From Patescibacteria group bacterium (GTDB taxonomy: Bacteria > Patescibacteriota > Patescibacteriia > UBA11705 > DATKZF01): a DNA stretch of 64,000 nt. The stretch lies in assembly GCA_049319825.1 (NCBI GenBank), contig JBMORT010000009.1:3349-67348 (forward strand), in the 5' to 3' direction. Positions 1 through 64,000 of the stretch are shown here, one piece after another. The notes under the pieces are model-generated. The model searched no databases. It was given only the letters and a program-made list of their open reading frames with translations, and was not told where the DNA came from. Both the position numbers and the translations under genes were made by a program. The number at the start of each line of letters is the position of its first letter. The stretch's first letter is position 1.

Positions 1-263
1 TCAACCTGCCCATTCATCACCGCGTCAATAACTTGGTTCGGTGCTTCAAATTTTACAAGTTCAACATCAAAACCTGCGTCTTTGAAATATCCTTTTTCAA
101 CTGCGACATACAATGGCAAAAAGTGTGTAATAGGATAATAGGCAATTTTTACCTGTGTTGTTTCAGTGACCCGCTCTGATGGTTTTTGTTGTATTAGAAA
201 AATGACCCCAATAACTGTAATTATAATAACTGCTCCCAGAATAATTTTTGTTGTTTTGTTCAT
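1..263 (-). CDS. ABC-type substrate-binding protein, NMT1/SsuA-like. The N-terminal fragment runs off the window edge
   Basis: Reverse translation from the ATG at 261-263 gives MNKTTKIILGAVIIITVIGVIFLIQQKPSERVTETTQVKIAYYPITHFLPLYVAVEKGYFKDAGFDVELVKFEAPNQVIDAVMNGQVD. This is a signal/TM anchor followed by an NMT1/THI5-like periplasmic-binding start. Confidence 0.5.
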   Translation of the reverse strand, partial: MNKTTKIILGAVIIITVIGVIFLIQQKPSERVTETTQVKIAYYPITHFLPLYVAVEKGYFKDAGFDVELVKFEAPNQVIDAVMNGQV

Positions 264-420
264 ATTATTATTACATTAGTTAATAGTTTATAAATAATTC
301 GTTTTCGGAGCGTAGCGGAGAAAACACCTTATTTCCCCTCTATTAAAAATAAAATCAAAATTTCACCCCCTTAAAAATTCTATAACAATACCTTATAAAA
401 GAAAAATTTTTAGAAAAATA

Positions 421-640
421 TGTCATATAACGTTAGGGCTATACGAAGTTTTGCGACTGAAAGGAGCAAAATTTGGGTGAGGGGTGAGCCGAGCCCCGAA
501 CCGTATAGCCCTTGTTATACGAGGGTGAGCGACCAACGGGAGCGAAAGCGCAGCGTCCCCCGAGCGACTGAAAGGAGCGAAGGCGTATGATGCAAAATTT
601 TTACCGTTCACTATGTTATTGGTCAAACCGTTAAGGGGTA
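421..640. repeat. Intergenic palindromic element, copy 1 of a local family
   Basis: Inverted arms cATATAACGttaGGGCTATACG and CGTATAGCCCttGTTATACG flank about 65 nt. An internal direct repeat GCGACTGAAAGGAGC occurs twice. The arms resemble copies at 2745-2935 and 4140-4270. Confidence 0.4.
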
Positions 641-643
641 AAT

Positions 644-1354
644 TTATTTCGTCGCAACTATAAGGGCTGTATTGAGATATTCATACCGCACTTCTACATT
701 TGAAAAGCCAACTTCTTTGAGCCAAGCGATTTGATCCTCAATCGGCGCAAGCAGGTTAAGAAATTTATGATGATGTGCCCATTCTTCCAATGATTTTTCG
801 TCGCGAGCATTTTCCACGAGGTGATGATAATGACGAGCATCATTAACGGCTGCCTTGTGATTGTCTTTGTACGTTACAAGGTCTCCAAAGATGAATACAC
901 CCCCAGCTTTGAGTGAATCAAAGATTTTTCTGAACAATAATTTCTTCCCCTCATCTTTTTGATGATGAAGACCAATAACAGAAACGACCATATCGAAATC
1001 AGTATCAAAGTCCATTTCAGAGTAATCGCCCAACAGATAGTTTACTTTGTATTTTGAAAGTCGTTTCTTGGCCCCATCCATCATTTGTTTAGAAAAATCT
1101 ACAGCCGTTAATGTTGCGGTCGGAATAAGTTCAAGAATTTTCTCAGAAGTAAGTCCTGTGCCTATGCCGAGCTCCAAAATCTTCACCACCTCGTGGCTTT
1201 GAGCGTATTCTCGAACAGAATCTACGATTGCTTTATGTAGCTCGTCGTGCCCAGGAATAGAGCGACGAATATCATCATCATAAATTTCGTTGGCGTATTT
1301 ATCGTAGTTCAAATCGCCTGCGTTTACATTTGTTGTTTTAGCCATAGTGTTCAC
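644..1354 (-). CDS. Class I SAM-dependent methyltransferase
   Basis: Glycine-rich SAM-binding motif ILELGIGTGLTS and an acidic loop (AVDFS). Complete ORF of 236 aa. Confidence 0.8.
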   Translation of the reverse strand: MNTMAKTTNVNAGDLNYDKYANEIYDDDIRRSIPGHDELHKAIVDSVREYAQSHEVVKILELGIGTGLTSEKILELIPTATLTAVDFSKQMMDGAKKRLSKYKVNYLLGDYSEMDFDTDFDMVVSVIGLHHQKDEGKKLLFRKIFDSLKAGGVFIFGDLVTYKDNHKAAVNDARHYHHLVENARDEKSLEEWAHHHKFLNLLAPIEDQIAWLKEVGFSNVEVRYEYLNTALIVATK

Positions 1355-2688
1355 TTATTTATAGGTATGAATATCTCCTCGTGTGGTACTGCTTTGTATT
1401 TTAGTTTTGGACCATTTTTTGCAATTTCGGTCAAAGCGCTGAGCAGCAAATCAATATCTTTCTTTGTGTTGTGTATAGCGAAACTTGCCCGCACAATTCC
1501 ATAAGAAGCAAGACGATTACCATTTGCAATTTGTTTTTCTATCTTTTTTTGCTCGGCGTCTGAAATTTTGTGCCAACGTCGAACAAGCCGATGATTGCAA
1601 ATGGTGCCGGCACGTGTTTCTATCCCATACTCGTGTTCCAGAATGGACGCAAGCTGGGCGTGGTGAATGCCTGAAATGTTAAACGGGAAAGTACCGATAC
1701 GATTTTCAGTAAGATATTTTTCAGACGGTACATACATTGTAATGTTTGGGACTTTCGGCAGGCGCTCAGCCATGTACTCGACCAGCTCGCGCTCATGTTT
1801 TTCAACGGCTTTCCAGCTTGCGTCCATAAGAACTTTGCAACTAGAAGCACATGCAACAATTCCAGTAACATTCCACGTGCCGGTTTGGTGACGCTCTTGC
1901 GGCGGTGCCCAGAGAATATCTTTTTCACTTATCATGTCTATTGAGCCACCGCCTGGGTCTGCAGGAATTGTGTCGAGTAGGGATTTTGGTAGAGCGAGGA
2001 CACCAATTCCAAAAGGGGCGTAGACTTTGTGAGCAGAAAAAGCAAGAGCGTCAACACCGTCTTGCTTCATATCCATTTTTCTGTGCGGAGCAAGTTGAGC
2101 GGCGTCTATAAACAAAAGAGCTTTGTGTTTGTGTGCGATTTTCGAAAGTTTTTGAATGTCGGGAATATAGCCAGTCTGGTTTGATGCACCGGTCATGGTA
2201 ATCAGTTTGAGATTTTTGCCATGCTTTGCAGCTTTCTTTTCGAGATCACCGTAGTCAATCGAGCCGTCTTCAAATGCGTGGACTTCGACGACTTGCGCCT
2301 CGGTATTGTAATGCCACGCAAGATTGTTTGATGTATGCTCGATGGACGAAGTGATGACAACATCTGATTTTTTCAGGCGCAACATTCTTGCGAAAAGATT
2401 TATAGCCGCACTTGTATTTTGTGTAAAAAGCAAAGCATGGCTCTCTGGCAAATTCAAAAACTTTCGAATACTGCTCAGCGCGTCCTGAACTTTGAGAAAA
2501 GTAATGTTTGCATGAGGCCCTGCACCCCTGTGCAAGGCTCCGTATGTTTGTAAAAAATGGTTCACCTCTTTGAGAGTTTTCTCAAATGGTGGAGTGGTTG
2601 CGGCATTGTTCAGCAGTACCACACGAGTTTTCTTGCCCGTGGTTAAAGTAATGCTGTCATTTGTGCCGATAACTTTTGGTAGTGTCAT
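1351..2688 (-). CDS. Class V aminotransferase / cysteine desulfurase-like PLP enzyme (SufS/NifS family)
   Basis: 445 aa. The PLP-lysine context SAHKVYAPFGIGVL and the overall length are typical of cysteine desulfurases. There is a 4-nt overlap with the downstream methyltransferase. Confidence 0.75.
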   Translation of the reverse strand: MTLPKVIGTNDSITLTTGKKTRVVLLNNAATTPPFEKTLKEVNHFLQTYGALHRGAGPHANITFLKVQDALSSIRKFLNLPESHALLFTQNTSAAINLFARMLRLKKSDVVITSSIEHTSNNLAWHYNTEAQVVEVHAFEDGSIDYGDLEKKAAKHGKNLKLITMTGASNQTGYIPDIQKLSKIAHKHKALLFIDAAQLAPHRKMDMKQDGVDALAFSAHKVYAPFGIGVLALPKSLLDTIPADPGGGSIDMISEKDILWAPPQERHQTGTWNVTGIVACASSCKVLMDASWKAVEKHERELVEYMAERLPKVPNITMYVPSEKYLTENRIGTFPFNISGIHHAQLASILEHEYGIETRAGTICNHRLVRRWHKISDAEQKKIEKQIANGNRLASYGIVRASFAIHNTKKDIDLLLSALTEIAKNGPKLKYKAVPHEEIFIPINK

Positions 2689-2744
2689 AAGAAATAAATT
2701 TGCCTCAAAGTTAATAAATATTACGGTTTGACCTCGGGATTAGT

Positions 2745-2935
2745 TAGGTAAAAATTTTGCAGCATATGTCGTATAACGTCCCTGCATAGCCGATGTTCGC
2801 TGGCTGTATAATATCGCACGAAGTGCGGTACAGCCAGCGAATATGGGAGAGGGCTTTTGTAAAAAGCCCGAACCGGCTATGCAGTGTTATATGTTGTAAT
2901 TAAATTCAGCGAGCGAAGCGAGCTATTATTGGGGC
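2745..2935. repeat. Intergenic palindromic element, copy 2
   Basis: Outer arms TCGTATAACGtccCTGCATAGCCG and CGGCTATGCAGtGTTATATG. A nested inverted repeat TTCGCTGGCTGTA / TACAGCCAGCGAA lies inside. Confidence 0.4.
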
Positions 2936-2941
2936 AATTTT

Positions 2942-4078
2942 TTACGAAAGTAGCCGTGGTTTTCCATATCTATCCGCTTTGTCGTAGACCATGGAAACAA
3001 AACGCTTTCCTTGTGTATGTTGCGCCCAAATATCCGCTATGTAGTGAGCGATGAGGGACGTGTGGCCTTGTTGTTGTTCAGGCGGCAGTCCTTCATTGTA
3101 TTTGAGCATGTCCAAAATTTGTTTGTCTGGTACTGGAACAACGTCATCAACAAGGCCACGTTCAACCGCTTCTGTCATGAACGGAAACGCAATGTTGCCG
3201 AAGCCACCAGTGCCGGGAAGTTCATGAAAGCTATATCCTTCAGGCACGTCCTCATCGCGAACGAAGCGAGGTGCCACATGTCCCCAACGATCTTTGTATC
3301 TTTTGTAGTACGGGCAGGCCTCCATTGGTTCAAAGCCAATGACTTTTGTGTTTGGATTGATCTGTTTGAGCCGCTCGGCAATACCCAAAATTGTGCTACC
3401 GTTGCCAACCCCACCGATGAAATAATCGATCGGTTGACCAGGATATTTTTGTGCAACTTCATCTGCTAGCGAATGAAAGGCAGAGGGAGTGCGGGGATCT
3501 TGTGAATGATTTGGCATCCAGATTTTATGGCCAGTTGTTTTTACTTTGTCTTTGTTTTCTCGTAAGTAGCGCACCATCATTTCAGCACATGCTTGTAGAT
3601 AGCGTTCTCTGTCATCGCTGTAATGTACTTCTGCTAAATGTTCAAGTTCGGTGCGCCGTGCTTCTGGAATAAAACCAGGTGTAAAAACAACTGGCTTAAA
3701 CCCAAGTTTATTGCACATCCAAGAGAAAGAAATCCCCGCACTCCCGGACGTTGTTTCAAGTAGAGTGTCGCCATGTGCGATGATACCTTCTTTTTCAAGT
3801 TCATGGAGCAGATGAAGATAAACTCTGTCGTAGTGATTTTCGGTGGGGTTGGCTGTCTCATCGCTTTGAATGAGTACGTTGCCATTGACGAGCGGCACTT
3901 CGATTTTGGGGGTATTGCCGACAAGTGTTTCTATGCGCTCATACCTTTGCTCTTGAGTTAAACCCTCAAGTTCTTCGTCAGTAAGGCCTGCCCGTACTTC
4001 TTTTTCATGAAGTCGAGCCTGAAATTCAGTTTGTATTTGTGGCACCTCGCGACTTTCAAATGGGCGTTTTGTTTCCAT
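2942..4078 (-). CDS. PLP-dependent fold-type II enzyme (cysteine synthase / tryptophan synthase beta superfamily)
   Basis: 378 aa. Motifs TSGSAGISFSWMC and GxGxGST (GGVGNGSTILG) match the PALP family. Exact specificity is unknown. Confidence 0.6.
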   Translation of the reverse strand: METKRPFESREVPQIQTEFQARLHEKEVRAGLTDEELEGLTQEQRYERIETLVGNTPKIEVPLVNGNVLIQSDETANPTENHYDRVYLHLLHELEKEGIIAHGDTLLETTSGSAGISFSWMCNKLGFKPVVFTPGFIPEARRTELEHLAEVHYSDDRERYLQACAEMMVRYLRENKDKVKTTGHKIWMPNHSQDPRTPSAFHSLADEVAQKYPGQPIDYFIGGVGNGSTILGIAERLKQINPNTKVIGFEPMEACPYYKRYKDRWGHVAPRFVRDEDVPEGYSFHELPGTGGFGNIAFPFMTEAVERGLVDDVVPVPDKQILDMLKYNEGLPPEQQQGHTSLIAHYIADIWAQHTQGKRFVSMVYDKADRYGKPRLLS

Positions 4079-4139
4079 AGTTTTAAAGTTTAATCTTGTT
4101 ATTTTATCATAAATAAGGTAAAAAATCGACCTTTTTGCG

Positions 4140-4270
4140 GATATTTGGAGTAAAAAATTGCCCCAATAATCTCTTTTGCGTTAGCAAAAGAGGAATTTAA
4201 TTATTGCATATAACTGGTTTCTATACGAAGTTTGTACGTATTAAGTCATTAAATTTGGTTGTTATGCGAA
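4140..4270. repeat. Intergenic palindromic element, copy 3 (degenerate)
   Basis: GCATATAACTGG...CTATACGAAGTT shares the CTATACGAAGTT 12-mer with copy 1. The arms are weaker. Confidence 0.3.
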
Positions 4271-6565
4271 TTATTGTATCGTCAGCATTATATCATTACT
4301 ATACACCCCACAACTGCCGCCGAGGTATTGGCAGACTCGGAAGTGGTAAATTTTCCCGACTTCCAAACCCGTCCACGTGTCCGATGACTGGGTAGGGGAG
4401 GTGAGATAATGATATTCATTGCCCGGATATACCGGATTCGGGCTTTCCGAAACGACCACTTTATAACCTTTGTCAAAACTCAGCGTGCCGCTGGTGCTCC
4501 AGCTCAGATTGGCTTTGCCATCGCTCGAAGATCCGGATAAGCTGATTGATCCGGTTTGCGGCGCCGGAGAAGATTCTGAAATTGTCAGCGCGATGTCATT
4601 GCTGTAAACTCCGCACTTGCCGTCGATGTATTGGCAAGCTCTGAAGTGATAGGTGCCGGCGGCTAGGCCTTCCCAGGTAACGCTTCTGGCGGCGGAATCA
4701 GATAAGTATTTGTAATCATCACCGGGATAAACCGGATTGGGACTGGTTGATTTAACGATTTTAAATCCGTTGGGGGCGTCAACATTGCTGGTTGACCACT
4801 TGAGCACGACGGAATTATTGCTGACCGATCCGGATAAGCTGATGGTACCTGCCGGTGATGGGGCGGATGATTTAATGGTAACGGTAATGTCGTTACTGTA
4901 TATATTGCAGCCGCTGCCGGTATAGTCGCAGACGCGAAAATGATAAGTGCCGGCCGATAGATCTTTCCAGGTAAAACTGCGGGTGGCCGGATCCGACAGA
5001 TAATTATTAGAATCTCCCGGATACGAAGGATTGGCATTGCCGCTTTTGACGACTTTAAATCCTTTTATGGCATCAAGATCGCTGGTCTGCCAAGATAATT
5101 TGGCGCTGCCGCCATCCGTTGAACCGGATAAGCTGATCGAGCCGGATTTTTGAGTTTCTTGTTTATCAATGGTCACTTTGACGTCATTGGAATACGGCTC
5201 GCATTTGCCGCCTTCGGCATAGACGCATACCCGGAAATGCTTAACGCCCTCGCTCACATCTTGCCAGGTGTATGAGCGCGCCTCGTTTTGAACAATATAA
5301 AGCGATTCATTTTGCGGAAAGGCCGGATTTTCCGCGCCGCCCATTACCAGCTTGAATCCCTTTAATGTTTTCGATTCATCGATCGACCATGTCAATTTGA
5401 CGTCATTTTCGCTGACAGCGGCCGTTAATTTAAAATCAGAGTCCGCCGCGGCCGTATCTTTATCGTAATTGATGGTTATCGTTTTTTTCGTTTGCGAATC
5501 TCCCTTGTCGGCAATTATTTCAACGATGTTTTTACCGTCGGACAATTCCAGCTCGTGTTCAAATGAATAATCGTCTGTAACACCGACAGCCACGCCGGCG
5601 ATAGTTATTTTGGCGTCGGCCTCGGTTTGGCCTTTGATAATGAATGAATCTTCGGCCGTGGTTTGCTCCGCCGAAGCCGGGTTGCTGATTTCCAGCTTGA
5701 CCTCTTCGGCGAAAATTCCCAGATTGAAATTCTTTTGATTGTCCTGCTCTTTATTCCAGCTTAGCCATTCGTTTTTAAGTAGAGTTTTGGGATCGGCTTT
5801 TTCGGTGGCAATAATGTCATTTTGATCTTTGGTTTTATCGATCAAACACAGCTCGCCTTGATTGATCGTTTTCATGTTGAGCAGTTTATTATCCTGATAA
5901 ACTTTTACCTTAACTTGGCTTTCGACCACCGTCAGCCTGAGCTCTTTTTCATTTTTCGTTTCAGTGTTAAAAGCCGTGCCTTGAGCCGTTAATTCATTTT
6001 CGTTGGCAATGACTTTATAGGTTATCGATCCACCGGATTTCACGCGATGGTAAGCGCTGCCCGCGAACTGCTCGATGGTTATTTCGGAATCGTCGATTTG
6101 GTTAATGGTCACCAAAGTCTCCTCAGCCAATCGGAGCATACTGCCATTGGGAAAAGAAATTTCCGCTTTGCTCGCCGCCAGAGTTCTGACGGAGTCGCCG
6201 ATATTAATTTTTTGCGTGAAGCTCAGCGCCACCCAGTCGCTCGCGCCGCTGGGCAAATATTCGGCTTGGCCGCTGAGAAATTTTATTTCGGCATCTTGTA
6301 TGACCGCGGTGGGCGCGGCAATATTTTGATCTGCCAGTTGCGGTTGCGGCGCGGGTCCTTTGGCCAAAGACCAAACGACGAAGCCGCCAACGGCCACGAT
6401 GACGATCAGCAGAATATAAAAGCCCTTTGTTTTGTAAAACGGCTTTTTAAAATAATTTTTTTCTCTGTGGTTTGAATTGAATGAGCTGTAAACTTGAGGC
6501 ATACGGTTGAAGTTAAAAGTAAAATTGAAAAGTGAAAAAAATTTTTGTCGCCGGACATCTTTCAA
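4271..6565 (-). CDS. Membrane-anchored surface protein with four tandem ~95-aa Ig/FN3-like repeats
   Basis: The N-terminal TM is ILLIVIVAVGGFVVW. Four repeats each end in a YHFRVC.Y..G.C..YSNDI.(L/V)TI motif with a conserved Cys pair. The true start may be the internal Met (MPQVY). Confidence 0.7.
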   Translation of the reverse strand: MKDVRRQKFFSLFNFTFNFNRMPQVYSSFNSNHREKNYFKKPFYKTKGFYILLIVIVAVGGFVVWSLAKGPAPQPQLADQNIAAPTAVIQDAEIKFLSGQAEYLPSGASDWVALSFTQKINIGDSVRTLAASKAEISFPNGSMLRLAEETLVTINQIDDSEITIEQFAGSAYHRVKSGGSITYKVIANENELTAQGTAFNTETKNEKELRLTVVESQVKVKVYQDNKLLNMKTINQGELCLIDKTKDQNDIIATEKADPKTLLKNEWLSWNKEQDNQKNFNLGIFAEEVKLEISNPASAEQTTAEDSFIIKGQTEADAKITIAGVAVGVTDDYSFEHELELSDGKNIVEIIADKGDSQTKKTITINYDKDTAAADSDFKLTAAVSENDVKLTWSIDESKTLKGFKLVMGGAENPAFPQNESLYIVQNEARSYTWQDVSEGVKHFRVCVYAEGGKCEPYSNDVKVTIDKQETQKSGSISLSGSTDGGSAKLSWQTSDLDAIKGFKVVKSGNANPSYPGDSNNYLSDPATRSFTWKDLSAGTYHFRVCDYTGSGCNIYSNDITVTIKSSAPSPAGTISLSGSVSNNSVVLKWSTSNVDAPNGFKIVKSTSPNPVYPGDDYKYLSDSAARSVTWEGLAAGTYHFRACQYIDGKCGVYSNDIALTISESSPAPQTGSISLSGSSSDGKANLSWSTSGTLSFDKGYKVVVSESPNPVYPGNEYHYLTSPTQSSDTWTGLEVGKIYHFRVCQYLGGSCGVYSNDIMLTIQ

Positions 6566-6570
6566 ATTTT

Positions 6571-8172
6571 TTAAATGTCATTTTTCATTTTTACCTTATA
6601 TTTTATATTCTTTACCATGTAGGTGCCCTGCAGTTTATACCCCAGTTTGCGATAAAAGCCTCTGACGCCCACGCCGGATATCACTGCCATTTTATCATAT
6701 CCTGCTTTTTTCGCAATTTTTTCGGATTCCTTCATCAATTTAGAGCCAAAACCAAGGTGCTGAACAGCCCGGTCTTCCTTCTTTGCTATTGGCACCAGCC
6801 GGCCGTAAGTATGAACTTCGCGGATCAGGGCCGCGTTTTTTAATTCCGGAATGAAGTTGTCTTTTGAGCTGGGTAGGCGCAGCCGCAGGAACGCGTATAA
6901 GATTTTCTGGTCTTTTGACGCGAATTGCAAAAAGTATTCAGTGCCGCCGCTGGCCTGATATTTTCTGGTAAAAAGCTTGGCGTCAGCGACGCGGGAAATA
7001 TTGGTGCGCGCTTCGCGGCAACGGGTGCATTTGCATAATTTTTTTTGAGCGGCCAGCTCGGCTTTCAGATATTGCCGGAGATTGGAAATGACATTGCCGG
7101 CTTCGATCGATTCTTTGGGAATATCTCTGATCAGCCTGATGATTCTCACATAGTCTGGGACTGTCAGTTTTATTTTTAAAAGCAAATCAACCAATTGCTT
7201 GTCAGTATATGGTTTGTATTTGCCCGCGCGCCACCAATTGTAAAGCTCAGATCCTTTGACCACGACGCACGGATAAATTTTAAGCATGTCAGGCTGAAAA
7301 TCCGGATTTGAAAACAATTCTTGGAAAACTTCCAGGTCTTTTTTCGGAGTTGCCCCGGGCAGGTTCGGCATCAGGTGATAGGCGACCTTAAATCCGGCGT
7401 CTTTGAGCAACTTGGTCGCCCGGATGATTTCTTTTCGGCCGTGCCCGCGCTTGTTTAATTTTAAAATGTTATCATCAGTGGTTTGAATGCCGATTTCCAC
7501 TTTGGTGCAGCCGAGCAGGCGATATCTTTTGATTTCTTCTTCGGTAATATAATCAGGCCTGGTCTCGAGAGTTACGCCGACAATGCGATGCTTGGCGGTT
7601 TCGTTCAGCTTTTGCGCTGCTTTCAAACTCGAGGAAACTTTTCCATTGCCGGCGTCAAAGCAGCGCTTGATATAATTGGTCTGATATCTTTTGGGCAGGC
7701 AAGACCAGGTGCCGCCCATGACAATCAGTTCGATTTTATCAGTGGCATGGCCATTGTCAGCCAGCGCTTTGAGTCTGACGGAAACTTGTTTGAAAGGATC
7801 AAACTTAGTCAGCACCGCGCGCATCACTGCCGGTTCGTTTGACAAATAGCTTTTAGGCATTTGCGCTTCAGTCGGGCAGAATGCGCATTTGCCCGGGCAG
7901 GGATAAGATTTTGTCAGCACGGCAATGGGAGCGACTCCGGACAAAGTTCTGATCGCGCGTTTTTTAAGCAGCAGCCGCAGCGACGGATTGTCAGCGATTT
8001 CGTCCAATGACAAAAGCTCCTGATACAAACTTAAAAGTTCAGCATTCGTGACCATGGCGCTGATTTTTTCATCTCTGGCAAATTTGCGTTTTATTTTATT
8101 GAGTCCGGCATGAGTTTTCGGATTTTTTTGAAGCAAAATGCGCAGTAGTTTAGTTGTGTTTTCTTTTGACAT
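6571..8172 (-). CDS. elp3: Elp3-like tRNA-modifying enzyme (radical-SAM domain fused to a C-terminal GNAT acetyltransferase)
   Basis: A radical-SAM CxxxCxxC motif (CPGKCAFCP) precedes a C-terminal GNAT motif ISGVGVRGFYRKLGY. The start is set at MSKENTTKLL (ATG at 8170-8172). The upstream part of the ORF looks like read-through. Confidence 0.7.
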   Translation of the reverse strand: MSKENTTKLLRILLQKNPKTHAGLNKIKRKFARDEKISAMVTNAELLSLYQELLSLDEIADNPSLRLLLKKRAIRTLSGVAPIAVLTKSYPCPGKCAFCPTEAQMPKSYLSNEPAVMRAVLTKFDPFKQVSVRLKALADNGHATDKIELIVMGGTWSCLPKRYQTNYIKRCFDAGNGKVSSSLKAAQKLNETAKHRIVGVTLETRPDYITEEEIKRYRLLGCTKVEIGIQTTDDNILKLNKRGHGRKEIIRATKLLKDAGFKVAYHLMPNLPGATPKKDLEVFQELFSNPDFQPDMLKIYPCVVVKGSELYNWWRAGKYKPYTDKQLVDLLLKIKLTVPDYVRIIRLIRDIPKESIEAGNVISNLRQYLKAELAAQKKLCKCTRCREARTNISRVADAKLFTRKYQASGGTEYFLQFASKDQKILYAFLRLRLPSSKDNFIPELKNAALIREVHTYGRLVPIAKKEDRAVQHLGFGSKLMKESEKIAKKAGYDKMAVISGVGVRGFYRKLGYKLQGTYMVKNIKYKVKMKNDI

Positions 8173-8317
8173 TGGTTGTATTTTATGGTAAATTAAGTTA
8201 AAAGTCAAGATAAATCCGAATGACTCGAATTTCCGACCCCAATACCACGAATATTTACTTTTTTTTATTCGGGGCATTTGGGGTATTCGGGTATATTCGG
8301 GGATTCGGATTATAAAT

Positions 8318-9034
8318 ATGCAGGATACAACAAAAAAAGGCTACAAAGCCATTGCCCATGAATTCGCTGCCAGCCGTGAAAGGTTATGGCCCGAGCTTAA
8401 TATTTTTAAAAAATATATTGGCGATAATGACCAGGTGCTTGATCTGGGCTGCGGAAACGGCCGGCTAATTCAGCTTTTCGAAGGCAGGCAGGTCAAATAT
8501 TTGGGAATAGATAATAATGCCGAGTTGATTGAGTATGCGAAAGAAAAATATCCGGATAAAAAGTTTATTGTCTCGGATGTTTTGGAATTCAATCCTGAAG
8601 AAAAATTCGACGTGATCTTCATGATTGCCGTGCTTAATCATTTTAATCGAGGTGATCGCAAAGATATTTTAAAAAAAGTTTACCAGTGGCTTACGCCCGG
8701 CGGATATTTGCTGATGGCCAATTGGAACATGAATAATTTGAAAAATAAAAAATCCCGCTGGTATTCAAAAACTGAAAACGGCGCGGTGATAACCGAATGG
8801 AAGACAGACAGAGGCGAAGTCGGCAAATTGATTTATTACACCTTAACTAAAAGCAAGATTAAAAAAGAATTAAAGGATTTTGATGTTTTGAAAAACAATT
8901 ATTATACCAATGGCAAAAGGTCCAGTGTGTTGTTTGGCAATAATTTATTGACTGCTGCTAAGAAAATTAATGTCGAGTGTGAAGCGTTTGATAAGGCTGA
9001 GAAAGGAATACAAGGCGCGGCGTGCGCCACGTAG
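8318..9034 (+). CDS. Class I SAM-dependent methyltransferase
   Basis: Motif I VLDLGCGNGRL, 238 aa. Confidence 0.8.
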   Translation: MQDTTKKGYKAIAHEFAASRERLWPELNIFKKYIGDNDQVLDLGCGNGRLIQLFEGRQVKYLGIDNNAELIEYAKEKYPDKKFIVSDVLEFNPEEKFDVIFMIAVLNHFNRGDRKDILKKVYQWLTPGGYLLMANWNMNNLKNKKSRWYSKTENGAVITEWKTDRGEVGKLIYYTLTKSKIKKELKDFDVLKNNYYTNGKRSSVLFGNNLLTAAKKINVECEAFDKAEKGIQGAACAT

Positions 9035-9159
9035 TGAGATTTTTAATTTATAATTTTTCAATTTTACGGCTAATCATGGTTTTTTAAGGTAATTGCCGTG
9101 TCTTTGCCTCGATAAAATTAAAAATTGAAAATTCGCAATCAACCTGCTAAGCTTTCATT

Positions 9160-10548
9160 ATGAATATTGACTTAAATAAAATAAAAAAGGTATATCTCTG
9201 CGGCATCGGCGGCATCGGCGTATCGGCGCTGGCCCGCTATTTTTTGAATTTGGAAAAAGAAGTTTGTGGATCAGACGCGGCGCCTTCTGAAATTACCAGG
9301 GATTTGGAAAGCAAAGGCATCGTGATTAATCAATCTCAGGACGCCAGCAATATCTCGTCTGATATTGATTTGTTCATCTTCTCGTCGGCGGTACCCGAAT
9401 CAAACCCGGAGCGGCAAAGAGCGAGCGAATTGGGAATTGCGGAAATCAGTTATAATGATTTTTTGGGTTGGTTGTCCGGCCAATATGATACGGTGGCGGT
9501 TTGCGGCACCAATGGCAAAACCACCACAACCGGCATGACCGCCGGCATATTGATCGATGCCCGGCTAGATCCGACGGTGGTCATAGGCTCAAATTTACCA
9601 AGGATAAAGGGGAATTTTCGGCTTGGTCAAAGCCCTTGGCTGGTGCTTGAAGCTTGTGAGTATCGGGAGCATTTTCTGAAGCTGTCGCCAAAGGCGGTTG
9701 TCATCACCAATATCGAAGAGGACCATTTGGATTATTTTCGGGATTTAAACCACATTATCGCCGCGTTTCAAAAATTTATCGATAAATTGGAGAAAGAAAA
9801 TGATATTTTGGTGATCAATAAAGATGATGAGCATTCAAAAAAATTGATTATGCCCAAATGTCAGGTGGTCACATACGGTTTTTTGGAAGATGCCGACGTT
9901 CAGGCGAGCAATTATCGCATCGAAGAAGGCCGTCAGCGTTTTTCCGTCAGCTATCTGGGTAATGACTTGGGCGAGTTCGAATTGATGGTCGCCGGAAAAT
10001 TTAACGTGTCCAACGCGCTGGCGGCAATCGCGTTGGCGCTAAAATTAAATATTAGTTTGGCCGATATCAAAAAGTCCTTAGCCAATTTTTCCGGCGCGTG
10101 GCGTCGTTTGGAGGTGATCGGGAAAAATCCGCTGGTCATTTCCGATTACGCCCATCACCCCACGGCGGTGGAAGTTACCAGAAACGCCGTAGATGATTTT
10201 TATCCCGGGAAAAGAAAAATTATCGTTTTTCAGCCGCACCAGCATAATCGAACCAAGAAGCTGTTTGATGAATTCGTGCAGAGTTTATTGCCCAGAAATC
10301 AAGACGAATTGATAATCGTGTCCGAAATATACGACGTTCGCGGCCGAAAAAGCAAGGAAGACGAAAACATCAGTTCTGAAAATCTTGTCCAGGCGATAAA
10401 TGGGAAAAAAAACCCGGATCTGGGCGAAGTTATCTATTCTCCAAACCTTGAATCGACGCTCGGATTGATTCGAAAAAAAGTTAATCCGGATGATTTGGTG
10501 CTGGTGATGGGGGCAGGCGATGTTTATGAATTAGTTGATAAGATTTAG
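9160..10548 (+). CDS. murC: UDP-N-acetylmuramate--L-alanine ligase
   Basis: N-terminal GIGGIGVSALA, Mur ligase P-loop GTNGKTTTTGM, 462 aa. Confidence 0.9.
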   Translation: MNIDLNKIKKVYLCGIGGIGVSALARYFLNLEKEVCGSDAAPSEITRDLESKGIVINQSQDASNISSDIDLFIFSSAVPESNPERQRASELGIAEISYNDFLGWLSGQYDTVAVCGTNGKTTTTGMTAGILIDARLDPTVVIGSNLPRIKGNFRLGQSPWLVLEACEYREHFLKLSPKAVVITNIEEDHLDYFRDLNHIIAAFQKFIDKLEKENDILVINKDDEHSKKLIMPKCQVVTYGFLEDADVQASNYRIEEGRQRFSVSYLGNDLGEFELMVAGKFNVSNALAAIALALKLNISLADIKKSLANFSGAWRRLEVIGKNPLVISDYAHHPTAVEVTRNAVDDFYPGKRKIIVFQPHQHNRTKKLFDEFVQSLLPRNQDELIIVSEIYDVRGRKSKEDENISSENLVQAINGKKNPDLGEVIYSPNLESTLGLIRKKVNPDDLVLVMGAGDVYELVDKI

Positions 10549-10703
10549 AAGGCAGGAGAAGGCATAAGGAGGCTGAAGAAGGATACGTAATAAAGAAGTA
10601 GAGAGGGCAGCCCTGTTTGCCTTCTTTACCTCTTTACCCCATAGCCCTATCACGCCTTCTCTAGCCCCCTTAAGCCTTCTTTCGAATATGATATAATAGT
10701 AGT

Positions 10704-11657
10704 ATGCTAAACAAACTCAAAGAAAACCTACTAGGCATTGAAATACTGGAAAACGAGCCGATGGCCAAGCACACCACTTTTCGGGTGGGCGGGCCGGCCG
10801 AGTATTATTGCGAGGTTAATAACAAAGGGGATTTATATAAAGTTTTATCGACCGCGAGGAATTTGAAGCTGCCGTTTTTTATTTTCGGCGGCGGCAGCAA
10901 TATTTTGGTGACTGACAATGGAATCAAGGGAGTGGTTATTAAATTAGCTGAAGGCGAAATCGATATCAGCGGCAATCGGATAAAAGTTTTCTGCGGAAAT
11001 AATCTGCGACGCCTGATTCTGACGGCGGTTAATAAAGGCTTAGCCGGTTTGGAGTTCGCGGCTAATATTCCCGGCACCGTGGGCGGCGCCATCCGCGGCA
11101 ATGCCGGCGCGTATGGCAAAGGCGTGGGCGAATTCATCGAACAAGTCGAAGCGCTGAATATCGGCACTGATGAAGTGCGGCTGGAAATTTTTTCCAAAAA
11201 TGAATGTGATTTCGATTATCGGCACAGCATGTTCAAAGAACGATCGGAGCTGATAATCGCCGAAGCGGTTTTTACTTTACGGGAAAGTCCAGCTGACATT
11301 GACGAAAGATTGAAGTTGATTGAAGAAGAATTGCGGGATCGCCAGTTAAAGCAGCCGTACGAATGTCCGAGCGCCGGCTGTTCATTTAAGAACTTGGTTT
11401 ATAAGCCGGAATACAAAAATTTAAAGGCCTGGGAAATCCACGGCAAAGTGCCGGCTGCCAAGCTAATTGAAGAAGCCGGCCTGAAAGGCCGGCGCATCGG
11501 CGGAGCCGAAGTTTCGGAAAAACACGCAAATTTCATTTTCAATAGTGACAAAGCCAGCGCGCATGATATAATGGAATTGATGGAGCTGGTTAAAAATGAA
11601 GTGAAGGAAAAGTTCGGCGTGGAGCTGGAAGAAGAAGTGCAGCGGGTCGGTTTTTAA
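10704..11657 (+). CDS. murB: UDP-N-acetylenolpyruvoylglucosamine reductase
   Basis: FAD-binding start FRVGGPAEYY...GGGSNIL and the C-terminal MurB domain, 317 aa, immediately downstream of murC. Confidence 0.9.
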   Translation: MLNKLKENLLGIEILENEPMAKHTTFRVGGPAEYYCEVNNKGDLYKVLSTARNLKLPFFIFGGGSNILVTDNGIKGVVIKLAEGEIDISGNRIKVFCGNNLRRLILTAVNKGLAGLEFAANIPGTVGGAIRGNAGAYGKGVGEFIEQVEALNIGTDEVRLEIFSKNECDFDYRHSMFKERSELIIAEAVFTLRESPADIDERLKLIEEELRDRQLKQPYECPSAGCSFKNLVYKPEYKNLKAWEIHGKVPAAKLIEEAGLKGRRIGGAEVSEKHANFIFNSDKASAHDIMELMELVKNEVKEKFGVELEEEVQRVGF

Positions 11658-11808
11658 AAGAAGTGCAAAGAGTAAGACTCAAAGTGTAAAATTTTAGAGT
11701 TGCTCACTCGCTCGCTCGCAACATTTTATAAAAAAATATAAACGTCCGCGTAGCGGACACCAAATTTTTGCATTTTGCATTTTGCATTTTAACTTTTAAC
11801 TTAAATCT

Positions 11809-12111
11809 ATGCATATCAACATCAAATCAACCAACATGGACCTCACCGCCGCGATCAAAGATTATGTTTTCGAAAAAGTCGACAGCCTGGAAAAATTTTT
11901 TTCCGGCGTACTGCAGGCCGATGTGGAAGTCGGTAAAACCTCTAAGCATCATCAAAAAGGCGATGTGTTTTTCTGCGAAATCAATCTGAGCGTGCCTAAA
12001 ACATTGCTGCGGTCAAGAGAAGAAATGGATGATTTATATAAAGCCATCACCAAAGCAAAGGACAGGATGCAGCGGGAATTGAAAAAGTATAAAGAGAAAA
12101 ACAGTTTTTAA
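11809..12111 (+). CDS. hpf: Ribosome hibernation promoting factor / RaiA family
   Basis: 100 aa. MHINIKSTNMDLTAAIKDYVFEKV...ADVEV is a typical HPF/YfiA start. Confidence 0.8.
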   Translation: MHINIKSTNMDLTAAIKDYVFEKVDSLEKFFSGVLQADVEVGKTSKHHQKGDVFFCEINLSVPKTLLRSREEMDDLYKAITKAKDRMQRELKKYKEKNSF

Positions 12112-12140
12112 TCTCTTGATAATAAAAAGCTGTAAATTAG

Positions 12141-12162
12141 GCCGTCAACGGCCTTTTTTTAT
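12141..12162 (+). terminator. Rho-independent terminator after hpf
   Basis: GGCCGTCAACGGCC hairpin followed by TTTTTTT. Confidence 0.8.
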
Positions 12163-12224
12163 TGTGGGACTTGCTTTTTATGTAAAAAAATGTTAATAAA
12201 TAATGAGTTAAAAAGGAGGAGACC

Positions 12225-12782
12225 ATGGACGATGTTAAAATACGGTTCGGTTTGTCTGATGAACTGGCCAAGTCAGGGGTATGGCAAAGCGTTTGGACGG
12301 ATGTATTGGCCTACGCTTCGGGGTTTCCTTTCGAATGCGTTGGCGACCACAAGCAGGCATGGTTCACGCTGAACCTTAACGGCGATGAATTTTGCGTATC
12401 GCTTAATCGTAATTTTCAAGATTTGTCATGGTTTATGGAGCAGTATTTGCGCAGGAGCCGGATGCCCGATGTTTTTTACGTTCGTCTTCTGGCCGCGTTC
12501 AGCGAGTTTGCCGAACAAGTGATGAAGACAATGCGGATTTTGGTGCTGACCTCGGCAGTTGATTTGCCGGAAAATGCCGAAGCGGAAATTATGATAGGCG
12601 CGGCAACGCGATTGGCCAGAGCCACGGGCAAAGGTTATCTGCGATTTTACGGGATGAGATGCGTGCGTCATGACCCGCGGACTTTGGTGTTTATCTGCGC
12701 CCATCCCGAACTGTATGAAAAAGTAAATCCTTATTTTGTAAGGTTAAACGATGATGGCTGGAAATTCAGTTTATTGTCGTGA
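12225..12782 (+). CDS. Hypothetical protein
   Basis: 185 aa ORF with an SD-like AAAGGAGGAG upstream. No recognisable motif. Confidence 0.5.
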   Translation: MDDVKIRFGLSDELAKSGVWQSVWTDVLAYASGFPFECVGDHKQAWFTLNLNGDEFCVSLNRNFQDLSWFMEQYLRRSRMPDVFYVRLLAAFSEFAEQVMKTMRILVLTSAVDLPENAEAEIMIGAATRLARATGKGYLRFYGMRCVRHDPRTLVFICAHPELYEKVNPYFVRLNDDGWKFSLLS

Positions 12783-12942
12783 GCGGCTTCACTGAGCTGC
12801 TTTTTATTTTAAGTTAAAGTCAAAAATCAAAAGGCAAAGTCGGACAGAAAAGTTAAAAAGTTCTATCGTTGGATTAAAAATTTTTAACATTTCCTTTTTT
12901 AACTTTTGACTTTATTGATAAAATGACCTAGTATACATTAAT

Positions 12943-13422
12943 ATGAAAAAAATAATTTTTATCGTTTTAATTTCAGCTTTAATTTTATCTGGTTGCGCCA
13001 AGCCGGCTGATCCGCTGGCCGGCCGAAGCGATAAAGAAGTCGCCGCCTGTCAACTAATTCAAAAATTCGTGGTTTTTTATAGCGCCGACACCGAACAGGC
13101 TTCTTGGGTCGCTTGTGAATTCGTCGAGGGATCCGTTTATTTTCCCACCGATGACCGCTGGGTAGCCATATCGCCCAAGCCATCGAGCGAGCATCCGAAT
13201 TATCATACCTATCTTAGAAATGTTCAATATCGAAAAGAACAGGGGATAGAAGCGCCGGCTTCGATATTGCTAGTAGATCCCTCTAACCAAATAATCATGG
13301 ATCCGGGCATCGCTGATCCGCAAGCCGGCAGGTTTTTCAGGCTGGGGGAAAATGATCTATTCGAGCGGCCGACAACAGATGAAATCAAGGCGATTTACGG
13401 GGAAGAGATATTGAATCAATAG
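12943..13422 (+). CDS. Putative lipoprotein
   Basis: Signal peptide with lipobox LILSGC, 159 aa. Confidence 0.55.
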   Translation: MKKIIFIVLISALILSGCAKPADPLAGRSDKEVAACQLIQKFVVFYSADTEQASWVACEFVEGSVYFPTDDRWVAISPKPSSEHPNYHTYLRNVQYRKEQGIEAPASILLVDPSNQIIMDPGIADPQAGRFFRLGENDLFERPTTDEIKAIYGEEILNQ

Positions 13423-13621
13423 TAAAAAAGAAATAGTAAATAGTGATAATTAGGAATATTTTATTATATTTATTATGTATCTTTACTATTTACGCTTTTT
13501 ACTGACGCTCCGTATTCAATTTTTATGCTCAACAATCAGCCAAATCATGGCTGTTTTTTATTGACAATATCGTCCCATTGCGCTATAGTGTGATATCACT
13601 GGAAAAAGGAGAACACATGAC

Positions 13622-13999
13622 ATGAGGCACCGGCGTAAAGACCAAGTTTGGGTAGTTACCGATTCTTTAATTGTAGTCCGCTGTTTTATCAGAGATATTG
13701 ATGATTTGGAATATCGGAAAAACAATGAACGTCCAATTTTATATCGGCTGGATGAAGCGGCGTTTGGCTGGGTTTCAGAAGATATTCTGCATGGGACGCG
13801 GGAAAACGCCGTTGCTTTCGCTCAGGAGCAAATGAAAAATAGCCACGCTGAATTGAAAATCGAAACACTGGATGAATTCCGTTACCGAAAGCTGTTCGCC
13901 GCCAATCGGGCAAAAGGATTGCCCGCGCCGAGCTTGGACGACGTGTCTCGTCCAATCAAGCGGCTGGGCGCAGACTGGTTTTATGCGGAAGAAGACTAA
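13622..13999 (+). CDS. Hypothetical protein
   Basis: 125 aa ORF, no motif recognised. Confidence 0.4.
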   Translation: MRHRRKDQVWVVTDSLIVVRCFIRDIDDLEYRKNNERPILYRLDEAAFGWVSEDILHGTRENAVAFAQEQMKNSHAELKIETLDEFRYRKLFAANRAKGLPAPSLDDVSRPIKRLGADWFYAEED

Positions 14000-14069
14000 G
14001 ATGAATAACCGCCAAGCAATAAAATTTGCGAGGCGGTTTTTAATTATAATCAATTTTATCTACGGCAAT

Positions 14070-15047
14070 TTATTGTTTCTTCTCCATGTCTACGGCTAAG
14101 GGGTGGCCGGCGCCGCAATCGAGTTCGGATAAGTCAGAATAAAAATTTATTTCGTATGATCCGTTTTCTCTCTTTATAATATTGCCGGTTTTTTCACCTT
14201 CGCCGGAATACAGTCTGATCCAATTCGCTTCGACGACGGTGACAATGAAAGACGCTTCGCAGATGTGGTCCGTCAGGTAGAGAGCATTCCAGGTGGCGCT
14301 GAGTATGCCGTCCGAATCCGGTTTGACGACCAGATCTGCGGCGATGGCCTCATTTGGCGATTCATAGCTGCCCACGAAATTTTGATATGCGCCGATATAT
14401 TTTTTCAGGCATTCGGCGTTTTCGCAATTTTCATTGAAATAATTTTGCCAAGCATAAAGATCTTCAAAGGCGCTGGATCGCCAATCAAGCACCGCGGTAT
14501 TGTATATCGACCAGCCGTTAGGCCCCTTTTTATAACCTTCATTGAGAATGATTATTTCGTTATCCTGATCAGCGTCAAGATTAGTGAACATCACTGAGGC
14601 GATTTTAATATTATCAACAGTTTGGTTGTCGAATTGATTGAGATCGGGCAAACTCAGCTGTTTGTATCCGGTTTTTTCTTTAATCAACGCTTTACCGGCC
14701 CAACGGCAATGAAAACAGTCTTTTTCTTTATAAAAAAATAAAATGGCTTCCGACCAAGGGCCAAAACTCCCTTTGAGCACTTGGTGTTCAAATTCATACC
14801 CATCCGGCAAATATTGGGTGGCTATTTCCTGGATTGTCGGTTCGACCGTTTGTGTGTTTATCTCTGGTTCCGTCGTAGCTGTAGAGGTTAACGGATCCAA
14901 GATGATATTTTGATTTTCATTTTGTATAGATTCAACGCGATTTAGCTTTTGGAGAAATTTCCAGCCGAAATAGACCCCGGCGGCCAAAAGCAAAGCGATA
15001 ATGATAAGAAAAAAAATAATTAGCGCGCGATTTGATTTTTTTTCCAT
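14070..15047 (-). CDS. Membrane-anchored hypothetical protein
   Basis: 325 aa. N-terminal TM LIIFFLIIIALLLAAGVYFGW and a Cys-containing extracytoplasmic domain. Confidence 0.55.
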   Translation of the reverse strand: MEKKSNRALIIFFLIIIALLLAAGVYFGWKFLQKLNRVESIQNENQNIILDPLTSTATTEPEINTQTVEPTIQEIATQYLPDGYEFEHQVLKGSFGPWSEAILFFYKEKDCFHCRWAGKALIKEKTGYKQLSLPDLNQFDNQTVDNIKIASVMFTNLDADQDNEIIILNEGYKKGPNGWSIYNTAVLDWRSSAFEDLYAWQNYFNENCENAECLKKYIGAYQNFVGSYESPNEAIAADLVVKPDSDGILSATWNALYLTDHICEASFIVTVVEANWIRLYSGEGEKTGNIIKRENGSYEINFYSDLSELDCGAGHPLAVDMEKKQ

Positions 15048-15203
15048 AAAACGATAAATTAATTAATTATAGTTTAGCATTGATTATTAAATTAAAAAAG
15101 ATTGAAAAGTCGCTTTTTTGGTGATAATATATAACAAGTGCGACCAGCCTTCGCCAAGGCTTCGGCTGGCAGGTTGAGTATGTAGATTATAATTCCAGCT
15201 TCC

Positions 15204-17996
15204 ATGCCTAAAAACCAACTTCCAAAAAAATATATGTCAATATTATCAAAAATTTTCGGCGATCCGAATCAAAAAGAAATCAATAAAATAATGAAAGTGG
15301 TTGAGCAGATAAATCAGCTCGAGCCGGAATTTAAAGCGCTTTCAGATGCTGATTTGAAAGCGAAGACTTCGTATTTTAAAAGTCAATTAAAGGACGGAAA
15401 AACACTGGATGATATTTTGCCCGAAGCCTTCGCCGCGGTCCGCGAAGCTTCCAGCCGGACTTTGGGCCAGCGTCATTATGATGTCCAGCTGGTCGGCGCG
15501 ATGGCGCTTTACCGAGGACAAATCGCGGAGATGAGAACCGGTGAAGGCAAGACGTTGACCGCGACCGCGGCTGTATATTTGAACGCGCTCGCCGGCAGGG
15601 GCGTGCATTTGGTGACTGTCAACGATTACTTGTCAAGAAGAGACGCGGTCTGGATGGGGCAGGTTTATAATTTTTTGGGACTATCCGTCGGTTGTCTGCA
15701 GCACGAGAAAGCATTTTTGTATGATGAAAATTTTCTCGGCGAACAAGCGACCGATGAAAAAAGAGACGAAGCGGGATCATATAAAATTCAAGAAAAATTT
15801 TTGCGGCCGGTCGCCAGAAAGGAAGCCTACCTGGCTGACATAACCTACGGCACAAATAATGAATTCGGTTTTGATTTTTTGCGGGACAACATGGTTTCCG
15901 ATATGGAAAACAAGGTTCAGCGTCCGCTTCATTATGCCATTGTCGACGAAGTCGACTCGATATTGATCGACGAAGCCCGGACGCCGCTGATAATATCGGC
16001 TCCAGCCGAAGAATCGGCCGATCTTTATCAAAAATTCGCGCGGCTTGTTCCCCGGCTTATTGAAAACGAGGATTATAATATCGATGAAAAAATGAAAGCG
16101 GCTGCCTTAACGGAAAACGGCATTAACAAAGTCGAGCAATTGATGGGCATTGGTAATTTTTGGACCGAAGGCGGCATGATGTTGGTTCATCATCTTGAGG
16201 AAGCATTAAAAGCGCACGCTTTATTTAAAAAAGATCGTGATTATGTCGTCAAGGACGGGGAAGTGGTGATCATTGATGAATTCACCGGTCGATTGATGGA
16301 AGGCCGTCGTTACTCCGAAGGATTGCATCAAGCTATCGAAGCTAAGGAAGGGGTGGAGGTGAAAAAAGAAAGTCGGACGCTGGCAACTATAACTTTTCAA
16401 AATTATTTCAGAATGTATAAAAAGTTGTCGGGTATGACCGGCACCGCAGAAACCGAAGCGGAGGAATTCGGTAAAATATATCATCTCGAAGTTTTAGTTA
16501 TTCCCACCAATAAGCCGATGATCAGAGAGGATAAACCTGATCGGATTTTTGCTACGGAGCTGGGTAAATTCAAGGCGATCGTCAAAGACGTCAAAGAGCT
16601 TCATGCAAAAGGACAACCGGTTTTGATCGGCACCATTTCCATTGAAAAAAATGAGATGCTCAGCCGTTTCTTAAAGCAGGCTGGCATTCCGCATCAAGTT
16701 TTGAACGCTAAAAATCACGAAAAAGAAGCGCAGATAATTGCTCAAGCCGGTAAAGTCGGGGCGGTAACGGTTGCGACCAACATGGCCGGTCGCGGCGTTG
16801 ATATCATTTTGGGCGGCGCGCCGTTTGATCAAATTGAACACGATAAAGTCAGCGCGCTTGGGGGCTTATTCGTATTGGGCACGGAGCGCCATGAATCCAG
16901 GCGCATTGATAATCAGCTACGCGGCCGATCGGGCCGCCAAGGCGATCCCGGCCGCTCGCAGTTTTATGTCTCCACCGAAGACGATCTGATGAGAATATTC
17001 GGGTCTGATCGAGTGAAGTCGATTATGCAGACACTGCGGGTGCCGGAGGATATGCCGATTGAAAACAGAATGATCAGCCGCGCGCTTGAGAAGGCGCAAA
17101 TTCGGGTTGAGGGCTATCACTTCGACATCCGAAAACATTTGGTTGAATATGACGATGTCATGAATAAACAACGTGAATATGTTTATCGGCGGAGAGATTC
17201 TATTTTAAAAACTTTTCAGCAGAACCCGGCGCACCTATCCGGGATGATCACAGAAATGATCAGCGCGGAAATCGAGCAAGTGGTAACCTTTCATGCCGCC
17301 GATCCCGACCAATCCAAGTGGAACATGAAAGAAATCGCGGAAACCTGCAAAACAATTTTCCCAGTCCCGGATGATTTAGCGCATCAATTGGCCAGCTTGG
17401 AAAAGCTGGCCGGAGATCGAGACAGCGATGTCGCGGCCCGAACGGCCATAATTGAGCATTTGGAGAATATTTTTAAACAGGATTACGCCAGGCTGGCTGA
17501 ACAGATAAATGAGTCGGGCAAAGCGCTCGAGATTGATATGCATTCGGTGGAAAAAGAAATATTGGTCCGCAGCATAGATAATTTATGGGTCGATCATCTG
17601 GACGCGATCGACAGTCTCCGCACAGGCATTGGCTTGCGAGGCTATGGTCAGCGCGATCCGTTGATTGAGTATAAAAGAGAAGCGCGGTTGATGTTCGACC
17701 AGCTGTTGAACATGATCAATCAGCAAGTCGTTTACAGTATTTTTAAGGTCGGCTTGATGCGCGCCGGCACCCGTGGCATCATGGATCGCGACAATGCCAC
17801 CTACGATGCGCCGGCAAAGGATTCGTCAGCTGCCGCATTGAAAAACAGAATGGGTGATCCGTACCAGCAGGCCAAACGGCAAGAAGTTCGGGCGGCCGGC
17901 GACCGAGTGAAAGACGCTTCGGGGAAAAAGGTCGGTCGAAACGATCCGTGCCCCTGCGGCTCTGGCAAAAAGTATAAAAAATGTTGCATAAAATAA
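15204..17996 (+). CDS. secA: Preprotein translocase ATPase SecA
   Basis: 930 aa. DEAD-like motor motifs (MRTGEGKTL, DEVDSILIDEARTPLIIS) and a C-terminal zinc finger CPCGSGKKYKKCC. Confidence 0.95.
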   Translation: MPKNQLPKKYMSILSKIFGDPNQKEINKIMKVVEQINQLEPEFKALSDADLKAKTSYFKSQLKDGKTLDDILPEAFAAVREASSRTLGQRHYDVQLVGAMALYRGQIAEMRTGEGKTLTATAAVYLNALAGRGVHLVTVNDYLSRRDAVWMGQVYNFLGLSVGCLQHEKAFLYDENFLGEQATDEKRDEAGSYKIQEKFLRPVARKEAYLADITYGTNNEFGFDFLRDNMVSDMENKVQRPLHYAIVDEVDSILIDEARTPLIISAPAEESADLYQKFARLVPRLIENEDYNIDEKMKAAALTENGINKVEQLMGIGNFWTEGGMMLVHHLEEALKAHALFKKDRDYVVKDGEVVIIDEFTGRLMEGRRYSEGLHQAIEAKEGVEVKKESRTLATITFQNYFRMYKKLSGMTGTAETEAEEFGKIYHLEVLVIPTNKPMIREDKPDRIFATELGKFKAIVKDVKELHAKGQPVLIGTISIEKNEMLSRFLKQAGIPHQVLNAKNHEKEAQIIAQAGKVGAVTVATNMAGRGVDIILGGAPFDQIEHDKVSALGGLFVLGTERHESRRIDNQLRGRSGRQGDPGRSQFYVSTEDDLMRIFGSDRVKSIMQTLRVPEDMPIENRMISRALEKAQIRVEGYHFDIRKHLVEYDDVMNKQREYVYRRRDSILKTFQQNPAHLSGMITEMISAEIEQVVTFHAADPDQSKWNMKEIAETCKTIFPVPDDLAHQLASLEKLAGDRDSDVAARTAIIEHLENIFKQDYARLAEQINESGKALEIDMHSVEKEILVRSIDNLWVDHLDAIDSLRTGIGLRGYGQRDPLIEYKREARLMFDQLLNMINQQVVYSIFKVGLMRAGTRGIMDRDNATYDAPAKDSSAAALKNRMGDPYQQAKRQEVRAAGDRVKDASGKKVGRNDPCPCGSGKKYKKCCIK

Positions 17997-18033
17997 CTAT
18001 AATAGGCAACAATTAAGCCATTAACGCAAATTA

Positions 18034-18061
18034 ACACTTCGGTTATTCCGAAGTGTTTTTT
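18034..18061 (+). terminator. Rho-independent terminator after secA
   Basis: CACTTCGGTTATTCCGAAGTG hairpin followed by TTTTTT. Confidence 0.75.
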
Positions 18062-18215
18062 GTTCTCTTATATTGTTGGCTATTATGGCTCGATATGTCT
18101 GCCGCACGATTTAATGAGGCCTCTGGCCTCGATTATCAACCTCCTGATAATCATCCGTGCGACAGATATATCGAAAAATAATAATCGACATGCTTGTCGA
18201 AAAAAAGGAGGAAAT

Positions 18216-18377
18216 ATGACGTTCAAACAAAAATTCGGCTATTCGTGGAAAAACAATGTCGAGGGGCGACGAATGACCGCCAAGCAGTGGTTATGGGATT
18301 TCGTTAAGTCGATAACGTGTTGCGTTATCGTGTTCGGCATAATCCTGCTGATAGTCATTTGGAGACGTAATAAATAA
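18216..18377 (+). CDS. Small membrane protein (first gene of the phage block)
   Basis: A strong SD AAGGAGG sits 6 nt before the ATG at 18216. A C-terminal TM is CCVIVFGIILLIVIW. Confidence 0.4.
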   Translation: MTFKQKFGYSWKNNVEGRRMTAKQWLWDFVKSITCCVIVFGIILLIVIWRRNK

Positions 18378-18400
18378 TTCGGCGACTTAGCTGTTCGCCG

Positions 18401-19246
18401 ATGAAAGGAGAAAACAATATGCGTTTACTTAACACGGGAGATCCGCAAGCAAAGCCTCCGGTGGTAATGCTTGTGTATGGCGAGGGTGGTGTCGGCAAGA
18501 CGACATTCACTTCCACGGCGCCAAAGCCGATTCTCGCCGATTGCGAGGGTGGGTCAAAGTATTTCGGCTTGCGAGGCATTTCGATGGACGTGGCCATGAT
18601 CGAGGGCTGGTCAGACATGAAGGATTTTTTAGAGCTGGCCAAAGGAGAAAAGTATGAAACGGTCGTGATTGATCCGATTGGCGAGCTTATGGACAAGCTC
18701 AAGAGATTCATGGTCGCCAAAGGTGATTCAAAATTGGTTCAAAAAGACGGGAGCCCGACAATGGCCGGCTGGGGCTGGCTAAAGAAGACGATGAGAGATT
18801 ATATCAAAGTCTTGCGAGATTCGGGCAAGCACGTGATCATCGTCGCTCACATCGACGAAAAATTCGACGAAGACAAAATGGTCAAACGGCCAATGATCGA
18901 AACCAAGATCAGCACGGAGCTGGTGAATATGGTTGATGTCGTGGCCTACATGACAGTCATCACGAATAACGGGGAAGACAAGAGAGTGTTGGTCGTCGAT
19001 CCGTCAAATGACAAATACACGGCCAAGGACCGGACCGGACAATTGGGCAAATACATCGAGCCGGATTTCACGAAGATTATTCATGCATGTCAAGGAACAA
19101 AAACTTTTTCGTGGTCGAAAAAAACCGAGAAAAAGGTTGAAAAAGTTGAGAAAAAAGAGGAAACTCCCCGGCCTACGGCCAAAGAAGAATTGCAAAAAAA
19201 GATTGAAAAATTAAAGAAAAAGGAGGTTGTATGTCCGAAAAAATAA
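18401..19246 (+). CDS. Phage RecA-like/Sak4-type P-loop ATPase with a K/E-rich tail
   Basis: Walker A GEGGVGKTTF and Walker B VIIVAHIDE. The SD is GAAAGGAG. Confidence 0.65.
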   Translation: MKGENNMRLLNTGDPQAKPPVVMLVYGEGGVGKTTFTSTAPKPILADCEGGSKYFGLRGISMDVAMIEGWSDMKDFLELAKGEKYETVVIDPIGELMDKLKRFMVAKGDSKLVQKDGSPTMAGWGWLKKTMRDYIKVLRDSGKHVIIVAHIDEKFDEDKMVKRPMIETKISTELVNMVDVVAYMTVITNNGEDKRVLVVDPSNDKYTAKDRTGQLGKYIEPDFTKIIHACQGTKTFSWSKKTEKKVEKVEKKEETPRPTAKEELQKKIEKLKKKEVVCPKK

Positions 19247-20013
19247 TCCAGCCGCTTTATAACGGCGAAGTCAAAATCGTATTCTATCCGGAAAGTCATC
19301 GCTACAAACTTGACGGAGAAAAAACTTATCTGGTCAGCGTAACGGCGGCGACTGGGATTCTGGATAAAAGCCGAGTCTTGATTCCGTGGGCTGTAGGATT
19401 GGCCGGGCAACACCTGAGGGAATATCTTGAAGACGCGAAAACAAATCAATTCACGAGAGAGGAATTATATCCGGTGATTGAGGAAGCGTTAAAACAGCAC
19501 GAAATCAAAAAAGAAAAAGCGGCAAATGTCGGAAGCAAAGTCCATGATTGGGTTGAGCGGTTTGCTATCGCGTGCCTGAATGATACTGAGAGGCCAGAAA
19601 TTAACGATATAGACGACGAACAGGTGCTTTTGGGAATCAATGCCTTTGTTGAGTGGTTCAACGCTCACAGCGTCAAATTTCACGCCACGGAGCGACTGCT
19701 CTTTTCGAGAGAGTTCGAATACGCGGGGATCACGGACGCCGTAGCCGAGATCGACAAAAAGAAATATCTGATTGATTACAAGACAAGCAAAGGGATTTAT
19801 TCGGAAATGTATTATCAGGTCGCCGGCTACTGGAAAGCGTACGAAGAAGAAACAAAAGACGAGCTGGCCGGGGCGATTATCTTGAAGTTCGGCAAGGAAG
19901 ACGGGAACTTTGAAACGAAAGAATTTACCAGAGAAGATTTACAAAAGAACTTTGAAATATTCGCCGCCTGCTTGGCGATAAAAAAGCGGGAAAAAGAATT
20001 ATATCGCAAATGA
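19231..20013 (+). CDS. PD-(D/E)XK family nuclease (Cas4/RecB-like phage exonuclease)
   Basis: The motif block GITDAVAEID...LIDYKTSK has the D...D/ExK signature of the family. 260 aa. Confidence 0.65.
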   Translation: MSEKIIQPLYNGEVKIVFYPESHRYKLDGEKTYLVSVTAATGILDKSRVLIPWAVGLAGQHLREYLEDAKTNQFTREELYPVIEEALKQHEIKKEKAANVGSKVHDWVERFAIACLNDTERPEINDIDDEQVLLGINAFVEWFNAHSVKFHATERLLFSREFEYAGITDAVAEIDKKKYLIDYKTSKGIYSEMYYQVAGYWKAYEEETKDELAGAIILKFGKEDGNFETKEFTREDLQKNFEIFAACLAIKKREKELYRK

Positions 20014-20014
20014 T

Positions 20015-20278
20015 ATGACGCTATACGACGACGCGAAATTGCTGTTGTCATACCAGCAAAAAATGAACAGCGATAAAGCCAAAAAAAAACGGCTTGAATT
20101 ACAAATCATCAGAAAAATGGGCAAAAAGAAGCGAATTGATATGAAAGACGTTTCACTTATCCGCCATGAGAACGGCGGTGTTCAGGCAAAAACAGGGTTG
20201 AAAAAATTCAGTCTATTCGGGTTTTTGCGGTTTCCCTGGGAGAGCAACAAAAAACCGCGGCAAACTACAACGCATTGA
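20015..20278 (+). CDS. Hypothetical phage protein
   Basis: 87 aa basic ORF. Confidence 0.35.
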   Translation: MTLYDDAKLLLSYQQKMNSDKAKKKRLELQIIRKMGKKKRIDMKDVSLIRHENGGVQAKTGLKKFSLFGFLRFPWESNKKPRQTTTH

Positions 20279-20460
20279 TATATTTTTTCTGTACAGCTTC
20301 TGATTAAGTGGCGAAAGCCGGCGTCAGGAGGTATCGGCTCGTAGCTAACTGATCGGAGGCTCAATGATGGCCTTGATAAATCCACTTCTCCTCACGGAAG
20401 TGAAATTATCCACACCTCACATAATCAAGGCTATCATCGAGCTTAATAATCCCATGCAAT

Positions 20461-21285
20461 ATGTCAGACAAAATACAAATACAAGATGAGAGTGGAGATC
20501 GAAAATATTTCACTGTAATTCCGAATTATGTGCTTAATCACTCAACGATTTATGATCGAGAGGTTTATATCCAGATGAAACGAATCGCTGGAGAATCAGG
20601 GGAGGTTTGGATGAGCCAAACGAAATTAGCGAAACAATGTGGAATTAGCAAACCTCGGATCATTAAGGCCTTGCGTTATCTTTGCGAACACCAGTGGATC
20701 GAGAAAGTTGGTAAAAAGAAAACAAGTCCGGTAGATAGTCAAGGGACGGATGTTTACAAAATAGTAGATTTATGGGATTTGAATAATAATTTTTATCGAA
20801 AAAGTCAAGGGGTCGGTAAAAAAATAGACCGACAGGTCGGTAAACAATTAGGGGGGGGTCGGTCAAAATCCTGCACAGGGGTCGGTAAAAATCCTGCACA
20901 CAAAGAAGAACCAGTGAAGAAGAACCAAGAAGAAGATAACGTTAAGATATTATTATCTGCTGATAATAATATCTTGCAAGCTGACGCTTGCGACGACACA
21001 AAAGAAATAAATAGTCAAATAACGGAAATAATCACTTTGTTTCGAGATAATGTCAATCCGAATATCAATTACGGAAATAAAACATTTCGCAAAGCTACCA
21101 AGCAGATGATCGATAAATACGGATTCCAGGAATTAAAACGCGGAGTAGAGGCGTCAATTGCGGTGCAAGGCCAGCCTTACGCTCCCGTGATAACAACGCC
21201 TTATCAATTCCAGCTTAAAATGGGCGAGTTAAAAATCTATTTTGATAAAGAAAAAAATAAAACAAATAAATTCGGATCAATATGA
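20461..21285 (+). CDS. Putative phage replication initiator / winged-HTH DNA-binding protein
   Basis: Winged-HTH start MSQTKLAKQCGISKPRIIKALRYLCEHQWIEK. Iteron-like repeats lie inside the gene. Confidence 0.5.
   Translation: MSDKIQIQDESGDRKYFTVIPNYVLNHSTIYDREVYIQMKRIAGESGEVWMSQTKLAKQCGISKPRIIKALRYLCEHQWIEKVGKKKTSPVDSQGTDVYKIVDLWDLNNNFYRKSQGVGKKIDRQVGKQLGGGRSKSCTGVGKNPAHKEEPVKKNQEEDNVKILLSADNNILQADACDDTKEINSQITEIITLFRDNVNPNINYGNKTFRKATKQMIDKYGFQELKRGVEASIAVQGQPYAPVITTPYQFQLKMGELKIYFDKEKNKTNKFGSI
20808..20900 (+). repeat. Iteron-like direct repeats (candidate phage origin) inside the replication initiator gene
   Basis: GGTCGGTAAA at 20811, 20835 and 20879. The variant GGTCGGTCAA is at 20857. 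AATCCTGCACA occurs twice. The palindrome ACCGACAGGTCGGT is at 20827-20840. Confidence 0.6.
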
Positions 21286-21776
21286 AAATAATTTTTTACA
21301 GTTCAAATTCTCAATTCGTGTTATTGGATAATGAATTTGTAAGTTTTATCAAAGAATTAGAGACAAAAAAACGAGTTTGGATCCCACGGCTAAAAGTATT
21401 TTTGAGCGATATGTTTATCTGGGCAGGCGACAAACCACCGGATAAAACAAAGGGCTATTTGCATGACGGGACTTATGTCGAAAAAAGAATGGGTAAATGG
21501 ATTGATCCACTACGTCCCGAAATCAATTTAGATTATAAATATTATCCGGAATTAGCCAAAGATGAAATTTTAACCGAATTGGAATATTTTGGCACTATCT
21601 CAAAAACTTTAAATACGAAAAAAATGAAGCGATTAGAAGAAGCCGAATTTAAAAGACGAAAAGAGAATGATGATGAAAAAACCAAGGAAGCAGAAGCGGT
21701 GGGAATGTCCCGCCAACAATTAGATGAGATTGAAGAAGAATTATGTGCAGGCAAGCTGTTTGATGTGTCAGAATGA
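21282..21776 (+). CDS. Hypothetical phage protein
   Basis: 164 aa ORF. ATGA overlap with the upstream gene. Confidence 0.45.
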   Translation: MKIIFYSSNSQFVLLDNEFVSFIKELETKKRVWIPRLKVFLSDMFIWAGDKPPDKTKGYLHDGTYVEKRMGKWIDPLRPEINLDYKYYPELAKDEILTELEYFGTISKTLNTKKMKRLEEAEFKRRKENDDEKTKEAEAVGMSRQQLDEIEEELCAGKLFDVSE

Positions 21777-21800
21777 AACTATTAACCCAAATTTATTAAT

Positions 21801-22190
21801 ATGGTCCCCAAACACTTAGCCGCGGTGCAAAACGGCAATCTCAAAATGTTCTACCCCGAGCGTTATCAGCAATGGCTGAATAACCTGAATGGATTCGTGG
21901 AAGTGGTGGTGAAGCCGCGCCGGCATGATCGAAGCGATAAGCAGAATAATTATCTCTGGGGCGTAGTGTATAAGCTTATTTCCGAGCATACCGGATACAG
22001 CGACGAGGAAGTCCACTTGATTTTTAAGACGATGTTTCTGAAAAAAAGGATAGGCCAATTCGAGGTTGTGGGAAGCACTGCAAAACTCAATACCAAAGAA
22101 TTTACTGAATATATTAACAAAATAATCGACTGGGCCGCGCGGGAACTGCTGGTTGAAATTCCTTTGCCGGACGCCGTTGAATATGACTGA
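21801..22190 (+). CDS. Hypothetical phage protein
   Basis: 129 aa ORF. Confidence 0.45.
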   Translation: MVPKHLAAVQNGNLKMFYPERYQQWLNNLNGFVEVVVKPRRHDRSDKQNNYLWGVVYKLISEHTGYSDEEVHLIFKTMFLKKRIGQFEVVGSTAKLNTKEFTEYINKIIDWAARELLVEIPLPDAVEYD

Positions 22191-22641
22191 ACAATTACCG
22201 AAATTATTTATATTTCTTTCGCAAAAAGAATTGTCGAATTTTAGCGGAGACTTAAAACCACTGAAAAATTATTCACAAGGAATTTGGGCCCGGGATTTGG
22301 AAGACGCGCTTAATTTACTGGAAACGGATTTCGCTGGCCATAAATACCCGTTTCAATTTCTGAACAGCTATACTTTCGATGATTTGATAAAAAAGTCCGG
22401 AGTGAAAGTCGAGATGAAAAAAGATAAAGAAAATACAAATAAAATAACCATTTTAGCTCAGGCGATTTATTACATTGAATTTTTACTGAATGATAAGGCG
22501 GCCGAGCCATTTCGAGCTTTATTAAACGAAACAGATATAAAAAATTTAGCAAGGATAAAAACAAAATTAAGAAAGTATGACGGAGAAAGAAGCGAAAATG
22601 CTGGACAAGTTATTCCAAACGCACCTGCTCGACAAGTATAA
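22183..22641 (+). CDS. Hypothetical phage protein
   Basis: ATGACTGA start/stop overlap with the previous gene. The protein starts MTEQLPKLF. Confidence 0.4.
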   Translation: MTEQLPKLFIFLSQKELSNFSGDLKPLKNYSQGIWARDLEDALNLLETDFAGHKYPFQFLNSYTFDDLIKKSGVKVEMKKDKENTNKITILAQAIYYIEFLLNDKAAEPFRALLNETDIKNLARIKTKLRKYDGERSENAGQVIPNAPARQV

Positions 22642-22933
22642 TCACATTTCGCTTTTGGGGGGCAGAGCGACCGTGATTCATCACATCAAGCACAAATCGC
22701 AGGGATTGGCGCTTAGATGGTATACGCCGAACGGTATCCCGCTTACGCTTGAACAGCATAATCAAATCCACGGGAAAAACAAGAGCATAATCGAAGCGGA
22801 AATATTCAAAAATAAAAACAATGATTTGAAAAAAAAATTGATTTATCAGGCGCGAACAAAACTGAAATTATCGCAAATAAGATTTGAGGAAGTTAAAAAT
22901 CATATTATCGGCGACGCCGAAAATTATATATAA
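22577..22933 (+). CDS. Hypothetical phage protein (His-rich, possibly nuclease-like)
   Basis: 118 aa. The HHIKHKSQG...EQHNQIHGKN pattern is suggestive, with no firm family assignment. Confidence 0.35.
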   Translation: MTEKEAKMLDKLFQTHLLDKYNHISLLGGRATVIHHIKHKSQGLALRWYTPNGIPLTLEQHNQIHGKNKSIIEAEIFKNKNNDLKKKLIYQARTKLKLSQIRFEEVKNHIIGDAENYI

Positions 22934-22937
22934 AAAT

Positions 22938-23096
22938 ATGTCAGGTTATTTAGAAAAACCGACACAAGAACAAAGAATTTTAAAGATACTACAAGAGGCC
23001 GGGGATTGGGTCGACGGGATGACTTTTTTGAGACTTGATAGCCCAGTTACGCAATATCATGCCCGTATATTTGGCCTTCAACGAAAAGGTTATTAG
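22938..23096 (+). CDS. Small winged-HTH-like DNA-binding protein
   Basis: MSGYLEKPTQEQRILKILQEAGDWVDGMTFL...YHARIFGLQRKGY. Confidence 0.35.
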   Translation: MSGYLEKPTQEQRILKILQEAGDWVDGMTFLRLDSPVTQYHARIFGLQRKGY

Positions 23097-23107
23097 ATTG
23101 AGGGCGA

Positions 23108-23341
23108 TTGGGTAGAGGGCAAAAACTGGAAAAAGTATCGGCTCATTCCCGGCCAGCAGAAATTAGTTTTATGAAAACAATACAAAGTAAAAGGTTTTCA
23201 ATACATATGCTGGACAAAAATTCTCTTGAGCACGATAAGTTTCTGAAAGAATACATCCAGCTTGCAAAAGAAGAAATCGCCGAGTGGCAAAAGTTCAAGA
23301 AGCAGTGCGAGAGGATTTTGAAAAATAAACTAAAAAAATAA
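23108..23341 (+). CDS. Hypothetical small phage protein
   Basis: 77 aa ORF. An alternative start is at 23171. Confidence 0.3.
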   Translation: MGRGQKLEKVSAHSRPAEISFMKTIQSKRFSIHMLDKNSLEHDKFLKEYIQLAKEEIAEWQKFKKQCERILKNKLKK

Positions 23342-23352
23342 ATTATAAATTT

Positions 23353-23559
23353 ATGAAATACACAATCAAAAAAAGAGATTCAGATGAAGTTTTAGTAGAG
23401 GGTGAAGCTGAAAGTTTTAGAGATTTTGTCGAGAAAAACAAAATGGATTTACGGGGAGCGGATTTATCCAAAACGGATTTGTCCGGAGTGGAAATCAAAG
23501 CCTCGCAAAAAGAAGCATTATTAAAAGCATTAAGGATTGACATAACCGAGGAGGAGTAA
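23353..23559 (+). CDS. Small protein with pentapeptide-repeat-like segment
   Basis: LRGADLSKTDLSGVEIK, 68 aa. Confidence 0.3.
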   Translation: MKYTIKKRDSDEVLVEGEAESFRDFVEKNKMDLRGADLSKTDLSGVEIKASQKEALLKALRIDITEEE

Positions 23560-23560
23560 G

Positions 23561-23791
23561 GTGGCAATCAGGGTTGTCTGTTGCGTATGCAGGGAAGTGC
23601 TGGCCTATAAGGACTGTTATACGCCAGGAGTGAAGACGAGCCATGGGTGGTGCGAGCCGTGCTTGCGAGAACACTGTCCTGAGGTGGCAGAGGAGGTGAT
23701 CGAATCATGCAAGACCGAGCCGAGGCCAAGCCAGTTGCAGCTCAAGCTGTGCGAATCATGTATTGCCTCGCGAAATGATTCGCAAGTTTGA
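23561..23791 (+). CDS. Cys-rich zinc-binding small protein (GC-rich islet)
   Basis: CCVCREV...CYTP...HGWCEPCLREHCP. Local GC content is far above the surroundings. Confidence 0.4.
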   Translation: MAIRVVCCVCREVLAYKDCYTPGVKTSHGWCEPCLREHCPEVAEEVIESCKTEPRPSQLQLKLCESCIASRNDSQV

Positions 23792-24668
23792 GAATAAAAG
23801 ACGCATAAACAATTTTATGCGTCGGTCAAAAAAACATTATTTAATATATATGCCAAAAGGTAAACAAGGATTTCAAAAAGGAAACAAGCTTGGCCATTCA
23901 AACAAGGGAAGAAAAATGTCAAGCGCGTTTAAAAAAGCAATAAGTTTAAGACAAACTGGTAGGAAATTATCAGAAAACTGGAAAAGAAATATAAGTGAAT
24001 CTTTGAAAAAAAAGACATATCTTAGATTGCCGTCTTGTCATTCTCAGGGATATATTTTGATTTATAATCCGAAACATATTTATTGTAATAAGGATGGATA
24101 TATTCCTGAGCATAGGTTCAAATTGGAATGTGAATTGGGAATTATCATAAATCCAGTTAAATTTATCGTGCATCATAAAGACGGAAATAAAAAAAACAAT
24201 AAGATAAATAATTTACAATTATTAACACGAAAAGATCATAGGAGATTACATGAGGGTTGGCTCAGAAAAATGGATGGTTGGTATAAGCATTGTCATTCCT
24301 GCGGTGTATTATTAAAAGTTTGTGAGGATAATTTTTATAAAAGAAAATCTGGAAAATTTATTTCATGGTGTAAGAATTGTAATAAAAATGTAGTTTACGA
24401 AAGACGGTTTAGAGAGAAAGAGAGGAGGATGGCGGATGAATGTTCAGCCCAAAAACGACATAACACATTACTTTTATTGTCATGTTTGCGGTCGTGTAGA
24501 ATTACACGAAAGGCTGGGCGTGATACAGACAGGCGATACGCAGACCAAGCAGAGGCTGGTGTTGGTGCAGTGGCAGTGTCCTCGTTGCGGAGACAAGTGC
24601 TATGTGCAGGAAAGGAAGTGAGAACGCGGGGCAGGCCAAGTCTTGCCCCCGAAAATTATGAAAAATAA
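23763..24668 (+). CDS. HNH homing endonuclease with NUMOD3-like motifs
   Basis: HNH core FIVHHKDGNKKNNKINNLQLLTRKDHRRLH. Two SxxxKxxISxxxK NUMOD3-like motifs are present (SSAFKKAISL, SENWKRNISESL). A C-terminal zinc knuckle is CHSCG...CKNCN. The last ~70 codons are GC-rich and look like read-through, so the true 3' end is uncertain. Confidence 0.65.
   Translation: MPREMIRKFENKRRINNFMRRSKKHYLIYMPKGKQGFQKGNKLGHSNKGRKMSSAFKKAISLRQTGRKLSENWKRNISESLKKKTYLRLPSCHSQGYILIYNPKHIYCNKDGYIPEHRFKLECELGIIINPVKFIVHHKDGNKKNNKINNLQLLTRKDHRRLHEGWLRKMDGWYKHCHSCGVLLKVCEDNFYKRKSGKFISWCKNCNKNVVYERRFREKERRMADECSAQKRHNTLLLLSCLRSCRITRKAGRDTDRRYADQAEAGVGAVAVSSLRRQVLCAGKEVRTRGRPSLAPENYEK
24436..24621 (+). CDS. Small zinc-ribbon protein (GC-rich islet), overlaps the tail of the HNH ORF in another frame
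   Basis: SD AGGAGGA 6 nt upstream. CHVCG...CPRCG double CxxC. Confidence 0.4.
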   Translation: MNVQPKNDITHYFYCHVCGRVELHERLGVIQTGDTQTKQRLVLVQWQCPRCGDKCYVQERK

Positions 24669-24887
24669 AATACACACAAAAAAATGGTTTATTCGTCGGA
24701 TAGGTAAGCGAGTATTCAGGGATGCTGACGGGTGTGAATGTGATTTGTGCAGAAATGTCGTTGAAAACGGAATTATTATAAACGACAAGCAACACGCCGA
24801 TTATATGTATGAGATGCAATGGGAATGTGCTAATTTGGGGACTTATTTAAATTATAGAGATAAAAAGTAATAAATAACTAAAACATT

Positions 24888-25232
24888 ATGACAAAAACAA
24901 TTGAGGTGTCAAACGAAACATTTGAGTTAATCAAAGATCAATTAGGTGATGATTTTACTGATGATTCGTTCGATGAATTGGTCGGTAAAAAAGTGTTTAT
25001 GAGGACGGTGACTTATCACATGTTAGGAGAAGTCAAAAAGAAAGTTGGTAATTTTTTATTGTTAAAGGACGCGTCATGGGTAGCGGATTCAAAAAGGTTT
25101 TCCGATTTTATTAAAAAGGGTGTTCAAGATGAAACTCCTGAAATTGAACCAGTAGGAGAAGTGATGGTCAATATGGACTCGGTAGTGGATTTGTATATTT
25201 GGAAACATAAATTACCGACCAAACAACAATAA
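24888..25232 (+). CDS. Hypothetical phage protein
   Basis: 114 aa acidic ORF. Confidence 0.4.
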   Translation: MTKTIEVSNETFELIKDQLGDDFTDDSFDELVGKKVFMRTVTYHMLGEVKKKVGNFLLLKDASWVADSKRFSDFIKKGVQDETPEIEPVGEVMVNMDSVVDLYIWKHKLPTKQQ

Positions 25233-25260
25233 TTTATGAACATTTTTATTAAATATATTG

Positions 25261-25406
25261 GGTCTTGGTCTTGGTCTCGGTCTGGGTCTGGGTCTGGGTC
25301 TCAGTCTTGGTCTTGGTCTTGGTCTCGGTCTTGGTCTTGGTCTCGGTCTTGGTCTGGGTCTCGGTCTTGGTCTGGGTCTCGGTCTTGGTCTGGGTTTTGG
25401 TCTCGG
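25261..25406. repeat. Hexanucleotide microsatellite (GGTCTN) x ~24
   Basis: Near-perfect period-6 tandem array. It encodes (GL)n on + and (RP/KP)n on -. Confidence 0.95.
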
Positions 25407-25595
25407 TAATTTTATGATATATAGACTTCGTGGCAAGGGAAAACTTAATAACAAAAAGCGATGGAAAAATCTAAATATTCTTTGTAAAAAGACTGAAAAA
25501 AGGCACGACCTCTTATGTCGGGGTAGGAATGAATCCTGATTATTATAATACGCATAAAAAATCTAAGAAGTGGTGGCAGATTTGGAAATAATTAT

Positions 25596-25871
25596 ATGAA
25601 AAAACAAAATAACATTTCAGAAGATAGAATTAAGTGGTTATGTGAAAATGTTAAGGGTTGGATGATATATGCAGGATTGCCAAGGCATAAAGATTGTAGG
25701 TTGATTTTAGAGTTTATTGATAAGGATGATTTTTTAGAGGTAGGCAAATTCGAGGTATGGGGAGATAAAGAGATGGACAAACATCAAAAAGCGGAAATTC
25801 AACACTTGAAAAATTTTGCGAAGGAATGTTTAATTTATGCGCGAGACGCAAAAAATATAATTAAAATATGA
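25596..25871 (+). CDS. Hypothetical phage protein
   Basis: 91 aa ORF. Confidence 0.4.
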   Translation: MKKQNNISEDRIKWLCENVKGWMIYAGLPRHKDCRLILEFIDKDDFLEVGKFEVWGDKEMDKHQKAEIQHLKNFAKECLIYARDAKNIIKI

Positions 25872-25899
25872 TTATTGATAATTCAAATAATTAAAATTT

Positions 25900-26199
25900 A
25901 TGAATGAAAAAATTAATCAACCTGATTTTATTGGTATGCCGGATAGGGATGTTTTATTGGGTGCCCTACACACCGCCCGGGTGGAGTGTTTATCGCAGAT
26001 AGCATTATTTACGACAAACAGAAAGTTTTTAGAAAAAAGACAATTTCGGGAAGGATTAAATCCAAAGCACAACAAGAATGAGTATCAAAAATTATTAGGA
26101 GAATTACAAAAACAAAAACGAAATTTAGAAACAACAGAAATTCAATTGGAAGCGATAAAAGAAGTAATCAAGGATGTTGGCAAGATTTTAGAAGAATAA
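25900..26199 (+). CDS. Hypothetical phage protein
   Basis: 99 aa ORF. Confidence 0.4.
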   Translation: MNEKINQPDFIGMPDRDVLLGALHTARVECLSQIALFTTNRKFLEKRQFREGLNPKHNKNEYQKLLGELQKQKRNLETTEIQLEAIKEVIKDVGKILEE

Positions 26200-26523
26200 A
26201 GTTATCCACTTGCATTATTTTTTATAATACTATAAGCAGAGATTAGTCAGGGGGATGATAATCTGTACGAAAGGCCTCGTTAAAGGACGGGGTTATTTTT
26301 GTTTAAAAATTGTAGTATTGCGCCTTCTTGAAAAAAGAAGGTTTGACAACGCATTTTGTCTTTCTCACAAAGCCTTTAACTCACTCTTTCGACCAGTGGG
26401 TTGAGGGCGCAAGACTATAACTTATGCCGTATAAAAAACCAAAAAAGGTTAAAGGGGGCTGCAAAATAATCAGATATAAATCCAAAGAAAAAGCAGCCCG
26501 CGCGGCCCGGGCCATAAAATAGT

Positions 26524-26823
26524 ATGCCTATACAAACAATAGAAGAATATTGCGTTATATGCGACAACAAAACGACATGGATGGCCTCCCAGATAGTCGG
26601 CCAGCAAACATCCACGACTTTTCGTGATTTTACAAAAGAAAATGAAACAAAAGACGGTTATGACAAAAAAATGGAAAAAGGGCTGAAGTATACGGCAGAG
26701 ATAATGTTTATCTGCCAATCTTGTTTGAAAAATAAATTAACAAAACAAATTGAAGTTAAAAAAATAGCTGAGACTAAACTCACTAAAATGAAATATGAAG
26801 AAACCGCAAAAATTGACAATTAA
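26524..26823 (+). CDS. Small zinc-finger protein
   Basis: CVICDN...CQSC pairs, 99 aa. Confidence 0.35.
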   Translation: MPIQTIEEYCVICDNKTTWMASQIVGQQTSTTFRDFTKENETKDGYDKKMEKGLKYTAEIMFICQSCLKNKLTKQIEVKKIAETKLTKMKYEETAKIDN

Positions 26824-27169
26824 ACAGCGAAAACTGCAAAAGTTAATATTGGAAAATTTGGGAAAAGAGGGGGGATCAATGACGATGACCGAAATGATGA
26901 TAAAGGCCGGATATTCTAAAAGTACCGCTCATGAACAGTCCAGAACCTTGTGCGGCATTAAAGACAAAATTGAACCTTTTATTGAAAAATTAGAATCAGA
27001 AAAAGAGGCGATTTTAGATGAAATGATAAAAAAACGGAGTAAGGCGAGATATGCCGATCTTACTACGGCCTTTGATAAAATATCAAAACACGCTCAATTA
27101 TTGCGAGGAAAACCCACGGAAATCAATGAACATAGCATTTCTGCGATATTAGATAAATTGGAGCAATAG
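26795..27169 (+). CDS. Putative terminase small subunit
   Basis: Basic HTH-like N-terminus (LTIKQRKLQKLILENLGKEGGSMTMTEMMIKAGYSKSTAH) immediately upstream of the large terminase. Confidence 0.45.
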   Translation: MKKPQKLTIKQRKLQKLILENLGKEGGSMTMTEMMIKAGYSKSTAHEQSRTLCGIKDKIEPFIEKLESEKEAILDEMIKKRSKARYADLTTAFDKISKHAQLLRGKPTEINEHSISAILDKLEQ

Positions 27170-27171
27170 AT

Positions 27172-28764
27172 ATGGATAAGAGATTAGCAGATAAAAAATG
27201 GCGTATAAACCATTTATATAAAATTAAAGATAAAGACGGGAAAACAATTCAATTCAAATTGAATCGAGCGCAAAAGGAGTTTTTTGAAAAAAAGCACACG
27301 AAAAATATTATCTTAAAGTCAAGGCAGTTGGGATTTACGACGCTGGAAGCCATAGACATGCTGGATGACGCCTTATTCACAAGGAATTACGACGGATTAT
27401 TGATAGCTCACGAAAAGGAAGAGGCGCTCGATATATTCGACAATAAAATAGATTTTAGCTGGAAAAACTTGCCGGAGCCGATTCAGCGATTATACCAAGT
27501 CGATACTGATCGCGCGAATAAAATCAAGTTTGGTTTTGGGGATAATACTTTCAGCAGTTTATCGGTAAAATTATCCGGTCGTTCTGGGACATATATGCGA
27601 GTCCACATTTCGGAATTTGCTAAGATTTGTAGGAAATATCCCATAAAAGCAAAGGAAATTATAAGCGGAACGTTTCCGTCCGTGCCGATTGACGGCAGAA
27701 TAGACATTGAAAGCACGGCAGAGGGCGAATACGGGGAGTTTTATGAGATGTTTTGGGAAGTATGGAATAGAGGAGAGCCGGAAAACGAATCGGAATATAA
27801 GGCGTTTTTCTTTAATTGGACTTATGATGACGCCGAAATAAACAAAATAATTCATATAATTCCGATTGAAGAAATGGATCAATCGAATAAATTCGCTGAA
27901 ATAAAAGCAAGATATTCATTATCGGATAAACAAATTACATATTATTATCAGAAATGGTTATCGTTAAAAAAAGATTGGAATGTTCTGAAGCAAGAATATC
28001 CCACGACCCCGGAGGAAGCCTTTGTCAGTTCCGGCGGGAAACACTTTGACATAGAGAGTATTGAAAGGCAAAGACAATACATTAAGCAGGGCGAGAAAGT
28101 CGGATATTGGATATTTTTCAAAGAATACCGGCCAAATCATAATTATGGTATTGGATCCGATGTCAGTGAGGGAGTAGGTCAAGACGCAAGCTCGGCCCAA
28201 ATAATTGACTTTTCATTGAAGACGCCGGCAATTGTGGGAGCATATTATAACGATAAAATAGCTCCGGATTTATTCGCCTATGAGCTTAAAATGGGCGGTG
28301 AAAAGTATGGAATGGCGGTTATAGCGGTAGAGAGAAACAATCACGGTTTTGTTACTTTAACCAAACTAAAAGAAATTTATCCCGTTCACAAGATTTTTAA
28401 AGAAGTTGTCCCCGATGTTTTAACTCAAAAACCGACGGATAGGCTGGGCTGGAAAACGACTTTATCAAGCAAACCTAAAATGTTATACGATTTGAAGACT
28501 GCATTGATTGATGACGCAATAGAAATACCTTGCGAGGCGACGATTCATGAATTAAGAACATACCCAAGCGAGGACATTCAAGCATTAAAGGTTAAAGATG
28601 ACGTGGGGAAGCATTGGGACCGAGTAATGGCGCTGGCGATCGCATACCAAATGAAAAATCACATTGATCAATATGAAGATATTGAGGACGAAATAGATTG
28701 GGAGCGTGAAGTGCGGGAGTTCCGTGGTAAAAAAGAGAAAAACATTCATAATAGATTTAGATAA
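27172..28764 (+). CDS. Terminase large subunit
   Basis: 530 aa. N-terminal ATPase with LKSRQLGFTT, a C-terminal nuclease-like half and the packaging-module position. Confidence 0.7.
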   Translation: MDKRLADKKWRINHLYKIKDKDGKTIQFKLNRAQKEFFEKKHTKNIILKSRQLGFTTLEAIDMLDDALFTRNYDGLLIAHEKEEALDIFDNKIDFSWKNLPEPIQRLYQVDTDRANKIKFGFGDNTFSSLSVKLSGRSGTYMRVHISEFAKICRKYPIKAKEIISGTFPSVPIDGRIDIESTAEGEYGEFYEMFWEVWNRGEPENESEYKAFFFNWTYDDAEINKIIHIIPIEEMDQSNKFAEIKARYSLSDKQITYYYQKWLSLKKDWNVLKQEYPTTPEEAFVSSGGKHFDIESIERQRQYIKQGEKVGYWIFFKEYRPNHNYGIGSDVSEGVGQDASSAQIIDFSLKTPAIVGAYYNDKIAPDLFAYELKMGGEKYGMAVIAVERNNHGFVTLTKLKEIYPVHKIFKEVVPDVLTQKPTDRLGWKTTLSSKPKMLYDLKTALIDDAIEIPCEATIHELRTYPSEDIQALKVKDDVGKHWDRVMALAIAYQMKNHIDQYEDIEDEIDWEREVREFRGKKEKNIHNRFR

Positions 28765-28766
28765 TT

Positions 28767-30545
28767 ATGACGCAAGACAATGTTTTTGAGCGAATAAGAA
28801 ATTACGAAAATGATTTTTTGAATAAAAAGGCCAAGATTGTTGGCGGATATTATTTCGATCAGCTTGAGACGATAAAAAGAATCCATTTATATTACGCCTC
28901 GCAGTTTGATAACGGCAACAGCGATGAGTTTGGATATAAATATTTTTATAATGAATCGAAGCCGCGCTGTAAAAACGCCACTAAAAACATAGATTTTGAT
29001 ACAAAGGATATTCAAATTAAGGCGGTAAACGGCGGGCTTGATTATCATAAGGCGATGATAATGAGAACGGATGTCCGGAGGTGGATGCGCCAAAGACAAT
29101 TAGGCAAGGTTATAAACGAATCCGTGATCAAGGTGCCGCGATATGGAACGTTTGTTTTAAAAAAATCAAATTCAAAAAAAATAGTTGAGCCGGTGGATTT
29201 GAGAAATATCAAATGCGATACCACGGCGAACTCATTGCAGGATACTTGGGTAGTAGAAGATCATTATTACACCACCTCGGAATTGCGGAAAATGAAGGAT
29301 ATTTGGAATAGTGAGGCAATAGAGCTCGCGATTAAAAGCTTTATAACGCATAGAAAAGAAAATTATGATGATGGCGAGATAAGCGAGAGTGGAGAAAAAG
29401 GAAACGCGCAATATATTTTGGTTAAAGAGTTTTATGATGATGTCCCCGAAAATTGGGTTGTAGATAATGGAGACAATGAAAAACAGGTTTTGGCGCAGTT
29501 CGTGGTGATTATGCCGGAGGATTCTGAGAAAAAAGGAAGCCAAAATGATAATAAAAAACAAGGATTAACCCTGTTTAAAGAGGTTTTAGAAGACGGAAAA
29601 AAGGATTATAAAGAAGTTCATTATGACAGAATTGACGGCCGCTGGCTTGGATGTGGAATCGTCGAGGATAGTTTTGATGGCCAGATGATGAAAAATGAAT
29701 ATATCAATCAAATAATGTTATCAATTAGATTGTCGAATTTAATTCTTTTTCAGACCGAAGACAAGACTTTGGCTAAAAACATTTTATCTGATTTGATGAA
29801 TGGTGACATTTTAAAAGTGAAAGGAATTATTAACCGAATAGACACAACGAATAGAGGAACGCAGGAAAACACGATATTAAACTCTGAAATAGAAAATTTA
29901 TTAAATAAATTATCAAATTCGTTCGAGGTTACTACCGGTGAAAGCATGCCGTCGGGGACGCCGCTGGGACTTGGTCAAATGCTAAATCAAAACGCGAATA
30001 AATTATTTGATTTTATTCGTGAAGAAATAGGGATGTTTTGGCAAGAAGTTTTTGAAGATTGGATCATGCCGGAAATAGAAAAAGATTTAAATAAAGAACA
30101 TATTTTAGAAATTTTAGATAAGGATCAAATAATTTTACTTAACGAAGCGGTAAAAAAAGACAAAGTTTGGGAAGCTATTAAAAAACGAATATTGCAGGGG
30201 CGCGGCACTCCGACACAAGAAGACATACAAAACGCAATGCAGATTATTGATGATCAATTCGCGACAAAAGACACTATTTATCTTGATTTGCCTAAGGATT
30301 TTTACAATTTCAAAAAGTCCGTTGAATGCTATATAACAGACGAAAGGTATAATAAAATGGAGCGCTCTCAAACGCTGATGACGATATTGCAAACAGTTGG
30401 CGGGAATCCGCAATTACTCGATCATCCGATATTCAAACAATTACTTGATTGGGCTCAGGTGGCCCCGTTTAACATGCCAAAGCAAGGCGCGCCAGAGCCA
30501 AATGTAAATAACGCGCCAATGCCGGCGCCGGCGATGAATAAATAA
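28767..30545 (+). CDS. Putative portal protein
   Basis: 592 aa gene directly after the large terminase. No diagnostic motif. Confidence 0.5.
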   Translation: MTQDNVFERIRNYENDFLNKKAKIVGGYYFDQLETIKRIHLYYASQFDNGNSDEFGYKYFYNESKPRCKNATKNIDFDTKDIQIKAVNGGLDYHKAMIMRTDVRRWMRQRQLGKVINESVIKVPRYGTFVLKKSNSKKIVEPVDLRNIKCDTTANSLQDTWVVEDHYYTTSELRKMKDIWNSEAIELAIKSFITHRKENYDDGEISESGEKGNAQYILVKEFYDDVPENWVVDNGDNEKQVLAQFVVIMPEDSEKKGSQNDNKKQGLTLFKEVLEDGKKDYKEVHYDRIDGRWLGCGIVEDSFDGQMMKNEYINQIMLSIRLSNLILFQTEDKTLAKNILSDLMNGDILKVKGIINRIDTTNRGTQENTILNSEIENLLNKLSNSFEVTTGESMPSGTPLGLGQMLNQNANKLFDFIREEIGMFWQEVFEDWIMPEIEKDLNKEHILEILDKDQIILLNEAVKKDKVWEAIKKRILQGRGTPTQEDIQNAMQIIDDQFATKDTIYLDLPKDFYNFKKSVECYITDERYNKMERSQTLMTILQTVGGNPQLLDHPIFKQLLDWAQVAPFNMPKQGAPEPNVNNAPMPAPAMNK

Positions 30546-30548
30546 AAT

Positions 30549-30779
30549 ATGAATGAGCAATTGGAAAATATAAGTATTGCTGAGTTGGTTAAGGAGAAAT
30601 TGGATAAATACGCAAGAGAGATGCTGTCTAAGTCTTATAATACGGCGGATAACAACGAAATAGCGATCGAAGCGCTGGGCCGACAAAAGGCGTTCGAGAT
30701 AATACAAGATTTAATCAAAGATATTGATATTGAAATTTCGGCAAAAGACAAAAAAAAGATAATGAATCGGTATAGATAA
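30549..30779 (+). CDS. Hypothetical phage protein
   Basis: 76 aa ORF. Confidence 0.35.
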   Translation: MNEQLENISIAELVKEKLDKYAREMLSKSYNTADNNEIAIEALGRQKAFEIIQDLIKDIDIEISAKDKKKIMNRYR

Positions 30780-30867
30780 ATTGACAATCAATAAACAGGG
30801 TTGAAATTCAAGGCGATCAGCTGAGCCTTGAAAGAGATTAGCTCAACCCTGTTCTCTTTCAAAAGCT

Positions 30868-30897
30868 CGGCAGATCACCTTGATCTGCCGTTTTTTT
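30868..30897 (+). terminator. Rho-independent terminator
   Basis: CGGCAGATCACCTTGATCTGCCG followed by TTTTTTT. A second hairpin AACAGGGTTGA...TCAACCCTGTT lies upstream. Confidence 0.8.
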
Positions 30898-30947
30898 ATC
30901 GGCAAATACGAGAAAAAACTCGAATTAAAAATTAAATTGTCAATTTT

Positions 30948-31610
30948 ATGTCTATTGAAGACAAAGATGGTTATCAAGACCATAACGCAAATCTTGATGA
31001 AGACGACACTTCTAAAAACGAAGACAAGCTTGATGAAGAAGAGTTTGAAGATGATGAAGATGAAGAAAAATCAAACGAACCAGATTCAAGCAAAAAAACA
31101 GAGGATAAAACCTCTAAAAAAGACCTTGATGCAAAAACAATTCTCGCGCAGAAAAAAAGGTGGCGCGAGAAAGCTCAAAAACTTGAGCAAGAGTTGGCCG
31201 AATATAGAAAGAAACAAGATGAGAGCGAGAAGGCCGAGGACAAGACTCCGAAAAAAATAAATTCCGAAACAAGATTGCTTCGAATGGAATTGAGACAGAC
31301 GTTTTCCGATAAGCAATTGACCGACGAAGACATTGATAAAGCGGTTGCTTTATCAAAAGTCGAAGGGTCGTCGCCCGAAGACGTCATAAAATCTCCTTTA
31401 TTTGAGGCTTATTTGGAAAAAAGAGCGAAAAAAGAGTTAAGGGAAAAAGCAACGCCCTCGCCGTCAAATCGTGGTGGCCAGGCCAAACATGATTTTTCCG
31501 ATATTACTCCGGAGAAAATTCGCAATATGGACGAAAAGGAGTATGCGGAATATCAAAAATGGCGAAAATCACAGGATTCCGGTGGAAGGTTGCGGTTTAT
31601 TCAAGATTAA
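30948..31610 (+). CDS. Putative scaffolding protein
   Basis: Highly acidic coiled-coil-rich 220 aa protein (DEDDTSKNEDKLDEEEFEDDEDEEK) upstream of the capsid candidate. Confidence 0.45.
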   Translation: MSIEDKDGYQDHNANLDEDDTSKNEDKLDEEEFEDDEDEEKSNEPDSSKKTEDKTSKKDLDAKTILAQKKRWREKAQKLEQELAEYRKKQDESEKAEDKTPKKINSETRLLRMELRQTFSDKQLTDEDIDKAVALSKVEGSSPEDVIKSPLFEAYLEKRAKKELREKATPSPSNRGGQAKHDFSDITPEKIRNMDEKEYAEYQKWRKSQDSGGRLRFIQD

Positions 31611-31629
31611 ATAACTAAACATTTATCGT

Positions 31630-32820
31630 ATGGCGAATAGTTTAACCGCGCTAAATAAAGAGATATGGTCTCGGAACATGCAACTCGTCCGAGAAAAAAC
31701 TCTTTGCGCGATGAGAATTTGTAATTTCGAGTTGCGCAAGGGATTAAGTGATGGAGATAAAGCAAATAAACCTTATAGATCAACACTGAAAGCCGTTGAT
31801 TATACTAAGGGATCGGATGTCACGGCGCAGGATGTTACCGCGACTAACGAATATTTGGATGTCGATCAGGTAAAATGCGTGCCGATTTACGTGGATAACG
31901 TTGATAAGGTCCAGAATAGTTATAAGACGATGGAAGATTTTTCAAAAGACATGCAGGCCGATTTGTCCAGACAAGTCGACGCGAAAGTGTTATCTGAATA
32001 TGATAACGCTACATCTGATGTCGACGATGGCGATATTGGCGGCACGGCATCCAGTTCAGCTGTAATTACTCCATCGAACGTAAACAGATTATTTACTGCG
32101 GCAGGTAAAAAATTAACCAATCAAAATGTGGGTATGGATAGCAGGTTCGCTGTTATCTCTCCGTCAATCCTTGAGATGATCCAGTTATATTTGGGTTCAA
32201 AGGATACTGATTTTGGCGAAAAAGTGGCGATGAATGGTCTTGTCGGCAACAGGTTCGGCTTCGAGGTGTATGTGTCGACTAACTTGACTTATACCGCCAA
32301 ATGGACTCCGGCCGATAATCCCGCTGATACCGCAACGATTACCATTAACGGAGTAACGTTCACCTTCGTTGCAACGATTGGCACGACTCCTGGGAATGTT
32401 TTACAAACCACCAGTTTAGCGGTTACTCTCGATAATTTGGTGGACTTAATCAATAATCCATCTTCGACTACGGCTAATCATGTGGCGTTAAGTCAGGCCA
32501 GTCAGGTTTTGCTGGAAGGATGTGTTGCTACTGATGGAACAACTTACTTGGGTATTGAGTTTGTGGGCGGCGGAGAAGTGGCCGTTACAACATCAGAGGC
32601 TGCGGATGTATGGTCTGTCGAAACTGTCCATTGCTTATTCGGTCAAAAGGGAGCGATTGACTTAGTTTTGCAAAGAGCGCCCGGAATTGGCTTTAACCAA
32701 GAGCCGAAGAGACTGCCGGGTTCTGGTAATTTGATTGCATGGGATTTATACGGGCTGAAAACCTTCGCGGATGGCGCGAAAGGCCTTGTCGATGTCAATG
32801 TTGATAGTTCAGCTTTCTAA
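31630..32820 (+). CDS. Putative major capsid protein
   Basis: 396 aa gene following the scaffold, with an SD-less tight junction. Assigned by position only. Confidence 0.45.
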   Translation: MANSLTALNKEIWSRNMQLVREKTLCAMRICNFELRKGLSDGDKANKPYRSTLKAVDYTKGSDVTAQDVTATNEYLDVDQVKCVPIYVDNVDKVQNSYKTMEDFSKDMQADLSRQVDAKVLSEYDNATSDVDDGDIGGTASSSAVITPSNVNRLFTAAGKKLTNQNVGMDSRFAVISPSILEMIQLYLGSKDTDFGEKVAMNGLVGNRFGFEVYVSTNLTYTAKWTPADNPADTATITINGVTFTFVATIGTTPGNVLQTTSLAVTLDNLVDLINNPSSTTANHVALSQASQVLLEGCVATDGTTYLGIEFVGGGEVAVTTSEAADVWSVETVHCLFGQKGAIDLVLQRAPGIGFNQEPKRLPGSGNLIAWDLYGLKTFADGAKGLVDVNVDSSAF

Positions 32821-32877
32821 GTAATTAAAGAGGGGTAGCTTAACCTACCCCTCTTAAAAATAATTAACATTAATTTT

Positions 32878-33240
32878 ATGGGCAAATACGAATCTAAAGA
32901 GGTTGCTTTCGCGAAGGATTCCGGAATAAGTCAGCAGGTCGTGTCTGGCACGGACTCTTCGCAGGCAATTACTCAGCATTCTCGCGCCGGAAAAATAACA
33001 AGCTCGACGACAAACTTGGGGGCCAAAACGACACAAGACATTACGGTCACGAATAGATACTGTAAATCCGGTTCAATCATTTTATGTTCAGTGTCTGGTG
33101 GCGGCACTGGTGATGTGGTGGTGTCGAGGGTTACTCCATCCGCCGGTTCATTTATTGTCACGATATTAAACGCGGATCCTTCAAACGCGTGCAATGCCGC
33201 TTATGTCGTTCGATATATTATTTTCAACGTGACTGTTTAA
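32878..33240 (+). CDS. Hypothetical virion protein
   Basis: 120 aa, Thr/Ser-rich, beta-like. Confidence 0.35.
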   Translation: MGKYESKEVAFAKDSGISQQVVSGTDSSQAITQHSRAGKITSSTTNLGAKTTQDITVTNRYCKSGSIILCSVSGGGTGDVVVSRVTPSAGSFIVTILNADPSNACNAAYVVRYIIFNVTV

Positions 33241-33401
33241 TTCATAACTTAATATTTATGGCTCCAGAAAAAGAAAAATGGGACGCGCACGAAAAGGCGA
33301 GATTGGCGGCATTGGGCATAGAAGCTAAGACCGACGCCGAGCCAGTATCCGACTCCGAATCGAAGCCGGCCCGAAAAAGAAGGGTTAAGAAATAAAGTTA
33401 A

Positions 33402-33420
33402 GGGGAGGGATCCCCTCCCC
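33402..33420 (+). terminator. Perfect 19-nt palindrome hairpin (terminator-like)
   Basis: GGGGAGGGATCCCCTCCCC then TCTCTAT. Confidence 0.4.
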
Positions 33421-33432
33421 TCTCTATAAAAT

Positions 33433-33759
33433 ATGATTACTCATAAATTACCGAACGCAAGCGCGACTATCATAACCGTTACGGCTACGGCGACCTTGTT
33501 ATATAGCTTGATCGCAACGGCGGCGTCCGCGGCGCATGGATTGCCAAATACACTTGATGAGGCGGAAATAACACCGATTGACGGCGATGTCCGGTTTATG
33601 CTCGACGGCAACACTCCAACCGGAGCAACGGGACAAAAGGTGGTTATTGGCCAGACGATGACCGTGAAGGGTGTTTTGGCGAAAATGAAACTTATTAGAG
33701 ACAGCGGGGAGAGTTCCAACGTAACCGTGGCTGTTCGGGTAGGGTGGCAAGAATATTAA
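33433..33759 (+). CDS. Hypothetical virion protein
   Basis: 108 aa ORF. Confidence 0.35.
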   Translation: MITHKLPNASATIITVTATATLLYSLIATAASAAHGLPNTLDEAEITPIDGDVRFMLDGNTPTGATGQKVVIGQTMTVKGVLAKMKLIRDSGESSNVTVAVRVGWQEY

Positions 33760-33765
33760 AAATCT

Positions 33766-34797
33766 ATGCGAAAAAAATTATTTATTATCTCAATCGTAGC
33801 ATTCATCGTCGTTGTTTCGACGCTGAGCTGGTTAAAATTGACCAACGCTCAAGTTTCTAACCCTATTTTTTGGAAGAGAACGGGAACCACGGTGCAATTA
33901 CTTAAAGACACTTGGAGCTTGCTCGTGAATAACTTGACCGTAGACGGGACGTTCACTTTCAGCGGTGCTGTTTCTGGTGGGAATTTGACCGGCATTCAGA
34001 GGATGTTTGGATCGAGTGACGCAATTTTGGTTGGATATGGCTCAGATAGTCATTCTTTAGCCGCCAGCGATGATTTATATGTTGGTGGAAAATTCGAGGT
34101 CGACGGCGCGTCTTATATCGACGGCGCGATGACTGTTTATACGGCAAACGGGATTGACATTACGCCAGGGTCTGATACGGACACGGATTTACTGACTTTG
34201 AATGTAACGGGAACGCCAAAACTATGGTGGGACGAAAGCGAAGATTATTTAACGACTTCATCGTCTTTCGCCACCGGGCCGATAGTATTGACGACCGACG
34301 CCGGCCTCGTGCCGTTCGTGGATATGTCGATTACGAGCTCCTCGGCAATAAATACGGAGCATAGTATTCTATTTTCATTAGATAATGATTATTTTTTGAA
34401 AGTATACGCTGAATCCGACGGAGCTGGGGGAATACAGAAGCCGTCCATTAGAATGTATAAACCAGTCGCTTATCCAACGACGGGTATAAATAGCTATGCC
34501 ACGGCAGACACGATTACTGCAACGGCAACGAGAATGAGAATAACAAGCTCAGTCGGCAATGTATCTATGACGGCCACGCCCACGATCGCCGACGGCTCGG
34601 TTGACGGCCAGATGTTGATATTGCAAGGGACTGATGACGGGAATGTTTTGACCTTGCAGGACGAAAGCAGTTTGGCAAATTCGGGCTTACAGCTTACAGG
34701 CGGGTCGGATTGCGCCTTGGCGAGCGGAGATATTTTAATGGTTATGTATAATTACGCGACTGATAAATGGTTAGGAATGGTTTGCTCAAATAATTAA
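33766..34797 (+). CDS. Putative tail/fiber structural protein with N-terminal hydrophobic segment
   Basis: 343 aa, Thr/Ser/Gly-rich beta-strand character. Confidence 0.4.
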   Translation: MRKKLFIISIVAFIVVVSTLSWLKLTNAQVSNPIFWKRTGTTVQLLKDTWSLLVNNLTVDGTFTFSGAVSGGNLTGIQRMFGSSDAILVGYGSDSHSLAASDDLYVGGKFEVDGASYIDGAMTVYTANGIDITPGSDTDTDLLTLNVTGTPKLWWDESEDYLTTSSSFATGPIVLTTDAGLVPFVDMSITSSSAINTEHSILFSLDNDYFLKVYAESDGAGGIQKPSIRMYKPVAYPTTGINSYATADTITATATRMRITSSVGNVSMTATPTIADGSVDGQMLILQGTDDGNVLTLQDESSLANSGLQLTGGSDCALASGDILMVMYNYATDKWLGMVCSNN

Positions 34798-34802
34798 AAA
34801 TT

Positions 34803-36149
34803 ATGATGAAACGGTTCAAATTATTATTTATCGTGTTTCTCATAGCGATTACAACGCTTGTCAGTTTTGGATTCGCGGATGCCGCACAACAAAAAATAGC
34901 GTTCAAAAACCTGCTGGTGGACGGGAATATGGAAAAATCTGGCGTGACGGATTGGACTACGGGCGGGTCGCCGACGGTAACCAAGTCGACATCAAATCCA
35001 TTTTCTGGGACACAAGTTTTGCGCGTCGCAATAGGCGGCACGGCGAATCCTTATGTATATCAATCGGTATTAACCAACGGACAAACATATAGAATACAGG
35101 GACGGACACGAGGAGACGCAACGGCTTATCCCGAATTTAGGTCGGCCACTGATTCGATGGTATGGACGGGAACTACAAGCACTACTTGGCAGCCTTTCAA
35201 TTTTACGCATACGGCGACAGGAACTTATATCCGAATGAATACGAGAGGGAATGCTGGCGGTGGGAATTACGTTGAATGGGAAGACGTAACGATAACGCTG
35301 GAAGCGCCTCCCCAGAAAGTCGCGTTCAAAAATCTGTGGGCAGACGGGAATTGCGAGGCCAGCGGAGTTACGGCATGGTATGCGTATCGAGATAACGCCA
35401 GCAAATCAAAACAAACGGCCAATCCATTCAAGGGGACGCAGTCTTTTCGTTCCACTATTCAGGCCGGATGGGTAGACGAAGGTGTGTCTTCTGGTCCCGT
35501 TCTAACCGTTGGTAAAATATACCAAATTAAATATCGCGGACATGGCGACGGGACTATTGGCACGACATTATATCAAGGAACGGGACAGAGTTTACTTGGC
35601 GCGGCATTCTCAAGCTCTACTTCATGGCAAGTTGGGACTACTTATACTTTCACTGCGGCATATACCAGCGTTATGTTTTATATTTCCGGTTCGCCGGGCA
35701 ATTACATCGAGCTGGACGATATAACGTTGACCGAATACACCCCTCCCCAAAAAGTCGCGTTCAAAAACCTGCTGGTGGACGGGAATATGGAAGCCAGCGG
35801 GACGACGGCGTGGACGTCCAGTAGTGGTGCTGTAATAACTAAACAAACAACAAACCCATATTCGGGGACGCAATGTATAAGGATTGCTACTAGTGGATAT
35901 GCCTATAATAGTTTTGCAATAACGGTCGGTCAAACATATAGATTGCAAGGTCGAGCAAGGAGTGATGGGACAAGCACGCCAGTAATTGGTCAAGGTGGGA
36001 ATACTCTGTGGACGGGGACGACTTCGACGGCATGGCAACCGATAAATGTTTCTTTCACCGCAAGTGGACTGACTTCATTTAGGCTGTATGCGAATCCCGG
36101 CGGAGGAACATATAGCGAATACGATGATTTGACATTAACACTCGAATAA
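34803..36149 (+). CDS. Secreted protein with three tandem CBM4/9-like carbohydrate-binding repeats (candidate receptor-binding protein)
   Basis: Signal peptide. Three ~145-aa repeats each start QK(I/V)AFKNL(L/W)(V/A)DGN(M/C)E.SG.T.W and end in GG(G)(N/T)Y.E(W/Y)(E/D)D(V/L)T(I/L)T. Repeats 1 and 3 share more than 30 identical nucleotides. Confidence 0.6.
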   Translation: MMKRFKLLFIVFLIAITTLVSFGFADAAQQKIAFKNLLVDGNMEKSGVTDWTTGGSPTVTKSTSNPFSGTQVLRVAIGGTANPYVYQSVLTNGQTYRIQGRTRGDATAYPEFRSATDSMVWTGTTSTTWQPFNFTHTATGTYIRMNTRGNAGGGNYVEWEDVTITLEAPPQKVAFKNLWADGNCEASGVTAWYAYRDNASKSKQTANPFKGTQSFRSTIQAGWVDEGVSSGPVLTVGKIYQIKYRGHGDGTIGTTLYQGTGQSLLGAAFSSSTSWQVGTTYTFTAAYTSVMFYISGSPGNYIELDDITLTEYTPPQKVAFKNLLVDGNMEASGTTAWTSSSGAVITKQTTNPYSGTQCIRIATSGYAYNSFAITVGQTYRLQGRARSDGTSTPVIGQGGNTLWTGTTSTAWQPINVSFTASGLTSFRLYANPGGGTYSEYDDLTLTLE

Positions 36150-36152
36150 TAT

Positions 36153-36410
36153 ATGGAAAGCAGCATATTAAAAATCTTGGTGGAAGGCGGCTCGATTTGT
36201 GTAATGATAGTTGTGCTTGTCTATTTTCGATATAAAGATGGTTTGGTTCACGAGGAGCGAATGGCTTATAACAAGACGATTAACAATCACCTTGACCACC
36301 AGACCGCGGCGGATATTCAGAGAGCGCAAGCGGATAAAGAGCTGGCTATGGCGATAACGGAATTGAAAGACGCCGTGCAAGGATGCCCGACGAATTACAA
36401 ACACAAGTAG
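36153..36410 (+). CDS. Holin-like small membrane protein
   Basis: 85 aa, single TM GGSICVMIVVLVYF, charged C-terminus. Confidence 0.35.
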   Translation: MESSILKILVEGGSICVMIVVLVYFRYKDGLVHEERMAYNKTINNHLDHQTAADIQRAQADKELAMAITELKDAVQGCPTNYKHK

Positions 36411-36912
36411 AACATTGACATAAAGGAGGTAAACGATGAGATGCGATGACGTGAGGCGGACGCTCAACAACAGCAAAACGCATAAAAGCAGACCATTGCT
36501 ATTATCTTGTTTGATTCATTTGCGAGAGTGTGAATCGTGCGAGAATTGGTGGAAAAACAAAAAAAAGAAACGGCAGACAAAACTGAAAGTGAGCTGGGAA
36601 TGCAGGTAATAACAAAAATTGAGCATTGGTGCTGTAAATGCGACACTCCAAGAGTGTGTTACATATTGCGGCGCAAAGTCTCGGACAAAGAAGTCATCAT
36701 CTATTACTGCTCATATTGCGGTAGTGAAGTCGAAAAAGAAATAATACCTCCTTTACAGGCGGAAGTTAACGCGTGTTAACTTCCTTTTAACAAGTTAACA
36801 AGAAAAATATTCAAATTATTGATTCGATAATTAACGGAATTATTGATTATTGGTAAATAGTTTTGATTTCGACGCTTTTTATCTTCCTATTGATTTATTT
36901 ATTTAAAAAAAT

Positions 36913-37797
36913 ATGAAAACACTTACTTCTGGACAAATAGCCGAAGTCATTAAGGTTATTCGTCCAGTCAAAAAGTCCAAAGTGTCTCAAGGATTCGGCC
37001 CAAGCCCTTATTCAAAACTCCAAGCGTGGTATACAAGCTTTGGTTGGCGCGGACACAATGGAATTGACTTCGTGGATATGAGAGGGACGCCGTGCCAGGC
37101 CACGACGAGTGGAGTGATTACGAAAGTATATTCCACTGAGGGGGCGGGCAATATCGTGGCGCTCGAAACGGACTGGATGCAATACGGCCAAATTACATTC
37201 AAATTGAGATTTTATTATCTTCATCTTTTGAAGGCATTGGTCAAAGCCGGCGATAAGGTGGTCGAGGGGCAAGACATTTGTCAAATGGACAACACCGGGC
37301 ATTACACGACGGGAACTCATCTTCATTTCCATTGCGTGCCGGTTTATCGAGTTGGATATAAAGAAGTTATTGATAGCGCGAACGGATATGACGGAGCGGT
37401 CAATCCTGCGCCGATGTTTAAAGAAGACCATTGGGATAAAATTCCGGTCGAAAGTTTTTACGGAAAAAAAAGGAATTGGATTTTGGAATATACATTTAGA
37501 TTCGCGAATACCCCGCTCGGCACATTATTGACGCCATTTTTGTCGGAAAGAATAAAAGCGGCGCGATTTGTCCATAAAAAGTTGATGTCATTGAATAGAA
37601 TACCGCCATTACTCACTGATCAAGAGACGAACGCTTTGATATATGGGTCATGGGATTTGGAGACAGTATTAGATCCAGCATTATTTATTATGTGGGGCTG
37701 GTATACGAAAAAAGAGGTTATAGATGCGAAAGCAGAAGGTAGAGAGCTTAAAAGTCCACTGTTCGCGGGTGGAGATATAACAAATTTATTACAATAA
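36913..37797 (+). CDS. M23 family metallopeptidase (phage peptidoglycan hydrolase)
   Basis: HxxxD motif GHNGIDF and HxH motif THLHFH. Confidence 0.75.
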   Translation: MKTLTSGQIAEVIKVIRPVKKSKVSQGFGPSPYSKLQAWYTSFGWRGHNGIDFVDMRGTPCQATTSGVITKVYSTEGAGNIVALETDWMQYGQITFKLRFYYLHLLKALVKAGDKVVEGQDICQMDNTGHYTTGTHLHFHCVPVYRVGYKEVIDSANGYDGAVNPAPMFKEDHWDKIPVESFYGKKRNWILEYTFRFANTPLGTLLTPFLSERIKAARFVHKKLMSLNRIPPLLTDQETNALIYGSWDLETVLDPALFIMWGWYTKKEVIDAKAEGRELKSPLFAGGDITNLLQ

Positions 37798-37799
37798 AT

Positions 37800-38234
37800 A
37801 TGCAAGAAAAAAATCAACTTTATTTGTTATTGTCTATCATGTTTGAAGTTTTGTTGGTTGTTTTGATTGTCTGTATCGGTTTTATATATTCACTTAAATT
37901 GCTTGGGGAATTGGCGAATGATTTGCAAGCGTTGAATGAGCCTATCATTGGCGGGGCCGGCGAAGTGGAAGAAATAATTGAAAAGCCCGTTGAATCGAAA
38001 ATAAGCATTGGAGAACGGCAAGATTTATTGAATATCTTGAATTACGAAATGGGAAAGCTCGGCACCATAACACTAAACGGTTTTGACGGCCGGCCTGAAA
38101 CTCTCATAAAAGCAATTTTAATAGAGGCGCAAGAAAGAGAAGTCAAAGAGGCGGAAATAGATTTGGGAGACAAAACATTAAGCGTTGAGGAATATAGCGC
38201 AGAAAAAGCGGATTTTATAAATAAACTTCAATAA
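37800..38234 (+). CDS. Membrane-anchored hypothetical protein
   Basis: 144 aa, N-terminal TM LLLSIMFEVLLVVLIVCIGFIY. Confidence 0.4.
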   Translation: MQEKNQLYLLLSIMFEVLLVVLIVCIGFIYSLKLLGELANDLQALNEPIIGGAGEVEEIIEKPVESKISIGERQDLLNILNYEMGKLGTITLNGFDGRPETLIKAILIEAQEREVKEAEIDLGDKTLSVEEYSAEKADFINKLQ

Positions 38235-38235
38235 T

Positions 38236-38499
38236 ATGGATATTTTTGCCGTATTAAAAGAAATTTTACCCTTAGTAGGAAGCGCGATTGCTTTACCTAT
38301 TATTCAAGAACTACTTAAAAAATACATTCCTGAAAAATGGAGACACATCGTCGCTGGGACTTTAGCGTTCGGCGCTTCCGTATTTTGGGCTCTTGTTTTG
38401 CAGGGAAGCTGGGAAATTACGCTACTCAATTTTAGCGTGGTGTATGGCTTGTCTCAAACTTTTTTCCAAAAGATTATAAAAAATTGGAGGTCAGAATAA
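38236..38499 (+). CDS. Two-TM holin-like protein
   Basis: 87 aa with two hydrophobic helices. Confidence 0.4.
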   Translation: MDIFAVLKEILPLVGSAIALPIIQELLKKYIPEKWRHIVAGTLAFGASVFWALVLQGSWEITLLNFSVVYGLSQTFFQKIIKNWRSE

Positions 38500-38502
38500 T
38501 TT

Positions 38503-39180
38503 ATGCAATTTAGCGCTTTACGAACCAAAGCTCGCTGGTGGAGCAAAACGGACTCAGATTCCTTTTCGGACACGGATTTGAATTTGTGTTTGAACGAAAA
38601 TCAGAAAATAGTTACCTGTTGGATTTTGGATAGTATGGATGAATGGGAGTTTAATGAAGAAATTGGCACGGCCAGTTTGGTCGCTGATCAAAGAGAGTAT
38701 TCATTCCCAACGGATATTCTAAAAATAAAAGAGGTTTATTTAAAACTTGACGGCACGAATTGGGTGCGAGCTTTGCCGCTTGAAGGGGCTATGCAGGATT
38801 ATATCGATAATACTGATATTAAAGACCACTATTCGAACGAACAGCCCTATTATGACGTATATAACACGGACGGGGTGGGGTATTTTAAAATATATTGCGG
38901 GGCGATTATCGCGGTAACCGGCGGCATTAAACTTGTTTACGAAAAAGCCGGCAATGATATGAGCGCGGATGCCGACACTCCGGCCTTTAATGTGTTGTTT
39001 CATGAAGTTTTAGCGCTTATATCGGCCCAGGATTACGCGAGCAGAGAAAGCTTGGCAAGTTTATATAATTCATTAGAGGTCAAAAAAATTGAATATAAAG
39101 AACGAATCGAAAATTTCTATTCACGCCGGCAATTGGATCGGCCGTTAAGATTAGAACCTAAAACACGAAATATGAGATAA
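38503..39180 (+). CDS. Hypothetical virion protein
   Basis: 225 aa ORF. Confidence 0.4.
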   Translation: MQFSALRTKARWWSKTDSDSFSDTDLNLCLNENQKIVTCWILDSMDEWEFNEEIGTASLVADQREYSFPTDILKIKEVYLKLDGTNWVRALPLEGAMQDYIDNTDIKDHYSNEQPYYDVYNTDGVGYFKIYCGAIIAVTGGIKLVYEKAGNDMSADADTPAFNVLFHEVLALISAQDYASRESLASLYNSLEVKKIEYKERIENFYSRRQLDRPLRLEPKTRNMR

Positions 39181-39284
39181 ATATGGCTACTTCATACACC
39201 GAAAGCTCAAAACCAACAACGAGCACGACGGAAAGCTCAAAGCCCGCGGCGACAAGCTATACCGAAAGCTCAAAACCATAAATT

Positions 39285-40943
39285 ATGCCCAGACACACAA
39301 TCACACAATTTACGGGCGTAAAAGACAATGGTTATTATTGGCTTTTGGGATTAACGCCGAGACGGGACGCGGGAAAATCTTTTTTAATCCAAAGGCCAAA
39401 ATTAGTAAAAATTAAAAAGACAGGCGAAACAAGCGTTACGAATTTATCTCTAATACAAGGATTTACGATTTCAGATGTGAGTGGTTCTGCCAAGGTTTAT
39501 GCTATTGATAAGGCCGGCTATGTGTATGACGCGATACGCGGGACTTTAAGCAGTTTTGCCCAGCTCAAAGACTTGACTGATGTTGCCTCAAATTATCCAG
39601 ATATAACCGAAGACCCTGACGGAGATTTAATGGTAACCACGGCAAGATATTTAGTTTTGTGGACAGGATCCGCGTGGACAGAAACAACGCATGATTTCGG
39701 GGCGGAGCAGGCGAATTATGTCAGACAAATCATCAAGGTAGATGATTATAGATATATTGGCAATGGCAATTATTTGGCGAGTTGGGACGGGACGACTTTT
39801 ACGGCCCAGGCAAAACAACTGCCGGAAGGATATTTATTCGCTTGCGGATCATACCATAACGATTACATGGCGATTGGATGTAATTTGAATGGTAAAGGAA
39901 TGGTGGTGTTTTGGGACTCGTATTCGCCAGGATTTCAAAACCAAATATATTTAGAAGATGAAATTAAAGCGATTTATCCATATAAGGGGGGCTGGCTCGC
40001 GATAGCTTCGGAGAAATTATTATATATCACCCTATCCAGTTATGAAGAAATTTCAAGAATACCTGATTATGGTTTCGCTTCCGTCATGGACATTAATCAT
40101 AATGGAATGGTTGTTGTTGGTGAAGATGTTTTTATCAATGGCGGATTGAACATGTATACGCGAGGAAAAACCGGAGTATGGCGATTTAACATGCCGACAA
40201 GGAGCTGGTCTTTTATTCCTTATGACGATGGCGGATTGCGGCTTTTATATAACACATCGGCTGGCGCGATATATTATGATATAGGGACAATGCGGTCTTT
40301 ATATGTCGGTTATGCCGGAAAACCCTCCGCAAGCACTTTATATTATGTTGGAACATTAAGAGATATAAACAACACTTATGCGGAAGTGGTATTACCAATA
40401 ATTGAATTTAGCAATAAAACAAAAATCAGTAAAATCTGGTTGAATTTAGCCGAGCACTTATATCATACAGATTGCGCCACGCCGAATATTTCAGTCGTGG
40501 CCAAAATAGCTGACGCTCGTGAGTTCGTGTGGGGATATGCTTTAACGAATAACGCTGCCAGCGCGAGCAATAAAATTAAAATAGACGGAACGATTAGCAC
40601 GTATAGAGGGGCGGTAGGCGATGAAGTTTTGGTATTGGAGGGGCAAAATGCCGGTTTAACTGCTCATATAAGTTCAATAGCCAATGAGGGCACGAATACG
40701 GAAGAATGGACATTAGATACCAGTTTGAATGGGAATACGGAAAGCGGAGTATTGGTGAATGTTTTACCATTCAAAAAATTGGATGTGCGGACAATATCAG
40801 CTAATCCATATTCGCAATTAATGTTTGACGCTAAAAGAATTGAATCAACACACTTTTTGATAAAATTTATAATTACAGCAACGGCCGGGACGATACAAAT
40901 TAACTCAGTAGAATTTGAATATGAGCAATCTTCAAACAGATAA
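39285..40943 (+). CDS. Hypothetical virion structural protein
   Basis: 552 aa ORF. Confidence 0.45.
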   Translation: MPRHTITQFTGVKDNGYYWLLGLTPRRDAGKSFLIQRPKLVKIKKTGETSVTNLSLIQGFTISDVSGSAKVYAIDKAGYVYDAIRGTLSSFAQLKDLTDVASNYPDITEDPDGDLMVTTARYLVLWTGSAWTETTHDFGAEQANYVRQIIKVDDYRYIGNGNYLASWDGTTFTAQAKQLPEGYLFACGSYHNDYMAIGCNLNGKGMVVFWDSYSPGFQNQIYLEDEIKAIYPYKGGWLAIASEKLLYITLSSYEEISRIPDYGFASVMDINHNGMVVVGEDVFINGGLNMYTRGKTGVWRFNMPTRSWSFIPYDDGGLRLLYNTSAGAIYYDIGTMRSLYVGYAGKPSASTLYYVGTLRDINNTYAEVVLPIIEFSNKTKISKIWLNLAEHLYHTDCATPNISVVAKIADAREFVWGYALTNNAASASNKIKIDGTISTYRGAVGDEVLVLEGQNAGLTAHISSIANEGTNTEEWTLDTSLNGNTESGVLVNVLPFKKLDVRTISANPYSQLMFDAKRIESTHFLIKFIITATAGTIQINSVEFEYEQSSNR

Positions 40944-41574
40944 TCAAAATAATAATGAAAAGATAATAATTGAGAAGGATGATTCGAAACCTAAAATTCA
41001 AATAGACGACACCCCAAAGGAATTTTCATTTACCAAAGAAGAATTGGATATATTGTCGCAGCTGATGCATTTGGTCAAATCGATTAAAAAACCTTTATCG
41101 GCGTCCCCGACATATAGCCCTAAAAATTTTTTTGAACAAATAGCTTTTTATAGCGGACATCTTTATGCTCACATAAATAATAGTTGGGTAGATGTTGGCC
41201 CGCCAACAGCAGCCGCTCAATATGCTTCCGGTCAAAGTTCAAGAAACGCAGACGGCGATCAGGCGATTACAGTCGGATTTGAGGCCAAACTTATAAAAAT
41301 AACCGCGTATTACGCGCAAGATAATGGCGGCTGGAGCGAAGGACACGGCAAAACCACTTCAGATTTCGCGTGTCTCGCTCGATATTATGATAGTGGCGTA
41401 CCCGCATGGATCTATTCGAACACAACGAGCTATATAATATACGCCGTAAATGTAGGCGGAACGGCGTTTAGACAAGCGATAATTTCGGCAATAGGCGCGA
41501 CAACGTTCACTCTTACTTGGTCATCATCGGGCAGTCCGGGAACGGTATATTTTAATTGGGAAGCATGGGGATAA
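40915..41574 (+). CDS. Hypothetical virion protein
   Basis: 219 aa ORF. Confidence 0.4.
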   Translation: MNMSNLQTDNQNNNEKIIIEKDDSKPKIQIDDTPKEFSFTKEELDILSQLMHLVKSIKKPLSASPTYSPKNFFEQIAFYSGHLYAHINNSWVDVGPPTAAAQYASGQSSRNADGDQAITVGFEAKLIKITAYYAQDNGGWSEGHGKTTSDFACLARYYDSGVPAWIYSNTTSYIIYAVNVGGTAFRQAIISAIGATTFTLTWSSSGSPGTVYFNWEAWG

Positions 41575-41597
41575 TATAATTCAATAATTTTATAAAT

Positions 41598-43721
41598 ATG
41601 GCGCAAGCAACGCTTATCAATAAAACAGGACAAAAAGTGGTAGTCGAATCCGGCTCGCAAGACGCTCAGAAATATTTCGGGCAAGGTTATCAATTAATGA
41701 GTAAAAGCGGTAAATATGAAGAGCCGACTACGCCTGATCAATTAAAACAGGGGGTTCCCGGATTCGTACAAAATAGACCATTGACGCAGACCGTGCAACA
41801 GCAAGCCCAGCAATTCGGGAATACAAAACTTGCCAATCAAGACTATGTGCAAGGCACTTTTAAGGCTTTGCATGGCAGACCCGCCAATGCCAACGAATTG
41901 CAGGAATTTACGAATAAGGGTGTTTTGGATGTATATAAGGCAATAAAAGCCGGTATTCCCAAAACGACAAGTCTTGATGTCGGTAAAATCGGGAATACTT
42001 TCTCGCCGGATGTTATAGGCAAATCCGAATCCGTGCCGGACTTATCGCAAGTTCCACAGCCGACCGCGCCAAAAACAGCGGAAGCTTTTAAGACTGCCAT
42101 TGATCAAAACTTAACCGGCCTGGCCAATCAGATGGGCAGTTTGTATAACATGATGCAATCCGAGGCGGAGACAAAGCGCCGGGAAGAAGAATTAAAATTG
42201 AAAGATAGAGAAGGTAAATTTGAGGCGACATTAGACGAAACGCCACGTTCGGATTACTTCGAGGCTAAAAGCGAGGAATTTAAGATAAAGGAGAAATTCG
42301 ACGCGCTTAGTGAGATATATAATAAAATCAATACTCATAAATCAGCGCTGGATTACGGATTGATACAGGAAGCCGGCAAGCCAATTTCTTATAGATTGAT
42401 TCAGGGACGCTCGGCCGAAATGAAAATGCAGGCTTCGGCGGCTATTTCGGCATTATCAGCGACAGCCTCGGTTATTGAAGGCGACATTAACGCGGCCCAG
42501 AATTTCATTCAAATGGGCGTAGAAATGATTGACGCGGACAGACAAGATCAAATTGACGGATTAAAATGGCTGATTGGATTAAGTGAAGATAGGATTATCA
42601 GACTTGACGAAAAAGAAACCGAAATGGCCGAAGCTCAAATCGCTTTGCTTGAAGATGAGAGACAGCAGCAAAAAGAAGACCTTAACTTTGTCAGGGAGCT
42701 TATAATGTCAAATCCCGTTGAAGCACAGGATGCAGGAATTACTTTATTAGATGGTATTGATGAGGCAATAACCAAAATACAGCCAGTGTTAGCTGATACA
42801 GTGAGGCAGGAAAGATTATTGGCAGCAGAAAAAACACTTGGAGATGAATGGGTTTCGATTCCAGAAGGCAGGATATTGAATAAAAAGACTGGTGAAGTAA
42901 GAAGTGCGACAGGATTTCAAGGAGATGTAACAGTAACTCATCCACAAGTTGGACAATGGTCCGGTCAATGCGGAAGCTTTGCGCGTTCTCAGTACAGTTA
43001 TATTGCCAATGGCGAACCAATGGGCGATTTATACACACAAAAACAGGCGTGGGTAAATAAGCATGGAACAGTTGGTGTTGACGGCTTGCAGGTTGGTGAT
43101 TTGATGATTACAAGCGAAGATAGTAAATATGGGCATGCTTTAATAGTGGCTGAAATAAAAGACGGTAAAATGAGATGCTTAGAATCGAATTATAATCTGG
43201 ACGAAAAAGTCACTGATAGCCGCTGGTTATCTTTGGATAGCAGCAAAATTTACGGTTATGTCAGGGGTACTTTGAAGCCCGGACTTCTAAATGTGCCGGC
43301 AATAAACGAAAAAGAAGAAATGAGGAATGAATTAGCAACGCTTGCGGGTTCAGACGGTTTTGTCTCGCCAGATGATTATACAGTAGCTCGAAAGGCATGG
43401 ATAGACGCCGGGCTTGATCCCAGCGAATTTGATAAAGAATACGCCGGATTTAGAAATCCAAACAATCCATATTACGTGACAAATAAACAAAAAGAAGGAG
43501 AGGTCGCTGGACAATTTTTAAGTATGGATTGGTTTAAACAAACATATTCACAGGATCAATTAAAAGAAGCAGCTAAAAACGCCGGATATGCGAGTATTTG
43601 GAAAGGATCGGAAAAAGAAATAGAAGCTTATTTAGACGCGACGATGAAAACAATTGAAGCGTGGAGACAAGCAGGTAAAACGGATTCGGAAATATTAGAG
43701 GAAATGATGAAAAATAAATAA
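41598..43721 (+). CDS. Virion-associated protein with a CHAP/NlpC-P60-like cysteine peptidase domain
   Basis: Cys motif QCGSFARSQY and His motif GHALIV about 55 aa apart (nt ~42930-43230). A long coiled-coil lies N-terminal. Confidence 0.6.
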   Translation: MAQATLINKTGQKVVVESGSQDAQKYFGQGYQLMSKSGKYEEPTTPDQLKQGVPGFVQNRPLTQTVQQQAQQFGNTKLANQDYVQGTFKALHGRPANANELQEFTNKGVLDVYKAIKAGIPKTTSLDVGKIGNTFSPDVIGKSESVPDLSQVPQPTAPKTAEAFKTAIDQNLTGLANQMGSLYNMMQSEAETKRREEELKLKDREGKFEATLDETPRSDYFEAKSEEFKIKEKFDALSEIYNKINTHKSALDYGLIQEAGKPISYRLIQGRSAEMKMQASAAISALSATASVIEGDINAAQNFIQMGVEMIDADRQDQIDGLKWLIGLSEDRIIRLDEKETEMAEAQIALLEDERQQQKEDLNFVRELIMSNPVEAQDAGITLLDGIDEAITKIQPVLADTVRQERLLAAEKTLGDEWVSIPEGRILNKKTGEVRSATGFQGDVTVTHPQVGQWSGQCGSFARSQYSYIANGEPMGDLYTQKQAWVNKHGTVGVDGLQVGDLMITSEDSKYGHALIVAEIKDGKMRCLESNYNLDEKVTDSRWLSLDSSKIYGYVRGTLKPGLLNVPAINEKEEMRNELATLAGSDGFVSPDDYTVARKAWIDAGLDPSEFDKEYAGFRNPNNPYYVTNKQKEGEVAGQFLSMDWFKQTYSQDQLKEAAKNAGYASIWKGSEKEIEAYLDATMKTIEAWRQAGKTDSEILEEMMKNK

Positions 43722-43723
43722 AT

Positions 43724-46700
43724 ATGTTTCAGGGTTTATTTACGCAATCAAAAACAGTAGCTACAAATCAGAAAACGGGGGGGACTGCAAAGCCCTCTTT
43801 TTCTGGTTTGTTTAGTAATAGAGGGGAACAAAAAGCTCAAAAAAACAATAAATTTGCTGGAGCGGTTATCAGCGCTGATCAAAAAAAGGTCGGGATGTTT
43901 AAAGATTTATTTAAGGTTGGGAAAAAAGGATATGAACGGGCTGGTGATATAGCCAGTAAAAAATGGAGCGAGACGAAAGAATTTGTAAAAAAATATCCGA
44001 CCCCACTTGAGTATATATCTCAAAGGAAATATGAGGGGTGGGCCGGACAAAATAAAAGTTTATCAATTCGGAAACAATATGGATTCGCACTGCCGGAAAT
44101 AACCGATTTAACAAAATCGGGGTTTGATCCCGAATTATTGGAAAAAGCGAATGACTTTAAAAGTATTCCATTAAGACATAAAATAACTCAATTTTCTCTG
44201 CGTACTCAAACGCAATTAGTGGATCAAGTATCAAGAAGTTTTGCTTTTACTACGGATTATATAATGAAAGACCCTGTTCGCGCGGCCGCATTACGAGATA
44301 TGGCAAAGAATCCTTCGATTTTGGGGGGATTTAAAGCCGGGGCTACTTACGCTGCTGGGAAGTTTGTAGAAAAAACAAATACGGGAAAAATGTTAAAAGA
44401 TAAATGGGTTAATTTTTATGATGGCCTCAAAGAAAAAGGGATTATTCCAACAGATAAGGCAGTCCAGCTTGCGAATACAATGAAGCAATTACCATATATG
44501 CAGAATAGAAAAGAATGGGAAGGTGCTCCACTAAAAGATAAAATGACAAAATATTTAGGAGAAACTTTATATAATCTTGGACCAAGTTTATTTGCGTCTG
44601 TGGCGACTTATGCCGCCAGTCCGTCTTTTGGTTTTTCCGTAACGGCCAGTTCAACCGCATATGATGTAAAAGAAGATGCCATAAGATATGGCGTTGATGA
44701 AAAAAAAGCTGAAAATTTGGGATTAATAACGGGTTTGTTGGTAGCGTCGCTTGATAAGATTGTGCCGGATAAAGCTTTCTCGAAGAATATAAAAAATAAA
44801 TTCATCGGAAACTTTGCAAAAAGGATTATAAAAAGTAATGTGCTTGAAGCCGGAACGGAAATGGGACAGGAGAATATTCAAATTTTAGCTGAAGCGACTT
44901 TCAGGGATGATTTGGGTTGGGACGAAATCAAGACGCGCAATGCGATGGCGGCTTTGGGTGGGTTGGCCGGTGGTAGTGCAATGGAATCAATAAGCACGTT
45001 TAGTAATACAGTCCAGAGAGACGCGCTTTTTGAGGATATACGAAATATAAAACCCGGATTTACAGTAGAAGAGGTTTATGATGATAATTTAATGAATGAG
45101 GCGAAAAAATATAAAACGGCAGAGGATTTTATTGTAGCGGCTGAAAATAAAAAGATTGATGTATCTTCTATTGCAGAATGGTCGGATTTAAAATTTTCTG
45201 ATTTGGGGAAAATAGGAAATATTAAAACAAAAAGTCCGATATTTAAAAAGAAAGTGAAAGATGTTTCAACCGAGATATACGAAAAAACGGCACGGGAAAT
45301 TTTTGAGAATGCAAAAAAGAATGGGGAAAGTTGGGCCAAAAACAGAAGATATGAAAGCGTGTTTTCGGAAGCATTCGCCCGTGCAACAGAAAAGTTGACT
45401 CGTGGAGGTAGAATTGGAGAAAAGGAAGTATTGGATGGTTGGAGTAGAAAGGTATTAAAAGAAATATGGACTACAGCACAATATAAAACAAAATCACCTT
45501 CTGACACAAAACGTGCTCTGTCTGAAGACCGCCTCGTCAATGTTAATAATAAAACTCATAAATACAAGAGTGTGAAGGAGCAAGTAAAAATACCTTATGC
45601 AAAGTCGCTTATACAAAAAGCATTTGATAAAGACTTGCCAAACAAGACGCCAGAATATATCCAAGACTTACTTGTTAAATTACGAGATGAAGAAGCACGG
45701 GCAATTAGAAACGGGGTTGATACGAGCAAAACTTCTTATACACAGGCTGGATTTATCAACGAAAATCTCAAACAGGCACTTGACAACGTAATAAAAACCA
45801 AATCTCAACTCCAAGAAAAATTTGAATATAACACGCCAGCGATCATAGAAGCCCGGGAAAAGGCAATGTCTATTCCCGAGACAATAAATATACAAACAGA
45901 AGAACGAAATAATTTGAGAGATAAAATTGTTCGAGAATATTACGGAACGGGAGCAAAAAATAAAAACCGACGCGCCGATTTAGTTTTAGGCGTGCCTGCT
46001 TCTGGAAAATCGACCTTTTTTGGCGACCATTTAGTTAATAAGTATGGTTCACTATTGGTTGATTCTGACCAAATTAAAAAGATGTTGCCGGAATATGAAA
46101 ATGGCATTGGCGCCAGTTCGTTACACTTAGAGTCTGCTATGCTTGCCGATGATATTATCCTATCCAATGCGATACAAAATGGTGATAATGTTGTGTTGCC
46201 CAGACTTGGGAAAAACGAAAAAACGATGATTGAGCTTATAAATTTATTGAATGATTCGGGGTATGATGTTCACTTGCATTACATGGATTTACCAATAAAA
46301 GAAGCGGTCAAGCGTATAATATCAAGATTCAATGAAACGGGGCGTTTTGTTGACCCACAATTTTTAATAGAAAAAGTTGACGGAAAACCCAAAATAGTGT
46401 ATAATGCAATCAAGAGTAGAAAGGAGATTAGATCTTATGAAGCATACTCAAACGATGTTCCAAAAGGAACAAAGCCAAAACTCATCGAAAAGTCAGTATA
46501 TGACGCTGGACGAGATGGACGAATACAGCAATCTCGTGGCGATCAGGACTTTGCGAAGATTCGTAGCAAAAAAGAAAGGGAAATAAAACAGACTCAAAAA
46601 AAATCTGAAAATGAGTATTTTTCGGATAACGGGTCTGTTTTTGAATACAAAGAAATGTCTAAGGAAGAAACAAAAACAATGCAACAAGCATTTGGCGTAG

Positions 46701-49252
46701 TGGACGGAAAATCTGGATTTAGTTTTTCACAAGAAAAAGAAGAACAATATAAACAATTCAAAAAATTAAAATTAAGAAAATTAGACGAAATCGAAGATGC
46801 TACACAACTAAAAGAAAAATATCCGAACATGAATATTGATAATATTTTATATTCGCAAGAGCAATCAGGGGATGAAGTATTTGATGATTTTAAGGACAGA
46901 CTTTTAGCCGAGAGGGAAGCAAAAAAACAACAGATCGAAATACGGAGAGAAAAAGCTGAAAAAAACTGGGCCGTAAAATTGGAAAGGTCCAGAATTTACA
47001 AAACTATAATCAAAAGAAGGAAAGAGGTTAAAAATATAAAAGGTTTTTTCAAACTATCCGATGTTGACTTGAAACGCATAAATGGCAAGGATTGGCGATT
47101 TATGGATGAGGTTGAATATAAAATGTTTTTAGATGAAATAAAAAGAAAAGCCATGCAATTCACGGAAAAGAGAGAAGCTAAAAATAAATTGATGGCCACT
47201 ATACAAAGTAAAGAATTGAAAAATACCGACGATCTAAGAAAAGCAATGAAGCTCCCGTCAATTGATCAAATGACAGTCGCGCAAATGGAGCAATTCAATA
47301 AAGCACTCGAGCCGTACATGGAAGGAGATGTGTTTTTAAGTCAAAGGTTATTGGAGACTGTTGAAAATACAGAGCTGGGAGAATATAAAACATATAGGGA
47401 AGTTCAAGAACATCTATCTAAAAAGCTGGGGGTTCCGATCGCCGAATTAAAAGAAATTAAAGCCGGCTGGGTTGAAAAGTCTTTATATGACACTGCTTTG
47501 GCAAGGAAAAATCCATTTTATGCTTATGTTATAGATCAATTCAATAAATATGAATTGCAAGCTACAAAGGAATATTTGGATAGGAAAAAAGAAATAAATG
47601 TATTGGTTAATAAGGCAAGGAAATCCAGAGAACGAAGTTTGTTTGATAAACTTATTCCTACGGATAAAATCGTATTTGAATATTTGGAAAGCAACGATGC
47701 TTTAAAAGAGAAGTTATCGGAAGGAATGACAAAAGAAGAATTGGACTTGGCTGGATTTCTACAAGCTGATTTTTTCAGGATGCGCAATGAATTGATAAAA
47801 AAAGAAGCGTTAAAAAAATATAGAGAAAATTATATTACTCATGTGCAGCGAGGATTTTTAGAAGCGGTTAAGGATGGTGGATTAAAGGCTGGATTTGTGG
47901 AAATGTTTAAAAAATATAAATTTGAGGAAGCATATTTTAATATCATTGATGAAACCGGAAACGTCCTTGCGCTTGAAAAATTCTTTTCAAATTCATTACA
48001 TAGGACTGGGGAAGTCAGCCCTACTCAAAATGTCGCAAAAGCTTATTTAACTTATGTAAAATCTTTTGAAAAGAAGATGGCTTTAGATTCTGTAATTCCG
48101 GAAATAATGGCATATTCTCAGGTTTTAACAAAGGATGTCCGGACCCCGCGGGGACTTGTAAAAGATAAAACATTGATTACTTTTATGAAAAAGTGGATCA
48201 ATAATAAAAAGGGGCGGCGTCATAAATTATTTATTGAACAGGGAAATAGATTAGACGCTTTCATAAAAATATTAAATTCATTTATTACGCTTCGAGACCT
48301 GGGTTTTAATGTATATACTTCAATAGCTTCAAGGGTCGGAGAAAATGTAACAAATTTCGCTACGTTGGGCTTGAAAAAGTATGCTCTTGGTAGGGCGAGG
48401 GCAACCACTCAAAATGGCAGAAAAATATCAAAGCAATATGAAAATTTCATTGGAGAAAATCCGTTTTTAGATATAATACATGATTCAAGTCAGCACATTG
48501 GCGAAAAAACAATGAGGATGGCTTTTATTGGATTTGCGGACGCCACATATAGGTCAAATAAACACTTTCTCCTTGGATCAATGACGAAAGAAGAATATGA
48601 AAGCGGGGAAATTTCGGACCAAAGATTGGCTGAATTGAGACGCGAAATGGGCAAGTATAGAGTCGTGGAAGGAGCAAAATCAATAATGGGAAGCACGACT
48701 GAGGGCGAAATGTTTTTGAAGTATAGAAGTTGGGCCGTGCCGACTTTGATGACAACTTATAGCAATATCAAAACATTGATTAAAATGGCCGGACAGAAAA
48801 AATTCGCAAAAACTGAATTTTTAGAATTGACAAGAATAACACTTATATCAATAAGTATGTATTTATTAATGGCTACTTTGTTTGATGACGATGATGATAG
48901 CTTTTTGGGGAAACTGGCAACAAAGGCAAAAAGAGAATCGATGTCTTTAATTGAAGCATTAAAACCCACAACGTGGGCGAGTACATTTAGGATGCAAGCT
49001 TTTTTCATTGACTTGGCAAAAAACGTTATGTCAATGATCAATATGGAAAAATATAAAACAAAAGAGGGATATAAGGGGTGGGAGGGATTGAAAAAAACAT
49101 TAAAGCCGACTATGGTCAGTCAGATACAAGGATTTTTTGGAAACGAAAAAGAAGACGAAAAGTCTTCTGCGTTGCCAAGCCTGCCCAAATTACCGTCCCT
49201 TCCTCAATTACCCGGCTTGCCGGCGTTGCCGTCTTTACCTTCCTTACCATAA
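43724..49252 (+). CDS. Giant virion/ejection-type protein (1842 aa) with an embedded zeta-toxin-like P-loop kinase domain and a C-terminal (LPxLP)n repeat
   Basis: Walker A GVPASGKST. The LVDSDQIKKMLPEY and ASSLHLESAMLADD blocks (nt ~45950-46420) fit the zeta-toxin/PezT UNAG-kinase fold. C-terminal TM helices are ITLISISMYLLMATLF followed by a DDDDD stretch. The tail is LPSLPKLPSLPQLPGLPALPSLPSLP. Confidence 0.7.
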   Translation: MFQGLFTQSKTVATNQKTGGTAKPSFSGLFSNRGEQKAQKNNKFAGAVISADQKKVGMFKDLFKVGKKGYERAGDIASKKWSETKEFVKKYPTPLEYISQRKYEGWAGQNKSLSIRKQYGFALPEITDLTKSGFDPELLEKANDFKSIPLRHKITQFSLRTQTQLVDQVSRSFAFTTDYIMKDPVRAAALRDMAKNPSILGGFKAGATYAAGKFVEKTNTGKMLKDKWVNFYDGLKEKGIIPTDKAVQLANTMKQLPYMQNRKEWEGAPLKDKMTKYLGETLYNLGPSLFASVATYAASPSFGFSVTASSTAYDVKEDAIRYGVDEKKAENLGLITGLLVASLDKIVPDKAFSKNIKNKFIGNFAKRIIKSNVLEAGTEMGQENIQILAEATFRDDLGWDEIKTRNAMAALGGLAGGSAMESISTFSNTVQRDALFEDIRNIKPGFTVEEVYDDNLMNEAKKYKTAEDFIVAAENKKIDVSSIAEWSDLKFSDLGKIGNIKTKSPIFKKKVKDVSTEIYEKTAREIFENAKKNGESWAKNRRYESVFSEAFARATEKLTRGGRIGEKEVLDGWSRKVLKEIWTTAQYKTKSPSDTKRALSEDRLVNVNNKTHKYKSVKEQVKIPYAKSLIQKAFDKDLPNKTPEYIQDLLVKLRDEEARAIRNGVDTSKTSYTQAGFINENLKQALDNVIKTKSQLQEKFEYNTPAIIEAREKAMSIPETINIQTEERNNLRDKIVREYYGTGAKNKNRRADLVLGVPASGKSTFFGDHLVNKYGSLLVDSDQIKKMLPEYENGIGASSLHLESAMLADDIILSNAIQNGDNVVLPRLGKNEKTMIELINLLNDSGYDVHLHYMDLPIKEAVKRIISRFNETGRFVDPQFLIEKVDGKPKIVYNAIKSRKEIRSYEAYSNDVPKGTKPKLIEKSVYDAGRDGRIQQSRGDQDFAKIRSKKEREIKQTQKKSENEYFSDNGSVFEYKEMSKEETKTMQQAFGVVDGKSGFSFSQEKEEQYKQFKKLKLRKLDEIEDATQLKEKYPNMNIDNILYSQEQSGDEVFDDFKDRLLAEREAKKQQIEIRREKAEKNWAVKLERSRIYKTIIKRRKEVKNIKGFFKLSDVDLKRINGKDWRFMDEVEYKMFLDEIKRKAMQFTEKREAKNKLMATIQSKELKNTDDLRKAMKLPSIDQMTVAQMEQFNKALEPYMEGDVFLSQRLLETVENTELGEYKTYREVQEHLSKKLGVPIAELKEIKAGWVEKSLYDTALARKNPFYAYVIDQFNKYELQATKEYLDRKKEINVLVNKARKSRERSLFDKLIPTDKIVFEYLESNDALKEKLSEGMTKEELDLAGFLQADFFRMRNELIKKEALKKYRENYITHVQRGFLEAVKDGGLKAGFVEMFKKYKFEEAYFNIIDETGNVLALEKFFSNSLHRTGEVSPTQNVAKAYLTYVKSFEKKMALDSVIPEIMAYSQVLTKDVRTPRGLVKDKTLITFMKKWINNKKGRRHKLFIEQGNRLDAFIKILNSFITLRDLGFNVYTSIASRVGENVTNFATLGLKKYALGRARATTQNGRKISKQYENFIGENPFLDIIHDSSQHIGEKTMRMAFIGFADATYRSNKHFLLGSMTKEEYESGEISDQRLAELRREMGKYRVVEGAKSIMGSTTEGEMFLKYRSWAVPTLMTTYSNIKTLIKMAGQKKFAKTEFLELTRITLISISMYLLMATLFDDDDDSFLGKLATKAKRESMSLIEALKPTTWASTFRMQAFFIDLAKNVMSMINMEKYKTKEGYKGWEGLKKTLKPTMVSQIQGFFGNEKEDEKSSALPSLPKLPSLPQLPGLPALPSLPSLP

Positions 49253-49449
49253 TCTTTCTCCAACGCTTTATAAACGGAATACCATGAAAAAATAAAGAAT
49301 ATTGGCAAGAGTATTTCTTTATAATTTCCTTTATCTGTAATAAGGAAAATAACAAAAAACCAGATACACGCTCCTATAAAACTTTTGATATATAATTTTT
49401 TTTGTGGGGACATATTATGATATTTTATAATTCGTATTCTCGATAACAA
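49204..49449 (-). CDS. Small two-TM membrane protein
   Basis: 81 aa. It overlaps the 3' end of the giant gene on the opposite strand. Confidence 0.35.
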   Translation of the reverse strand: MLSRIRIIKYHNMSPQKKLYIKSFIGACIWFFVIFLITDKGNYKEILLPIFFIFSWYSVYKALEKDYGKEGKDGNAGKPGN

Positions 49450-49799
49450 TTATCAATTTTAGTTTGTTTATCAGCATCGGCTTTATTCCATGTGCTTGTA
49501 GCGGCCGAAATTGTGCCGTCATCGTTTTTAATGCCATTTAATTCCATATAAGTCCAATAACTTTCCTCAACTTTACTTAAACAATTATCAAGGCTCCATT
49601 TTTTCATTTTTTGTTTAAATTCCGTAGCTTCTTTTTCTTTTTGTTCGGCTTCAAAAATTGATTTTTCTTGATCTATTTGCATTTGTGTTTGTTTTTCTAT
49701 GGAATTTTGTTTGTTTAATTGAATGAGAATAAGACTGCCGCCAATGATCAACCCGCACATAATTATAGCTATTGATAAAATGATATATTTTTTATCCAT
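49425..49799 (-). CDS. Membrane-anchored coiled-coil protein (minus-strand moron-like gene)
   Basis: 124 aa. N-terminal TM ILSIAIIMCGLIIGGSLILI. It is driven by the minus-strand promoter at 49843-49871. Confidence 0.45.
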   Translation of the reverse strand: MDKKYIILSIAIIMCGLIIGGSLILIQLNKQNSIEKQTQMQIDQEKSIFEAEQKEKEATEFKQKMKKWSLDNCLSKVEESYWTYMELNGIKNDDGTISAATSTWNKADADKQTKIDNCYREYEL

Positions 49800-49842
49800 A
49801 ATTTTTAATTGATAATAATCCTATCTTCAAAATAACACCGAA

Positions 49843-49871
49843 TCATAGCAGTTGGCAATAGGGATGTCAAC
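49843..49871 (-). promoter_or_regulatory. Sigma70-like promoter (TTGACA-17-TATGAT) reading leftward
   Basis: On the minus strand, TTGACA is the reverse complement of 49866-49871 and TATGAT the reverse complement of 49843-49848. The spacer is 17 nt. Confidence 0.5.
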
Positions 49872-49878
49872 AGGGGGT

Positions 49879-49907
49879 TGACGATAAATAAAAAAGGCGA
49901 TATAATG
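49879..49907 (+). promoter_or_regulatory. Sigma70-like promoter (TTGACG-17-TATAAT) reading rightward
   Basis: TTGACG 49879-49884, 17-nt spacer, TATAAT 49902-49907. It lies 7 bp from the divergent promoter. Confidence 0.55.
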
Positions 49908-50495
49908 TTATCCACTTATCAGATTGAGTAATAGGCAATAAATTTGATATAGTGTGAATATAACAAAGACATTCCCTGAAAAGGGAACGTCTTTGCGAAT
50001 CCTAAGAAGCCGCCATTTTGGCGTCTTCTTCTATTTTCTTGCGTTTCCAGTAATCTGGATCAGCGAGAAAACAGAAGGCGCGACGGCCGACTTCTCTTGC
50101 CCATAATACTCGTCCATTGCGGAGAGTAATGTAGGGCCGGCAAATTATTTCTGCCATATTTTATGGTTAAATCCCAATAAACTATGTCAGAAACGAGGGA
50201 ATATTTCGTCTTCTGAGAATAGTTGGTATAGGAAACCTAATCCCAAAAGACAAAAAAAATCCCTTAGCCCGTATCCTGCAACCAACATTTTGGAAGAAAA
50301 TGATTGGCCGTAGTTGTCCTGGCAACCATTTAAGCTATGGCGCAGGATACCAGCTAAGGGATTCTTACTCTGGAATAACGGGCTTCATAGATAGAAAGAG
50401 GACAACTTTCTTTCTATGAACTGTAATTATAATTTATCAAAAGTTTTAAAATATGTCAAATATCCACAGCGAAAACGGCTAAAAATAGGGCAATA

Positions 50496-50524
50496 TTGAC
50501 AAATCGGTTTGCGTAAAGTATAAT
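50496..50524 (+). promoter_or_regulatory. Consensus sigma70 promoter (TTGACA-17-TATAAT)
   Basis: TTGACA 50496-50501, 17-nt spacer, TATAAT 50519-50524. It reads into the antisense of the tRNA. Confidence 0.55.
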
Positions 50525-50567
50525 GCTTTGTTATGGTAGAAGTGGAGACAAAAAAATACCTAGATAA

Positions 50568-50640
50568 AGGGGCGGGCAGACTCGAACTGCCAACTTAGGG
50601 ATTAGTAGTCCCTTGATCTGTCCAATTGATCTACGCCCCC
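50568..50640 (-). tRNA. tRNA with a canonical cloverleaf but an atypical anticodon loop CUACUAA (nominal anticodon ACU)
   Basis: The reverse strand folds into a complete cloverleaf: GGGGGCG TA GATC AATTGGACA GATC A AGGGA CUACUAA UCCCU AAGUU GGCAG UUCGAGU CUGCC CGCCCC U. The D-loop GG, the T-loop TTCGAGT, a 5-bp anticodon stem and a short variable loop are all present. Position 1-72 is a G-U wobble pair. CCA is not encoded. Confidence 0.6.
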
Positions 50641-50654
50641 TTATCTGGGTATTT

Positions 50655-50830
50655 TTATTTTAAACAAAACACGTCAATGGCAGACACTTCGCAGGGCGTT
50701 CCGGACATTCCGTTTACGACCCCACGATTTACCACTCGCGAGGCTCTTTCCTAAGAAAGTTAGCCCGACGAAGTGGCCACCATTAACGTGTTATTGACCT
50801 TGAAGTCTGCCATGCCTTGGTAAAGGCAAA
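50655..50830 (-). ncRNA. Candidate structured RNA upstream of (co-oriented with) the tRNA
   Basis: On the minus strand the 5' end ATGGCAGAC pairs with the 3' end GTCTGCCAT, enclosing about 125 nt. Nested complementarity includes GGCT...AGCC, CTTTC-TTAG-GAAAG and CCAC...GTGG. No ORF is present. Confidence 0.3.
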
Positions 50831-50951
50831 AATATTTCTTAATAATATTATATCACGCCTAAAAATCTTCTGCAAATAATTGTGGACAGCCGACTTGACA
50901 AACGATATTATCAATGTTAAATTATAAATAATAAAATAACAATGCGGTGAA

Positions 50952-50985
50952 CCCCTCTATATTTTCGAGGGGTTTTATTTTTCAA
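50952..50985 (+). terminator. Hairpin plus T-run terminator
   Basis: CCCCTC TATATTTTC GAGGGG followed by TTTTATTTTT. Confidence 0.5.
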
Positions 50986-51019
50986 AAAGTGTCCAACGAA
51001 TGTCCAAAAAATAAAACGA

Positions 51020-51208
51020 TTATAGAAATTTTTTCAAATTCTTTTTTAATTCTTCGCAGTTGATGTCTTTCGTGTAGTGATAATAAGTAGAGCGAGAAAG
51101 ACCAAGAAAATCAATAATATCCTGCGTTTTGATATTCTCATTGTCTTTAAGGCAATGCAAAATGCAGGCGCATATTTTTATAATTTTTTCTCTTTTTTCT
51201 TTGGTCAT
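51020..51208 (-). CDS. Small HTH regulator (excisionase/repressor-like)
   Basis: MTKEKREKIIKICACILHCLKDNENIKTQDIIDFLGLSRSTYYHYTKD. The start is at 51206-51208. TGTCCAA repeats flank the gene. Confidence 0.5.
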   Translation of the reverse strand: MTKEKREKIIKICACILHCLKDNENIKTQDIIDFLGLSRSTYYHYTKDINCEELKKNLKKFL

Positions 51209-51235
51209 AATGTCCAAGGAGTGTCCAAAAACGAC

Positions 51236-51265
51236 TTGACGATATTTTAAAATCAATGTTAAAAT
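51236..51265 (+). promoter_or_regulatory. Putative integrase promoter
   Basis: TTGACG 51236-51241, 17-18-nt spacer, TAAAAT-like -10. Tandem TGTCCAA repeats sit immediately upstream at 51211-51228. Confidence 0.4.
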
Positions 51266-51268
51266 CCA

Positions 51269-52192
51269 TTGTTATTTCAATTATACAATATGCGGTTAAG
51301 TTTGGCAATAAAACAATTTACGGAGTGGCGCGCGTTGAAGGTCGGGCAAAACACGAATCAAGGCTACGAATTGGTTTTGAAGCAATTTTGTTTGTTTATG
51401 AAAAACTGCGAGATTGAAGATGTGCAATTATCGCATATTGTTGAATGGTTTTCGATGATGCAAGAGCTCGGCTGGGATTCAAATAGTTTTGTAATCAAAT
51501 CAACCGCGTTGCGCAAATTTTTTGAGTTTAATAAAAAGCAGGGATTTGAGGTTTTGGATCCATGGTTTATTTTCACGCCCAAGGCAAAATTCAAAATTCC
51601 TCGCATTATTACCGAGGAAAACTACCAGAAGTTATTATCAGCCATACCTGATAATAACGATCCCCGTCATATACGAAACAAGGCTATAATTTCGCTTCTG
51701 TGGGACACGGGAGCCAGAAACGGGGAAATTGTCAGCTTAGATATTCAAGGCCTCGATTTGGTCAATTTCAAGGCTTTAATCTACACAGAAAAGTCGAAAG
51801 GGGCAAGGCCGGTGAGGGAGATGTTCTGGACAGAGGAAACGAATAAAAATCTCCTGCGATGGATTGACCGGCGAGAGCATTTGTCGCAAAAAATGAAATG
51901 GATTGATCCCGAGGCTCTTTTCGTCTGCGTCAGCTTCCATGCCGGAGAGAGATTGACGATCAAGGGTGTTGGAGAAATGCTACGCCGGTATTCTAATCAA
52001 GCAGGAATCGAAACGATGAACGCGCATAGTTTCCGTCATCACTTGGGCCGCGAAATTATTAAACGGGGCGGGACTAATGCCGATGTGATGAATGTTCTCG
52101 GCCATGCGACGCTGGAAAGCACGAAGCCCTATACATGGCTTGAAAATAAAGAAATCGAGAAGCGATATAGGAGTCTCAAGTTATCCACATAA
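51269..52192 (+). CDS. int: Tyrosine-type site-specific recombinase (phage integrase)
   Basis: 307 aa. An N-terminal SAM-like core-binding domain and a C-terminal catalytic domain with R (WDTGARNGE), HxxR (HSFRHHLGR) and the Y of TKPYTWL. Confidence 0.85.
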   Translation: MLFQLYNMRLSLAIKQFTEWRALKVGQNTNQGYELVLKQFCLFMKNCEIEDVQLSHIVEWFSMMQELGWDSNSFVIKSTALRKFFEFNKKQGFEVLDPWFIFTPKAKFKIPRIITEENYQKLLSAIPDNNDPRHIRNKAIISLLWDTGARNGEIVSLDIQGLDLVNFKALIYTEKSKGARPVREMFWTEETNKNLLRWIDRREHLSQKMKWIDPEALFVCVSFHAGERLTIKGVGEMLRRYSNQAGIETMNAHSFRHHLGREIIKRGGTNADVMNVLGHATLESTKPYTWLENKEIEKRYRSLKLST

Positions 52193-52198
52193 TAAAGG

Positions 52199-52453
52199 TT
52201 GGCAATAATTTTAAAGGGTGTTATCATACATATAGATAATAAAGAAAATTACTATATGTCTAAAGCATTCGGGTCAAAACCAGATTATAAAAGTATTAAA
52301 AAGGCGAAAAGATTAAGAAAAAGGGGGCTATCTTATCGGAATATAGTTAAAGTAATGGGGCGTCAAGATATCAAGACGATATTCCGCTGGATCAATAATT
52401 ACGACGAAAATCTTAAACGAATCAAAGTGGATAACTCGCTTGACAAAGTATAA
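52199..52453 (+). CDS. Small HTH-like basic protein
   Basis: KRLRKRGLSYRNIVKVMGRQDIKTIFRWIN. The start is possibly at 52256. Confidence 0.3.
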   Translation: MAIILKGVIIHIDNKENYYMSKAFGSKPDYKSIKKAKRLRKRGLSYRNIVKVMGRQDIKTIFRWINNYDENLKRIKVDNSLDKV

Positions 52454-52638
52454 AAGGTTGGCTATAATACAATCAAGAACATTGAAAACTTAAAATCAAA
52501 ACAAAGGATAACTGAGGTGTTTATTCCATGCGGTTCTGGCCAATAATATAAAAAATGCTGCGGTGGCTAATAAAAAGTCCGAAAAAGACTCAATGTTTTG
52601 TTGCTTTTAAAATGAAAAAGAAGCTTGTTAAGCTTCTT

Positions 52639-52998
52639 TTATTTTTTAGAAAAATTATTCAGACGCCACTGTCCGGCTTCCGGCCCACTGGTTGGCGGTA
52701 GCATGTCGCTCAGTTCTTCAGGATAGTATTTGGTGATGGTGACAGGGGGTGATTTCGTCGATGGAATGACCATTTTCTGTTCGAAGAAAATTCGAATCGC
52801 CTCGATAACCTGTTCGCCAAGCTCCGCCGGATGATCAAAATTTCTCATCAGGCATTGCCTGTCGGTGTGAATGTGCCCGGATTGATCGGCGTATTCAACA
52901 AACAGAAAAAGTCCATATTGCGTCCTTTTGGGAAATCCGGTGACAATATCCCACTTCAAGTAGATTTCCCTAATCGTTACTTCGATCGGGTAGGGCAT
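52639..52998 (-). CDS. queD: 6-pyruvoyl-tetrahydropterin synthase / QueD-like protein
   Basis: 119 aa, the right size for QueD/PTPS. It has a Cys (RQC), a His pair in GHIHTD and an FDHP Asp-His motif resembling the PTPS catalytic triad arrangement. The assignment is tentative. Confidence 0.4.
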   Translation of the reverse strand: MPYPIEVTIREIYLKWDIVTGFPKRTQYGLFLFVEYADQSGHIHTDRQCLMRNFDHPAELGEQVIEAIRIFFEQKMVIPSTKSPPVTITKYYPEELSDMLPPTSGPEAGQWRLNNFSKK

Positions 52999-53221
52999 GG
53001 AGTTCTCCTTTCCCTTTTTTCATGAAGGTTTTGTTAAATTACCAATTTTATTTTGATTTGTCAAATGCTGTTTGTGCACATTTTATTGTTGCATTTCAGG
53101 AAAAAGTTGAGTATACTAAACATCGATATCAATCTTCAAAATGATATAAGCCTGCTGCGATGCGGGCAAATGACATTAAATTCGTATAATTTGCATCAAA
53201 TAGTGCATTTGAATCGCTATT

Positions 53222-55249
53222 ATGGCAAAGCTGAAAAGCAGAACAAAAATCAGAATTTCAGTCGGCATAATTATCGTCTTGGCTTTGGTCATGGCTGTCT
53301 TTGATTTTCCTCAGCCGATAAACAACGCCTTAGCCAAATTGGGGATCGATAAAAAGATACAAGGCACTGATTTTCATTTGGGGCTTGATCTTTTGGGTGG
53401 CACCCACTTGGTTTATGAGGCGGATACATATCAGATAGAAGAATCCGAAAAAGGCGCGGCGCTTGAAGGCGTCAGAGATGTAATTGAAAGAAGGGTGAAT
53501 GAACTTGGTGTGGCAGAGCCGTTGGTTCAAGTTAATCGGTCGGGGGAGAAATGGCGGGTGATAGTCGAGCTGGCCGGCATCAAAGATGTTGGAGAGGCAA
53601 TCGACATGATCGGCGATACGCCGCTTTTGGAATTTAAAGAAAAAAATAATGAAGTCCCAAGAGATTTGACAGCCGCTGAAAGGACCGACCTCGAAGCTTA
53701 TAATAAGAACGCCCAGAACCGAGCCAATGATATTTTAAGCAAAGCGCTGGCCGGAGAAGATTTCGGCGAGTTGGTCAAATTATATTCGGAAGACGATGAT
53801 ACTAAGTCCAATCAGGGTGAATTAGGATATATATCCGCTGACGGTCTCTATTCTGACATATATACGTTAGCCGATAAAACAGAGGTAGGGCGGGTGATAA
53901 ACAGCGTCATCGAAAATCCGGAAGGGTTAAACATTGTCAAAGTATTGGCAAAAAGAGACGGTCCGGAGGAAATACGCGCCAGCCATATTTTAATATGTTA
54001 TGAAGGAATTGATTTCTGTCAGGATCAAATATCAAAGGAGGACGCCAGAAAAAAGATCGAAGAAATCAGAAGTCAGGCGACATCGGAAAATTTCGCTCAG
54101 CTGGCTAAAGATAATTCCGCTGATCCGGGCTCGAAAGATAATGGCGGTGAGCTGGGTTGGTTTACTAAGGAAATGATGATCGAGCCGTTCGCCACCACCG
54201 CGTTTGATCTTGCGAAGGATCAGATTTCCGAGGTGATTGAAACGGATTTTGGCTATCATATTATTTATAAAGCCGATGAGCGTGTTCGGCCAGAGTACCA
54301 AGTGGCCAGACTGCTGGTTGATTTGAGAGATCAATACGATTATGTCCCGCCGGTCGAGGAATGGAAAAATACCGGCCTGTCTGGCAAGCAGCTCAAGCAC
54401 GCCGAGGTTGTTTTTGACCCCAACACCAATTTGCCTCAGGTCAGTTTGGAATTTAATGAAGAAGGTAAAAATTTATTTTCGGAAATTACTAAACGCAATG
54501 TCGGCCAGCAAGTGGCGATATTTTTGGACGGTTCGGCCATCAGCATTCCGCGCGTTAATGAAGCTATTACCGATGGTCGCGCGGTGATATCCGGCAGTTT
54601 TAACATCAAAGACGCTAAACTTTTGGCTCAGCGGCTCAACGCCGGTGCTTTGCCGGTGCCCATTCAGCTCGTCAGCCAGCAAACGGTTGGAGCGACTCTG
54701 GGCCATGAATCGCTCAATAAAAGTTTAGTTGCCGGGTTGATCGGATTGATCTGCGTCGCGCTGTTCATGATTGCTTTTTACCGCCTGCCGGGTCTGTTAG
54801 CGACTGTCGCGCTGTTCATTTACGGAGTAATCGTCTTGTTTTTATTCAAATATATCCCGGTGACGCTTACTTTATCGGGAATTGCCGGCTTTCTGCTGTC
54901 TATCGGCATGGCTGTCGATGCCAATATTTTGATTTTTTCCAGAATGAAAGAGGAAGTGGCTGAGGGCAAACCGCTTGATTTGTCGGTACAGGAAGGCTTT
55001 CGTCGCGCTTGGCCGTCCATTCGCGATGGCAACATATCCACGCTGTTGACTTGTTTCATATTGGCTTGGTTTGGCACCAGCATGATTCGCGGGTTTGCCA
55101 TCACTTTAATAGTCGGCGTGTTAATCAGCATGCTCTCGGCGATTGTCATTACGCGGCAATTGCTGAAAGTGTTGGTGACTCCGAAAAGACAGGAAAATTC
55201 CAAGTTTTTATGGTTGTTTGGTGTGAAAAGCCGTGTAGTTAAAAAATAG
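53222..55249 (+). CDS. secD: Protein translocase subunit SecD with an inserted PpiC/parvulin-type PPIase domain
   Basis: SecD start [14 protein letters not shown] and C-terminal TM bundle. A parvulin signature block, ASHILI...[22 protein letters not shown]...FGYHIIYK, sits at nt ~53960-54285. Confidence 0.85.
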
Positions 55250-55250
55250 T

Positions 55251-56168
55251 ATGAAGGAAATAATACAAAAAAGGAAAATTTGGCTTATTTTTTCCGGCAC
55301 GCTGGTAGTGCTCAGTATTTTAGCGTTGATCGCTTTTGGCCTAAAACTGGGCATTGATTTTACCGGCGGCAGTTTATATGAAGTCAAATTCCGGCAGCAA
55401 GTTCCGGCCCCATCCGATATTCGTCAATCATTATCCGAATTGACCATTGAAGGTGAGATTGTCGTTCAACCGGCTGGAGACGACGGGTTTATAATTCGAA
55501 TGAAGCCGGATGATGAGCAGACTCACCAGCAAGTTATTGAAAAGCTGCGCGCCGCATTTGACGCCAATGACGCTCAAAATTTGGAGGAATTGAGATTCGA
55601 ATCAATCGGACCATCAATCGGCGCTGAATTGCGAGACAAAGCGGTAATCTCCATAATTTTAGTGCTCATCGCCATAATTTTATATATCGCCTGGTCTTTT
55701 CGAAAGGTTTCCTGGCCGATCGCTTCTTGGAAATACGGAGTGATCGCCGTGATCGCTTTGTTCCACGACATACTGATTACCATGGGCGTTTTCGCGGTGC
55801 TGGGTCGGTTCATGAATATTGAAGTCGGTTTGCCATTCGTGGCCGCGTTGCTGACCATTTTGGGTTATTCGGTTAACGATACTATCGTGGTGTTTGACCG
55901 CGTGCGCGAGAATTTGGCCAAGCACGGCCGAGGAGATTTTGAAAAATTGGTCAATTCCAGCGTCAATCAAACATTGTTAAGATCGATGAATACCTCTTTG
56001 ACCACACTATTAGTTTTAATAGTGATATTCATTTTTGGCGGCGCTTCGATTAAGTATTTCGTCTTGGCCCTGATAATCGGCATCGGCTTTGGCACCTACT
56101 CATCAATTTTCGTGGCCAGTCCGTTGCTAGTTGTTTGGCATAAGCTGACCAGGAAGCTTAAGGAATAA
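55251..56168 (+). CDS. secF: Protein translocase subunit SecF
   Basis: 305 aa, GIDFTGGS start, six-TM core, tightly coupled to secD. Confidence 0.85.
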   Translation: MKEIIQKRKIWLIFSGTLVVLSILALIAFGLKLGIDFTGGSLYEVKFRQQVPAPSDIRQSLSELTIEGEIVVQPAGDDGFIIRMKPDDEQTHQQVIEKLRAAFDANDAQNLEELRFESIGPSIGAELRDKAVISIILVLIAIILYIAWSFRKVSWPIASWKYGVIAVIALFHDILITMGVFAVLGRFMNIEVGLPFVAALLTILGYSVNDTIVVFDRVRENLAKHGRGDFEKLVNSSVNQTLLRSMNTSLTTLLVLIVIFIFGGASIKYFVLALIIGIGFGTYSSIFVASPLLVVWHKLTRKLKE

Positions 56169-56247
56169 ATGTAAAATAAAATATCAATGGTAGTCTTTTG
56201 GGCTATTTTATTTTTTTGCGATACGTCCTTGATATTAAATCCATCGT

Positions 56248-56955
56248 ATGAAAATATTACTGATACAAATAAGGAAAGATAAAATGAAAGAGCATGAATA
56301 TCGATGCATTCTTTCTGGTATGCAATTGTCCACCGACGAGCTGATCTCGTATGATATGTTCGAACGAGGTGGAATCAAACAATCGGAAATTGATAAATAT
56401 GATGCGGTGATCGTCGGCGGTAGTGGAGATTTTTCTGTTTATGACAGTTCGTCCCTGCCGTTTTTGGATGAACTGAAAGGCGCGGTCAGATATTGTTATG
56501 AAAAAAATATTCCATTTCTGGGCATTTGTTTTGGTATTCAGCTGGCCGCGGTTGCGTTTGGCGGCACCGTGCAGAAAATTCCAGAACAAAAAGAAGCCGG
56601 TAGTTTCAAAATATATTTAACCGCTGCGGGAAAAAACAGTCCGATTTTTGCCGATATGCCCGATGAGTTTTATGCGGTGACCGGACATATGGACAGTGTT
56701 ACCGCCTTGCCAGCGAGCGCCCGCCTGCTGGCCAAATCCGATCTTTGTCCGATTCATGCTTTCGATTTTCCCGAAAAAAAATTTTTTGTGTTTCAATTCC
56801 ATCCGGAGCTTGATAAGAATGGCTTGGTCGAGCGTCTGACTTTTTATTACAAAAAGGGCTATGCTCGCCAAGATGAAATCGATGATATCGTGAAGAATGC
56901 CCATGAAGCGCCTGAGACTAAAAAAATATTGTATAATTTTAAAAGAATGATCTAA
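56248..56955 (+). CDS. Class I glutamine amidotransferase-like protein
   Basis: Nucleophile elbow GICFGIQL and FQFHPE His motif. Confidence 0.7.
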   Translation: MKILLIQIRKDKMKEHEYRCILSGMQLSTDELISYDMFERGGIKQSEIDKYDAVIVGGSGDFSVYDSSSLPFLDELKGAVRYCYEKNIPFLGICFGIQLAAVAFGGTVQKIPEQKEAGSFKIYLTAAGKNSPIFADMPDEFYAVTGHMDSVTALPASARLLAKSDLCPIHAFDFPEKKFFVFQFHPELDKNGLVERLTFYYKKGYARQDEIDDIVKNAHEAPETKKILYNFKRMI

Positions 56956-57216
56956 ATCACCTAAAATAGCGGTCAACCACCTTCGGAAACGAAGGTTTTT
57001 TAAGTTTAAAAAATAAATTGACAATATCGCCGATTATTGTTAAGATAGCTGTTCAATACCGATAATTTCCATATTTATTATCTAAATTTGAATGATTTTA
57101 TGAATATTTTACTGATTGTTAGTATTGTCCTTGACAGTTTGCCGTAAAGATGATATTCTTAATTTAATATTATCAGATAAATTATAGCGACGCTTGTCCA
57201 CTATTGAGTAATAATT

Positions 57217-58329
57217 ATGCTTAATTACAGCATTAAAAACAAACAAGCTGTTCGACAGCTTTTGGATAACCTTTTCTCTGGCTTGCCTAGTCGCGAAAAG
57301 GATGTTTTGATTAGACGAAATCATCTTTTAAGCGAGCTTTCCGCTCGCGAGACTTTGAAGGAAATCGGCGATGAGTATAATATTACCAGAGAAAGAGTCC
57401 GTCAGATTGAAAATGAAGGCATTAAAAAATTACTTCGGGCCAGACAAGCGGAAAAGGAATTAATCACCATGATTGAAGATGATATTTTGAATTATTTCAA
57501 GCGAAACGGCGGTATCGTGCTGGAAAGACATTTGATCGATAATTTTGTCGGCCAATTGGATTTAAAGCATTACAATCAAAACGCGGCTATTTTTGTCCTG
57601 GATATTTTGATCGATCCGATTCAAAGGATAAATGAAACGGAAGAGTTCCACGATCACTGGAAGTTAATTGATTTGGAAATCAATCATGTGGCCGAGCTGA
57701 TCCGCAATTTGGTGTCCCAGCTTGAAGAAAAAAATGAGCCGATCGCTCATCAGGAGCTGATTGATATGCTGGCCGGACATGAATTGGTGTCTTCAAATCG
57801 AGAGCAGTTTGATCGTTTTTTAACTGAATATCAAGACGTTCAATTGGAGCAGCTGCTGCAGAATTATCTTAATCTGAGCAAGCGAGTCAATAAAAATATT
57901 TTAGATCAATGGGGATTGAGTCAATGGCCGCAGATCAGACCGAAAAAATTATCTGAAAAAATCGCTTTGGTTTTTCAGCGCCATAATAAACCGCTGCACT
58001 TTTCACAAGTCGCGGAAAATATCAATCAGGCCGGATTTGATAAAAAGTCAATTTGCGCGGCCACGGTTCACAATGAATTGATCGCCAATCCGGATTACAC
58101 ATTGGTTGGCCGGGGGATATACGCCATGAAAGATTGGGGATATGAATCAGGCACGGTCGCTGAAGTGATTGAAAAAATCCTTAAAGAAAACGGACCGATG
58201 TCCAAGGATGATTTATATGAGCGGGTGCTCAAACAGCGCCTGGTTAATAAATCAACGATTTATCTTTCTTTGATCAATAAAAATAAGTTTGTCAAAATTG
58301 ACGGCAATAAGTTCACCTTAAAAGCTTAA
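57217..58329 (+). CDS. Protein with N-terminal sigma-70 region-4-like HTH
   Basis: REKDVLIRRNHLLSELSARETLKEIGDEYNITRERVRQIENEGIKKL. The rest of the 370 aa is unassigned. Confidence 0.5.
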   Translation: MLNYSIKNKQAVRQLLDNLFSGLPSREKDVLIRRNHLLSELSARETLKEIGDEYNITRERVRQIENEGIKKLLRARQAEKELITMIEDDILNYFKRNGGIVLERHLIDNFVGQLDLKHYNQNAAIFVLDILIDPIQRINETEEFHDHWKLIDLEINHVAELIRNLVSQLEEKNEPIAHQELIDMLAGHELVSSNREQFDRFLTEYQDVQLEQLLQNYLNLSKRVNKNILDQWGLSQWPQIRPKKLSEKIALVFQRHNKPLHFSQVAENINQAGFDKKSICAATVHNELIANPDYTLVGRGIYAMKDWGYESGTVAEVIEKILKENGPMSKDDLYERVLKQRLVNKSTIYLSLINKNKFVKIDGNKFTLKA

Positions 58330-58446
58330 TCTTAATAGTTCGTAAGCAAAAAACGGTCCGCCCTGGACGCGTTTTTTGTTTTATATTAACTTTTTAAATG
58401 GCCGCTGCTTTCTTTTTTACACAATAATTTTTCATCTCTCATAATA

Positions 58447-60141
58447 ATGTGGTATAATAATTGCAGTATGGATTCACTCGAATTCGGATTATTTTCTATT
58501 GACTTGAGTTTTGTCGAAAAACTGGCAAACCAGCCTTTGTATCAGGTTTTTTTATATATCTTCTTCAATTTGTACGGCTGGGTTTTATTTTCGGTATTAC
58601 TGATTTGGGGGTTATCTCAGATTTGGATGTTTTGGCGGCAAAATGTTTTCGCTTCCAAGCAAAGCTACATTTTATTGGCCGTGGATATTCCCAGGGAAAG
58701 CATCCAGACCCCAAAGGCGGTGGAAAATGTTTTTGCCAATTTGGCTGGCGCGCATGCCGATCCGAATTGGAAGGAAAAATACATTGATGGCTATTTTCAG
58801 GTCGGATTTAGCTTGGAAATCGTCAGCATCGACGGCTTTATTCAATATTTGATCAGAACGCCGGTCAAGTTCAGGGAATTGGCCGAAGCCGCCATTTACG
58901 CGCAATATCCTGACGCGGAAATCACTGAGGTTAATGATTACGCCAAAGCAATGGATATCAAATTTCCAAATGATGAATACGGATTGTGGGGAAGCGATAT
59001 CACTTTGGCCAAACCATACTATTATCCGATAAGAACATATCCCGAATTTGAACATCAGATGTCGCAGGAATTTAAAGATCCGATGGCGTCGCTATTGGAA
59101 ATCATGAGTAAAATAGGTAAAGGCGAGCAGATTTGGTTTCAAATTTTAATAGTGCCGGTGCTCGGCTCTGCTTGGGTTGAGGACGGCGTCAAGGAAATCA
59201 ATAAATTGGTGGGAGTGGCCACACCCGTAAAAAAGACAGCGCTATCCAAGATCGCCGAAGCGCCGATCAGCGCGCTGCAGATGATCAGCGAACAAATTAC
59301 CGGCGGCGGGGGCGGCCCAGAAGAAAAGAAAAAGGAAGCCAATATGCTGGCTTATATGCCGCCAAATCAGAAAGTTAAAGTTGATGGCATTTCCAGAAAA
59401 ATCAGCAAGATTGGGTACAAAACAAAAATGCGGTTTATATATTTGTCGAAAAAGGAAGTGATGAGGAAGGGATTGGGTGTTTCCGGTATATTTGGCGCGC
59501 TGAAGCAATTTAACACCGAAGATTTGAATTCGATGAAGCCCCATAAAAAAACCAAAACCGTGGCGAATTATTTTTTCATCAATCGTCGAATGGCGAGTAA
59601 ACAAAATCATATCATGAGTTTTTACAAAGGACGATCGATGGATTCATACGGCTCGCCTTTCTATTTGAATATCGAAGAATTGGCCACGCTTTATCATTTC
59701 CCGGCGATCGAGCTGAAAGCGCCGCTGATCCAGCGCATCGAAAGTAAAAAAGCGAGCGCCCCGATTTCTCTGCCGACCGAAGAAGAAGAATATATCCCGA
59801 CGCTGGGCGCGCCGCCGGCAGAAACGCCGCAACCGACGCCCGAACCGGTGATTGATTTTGACACTGATGAATTTGAAAAAAGATTCGCCAAGGATAAAAC
59901 CGGTCAAACCGCGGCCATAAGAAAAAAAATCATCAAGCAAAAATATCATCTTGAAGAAAAAAATGACGCGATTGAGCCGGCGGATAATCGGGTCGGCGAA
60001 ACCGAGGAATCAATAATGCCGGCGGGTGAAGAAATCGCCGCGCCGGCCGGAACGATTTTTAAAAAAGGTGATGTTCCCGCGTCTTCACGAAAAGCGACTG
60101 ATGATCACGGTCAAGCGCCCGATAATTTACCCTTTATCTGA
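58447..60141 (+). CDS. Membrane protein (two N-terminal TM helices, large cytoplasmic domain, Pro/Glu-rich tail)
   Basis: TMs are YQVFLYIFFNLYGWVLFSVLLIWGL. It lies directly upstream of a coupling-protein-like ATPase. Confidence 0.5.
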   Translation: MWYNNCSMDSLEFGLFSIDLSFVEKLANQPLYQVFLYIFFNLYGWVLFSVLLIWGLSQIWMFWRQNVFASKQSYILLAVDIPRESIQTPKAVENVFANLAGAHADPNWKEKYIDGYFQVGFSLEIVSIDGFIQYLIRTPVKFRELAEAAIYAQYPDAEITEVNDYAKAMDIKFPNDEYGLWGSDITLAKPYYYPIRTYPEFEHQMSQEFKDPMASLLEIMSKIGKGEQIWFQILIVPVLGSAWVEDGVKEINKLVGVATPVKKTALSKIAEAPISALQMISEQITGGGGGPEEKKKEANMLAYMPPNQKVKVDGISRKISKIGYKTKMRFIYLSKKEVMRKGLGVSGIFGALKQFNTEDLNSMKPHKKTKTVANYFFINRRMASKQNHIMSFYKGRSMDSYGSPFYLNIEELATLYHFPAIELKAPLIQRIESKKASAPISLPTEEEEYIPTLGAPPAETPQPTPEPVIDFDTDEFEKRFAKDKTGQTAAIRKKIIKQKYHLEEKNDAIEPADNRVGETEESIMPAGEEIAAPAGTIFKKGDVPASSRKATDDHGQAPDNLPFI

Positions 60142-60194
60142 CTTATTCAAATAAATTTAAGCCATCGGTGATATTATTTTAAGGCTTACATTAT

Positions 60195-62126
60195 ATGCCA
60201 GAGATAAATTCACAAATCGCGGTTTTTGCCGAGACCAACTTTCGCAATGAAAGGCGGCGTTTTGGGATTAAAGTCGATGACCGCCGGCGTCACATGTATT
60301 TTGTCGGAAAAACCGGCATGGGCAAATCCGTGGTTTTGGAAAATTTGATTTATCACGACATTATTTCCGGCAATGGCGTGGCCGTGGTTGATCCGCACGG
60401 CGATTTGGCGGAAAAAGTCATCGAATTCATCCCGGCCAATAGGATTAACGACGTTATCTATTTCAATCCTGCGGACATTGATTTTCCGATAGCTTTCAAC
60501 GTGCTCGAGAAGGTGGATCCCAAATACCGGCACTTGGTCGCGTCCGGTTTGATCGGCGTATTCAAAAAAATATGGGCGGACAGTTGGGGCCCGCGCTTGG
60601 AGTATCTCTTAAGAAACGCGATATTGGCTTTGCTCGATTATCCGGACAGCACTTTGCTGGGTGTCAATAGAATTTTAGTGGATAAGGAATATAGAAAAAA
60701 AGTGGTGGCCAAAATTCAGGATCCGGTGGTCAAAGCATTTTGGCTGGATGAGTTCACCAAATACAATCAGCAATTTTTGGTCGAGGCCATCGCTCCGATT
60801 CAAAACAAAGTCGGCCAATTTTTATCAACTTCGCTGATCAGAAACATTGTCGGTCAGGTGAAATCGACCATCAGCATGAGAGATATAATGGACAATCGAA
60901 AAATTTTGATATTGAATTTGTCCAAGGGCAGAATCGGCGAGGATTCTTCCAGCTTGCTCGGCGCGATGATCATCACGAAAATTCAGCTGGCGGCCATGTC
61001 CCGGGTCGATATTCCGGAATCGGAGAGAAAAGATTTTTATCTGTACGTCGATGAGTTCCAGAATTTCGCCACCGAAAGCTTTGCCGGCATTCTGTCCGAG
61101 GCCAGAAAATACCGGCTAAATTTGACTATCGCCCATCAATACATCGAGCAGCTGGGCGACGTGGTTAAGGCGGCCGTGTTCGGCAATGTCGGCACGATTA
61201 TCTGTTTTCGTGTCGGCGCCGCCGATGCGGAAGAGTTGGAAAAGGAATTTACGCCGCGTTTTACACCGGAGGATTTGGTTAATTTGCCCAAATACAATAT
61301 TTATTTGAAATTGATGATCGACGGTGTCGCTTCTGATCCTTTCAGCGCCAATACATTGCCGCCGCGCCATGAAAATACGGGCAATGTCGATAAAATTGTG
61401 ACGATATCTCGTGAACGCTACGCCAAATCCCGCGAAGTGGTCGAGGAAAAGATCGCCCGCTGGAGCGGTGTCGAGACCGAGGCGATGTTGCTGCGCGAGG
61501 AAAAGAAATTAAAGGAAATGAAGGCCGGTGAAAAACAGATTGAATCCGGTGATGTTTTTAAAAAATCAATTGATTTTTTGGATATTTTACGAAGAAAAAT
61601 TATGCCGCCGAAGGAATTGGCCAAAGCGGAACAGGAAATAGCCGATGTTAAGGAACAAATCGAGGCTGAACCGCAGGAAACCAAAGCCGATGTTGAAAAA
61701 ATTGTCAAGTGTGACTGGTGTTCCGCCAGGACTCGAATAAATTTCGAGCCGGATCCGGAAAAACCGGTTTTATGCAAAGAGTGCCTGAAGGATTATCGCC
61801 GCATGCAAGCCAAGGGAATTGAACCGCCGAAAAAACTAAAAGGCACACCGCAAAAAATGCTGTCCGCCAGCCGTCCGGAGCGGCCGCGGCCGGCGGATCG
61901 CCGACCCAAAAATCAGTCGGTGATCAGCATTAACGAGGCCCTGAGTAAAAAACCGGTGGCTTTTTCGAGGCGTCGGTCGGAATCGGGCAGTCGATCAGCG
62001 CGGCCGGTGATTAGCGGCCCGAAGCAAGCGGTCGGCTTGTCGTCATTGCTCAATAAAACAAAATTTGAAAAAAAAATAAATAATGACGATATCGAATTGC
62101 AGTCGGGGGAGGAAGTGAAATTGTGA
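60195..62126 (+). CDS. VirD4/TraG/TraD-like (FtsK-HerA superfamily) P-loop ATPase with C-terminal zinc ribbon
   Basis: Walker A GKTGMGKS and a VVDPHGD block. Walker B is LYVDEFQNF. The C-terminal ribbon is CDWCS...CKEC. Confidence 0.6.
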   Translation: MPEINSQIAVFAETNFRNERRRFGIKVDDRRRHMYFVGKTGMGKSVVLENLIYHDIISGNGVAVVDPHGDLAEKVIEFIPANRINDVIYFNPADIDFPIAFNVLEKVDPKYRHLVASGLIGVFKKIWADSWGPRLEYLLRNAILALLDYPDSTLLGVNRILVDKEYRKKVVAKIQDPVVKAFWLDEFTKYNQQFLVEAIAPIQNKVGQFLSTSLIRNIVGQVKSTISMRDIMDNRKILILNLSKGRIGEDSSSLLGAMIITKIQLAAMSRVDIPESERKDFYLYVDEFQNFATESFAGILSEARKYRLNLTIAHQYIEQLGDVVKAAVFGNVGTIICFRVGAADAEELEKEFTPRFTPEDLVNLPKYNIYLKLMIDGVASDPFSANTLPPRHENTGNVDKIVTISRERYAKSREVVEEKIARWSGVETEAMLLREEKKLKEMKAGEKQIESGDVFKKSIDFLDILRRKIMPPKELAKAEQEIADVKEQIEAEPQETKADVEKIVKCDWCSARTRINFEPDPEKPVLCKECLKDYRRMQAKGIEPPKKLKGTPQKMLSASRPERPRPADRRPKNQSVISINEALSKKPVAFSRRRSESGSRSARPVISGPKQAVGLSSLLNKTKFEKKINNDDIELQSGEEVKL

Positions 62127-62235
62127 CCAATAGATGACTGATTTTAATGCGAATATTAAAAGAACGCCGCATGAATCAAGGCCTGGAAAATATTTTATAA
62201 AATTTTAATCTTCACACTTTTTTTAACTTTGTTAT

Positions 62236-63990
62236 ATGAAAAGAATTTTTCACTTGGGAGGCTTGATCGCTTTCTTTTTATTTATCCCCAATATTTCGCT
62301 GGCGCAAAATGTTGGCGCTCCGACCGGTGCCGGCCAGCTTTACGGTTGGGACATTGTCGATTATCAGACGGAGATCGCCGTGAGAACAACCGGCGAGTTT
62401 GAAGTGACGGAAAATATTTTAACCGATTTTTATCAGCTCAAGCACGGAATTTTTCGCTATATCCCGCTGAAATATAAAGTCGGCGGCATTTTTAATTATT
62501 ATTTGGGAATCGATTTGATCGGAATTTACCGTCAGGACGGTGCCGAATGGGATTACCAGCAAACCAAAAGCGGAAAATTTTGGGAATATAAAATCGGCAG
62601 CCCGGACCAAACGATTCAGGGGCGGCAGCTTTATAAAATAAAATATAACGTCAAACGCGGCATCAGATATTTTGGCGACCACGATGAGCTGTATTGGAAC
62701 GTCACCGGCACTGATTGGGAAGTGCCGCGCCAAAACGTCGGCGCGGTGGTTTCTTTGCCCAAAGAAGTTTCGGAAAATGAACTGAAATTCGCTTGCTACA
62801 CGGGATTTGAGGGATCAACCGAGCAAAATTGCAATTATCTTTATGATCCCTCGGAAAATTCAGTGACCTTCACCAGTGTGGAAAAAGACCCGGCTCAAAA
62901 TTATTTGACCATTGCCGTCTGGTTGCCCAAAGGATACTTGATCGAGCCGAGTTTGCCAATGAAAGTTTGGTATTTTATCGGCGATAATTACGTATTATTT
63001 TTGCCAATTTTGATTTGCGCCACCATGTTTTTTATCTGGCGTAAAAAAGGAAAAGATCCGAAGTCGAACAAACCGATTGTGGCTCAATACGATGCCTGCG
63101 ACCTTTTAACCCCGGGTCTGGTCGGCGTGATTGAAAAAGAGCGGCCGTTCAATGCCCATGACCTGCCGGCGGAAATAGTTTTACTGGCCACCATGAGAAT
63201 ATTAAAAATTAAAGAAGTTGACGCTGAAAAGAAGAAGTATCAATTGATCAAGCGGCGCGATTGGCAAGGAAACAGCAAAGTCACTTCGTATCAAACTTAT
63301 TTGCTGGAAAAGCTTTTCCCGAGAGGCCAAACCGAGATTGATTTGGATGAGTTGAAAAATAATTTCAGCCATACCGACTCGGTTCAATTTAAAATGCTGG
63401 CCGACGCGCATATTAAAGCGCAGGGGTATTATCAAACGTCAGTGGCCGCCAAGGGCGCGATTGTCGGGATTGGGGCGCTGCTGTTGATGCTCAGCGTTAT
63501 TTGGGCGGCCGCGTCTCAGAGCGGATTGAATTTTTTCATTGGAGCGTTGTGCGCGGTGATTGTAATAGTTTTCGGCATTTTTATGCCCAAAAAGACTCCG
63601 GCAGGCATCGAGATGCTCAATTACATCAAAGGTTTGAAGGAATACATAAACGTAGCGGAAAAGGATAGAATCAAAGACGAAGAAGCGGCCAATATTTTCA
63701 GCAAGGTGCTGCCTTTCGCCATGGTGATGGGACTAACCGACAAGTGGGTAACGCTGTTTAGCGGCATACTGAAAGAGCCGCCTGAATGGCTCGAAGTCAG
63801 CGACCTGAAAGCTTTTTCCGGCGCATATTTGGCCGGCGCGTTGACACGTTTTGAAAATCAAACCAACAGCGGTTTCGCGCCGGCGTACCGAAGCGGCGGC
63901 AGCGCGGGGTCGAGCGGCTTTTCGAGCGGCGGCAGCGGCGGCGGCTCATCAGGCGGCGGATTTGGCGGAGGGGGAGGAGGATCGTGGTAA
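62236..63990 (+). CDS. DUF2207-type membrane protein with Gly-rich C-terminal tail
   Basis: Signal peptide, extracytoplasmic domain, multiple TMs and a terminal SGGSGGGSSGGGFGGGGGGSW tail characteristic of DUF2207 proteins. Confidence 0.6.
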   Translation: MKRIFHLGGLIAFFLFIPNISLAQNVGAPTGAGQLYGWDIVDYQTEIAVRTTGEFEVTENILTDFYQLKHGIFRYIPLKYKVGGIFNYYLGIDLIGIYRQDGAEWDYQQTKSGKFWEYKIGSPDQTIQGRQLYKIKYNVKRGIRYFGDHDELYWNVTGTDWEVPRQNVGAVVSLPKEVSENELKFACYTGFEGSTEQNCNYLYDPSENSVTFTSVEKDPAQNYLTIAVWLPKGYLIEPSLPMKVWYFIGDNYVLFLPILICATMFFIWRKKGKDPKSNKPIVAQYDACDLLTPGLVGVIEKERPFNAHDLPAEIVLLATMRILKIKEVDAEKKKYQLIKRRDWQGNSKVTSYQTYLLEKLFPRGQTEIDLDELKNNFSHTDSVQFKMLADAHIKAQGYYQTSVAAKGAIVGIGALLLMLSVIWAAASQSGLNFFIGALCAVIVIVFGIFMPKKTPAGIEMLNYIKGLKEYINVAEKDRIKDEEAANIFSKVLPFAMVMGLTDKWVTLFSGILKEPPEWLEVSDLKAFSGAYLAGALTRFENQTNSGFAPAYRSGGSAGSSGFSSGGSGGGSSGGGFGGGGGGSW

Positions 63991-64000
63991 ATTCTAAATC

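What the first reader, a model, noticed from the sequence alone, without database searches (positions are those of the whole stretch)
53960..54285. SecD carrying an inserted parvulin-type PPIase domain
Within the periplasmic region of SecD there is a complete PpiC/parvulin signature (ASHILI ... [14 protein letters not shown] ... FGYHIIYK). This fuses a foldase domain to the translocon accessory subunit, a SurA/PrsA-like activity built into SecDF. That would be a compact solution for a reduced genome. I am not aware of it being a standard SecD architecture.
Basis: partly seen in the sequence, partly recalled or inferred. Interest (0 to 1): 0.55.

Follow-up and report, generated by a model that had tools for sequence, protein, structure and literature searches.

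The report
SecD with built-in tandem parvulin foldase
The protein-export helper SecD of this candidate-phyla-radiation (CPR) bacterium carries, outside the membrane, a two-domain parvulin (prolyl isomerase) module like that of the chaperone SurA, and I found no paper describing this lineage-wide design.

Summary
ORF 53222-55249 (+), 675 aa, is SecD: TIGR01129 scores 372 bits against a cut-off of 244, and secF follows at 55251. The flagged bases 53960-54285 encode a complete parvulin domain (Pfam Rotamase_3, E 1.7e-39; alone 100.7 bits).

About 225 residues (aa ~143-368) sit between the P1 base and the P1 head:
- Domain A (aa 148-246) is a degenerate parvulin with no catalytic histidines.
- Domain B (aa 247-354) is nested in it and keeps the catalytic residues.
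- A return strand (aa 355-368) follows.

The pair aligns as one stretch to the SurA P1+P2 parvulins. The ordinary P1 head is separately present at aa 383-479.

This is not a one-off. All 120 best database relatives share the architecture. It also occurs in Gracilibacteria, Peregrinibacteria and Abawacabacteria, often as fused SecDF. It is standard for these CPR lineages and non-standard for the solved SecDFs.

Seven literature searches found no description. The closest known cases are non-covalent: SurA-SecDF, PpiD/YfgM-SecYEG and the Mycoplasma Sec "dome".

The likely function is a translocon-tethered foldase or holdase acting on emerging chains. Activity and the "genome economy" rationale are untested. 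I class it as a new variant of a known kind.

The parts
53222..55249 (+). secD coding sequence (675 aa plus stop), including the parvulin insert
   Evidence: ORF list. TIGR01129 secD scores 372.5 bits against a cut-off of 244.4. Pfam finds SecD_1st, SecDF_P1_head and SecD_SecF_C. An identical protein is in NCBI as 'protein translocase subunit SecD [Patescibacteria group bacterium]'.
53246..53305 (+). N-terminal membrane anchor (TM1, about aa 9-28), which places the following ~460 residues outside the cytoplasmic membrane
   Evidence: The stretch [20 protein letters not shown] is hydrophobic. The AF2 model has a helix at aa 6-28. The topology is by analogy with T. thermophilus SecDF, which aligns from aa 51.
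53468..53647 (+). P1 base, N-terminal part (aa 83-142), ending in the invariant strand TPLLEFKE
   Evidence: Pfam SecD_1st, E 2.6e-16. Aligns to TtSecDF 33-119. T133, P134, L136, E137, F138, K139 and E140 are invariant in 44 homologues.
53663..53959 (+). Parvulin domain A (aa ~148-246): degenerate, lacks its own N-terminal beta1 strand and both catalytic histidines
   Evidence: Alone it scores Rotamase 51.4 bits (cut-off 21.7) over profile positions 11-95 of 97. It aligns to SurA P1 from helix 1 onward and is 30% identical to domain B. The position equivalent to H346 is N/Y/E. pLDDT is 90-96.
53960..54283 (+). Parvulin domain B (aa 247-354): complete, with catalytic-type residues.
   Evidence: Rotamase_3 scores 100.7 bits alone. 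Foldseek gives SurA P2 4g2p TMt 0.84, rmsd 1.9 A, and PrsA PPIase 2jzv/6xd8 TMt 0.83-0.84. Conservation in 140 sequences: H255 139/140, H346 138/140, D/E301 128/140, L311 139/140, M319 132/140, F323 139/140. C259 and C266 are both present in 136 sequences and both absent in 4.
54284..54325 (+). Return strand (aa 355-368, ..[11 protein letters not shown]). It continues the last strand of domain B back alongside domain A and is the likely substitute for the missing beta1 of domain A.
   Evidence: AF2 shows continuous strands at aa 235-258 and 344-367. The consensus E-Y-x-V-S-[R/Q/H]-I-L-I resembles the parvulin beta1 motif A-S-H-I-L-I. In the ~590-aa variants P0290/P0294/P0295, domain A joins this strand directly. 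An HMM test of the permuted construct gave no gain.
54368..54658 (+). Ordinary SecDF P1 head subdomain (aa 383-479)
   Evidence: Pfam SecDF_P1_head, E 1.3e-28, profile positions 18-114 of 114. Aligns to TtSecDF from residue 158.
54662..55174 (+). SecD transmembrane domain (TM2-6, aa 481-651) with the conserved TM4 aspartate D566
   Evidence: Pfam SecD_SecF_C. AF2 shows helices 495-544, 551-580, 585-617 and 620-651. D566 aligns to T. thermophilus D340 and is D in 133 of the 134 sequences that cover this column.
55251..56168 (+). secF (305 aa), a separate gene starting 2 nt after the secD stop
   Evidence: TIGR00966 SecF scores 316.4 bits against a cut-off of 160. Pfam SecD_SecF_C, E 5.3e-61.

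Best explanation
This is a genuine SecD, the subunit of the proton-driven SecDF motor that helps pull proteins out of the SecYEG channel. Its extracytoplasmic P1 domain carries a rigid two-domain parvulin module at the junction between the P1 base and the mobile P1 head.

The chain leaves the base strand (LEFKE) and builds a degenerate parvulin, domain A. At the end of A's last strand it continues into a complete parvulin, domain B. It then returns along a long beta-ribbon that supplies A's missing first strand, and only then enters the normal P1 head.

Domain B keeps the catalytic and proline-pocket residues of active parvulins, so it most likely catalyses prolyl cis-trans isomerisation. Domain A, like SurA P1, most likely acts as a scaffold or a binding surface for unfolded chains.

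The module is tethered next to the head, which binds emerging pre-proteins, and is held at the translocon exit. Secreted and membrane proteins would therefore meet it as they emerge. That makes the contact covalent and permanent, where other bacteria rely on recruiting SurA, PpiD/YfgM or PrsA.

Shown here: the gene, the domain composition, the nesting, the residue conservation and the lineage-wide distribution. Inferred: enzymatic activity, the substrates, and the position of the module relative to the head and to SecYEG.
For: - **Host and insert.** HMM evidence supports both.
- **SurA-like pair.** One continuous alignment covers aa 163-354 against E. coli SurA 174-364, that is P1+P2 (E 3e-20).
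- **Insert size.** T. thermophilus SecDF aligns to aa 51-142 and 384-664, leaving 241 residues here against 38 there.
- **Full-length model.** The insert has pLDDT 90-96.
- **Insert-only model.** pLDDT is 92 and pTM 0.76. The best solved match is SurA 1m5y (E 8e-12). Domain B matches SurA P2 at TMt 0.84, rmsd 1.9 A.
- **Catalytic-type residues.** H255, H346, D/E301, L311, M319 and F323 are nearly invariant in 140 homologues. Domain A lacks the histidines.
- **Nesting.** Three natural ~590-aa variants lack exactly domain B.
- **Conservation.** All 120 best relatives (53-72% identity) share the architecture. It is also found in Gracilibacteria, Abawacabacteria, Peregrinibacteria and Buchananbacteria, in both split and fused SecDF forms.
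- **Independent biology.** SurA binds the holotranslocon, and AlphaFold places its P1+P2 parvulins on the SecDF P1 head (PMC9987972). PpiD/YfgM associates with SecYEG (PMC9643414). In Mycoplasma a PrsA-like dome sits on the Sec translocon and crosslinks to SecD (10.1101/2025.04.25.650208 and 10.1101/2024.09.05.611430).
Against: - No enzymatic or genetic data exist for any member.
- The acidic residue at position 301 (equivalent to Pin1 C113) is Gly in 12 of 140 sequences, so catalysis may be weak in some members.
- PpiD and SurA P1 show that a parvulin fold at the translocon can work without PPIase activity.
- The full-length model has pTM 0.40, so the position of the module relative to the head, SecF and SecYEG is not predicted.
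- No model coordinates were available. The pairing of the return strand with domain A rests on secondary-structure strings, sequence resemblance and the deletion variants. The HMM test of the permuted domain gave no gain.
- Whether these genomes lack free PrsA-, SurA- or PpiD-type proteins is unknown. Only 64 kb was checked.
Confidence: 0.7

Rival explanations
1. The module is a non-catalytic holdase or substrate-capture extension of the P1 head. Both parvulin folds only bind unfolded chains, as SurA P1 and the PpiD parvulin do, and so enlarge the clamp that SecDF uses to pull substrates. Prolyl isomerisation would be irrelevant.
For: Domain A has lost its catalytic residues yet is retained everywhere, including in variants that lack domain B altogether. 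Residue 301 is Gly in 12 of 140 sequences. The PpiD parvulin matches the model weakly (8zht). From established knowledge: the chaperone function of SurA does not need its PPIase activity.
Against: Both histidines and the Leu/Met/Phe proline pocket of domain B are nearly invariant across relatives down to about 41% overall identity. This is the conservation pattern of active parvulins, not of degenerate ones such as domain A in the same protein.
Confidence: 0.2
2. The insert is mainly structural. It could be a rigid spacer or strut that changes the reach or gating of the P1 head in the unusual CPR envelope, or a docking site for another envelope protein, with no direct action on Sec substrates.
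For: The module is predicted to be rigid: two ~24-residue strands span both domains and the insert pTM is 0.76. It sits in one of the two base-head connections. Other variants carry a further ~150 residues at the same place (P0340, P0361, P0312, P0355).
Against: A spacer would not need a conserved parvulin active site. Free-standing membrane-anchored proteins combining a P1-head-like domain with the same type of parvulin exist, which points to a functional pairing rather than packing material.
Confidence: 0.08
3. The fusion is an artefact: an assembly chimera, a frameshift-joined pair of genes, or an ORF-calling error in a metagenome-assembled genome.
For: The window comes from an uncultured organism. 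The exact protein is known from one NCBI record and one Logan assembly.
Against: The reading frame is uninterrupted. The same architecture recurs in more than 200 distinct 90%-identity clusters from NCBI, JGI, ENA and Logan assemblies, and in an independent GTDB genome, L001, at 53% identity. SecD segments flank the insert on both sides in the correct order.
Confidence: 0.01

Closest known systems
SecD/SecDF of T. thermophilus and D. radiodurans (PDB 3AQP, 5XAN, 5YHF)
   Same: The N-terminal TM, P1 base, P1 head, six-TM RND-like domain and TM4 aspartate are all present, and SecF is the partner. Foldseek E is 7e-19 to 1e-17 for the first five matches. The sequence alignment covers aa 51-142 and 384-664.
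   Different: About 241 residues here replace about 38 residues of T. thermophilus between the base strand and the head. They form two parvulin domains that are absent from the solved SecDFs.
SurA (E. coli, PDB 1M5Y)
   Same: It has tandem parvulin domains in the same order, with the first inactive (P1) and the second active (P2). The two align as one stretch (E 3e-20), and SurA is the best structural match of the insert. SurA binds the holotranslocon, and AlphaFold places its P1+P2 on the SecDF P1 head (PMC9987972).
   Different: There is no SurA N-terminal chaperone domain or C-terminal tail. The protein is not soluble. The two parvulins are joined by a continuous beta-ribbon with domain B nested in A, rather than being separate linked domains. 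The contact with SecD is covalent rather than by recruitment.
PrsA of Gram-positive bacteria (PDB 4WO7, 2JZV, 6XD8)
   Same: It is a membrane-tethered extracytoplasmic parvulin foldase acting on Sec substrates in a cell with a single membrane. Domain B matches the PrsA PPIase domains at TMt 0.83-0.84.
   Different: PrsA is a lipoprotein dimer with an N/C foldase domain and one parvulin. Here there is no lipobox and no N/C domain, and the tether is SecD itself.
PpiD/YfgM at SecYEG (PDB 8ZHT; PMC9643414)
   Same: It is a membrane-anchored protein containing a parvulin and stationed at the translocon exit.
   Different: PpiD is a separate protein with a SurA-like domain, and its parvulin is inactive. 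It contacts SecY rather than being part of SecD. The structural match is weak (TMq 0.29).
Mycoplasma pneumoniae Sec 'dome' (Mdp444/436/489; bioRxiv 10.1101/2025.04.25.650208 and 10.1101/2024.09.05.611430)
   Same: It occurs in a genome-reduced bacterium with a single membrane. PrsA-like PPIC domains, one active and the others degenerate, are held permanently over the Sec translocon and crosslink to SecD.
   Different: The assembly is non-covalent and made of very large lipoproteins. The proteins and the lineage are unrelated. It is described as unique to Mycoplasmas.

Membership tests
SecD (TIGR01129; Pfam SecD_1st + SecDF_P1_head + SecD_SecF_C) | Whole-protein HMM score above the curated cut-off | tested here: met
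   TIGR01129 scores 372.5 bits against a cut-off of 244.4, and model positions 1-397 are matched across aa 53-648.
SecD (TIGR01129; Pfam SecD_1st + SecDF_P1_head + SecD_SecF_C) | P1 base, P1 head and C-terminal multi-TM domain in the canonical order after an N-terminal TM | tested here: met
   Pfam coordinates are 83-142, 383-479 and 481-651. AF2 helices are consistent. Foldseek hits SecDF 5xan and 3aqp.
SecD (TIGR01129; Pfam SecD_1st + SecDF_P1_head + SecD_SecF_C) | Conserved TM4 aspartate of the proton path (T. thermophilus D340) | tested here: met
   D566 aligns to Tt D340 and is D in 133 of the 134 sequences that cover this column.
SecD (TIGR01129; Pfam SecD_1st + SecDF_P1_head + SecD_SecF_C) | SecF partner encoded alongside | tested here: met
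   secF lies at 55251-56168. TIGR00966 scores 316.4 bits against a cut-off of 160.
SecD (TIGR01129; Pfam SecD_1st + SecDF_P1_head + SecD_SecF_C) | Stimulates PMF-dependent protein export | not testable with these tools
   Needs genetics or biochemistry.
Parvulin PPIase (Pfam PF00639/PF13616), domain B | HMM score above the gathering cut-off, and the parvulin fold | tested here: met
   100.7 bits against a cut-off of 22.5. TMt 0.84, rmsd 1.9 A to SurA P2 4g2p.
Parvulin PPIase (Pfam PF00639/PF13616), domain B | Catalytic His pair, acidic or Cys residue, and Leu/Met/Phe proline pocket (Pin1 H59, H157, C113, L122, M130, F134) | tested here: met
   H255, H346, D301 (D/E in 128/140), L311, M319 and F323. 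The mapping to Pin1 numbering is by my own manual alignment from the remembered Pin1 sequence.
Parvulin PPIase (Pfam PF00639/PF13616), domain B | Measured prolyl isomerase activity | not testable with these tools
   Needs an enzyme assay.
Parvulin PPIase (Pfam PF00639/PF13616), domain A | HMM score above the gathering cut-off | tested here: met
   Rotamase scores 51.4 bits against a cut-off of 21.7, but only over profile positions 11-95 of 97.
Parvulin PPIase (Pfam PF00639/PF13616), domain A | Catalytic histidines | tested here: not met
   There is no N-terminal xHILx strand. The position equivalent to H346 is N237 (N/Y/E in the family). The return strand has R/Q at the His position, with His in only 8 of 140 sequences.
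SurA | N-terminal SurA chaperone domain plus C-terminal tail forming the core module | tested here: not met
   There is no Pfam match other than Rotamase within aa 143-383. The NCBIfam SurA model scores 76.8 bits against a cut-off of 394.
SurA | Tandem parvulins, the first inactive and the second active | tested here: met
   A single alignment covers SurA 174-364.
PrsA | Lipoprotein signal peptide and N/C foldase domain flanking one parvulin | tested here: not met
   NCBIfam PrsA models score 79-85 bits against cut-offs of 343-361, matching only the parvulin. The N-terminus is the SecD TM anchor.
PpiD | A separate single-pass protein with a SurA-like domain and an inactive parvulin | tested here: not met
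   NF008054 scores 58.9 bits against a cut-off of 493. Here the parvulin lies inside SecD and is of the catalytic type.

The most novel reading that the evidence does not exclude
The parvulin module is mechanically coupled to the SecDF motor. The proton-driven swing of the P1 head would hand each emerging segment to the catalytic parvulin tethered at the hinge. Translocation and prolyl isomerisation or holdase action would then be coupled in one polypeptide, giving in effect an energy-linked extracytoplasmic foldase. This design would have replaced free PrsA-, SurA- or PpiD-type factors early in CPR evolution. It would also serve as a natural 'Rosetta-stone' fusion showing that the parvulin-P1-head contact proposed for E. 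coli SurA is physiological.
Probability: 0.2. Interest if true: 0.8.

Novelty: new variant of a known kind. Interest (0 to 1): 0.6.

Why it matters
**The open question.** How proteins leaving SecYEG are handed to folding factors, in a compartment without ATP, is not settled. Recent work proposes transient contacts: SurA with the SecDF P1 head, PpiD/YfgM with SecY, and a PrsA-like dome on the Mycoplasma translocon.

**What this family adds.** In a natural, conserved family the SurA-type parvulin pair is covalently inserted next to the P1 head. That is independent evolutionary evidence that the partnership is functional.

**A tractable object.** It offers a single polypeptide for structural and biochemical study of coupled translocation and folding.

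**Envelope biology and annotation.** The insert adds a concrete trait to the little-known envelope biology of CPR bacteria. It may also serve as a lineage marker for ABY1-type and Gracilibacteria-type groups. At present these proteins are annotated simply as "SecD", so the foldase content of these genomes is under-reported.

Tried and rejected
1. **GTDB genome scan.** I ran it with a single protein rather than an alignment.
2. **Other parvulins in the window.** A phmmer search of all six-frame ORFs found none. This is too little sequence to say the genome lacks PrsA or SurA.
3. **Test of the circular-permutation idea.** I moved the return strand in front of domain A and rescanned Pfam. There was no gain over the native order or a reversed-strand control, so the result is inconclusive.
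4. **Names for divergent clusters.** Almost none carried names.
5. **Seven literature searches.** None found a paper describing a SecD-parvulin fusion. PMC7897499 and the 'giant genes' preprint were checked and are irrelevant.
Rejected: the head is separately present at aa 383-479.
7. **Assembly or annotation artefact.** Rejected because the architecture recurs in hundreds of independent assemblies.

Full report
**1. What is at the coordinates**

The flagged bases 53960-54285 lie inside one uninterrupted ORF, 53222-55249 on the + strand, of 675 aa. The quoted motifs are present: ASHILI at aa 253-258, [14 protein letters not shown] at aa 301-314 and FGYHIIYK at aa 343-350.

Pfam gives these matches:
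- SecD_1st at aa 83-142.
- Rotamase_3, E 1.7e-39, and Rotamase, E 6.3e-37, each with two matched stretches. The best Rotamase_3 stretch is aa 237-352.
- SecDF_P1_head at aa 383-479, E 1.3e-28.
- SecD_SecF_C at aa 481-651.

NCBIfam TIGR01129 (secD) scores 372.5 bits against a cut-off of 244.4. The next gene, 55251-56168, is SecF (TIGR00966, 316 bits).

**2. Anatomy of the insert**

T. thermophilus SecDF (3AQP) aligns to aa 51-142 (Tt 33-119) and aa 384-664 (Tt 158-436). About 241 residues here therefore replace about 38 residues at the entry to the P1 head.

The same search aligns aa 163-354 as one stretch to E. coli SurA 174-364, which is the tandem P1+P2 parvulins (E 3e-20).

*Domain B (aa 247-354)* scores 100.7 bits for Rotamase_3 on its own. 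*Domain A (aa ~148-246)* scores 51.4 bits for Rotamase, still above the cut-off, but only over profile positions 11-95 of 97. It lacks the first beta-strand. A and B are 30% identical.

AlphaFold2 with a 44-sequence alignment gives pLDDT 90-96 across the insert in the full-length model (mean 82, pTM 0.40). For the insert alone it gives pLDDT 92 and pTM 0.76.

Foldseek results:
- The full model hits SecDF (5xan, 3aqp; E ~1e-18) and SurA.
- The insert model hits SurA 1m5y best (E 8e-12).
- Domain B superposes on SurA P2 (4g2p; TMt 0.84, rmsd 1.9 A) and on PrsA PPIase domains (TMt 0.83-0.84).

**3. Nesting**

The secondary-structure strings show two uninterrupted ~24-residue strands, aa 235-258 and aa 344-367. 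The first runs from the last strand of A into the first strand of B. The second runs from the last strand of B into a return strand..[11 protein letters not shown].

The family consensus of that return strand is E-Y-x-V-S-[R/Q/H]-I-L-I. This mimics the parvulin beta1 motif A-S-H-I-L-I, with His still present in 8 of 140 sequences.

Three natural variants of about 590 aa (P0290, P0294, P0295) lack exactly domain B. In them the last strand of A turns straight into the return strand.

I infer that A plus the return strand is one, effectively circularly permuted, parvulin unit, and that B is nested in its terminal hairpin. This is an inference. I had no model coordinates, and an HMM test of the re-ordered domain gave no gain.

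**4. Conservation of functional residues**

In 140 aligned fusion SecDs:
- H255 is conserved in 139/140 and H346 in 138/140.
- Position 301, equivalent to Pin1 C113 or the Asp of other parvulins, is D/E in 128 and G in 12.
- L311, M319 and F323 are nearly invariant.

The mapping to Pin1 is my own manual alignment. Domain A has none of the histidines.

C259 and C266 are both present in 136 sequences and both absent in 4, never one alone. That pattern fits a disulfide in the beta1-alpha1 loop of domain B (inference).

The SecD TM4 aspartate (D566, equivalent to Tt D340) is conserved, so the motor part looks functional.

**5. Distribution**

The exact protein is in NCBI as SecD of a 'Patescibacteria group bacterium'. 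All 120 best relatives (53-72% identity, 590-714 aa) carry the same Pfam combination. Their names include Falkowbacteria, Magasanikbacteria, Kuenenbacteria and Parcubacteria group.

A search of 50%-identity cluster representatives with the insert alone found 23 SecD-type clusters among the best 150.

A search from the most divergent full-length member (P0190, 41% identity) found the insert in Gracilibacteria, Abawacabacteria, Peregrinibacteria and Buchananbacteria. Many of these are fused SecDF proteins of 1000-1120 aa.

An independent GTDB genome (L001) also has it.

The architecture is therefore an old, lineage-wide trait of at least two CPR groups. It is not an oddity of this genome and not an assembly artefact.

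No curated NCBIfam model is specific for it: the SecDF full-length models all fall below their cut-offs. Sources name it only 'SecD'.

**6. Context**

- Upstream lie a tyrosine integrase (51269-52192) and, further up, a CHAP-domain protein and an 1842-aa protein with a zeta-toxin/AAA domain.
- Downstream of secF lie a class-I glutamine amidotransferase, a protein with sigma-70 region 4, and a T4SS coupling-protein homologue.
- Nothing in the neighbourhood is functionally linked to the insert.
- No other parvulin is encoded in the 64-kb window.

**7. Mechanism**

Established knowledge: the SecDF P1 head binds emerging pre-proteins and swings between F and I forms, driven by proton flow.

The module is placed in one of the two base-head connections, outside the membrane, since it follows the N-terminal TM anchor. 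I think it most likely acts as a translocon-tethered foldase. B would act as an active prolyl isomerase. A would act as a scaffold or binding surface for unfolded chains, like SurA P1.

Support from the literature is indirect but pointed:
- SurA binds the SecYEG-SecDF-YidC holotranslocon. AlphaFold places precisely its P1 and P2 parvulins on the SecDF P1 head (PMC9987972).
- PpiD/YfgM sits at SecYEG (PMC9643414).
- In genome-reduced Mycoplasma, a dome of PrsA-like proteins with one active and several degenerate PPIC domains sits on the Sec translocon and crosslinks to SecD.

The CPR protein makes this contact covalent.

The main rival is a purely non-catalytic holdase or clamp role. A structural-spacer role is less likely given the conserved active site.

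**8. Comparison and novelty**

The protein is a member of the SecD family, and its insert domains are members of the parvulin family. It is not a SurA, PrsA or PpiD, because their defining chaperone domains are absent.

Seven full-text searches found no description of a SecD-parvulin fusion. Subscription-only literature and database domain-architecture listings were not searchable.

I class it as a new variant of a known kind. It is interesting to Sec and chaperone specialists as a natural Rosetta-stone fusion and a possible CPR lineage marker. No function has yet been shown.

Noticed in passing
P0253, P0219, P0247 (public proteins found; sequences): These are free-standing ~282-aa proteins. 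Each has an N-terminal membrane anchor, a SecDF_P1_head-like domain (Pfam E ~1e-16) and one parvulin very like domain B, including the HILICxGAxxC Cys pair and ETEFGYHLIYK. They have no SecD transmembrane domain. This is an independent head-plus-parvulin combination. Their organisms are unknown.
   Followed up: partly
P0290, P0294, P0295; P0340, P0361, P0312, P0355; P0278-P0289 and others: There are architectural variants of the same SecD family. Forms of ~590 aa have only the degenerate domain A. Forms of 778-795 aa have about 150 extra residues between parvulin B and the P1 head. Fused SecDF forms of 1000-1120 aa occur in the Gracilibacteria, Peregrinibacteria and Abawacabacteria.
   Followed up: partly
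window 53996-53998 and 54017-54019 (codons C259 and C266): Two cysteines in the beta1-alpha1 loop of parvulin B co-vary perfectly. Both are present in 136 of 140 homologues and both absent in 4, never one alone. This suggests an extracytoplasmic disulfide.
   Followed up: partly
window 41598-52192 and 60195-62126: secDF is flanked by genes typical of mobile elements. Upstream are a CHAP-domain protein (41598-43721), an 1842-aa protein with a zeta-toxin/AAA domain (43724-49252) and a tyrosine integrase (51269-52192). Downstream is a T4SS coupling-protein (TrwB/TraG-like) homologue (60195-62126).
   Followed up: no
P0002: The closest non-identical relative (70% identity, on a 267-kb contig) is labelled 'Candidatus Bipolaricaulota bacterium' in NCBI, while all other named relatives are CPR/Patescibacteria. 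This is either a mislabelled bin or a lateral transfer.
   Followed up: no
window 54365-55189 (aa 382-656), NCBIfam NF009585: The 993-position SecDF model NF009585 aligns its positions 379-652 to aa 382-656. That SecDF family therefore also has several hundred residues ahead of the P1 head. The base-head junction may be a general hot spot for insertions in SecD.
   Followed up: no
P0137, P0139, P0142 and many others; P0135, P0136, P0138 and others: The nearest non-SecD relatives of the insert fall into two groups. One is numerous 630-750-aa proteins with tandem parvulins at aa ~120-340 and no other Pfam domain. The other is 360-390-aa proteins made of three tandem parvulins. Either could be a source of the tandem insert.
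   Followed up: no
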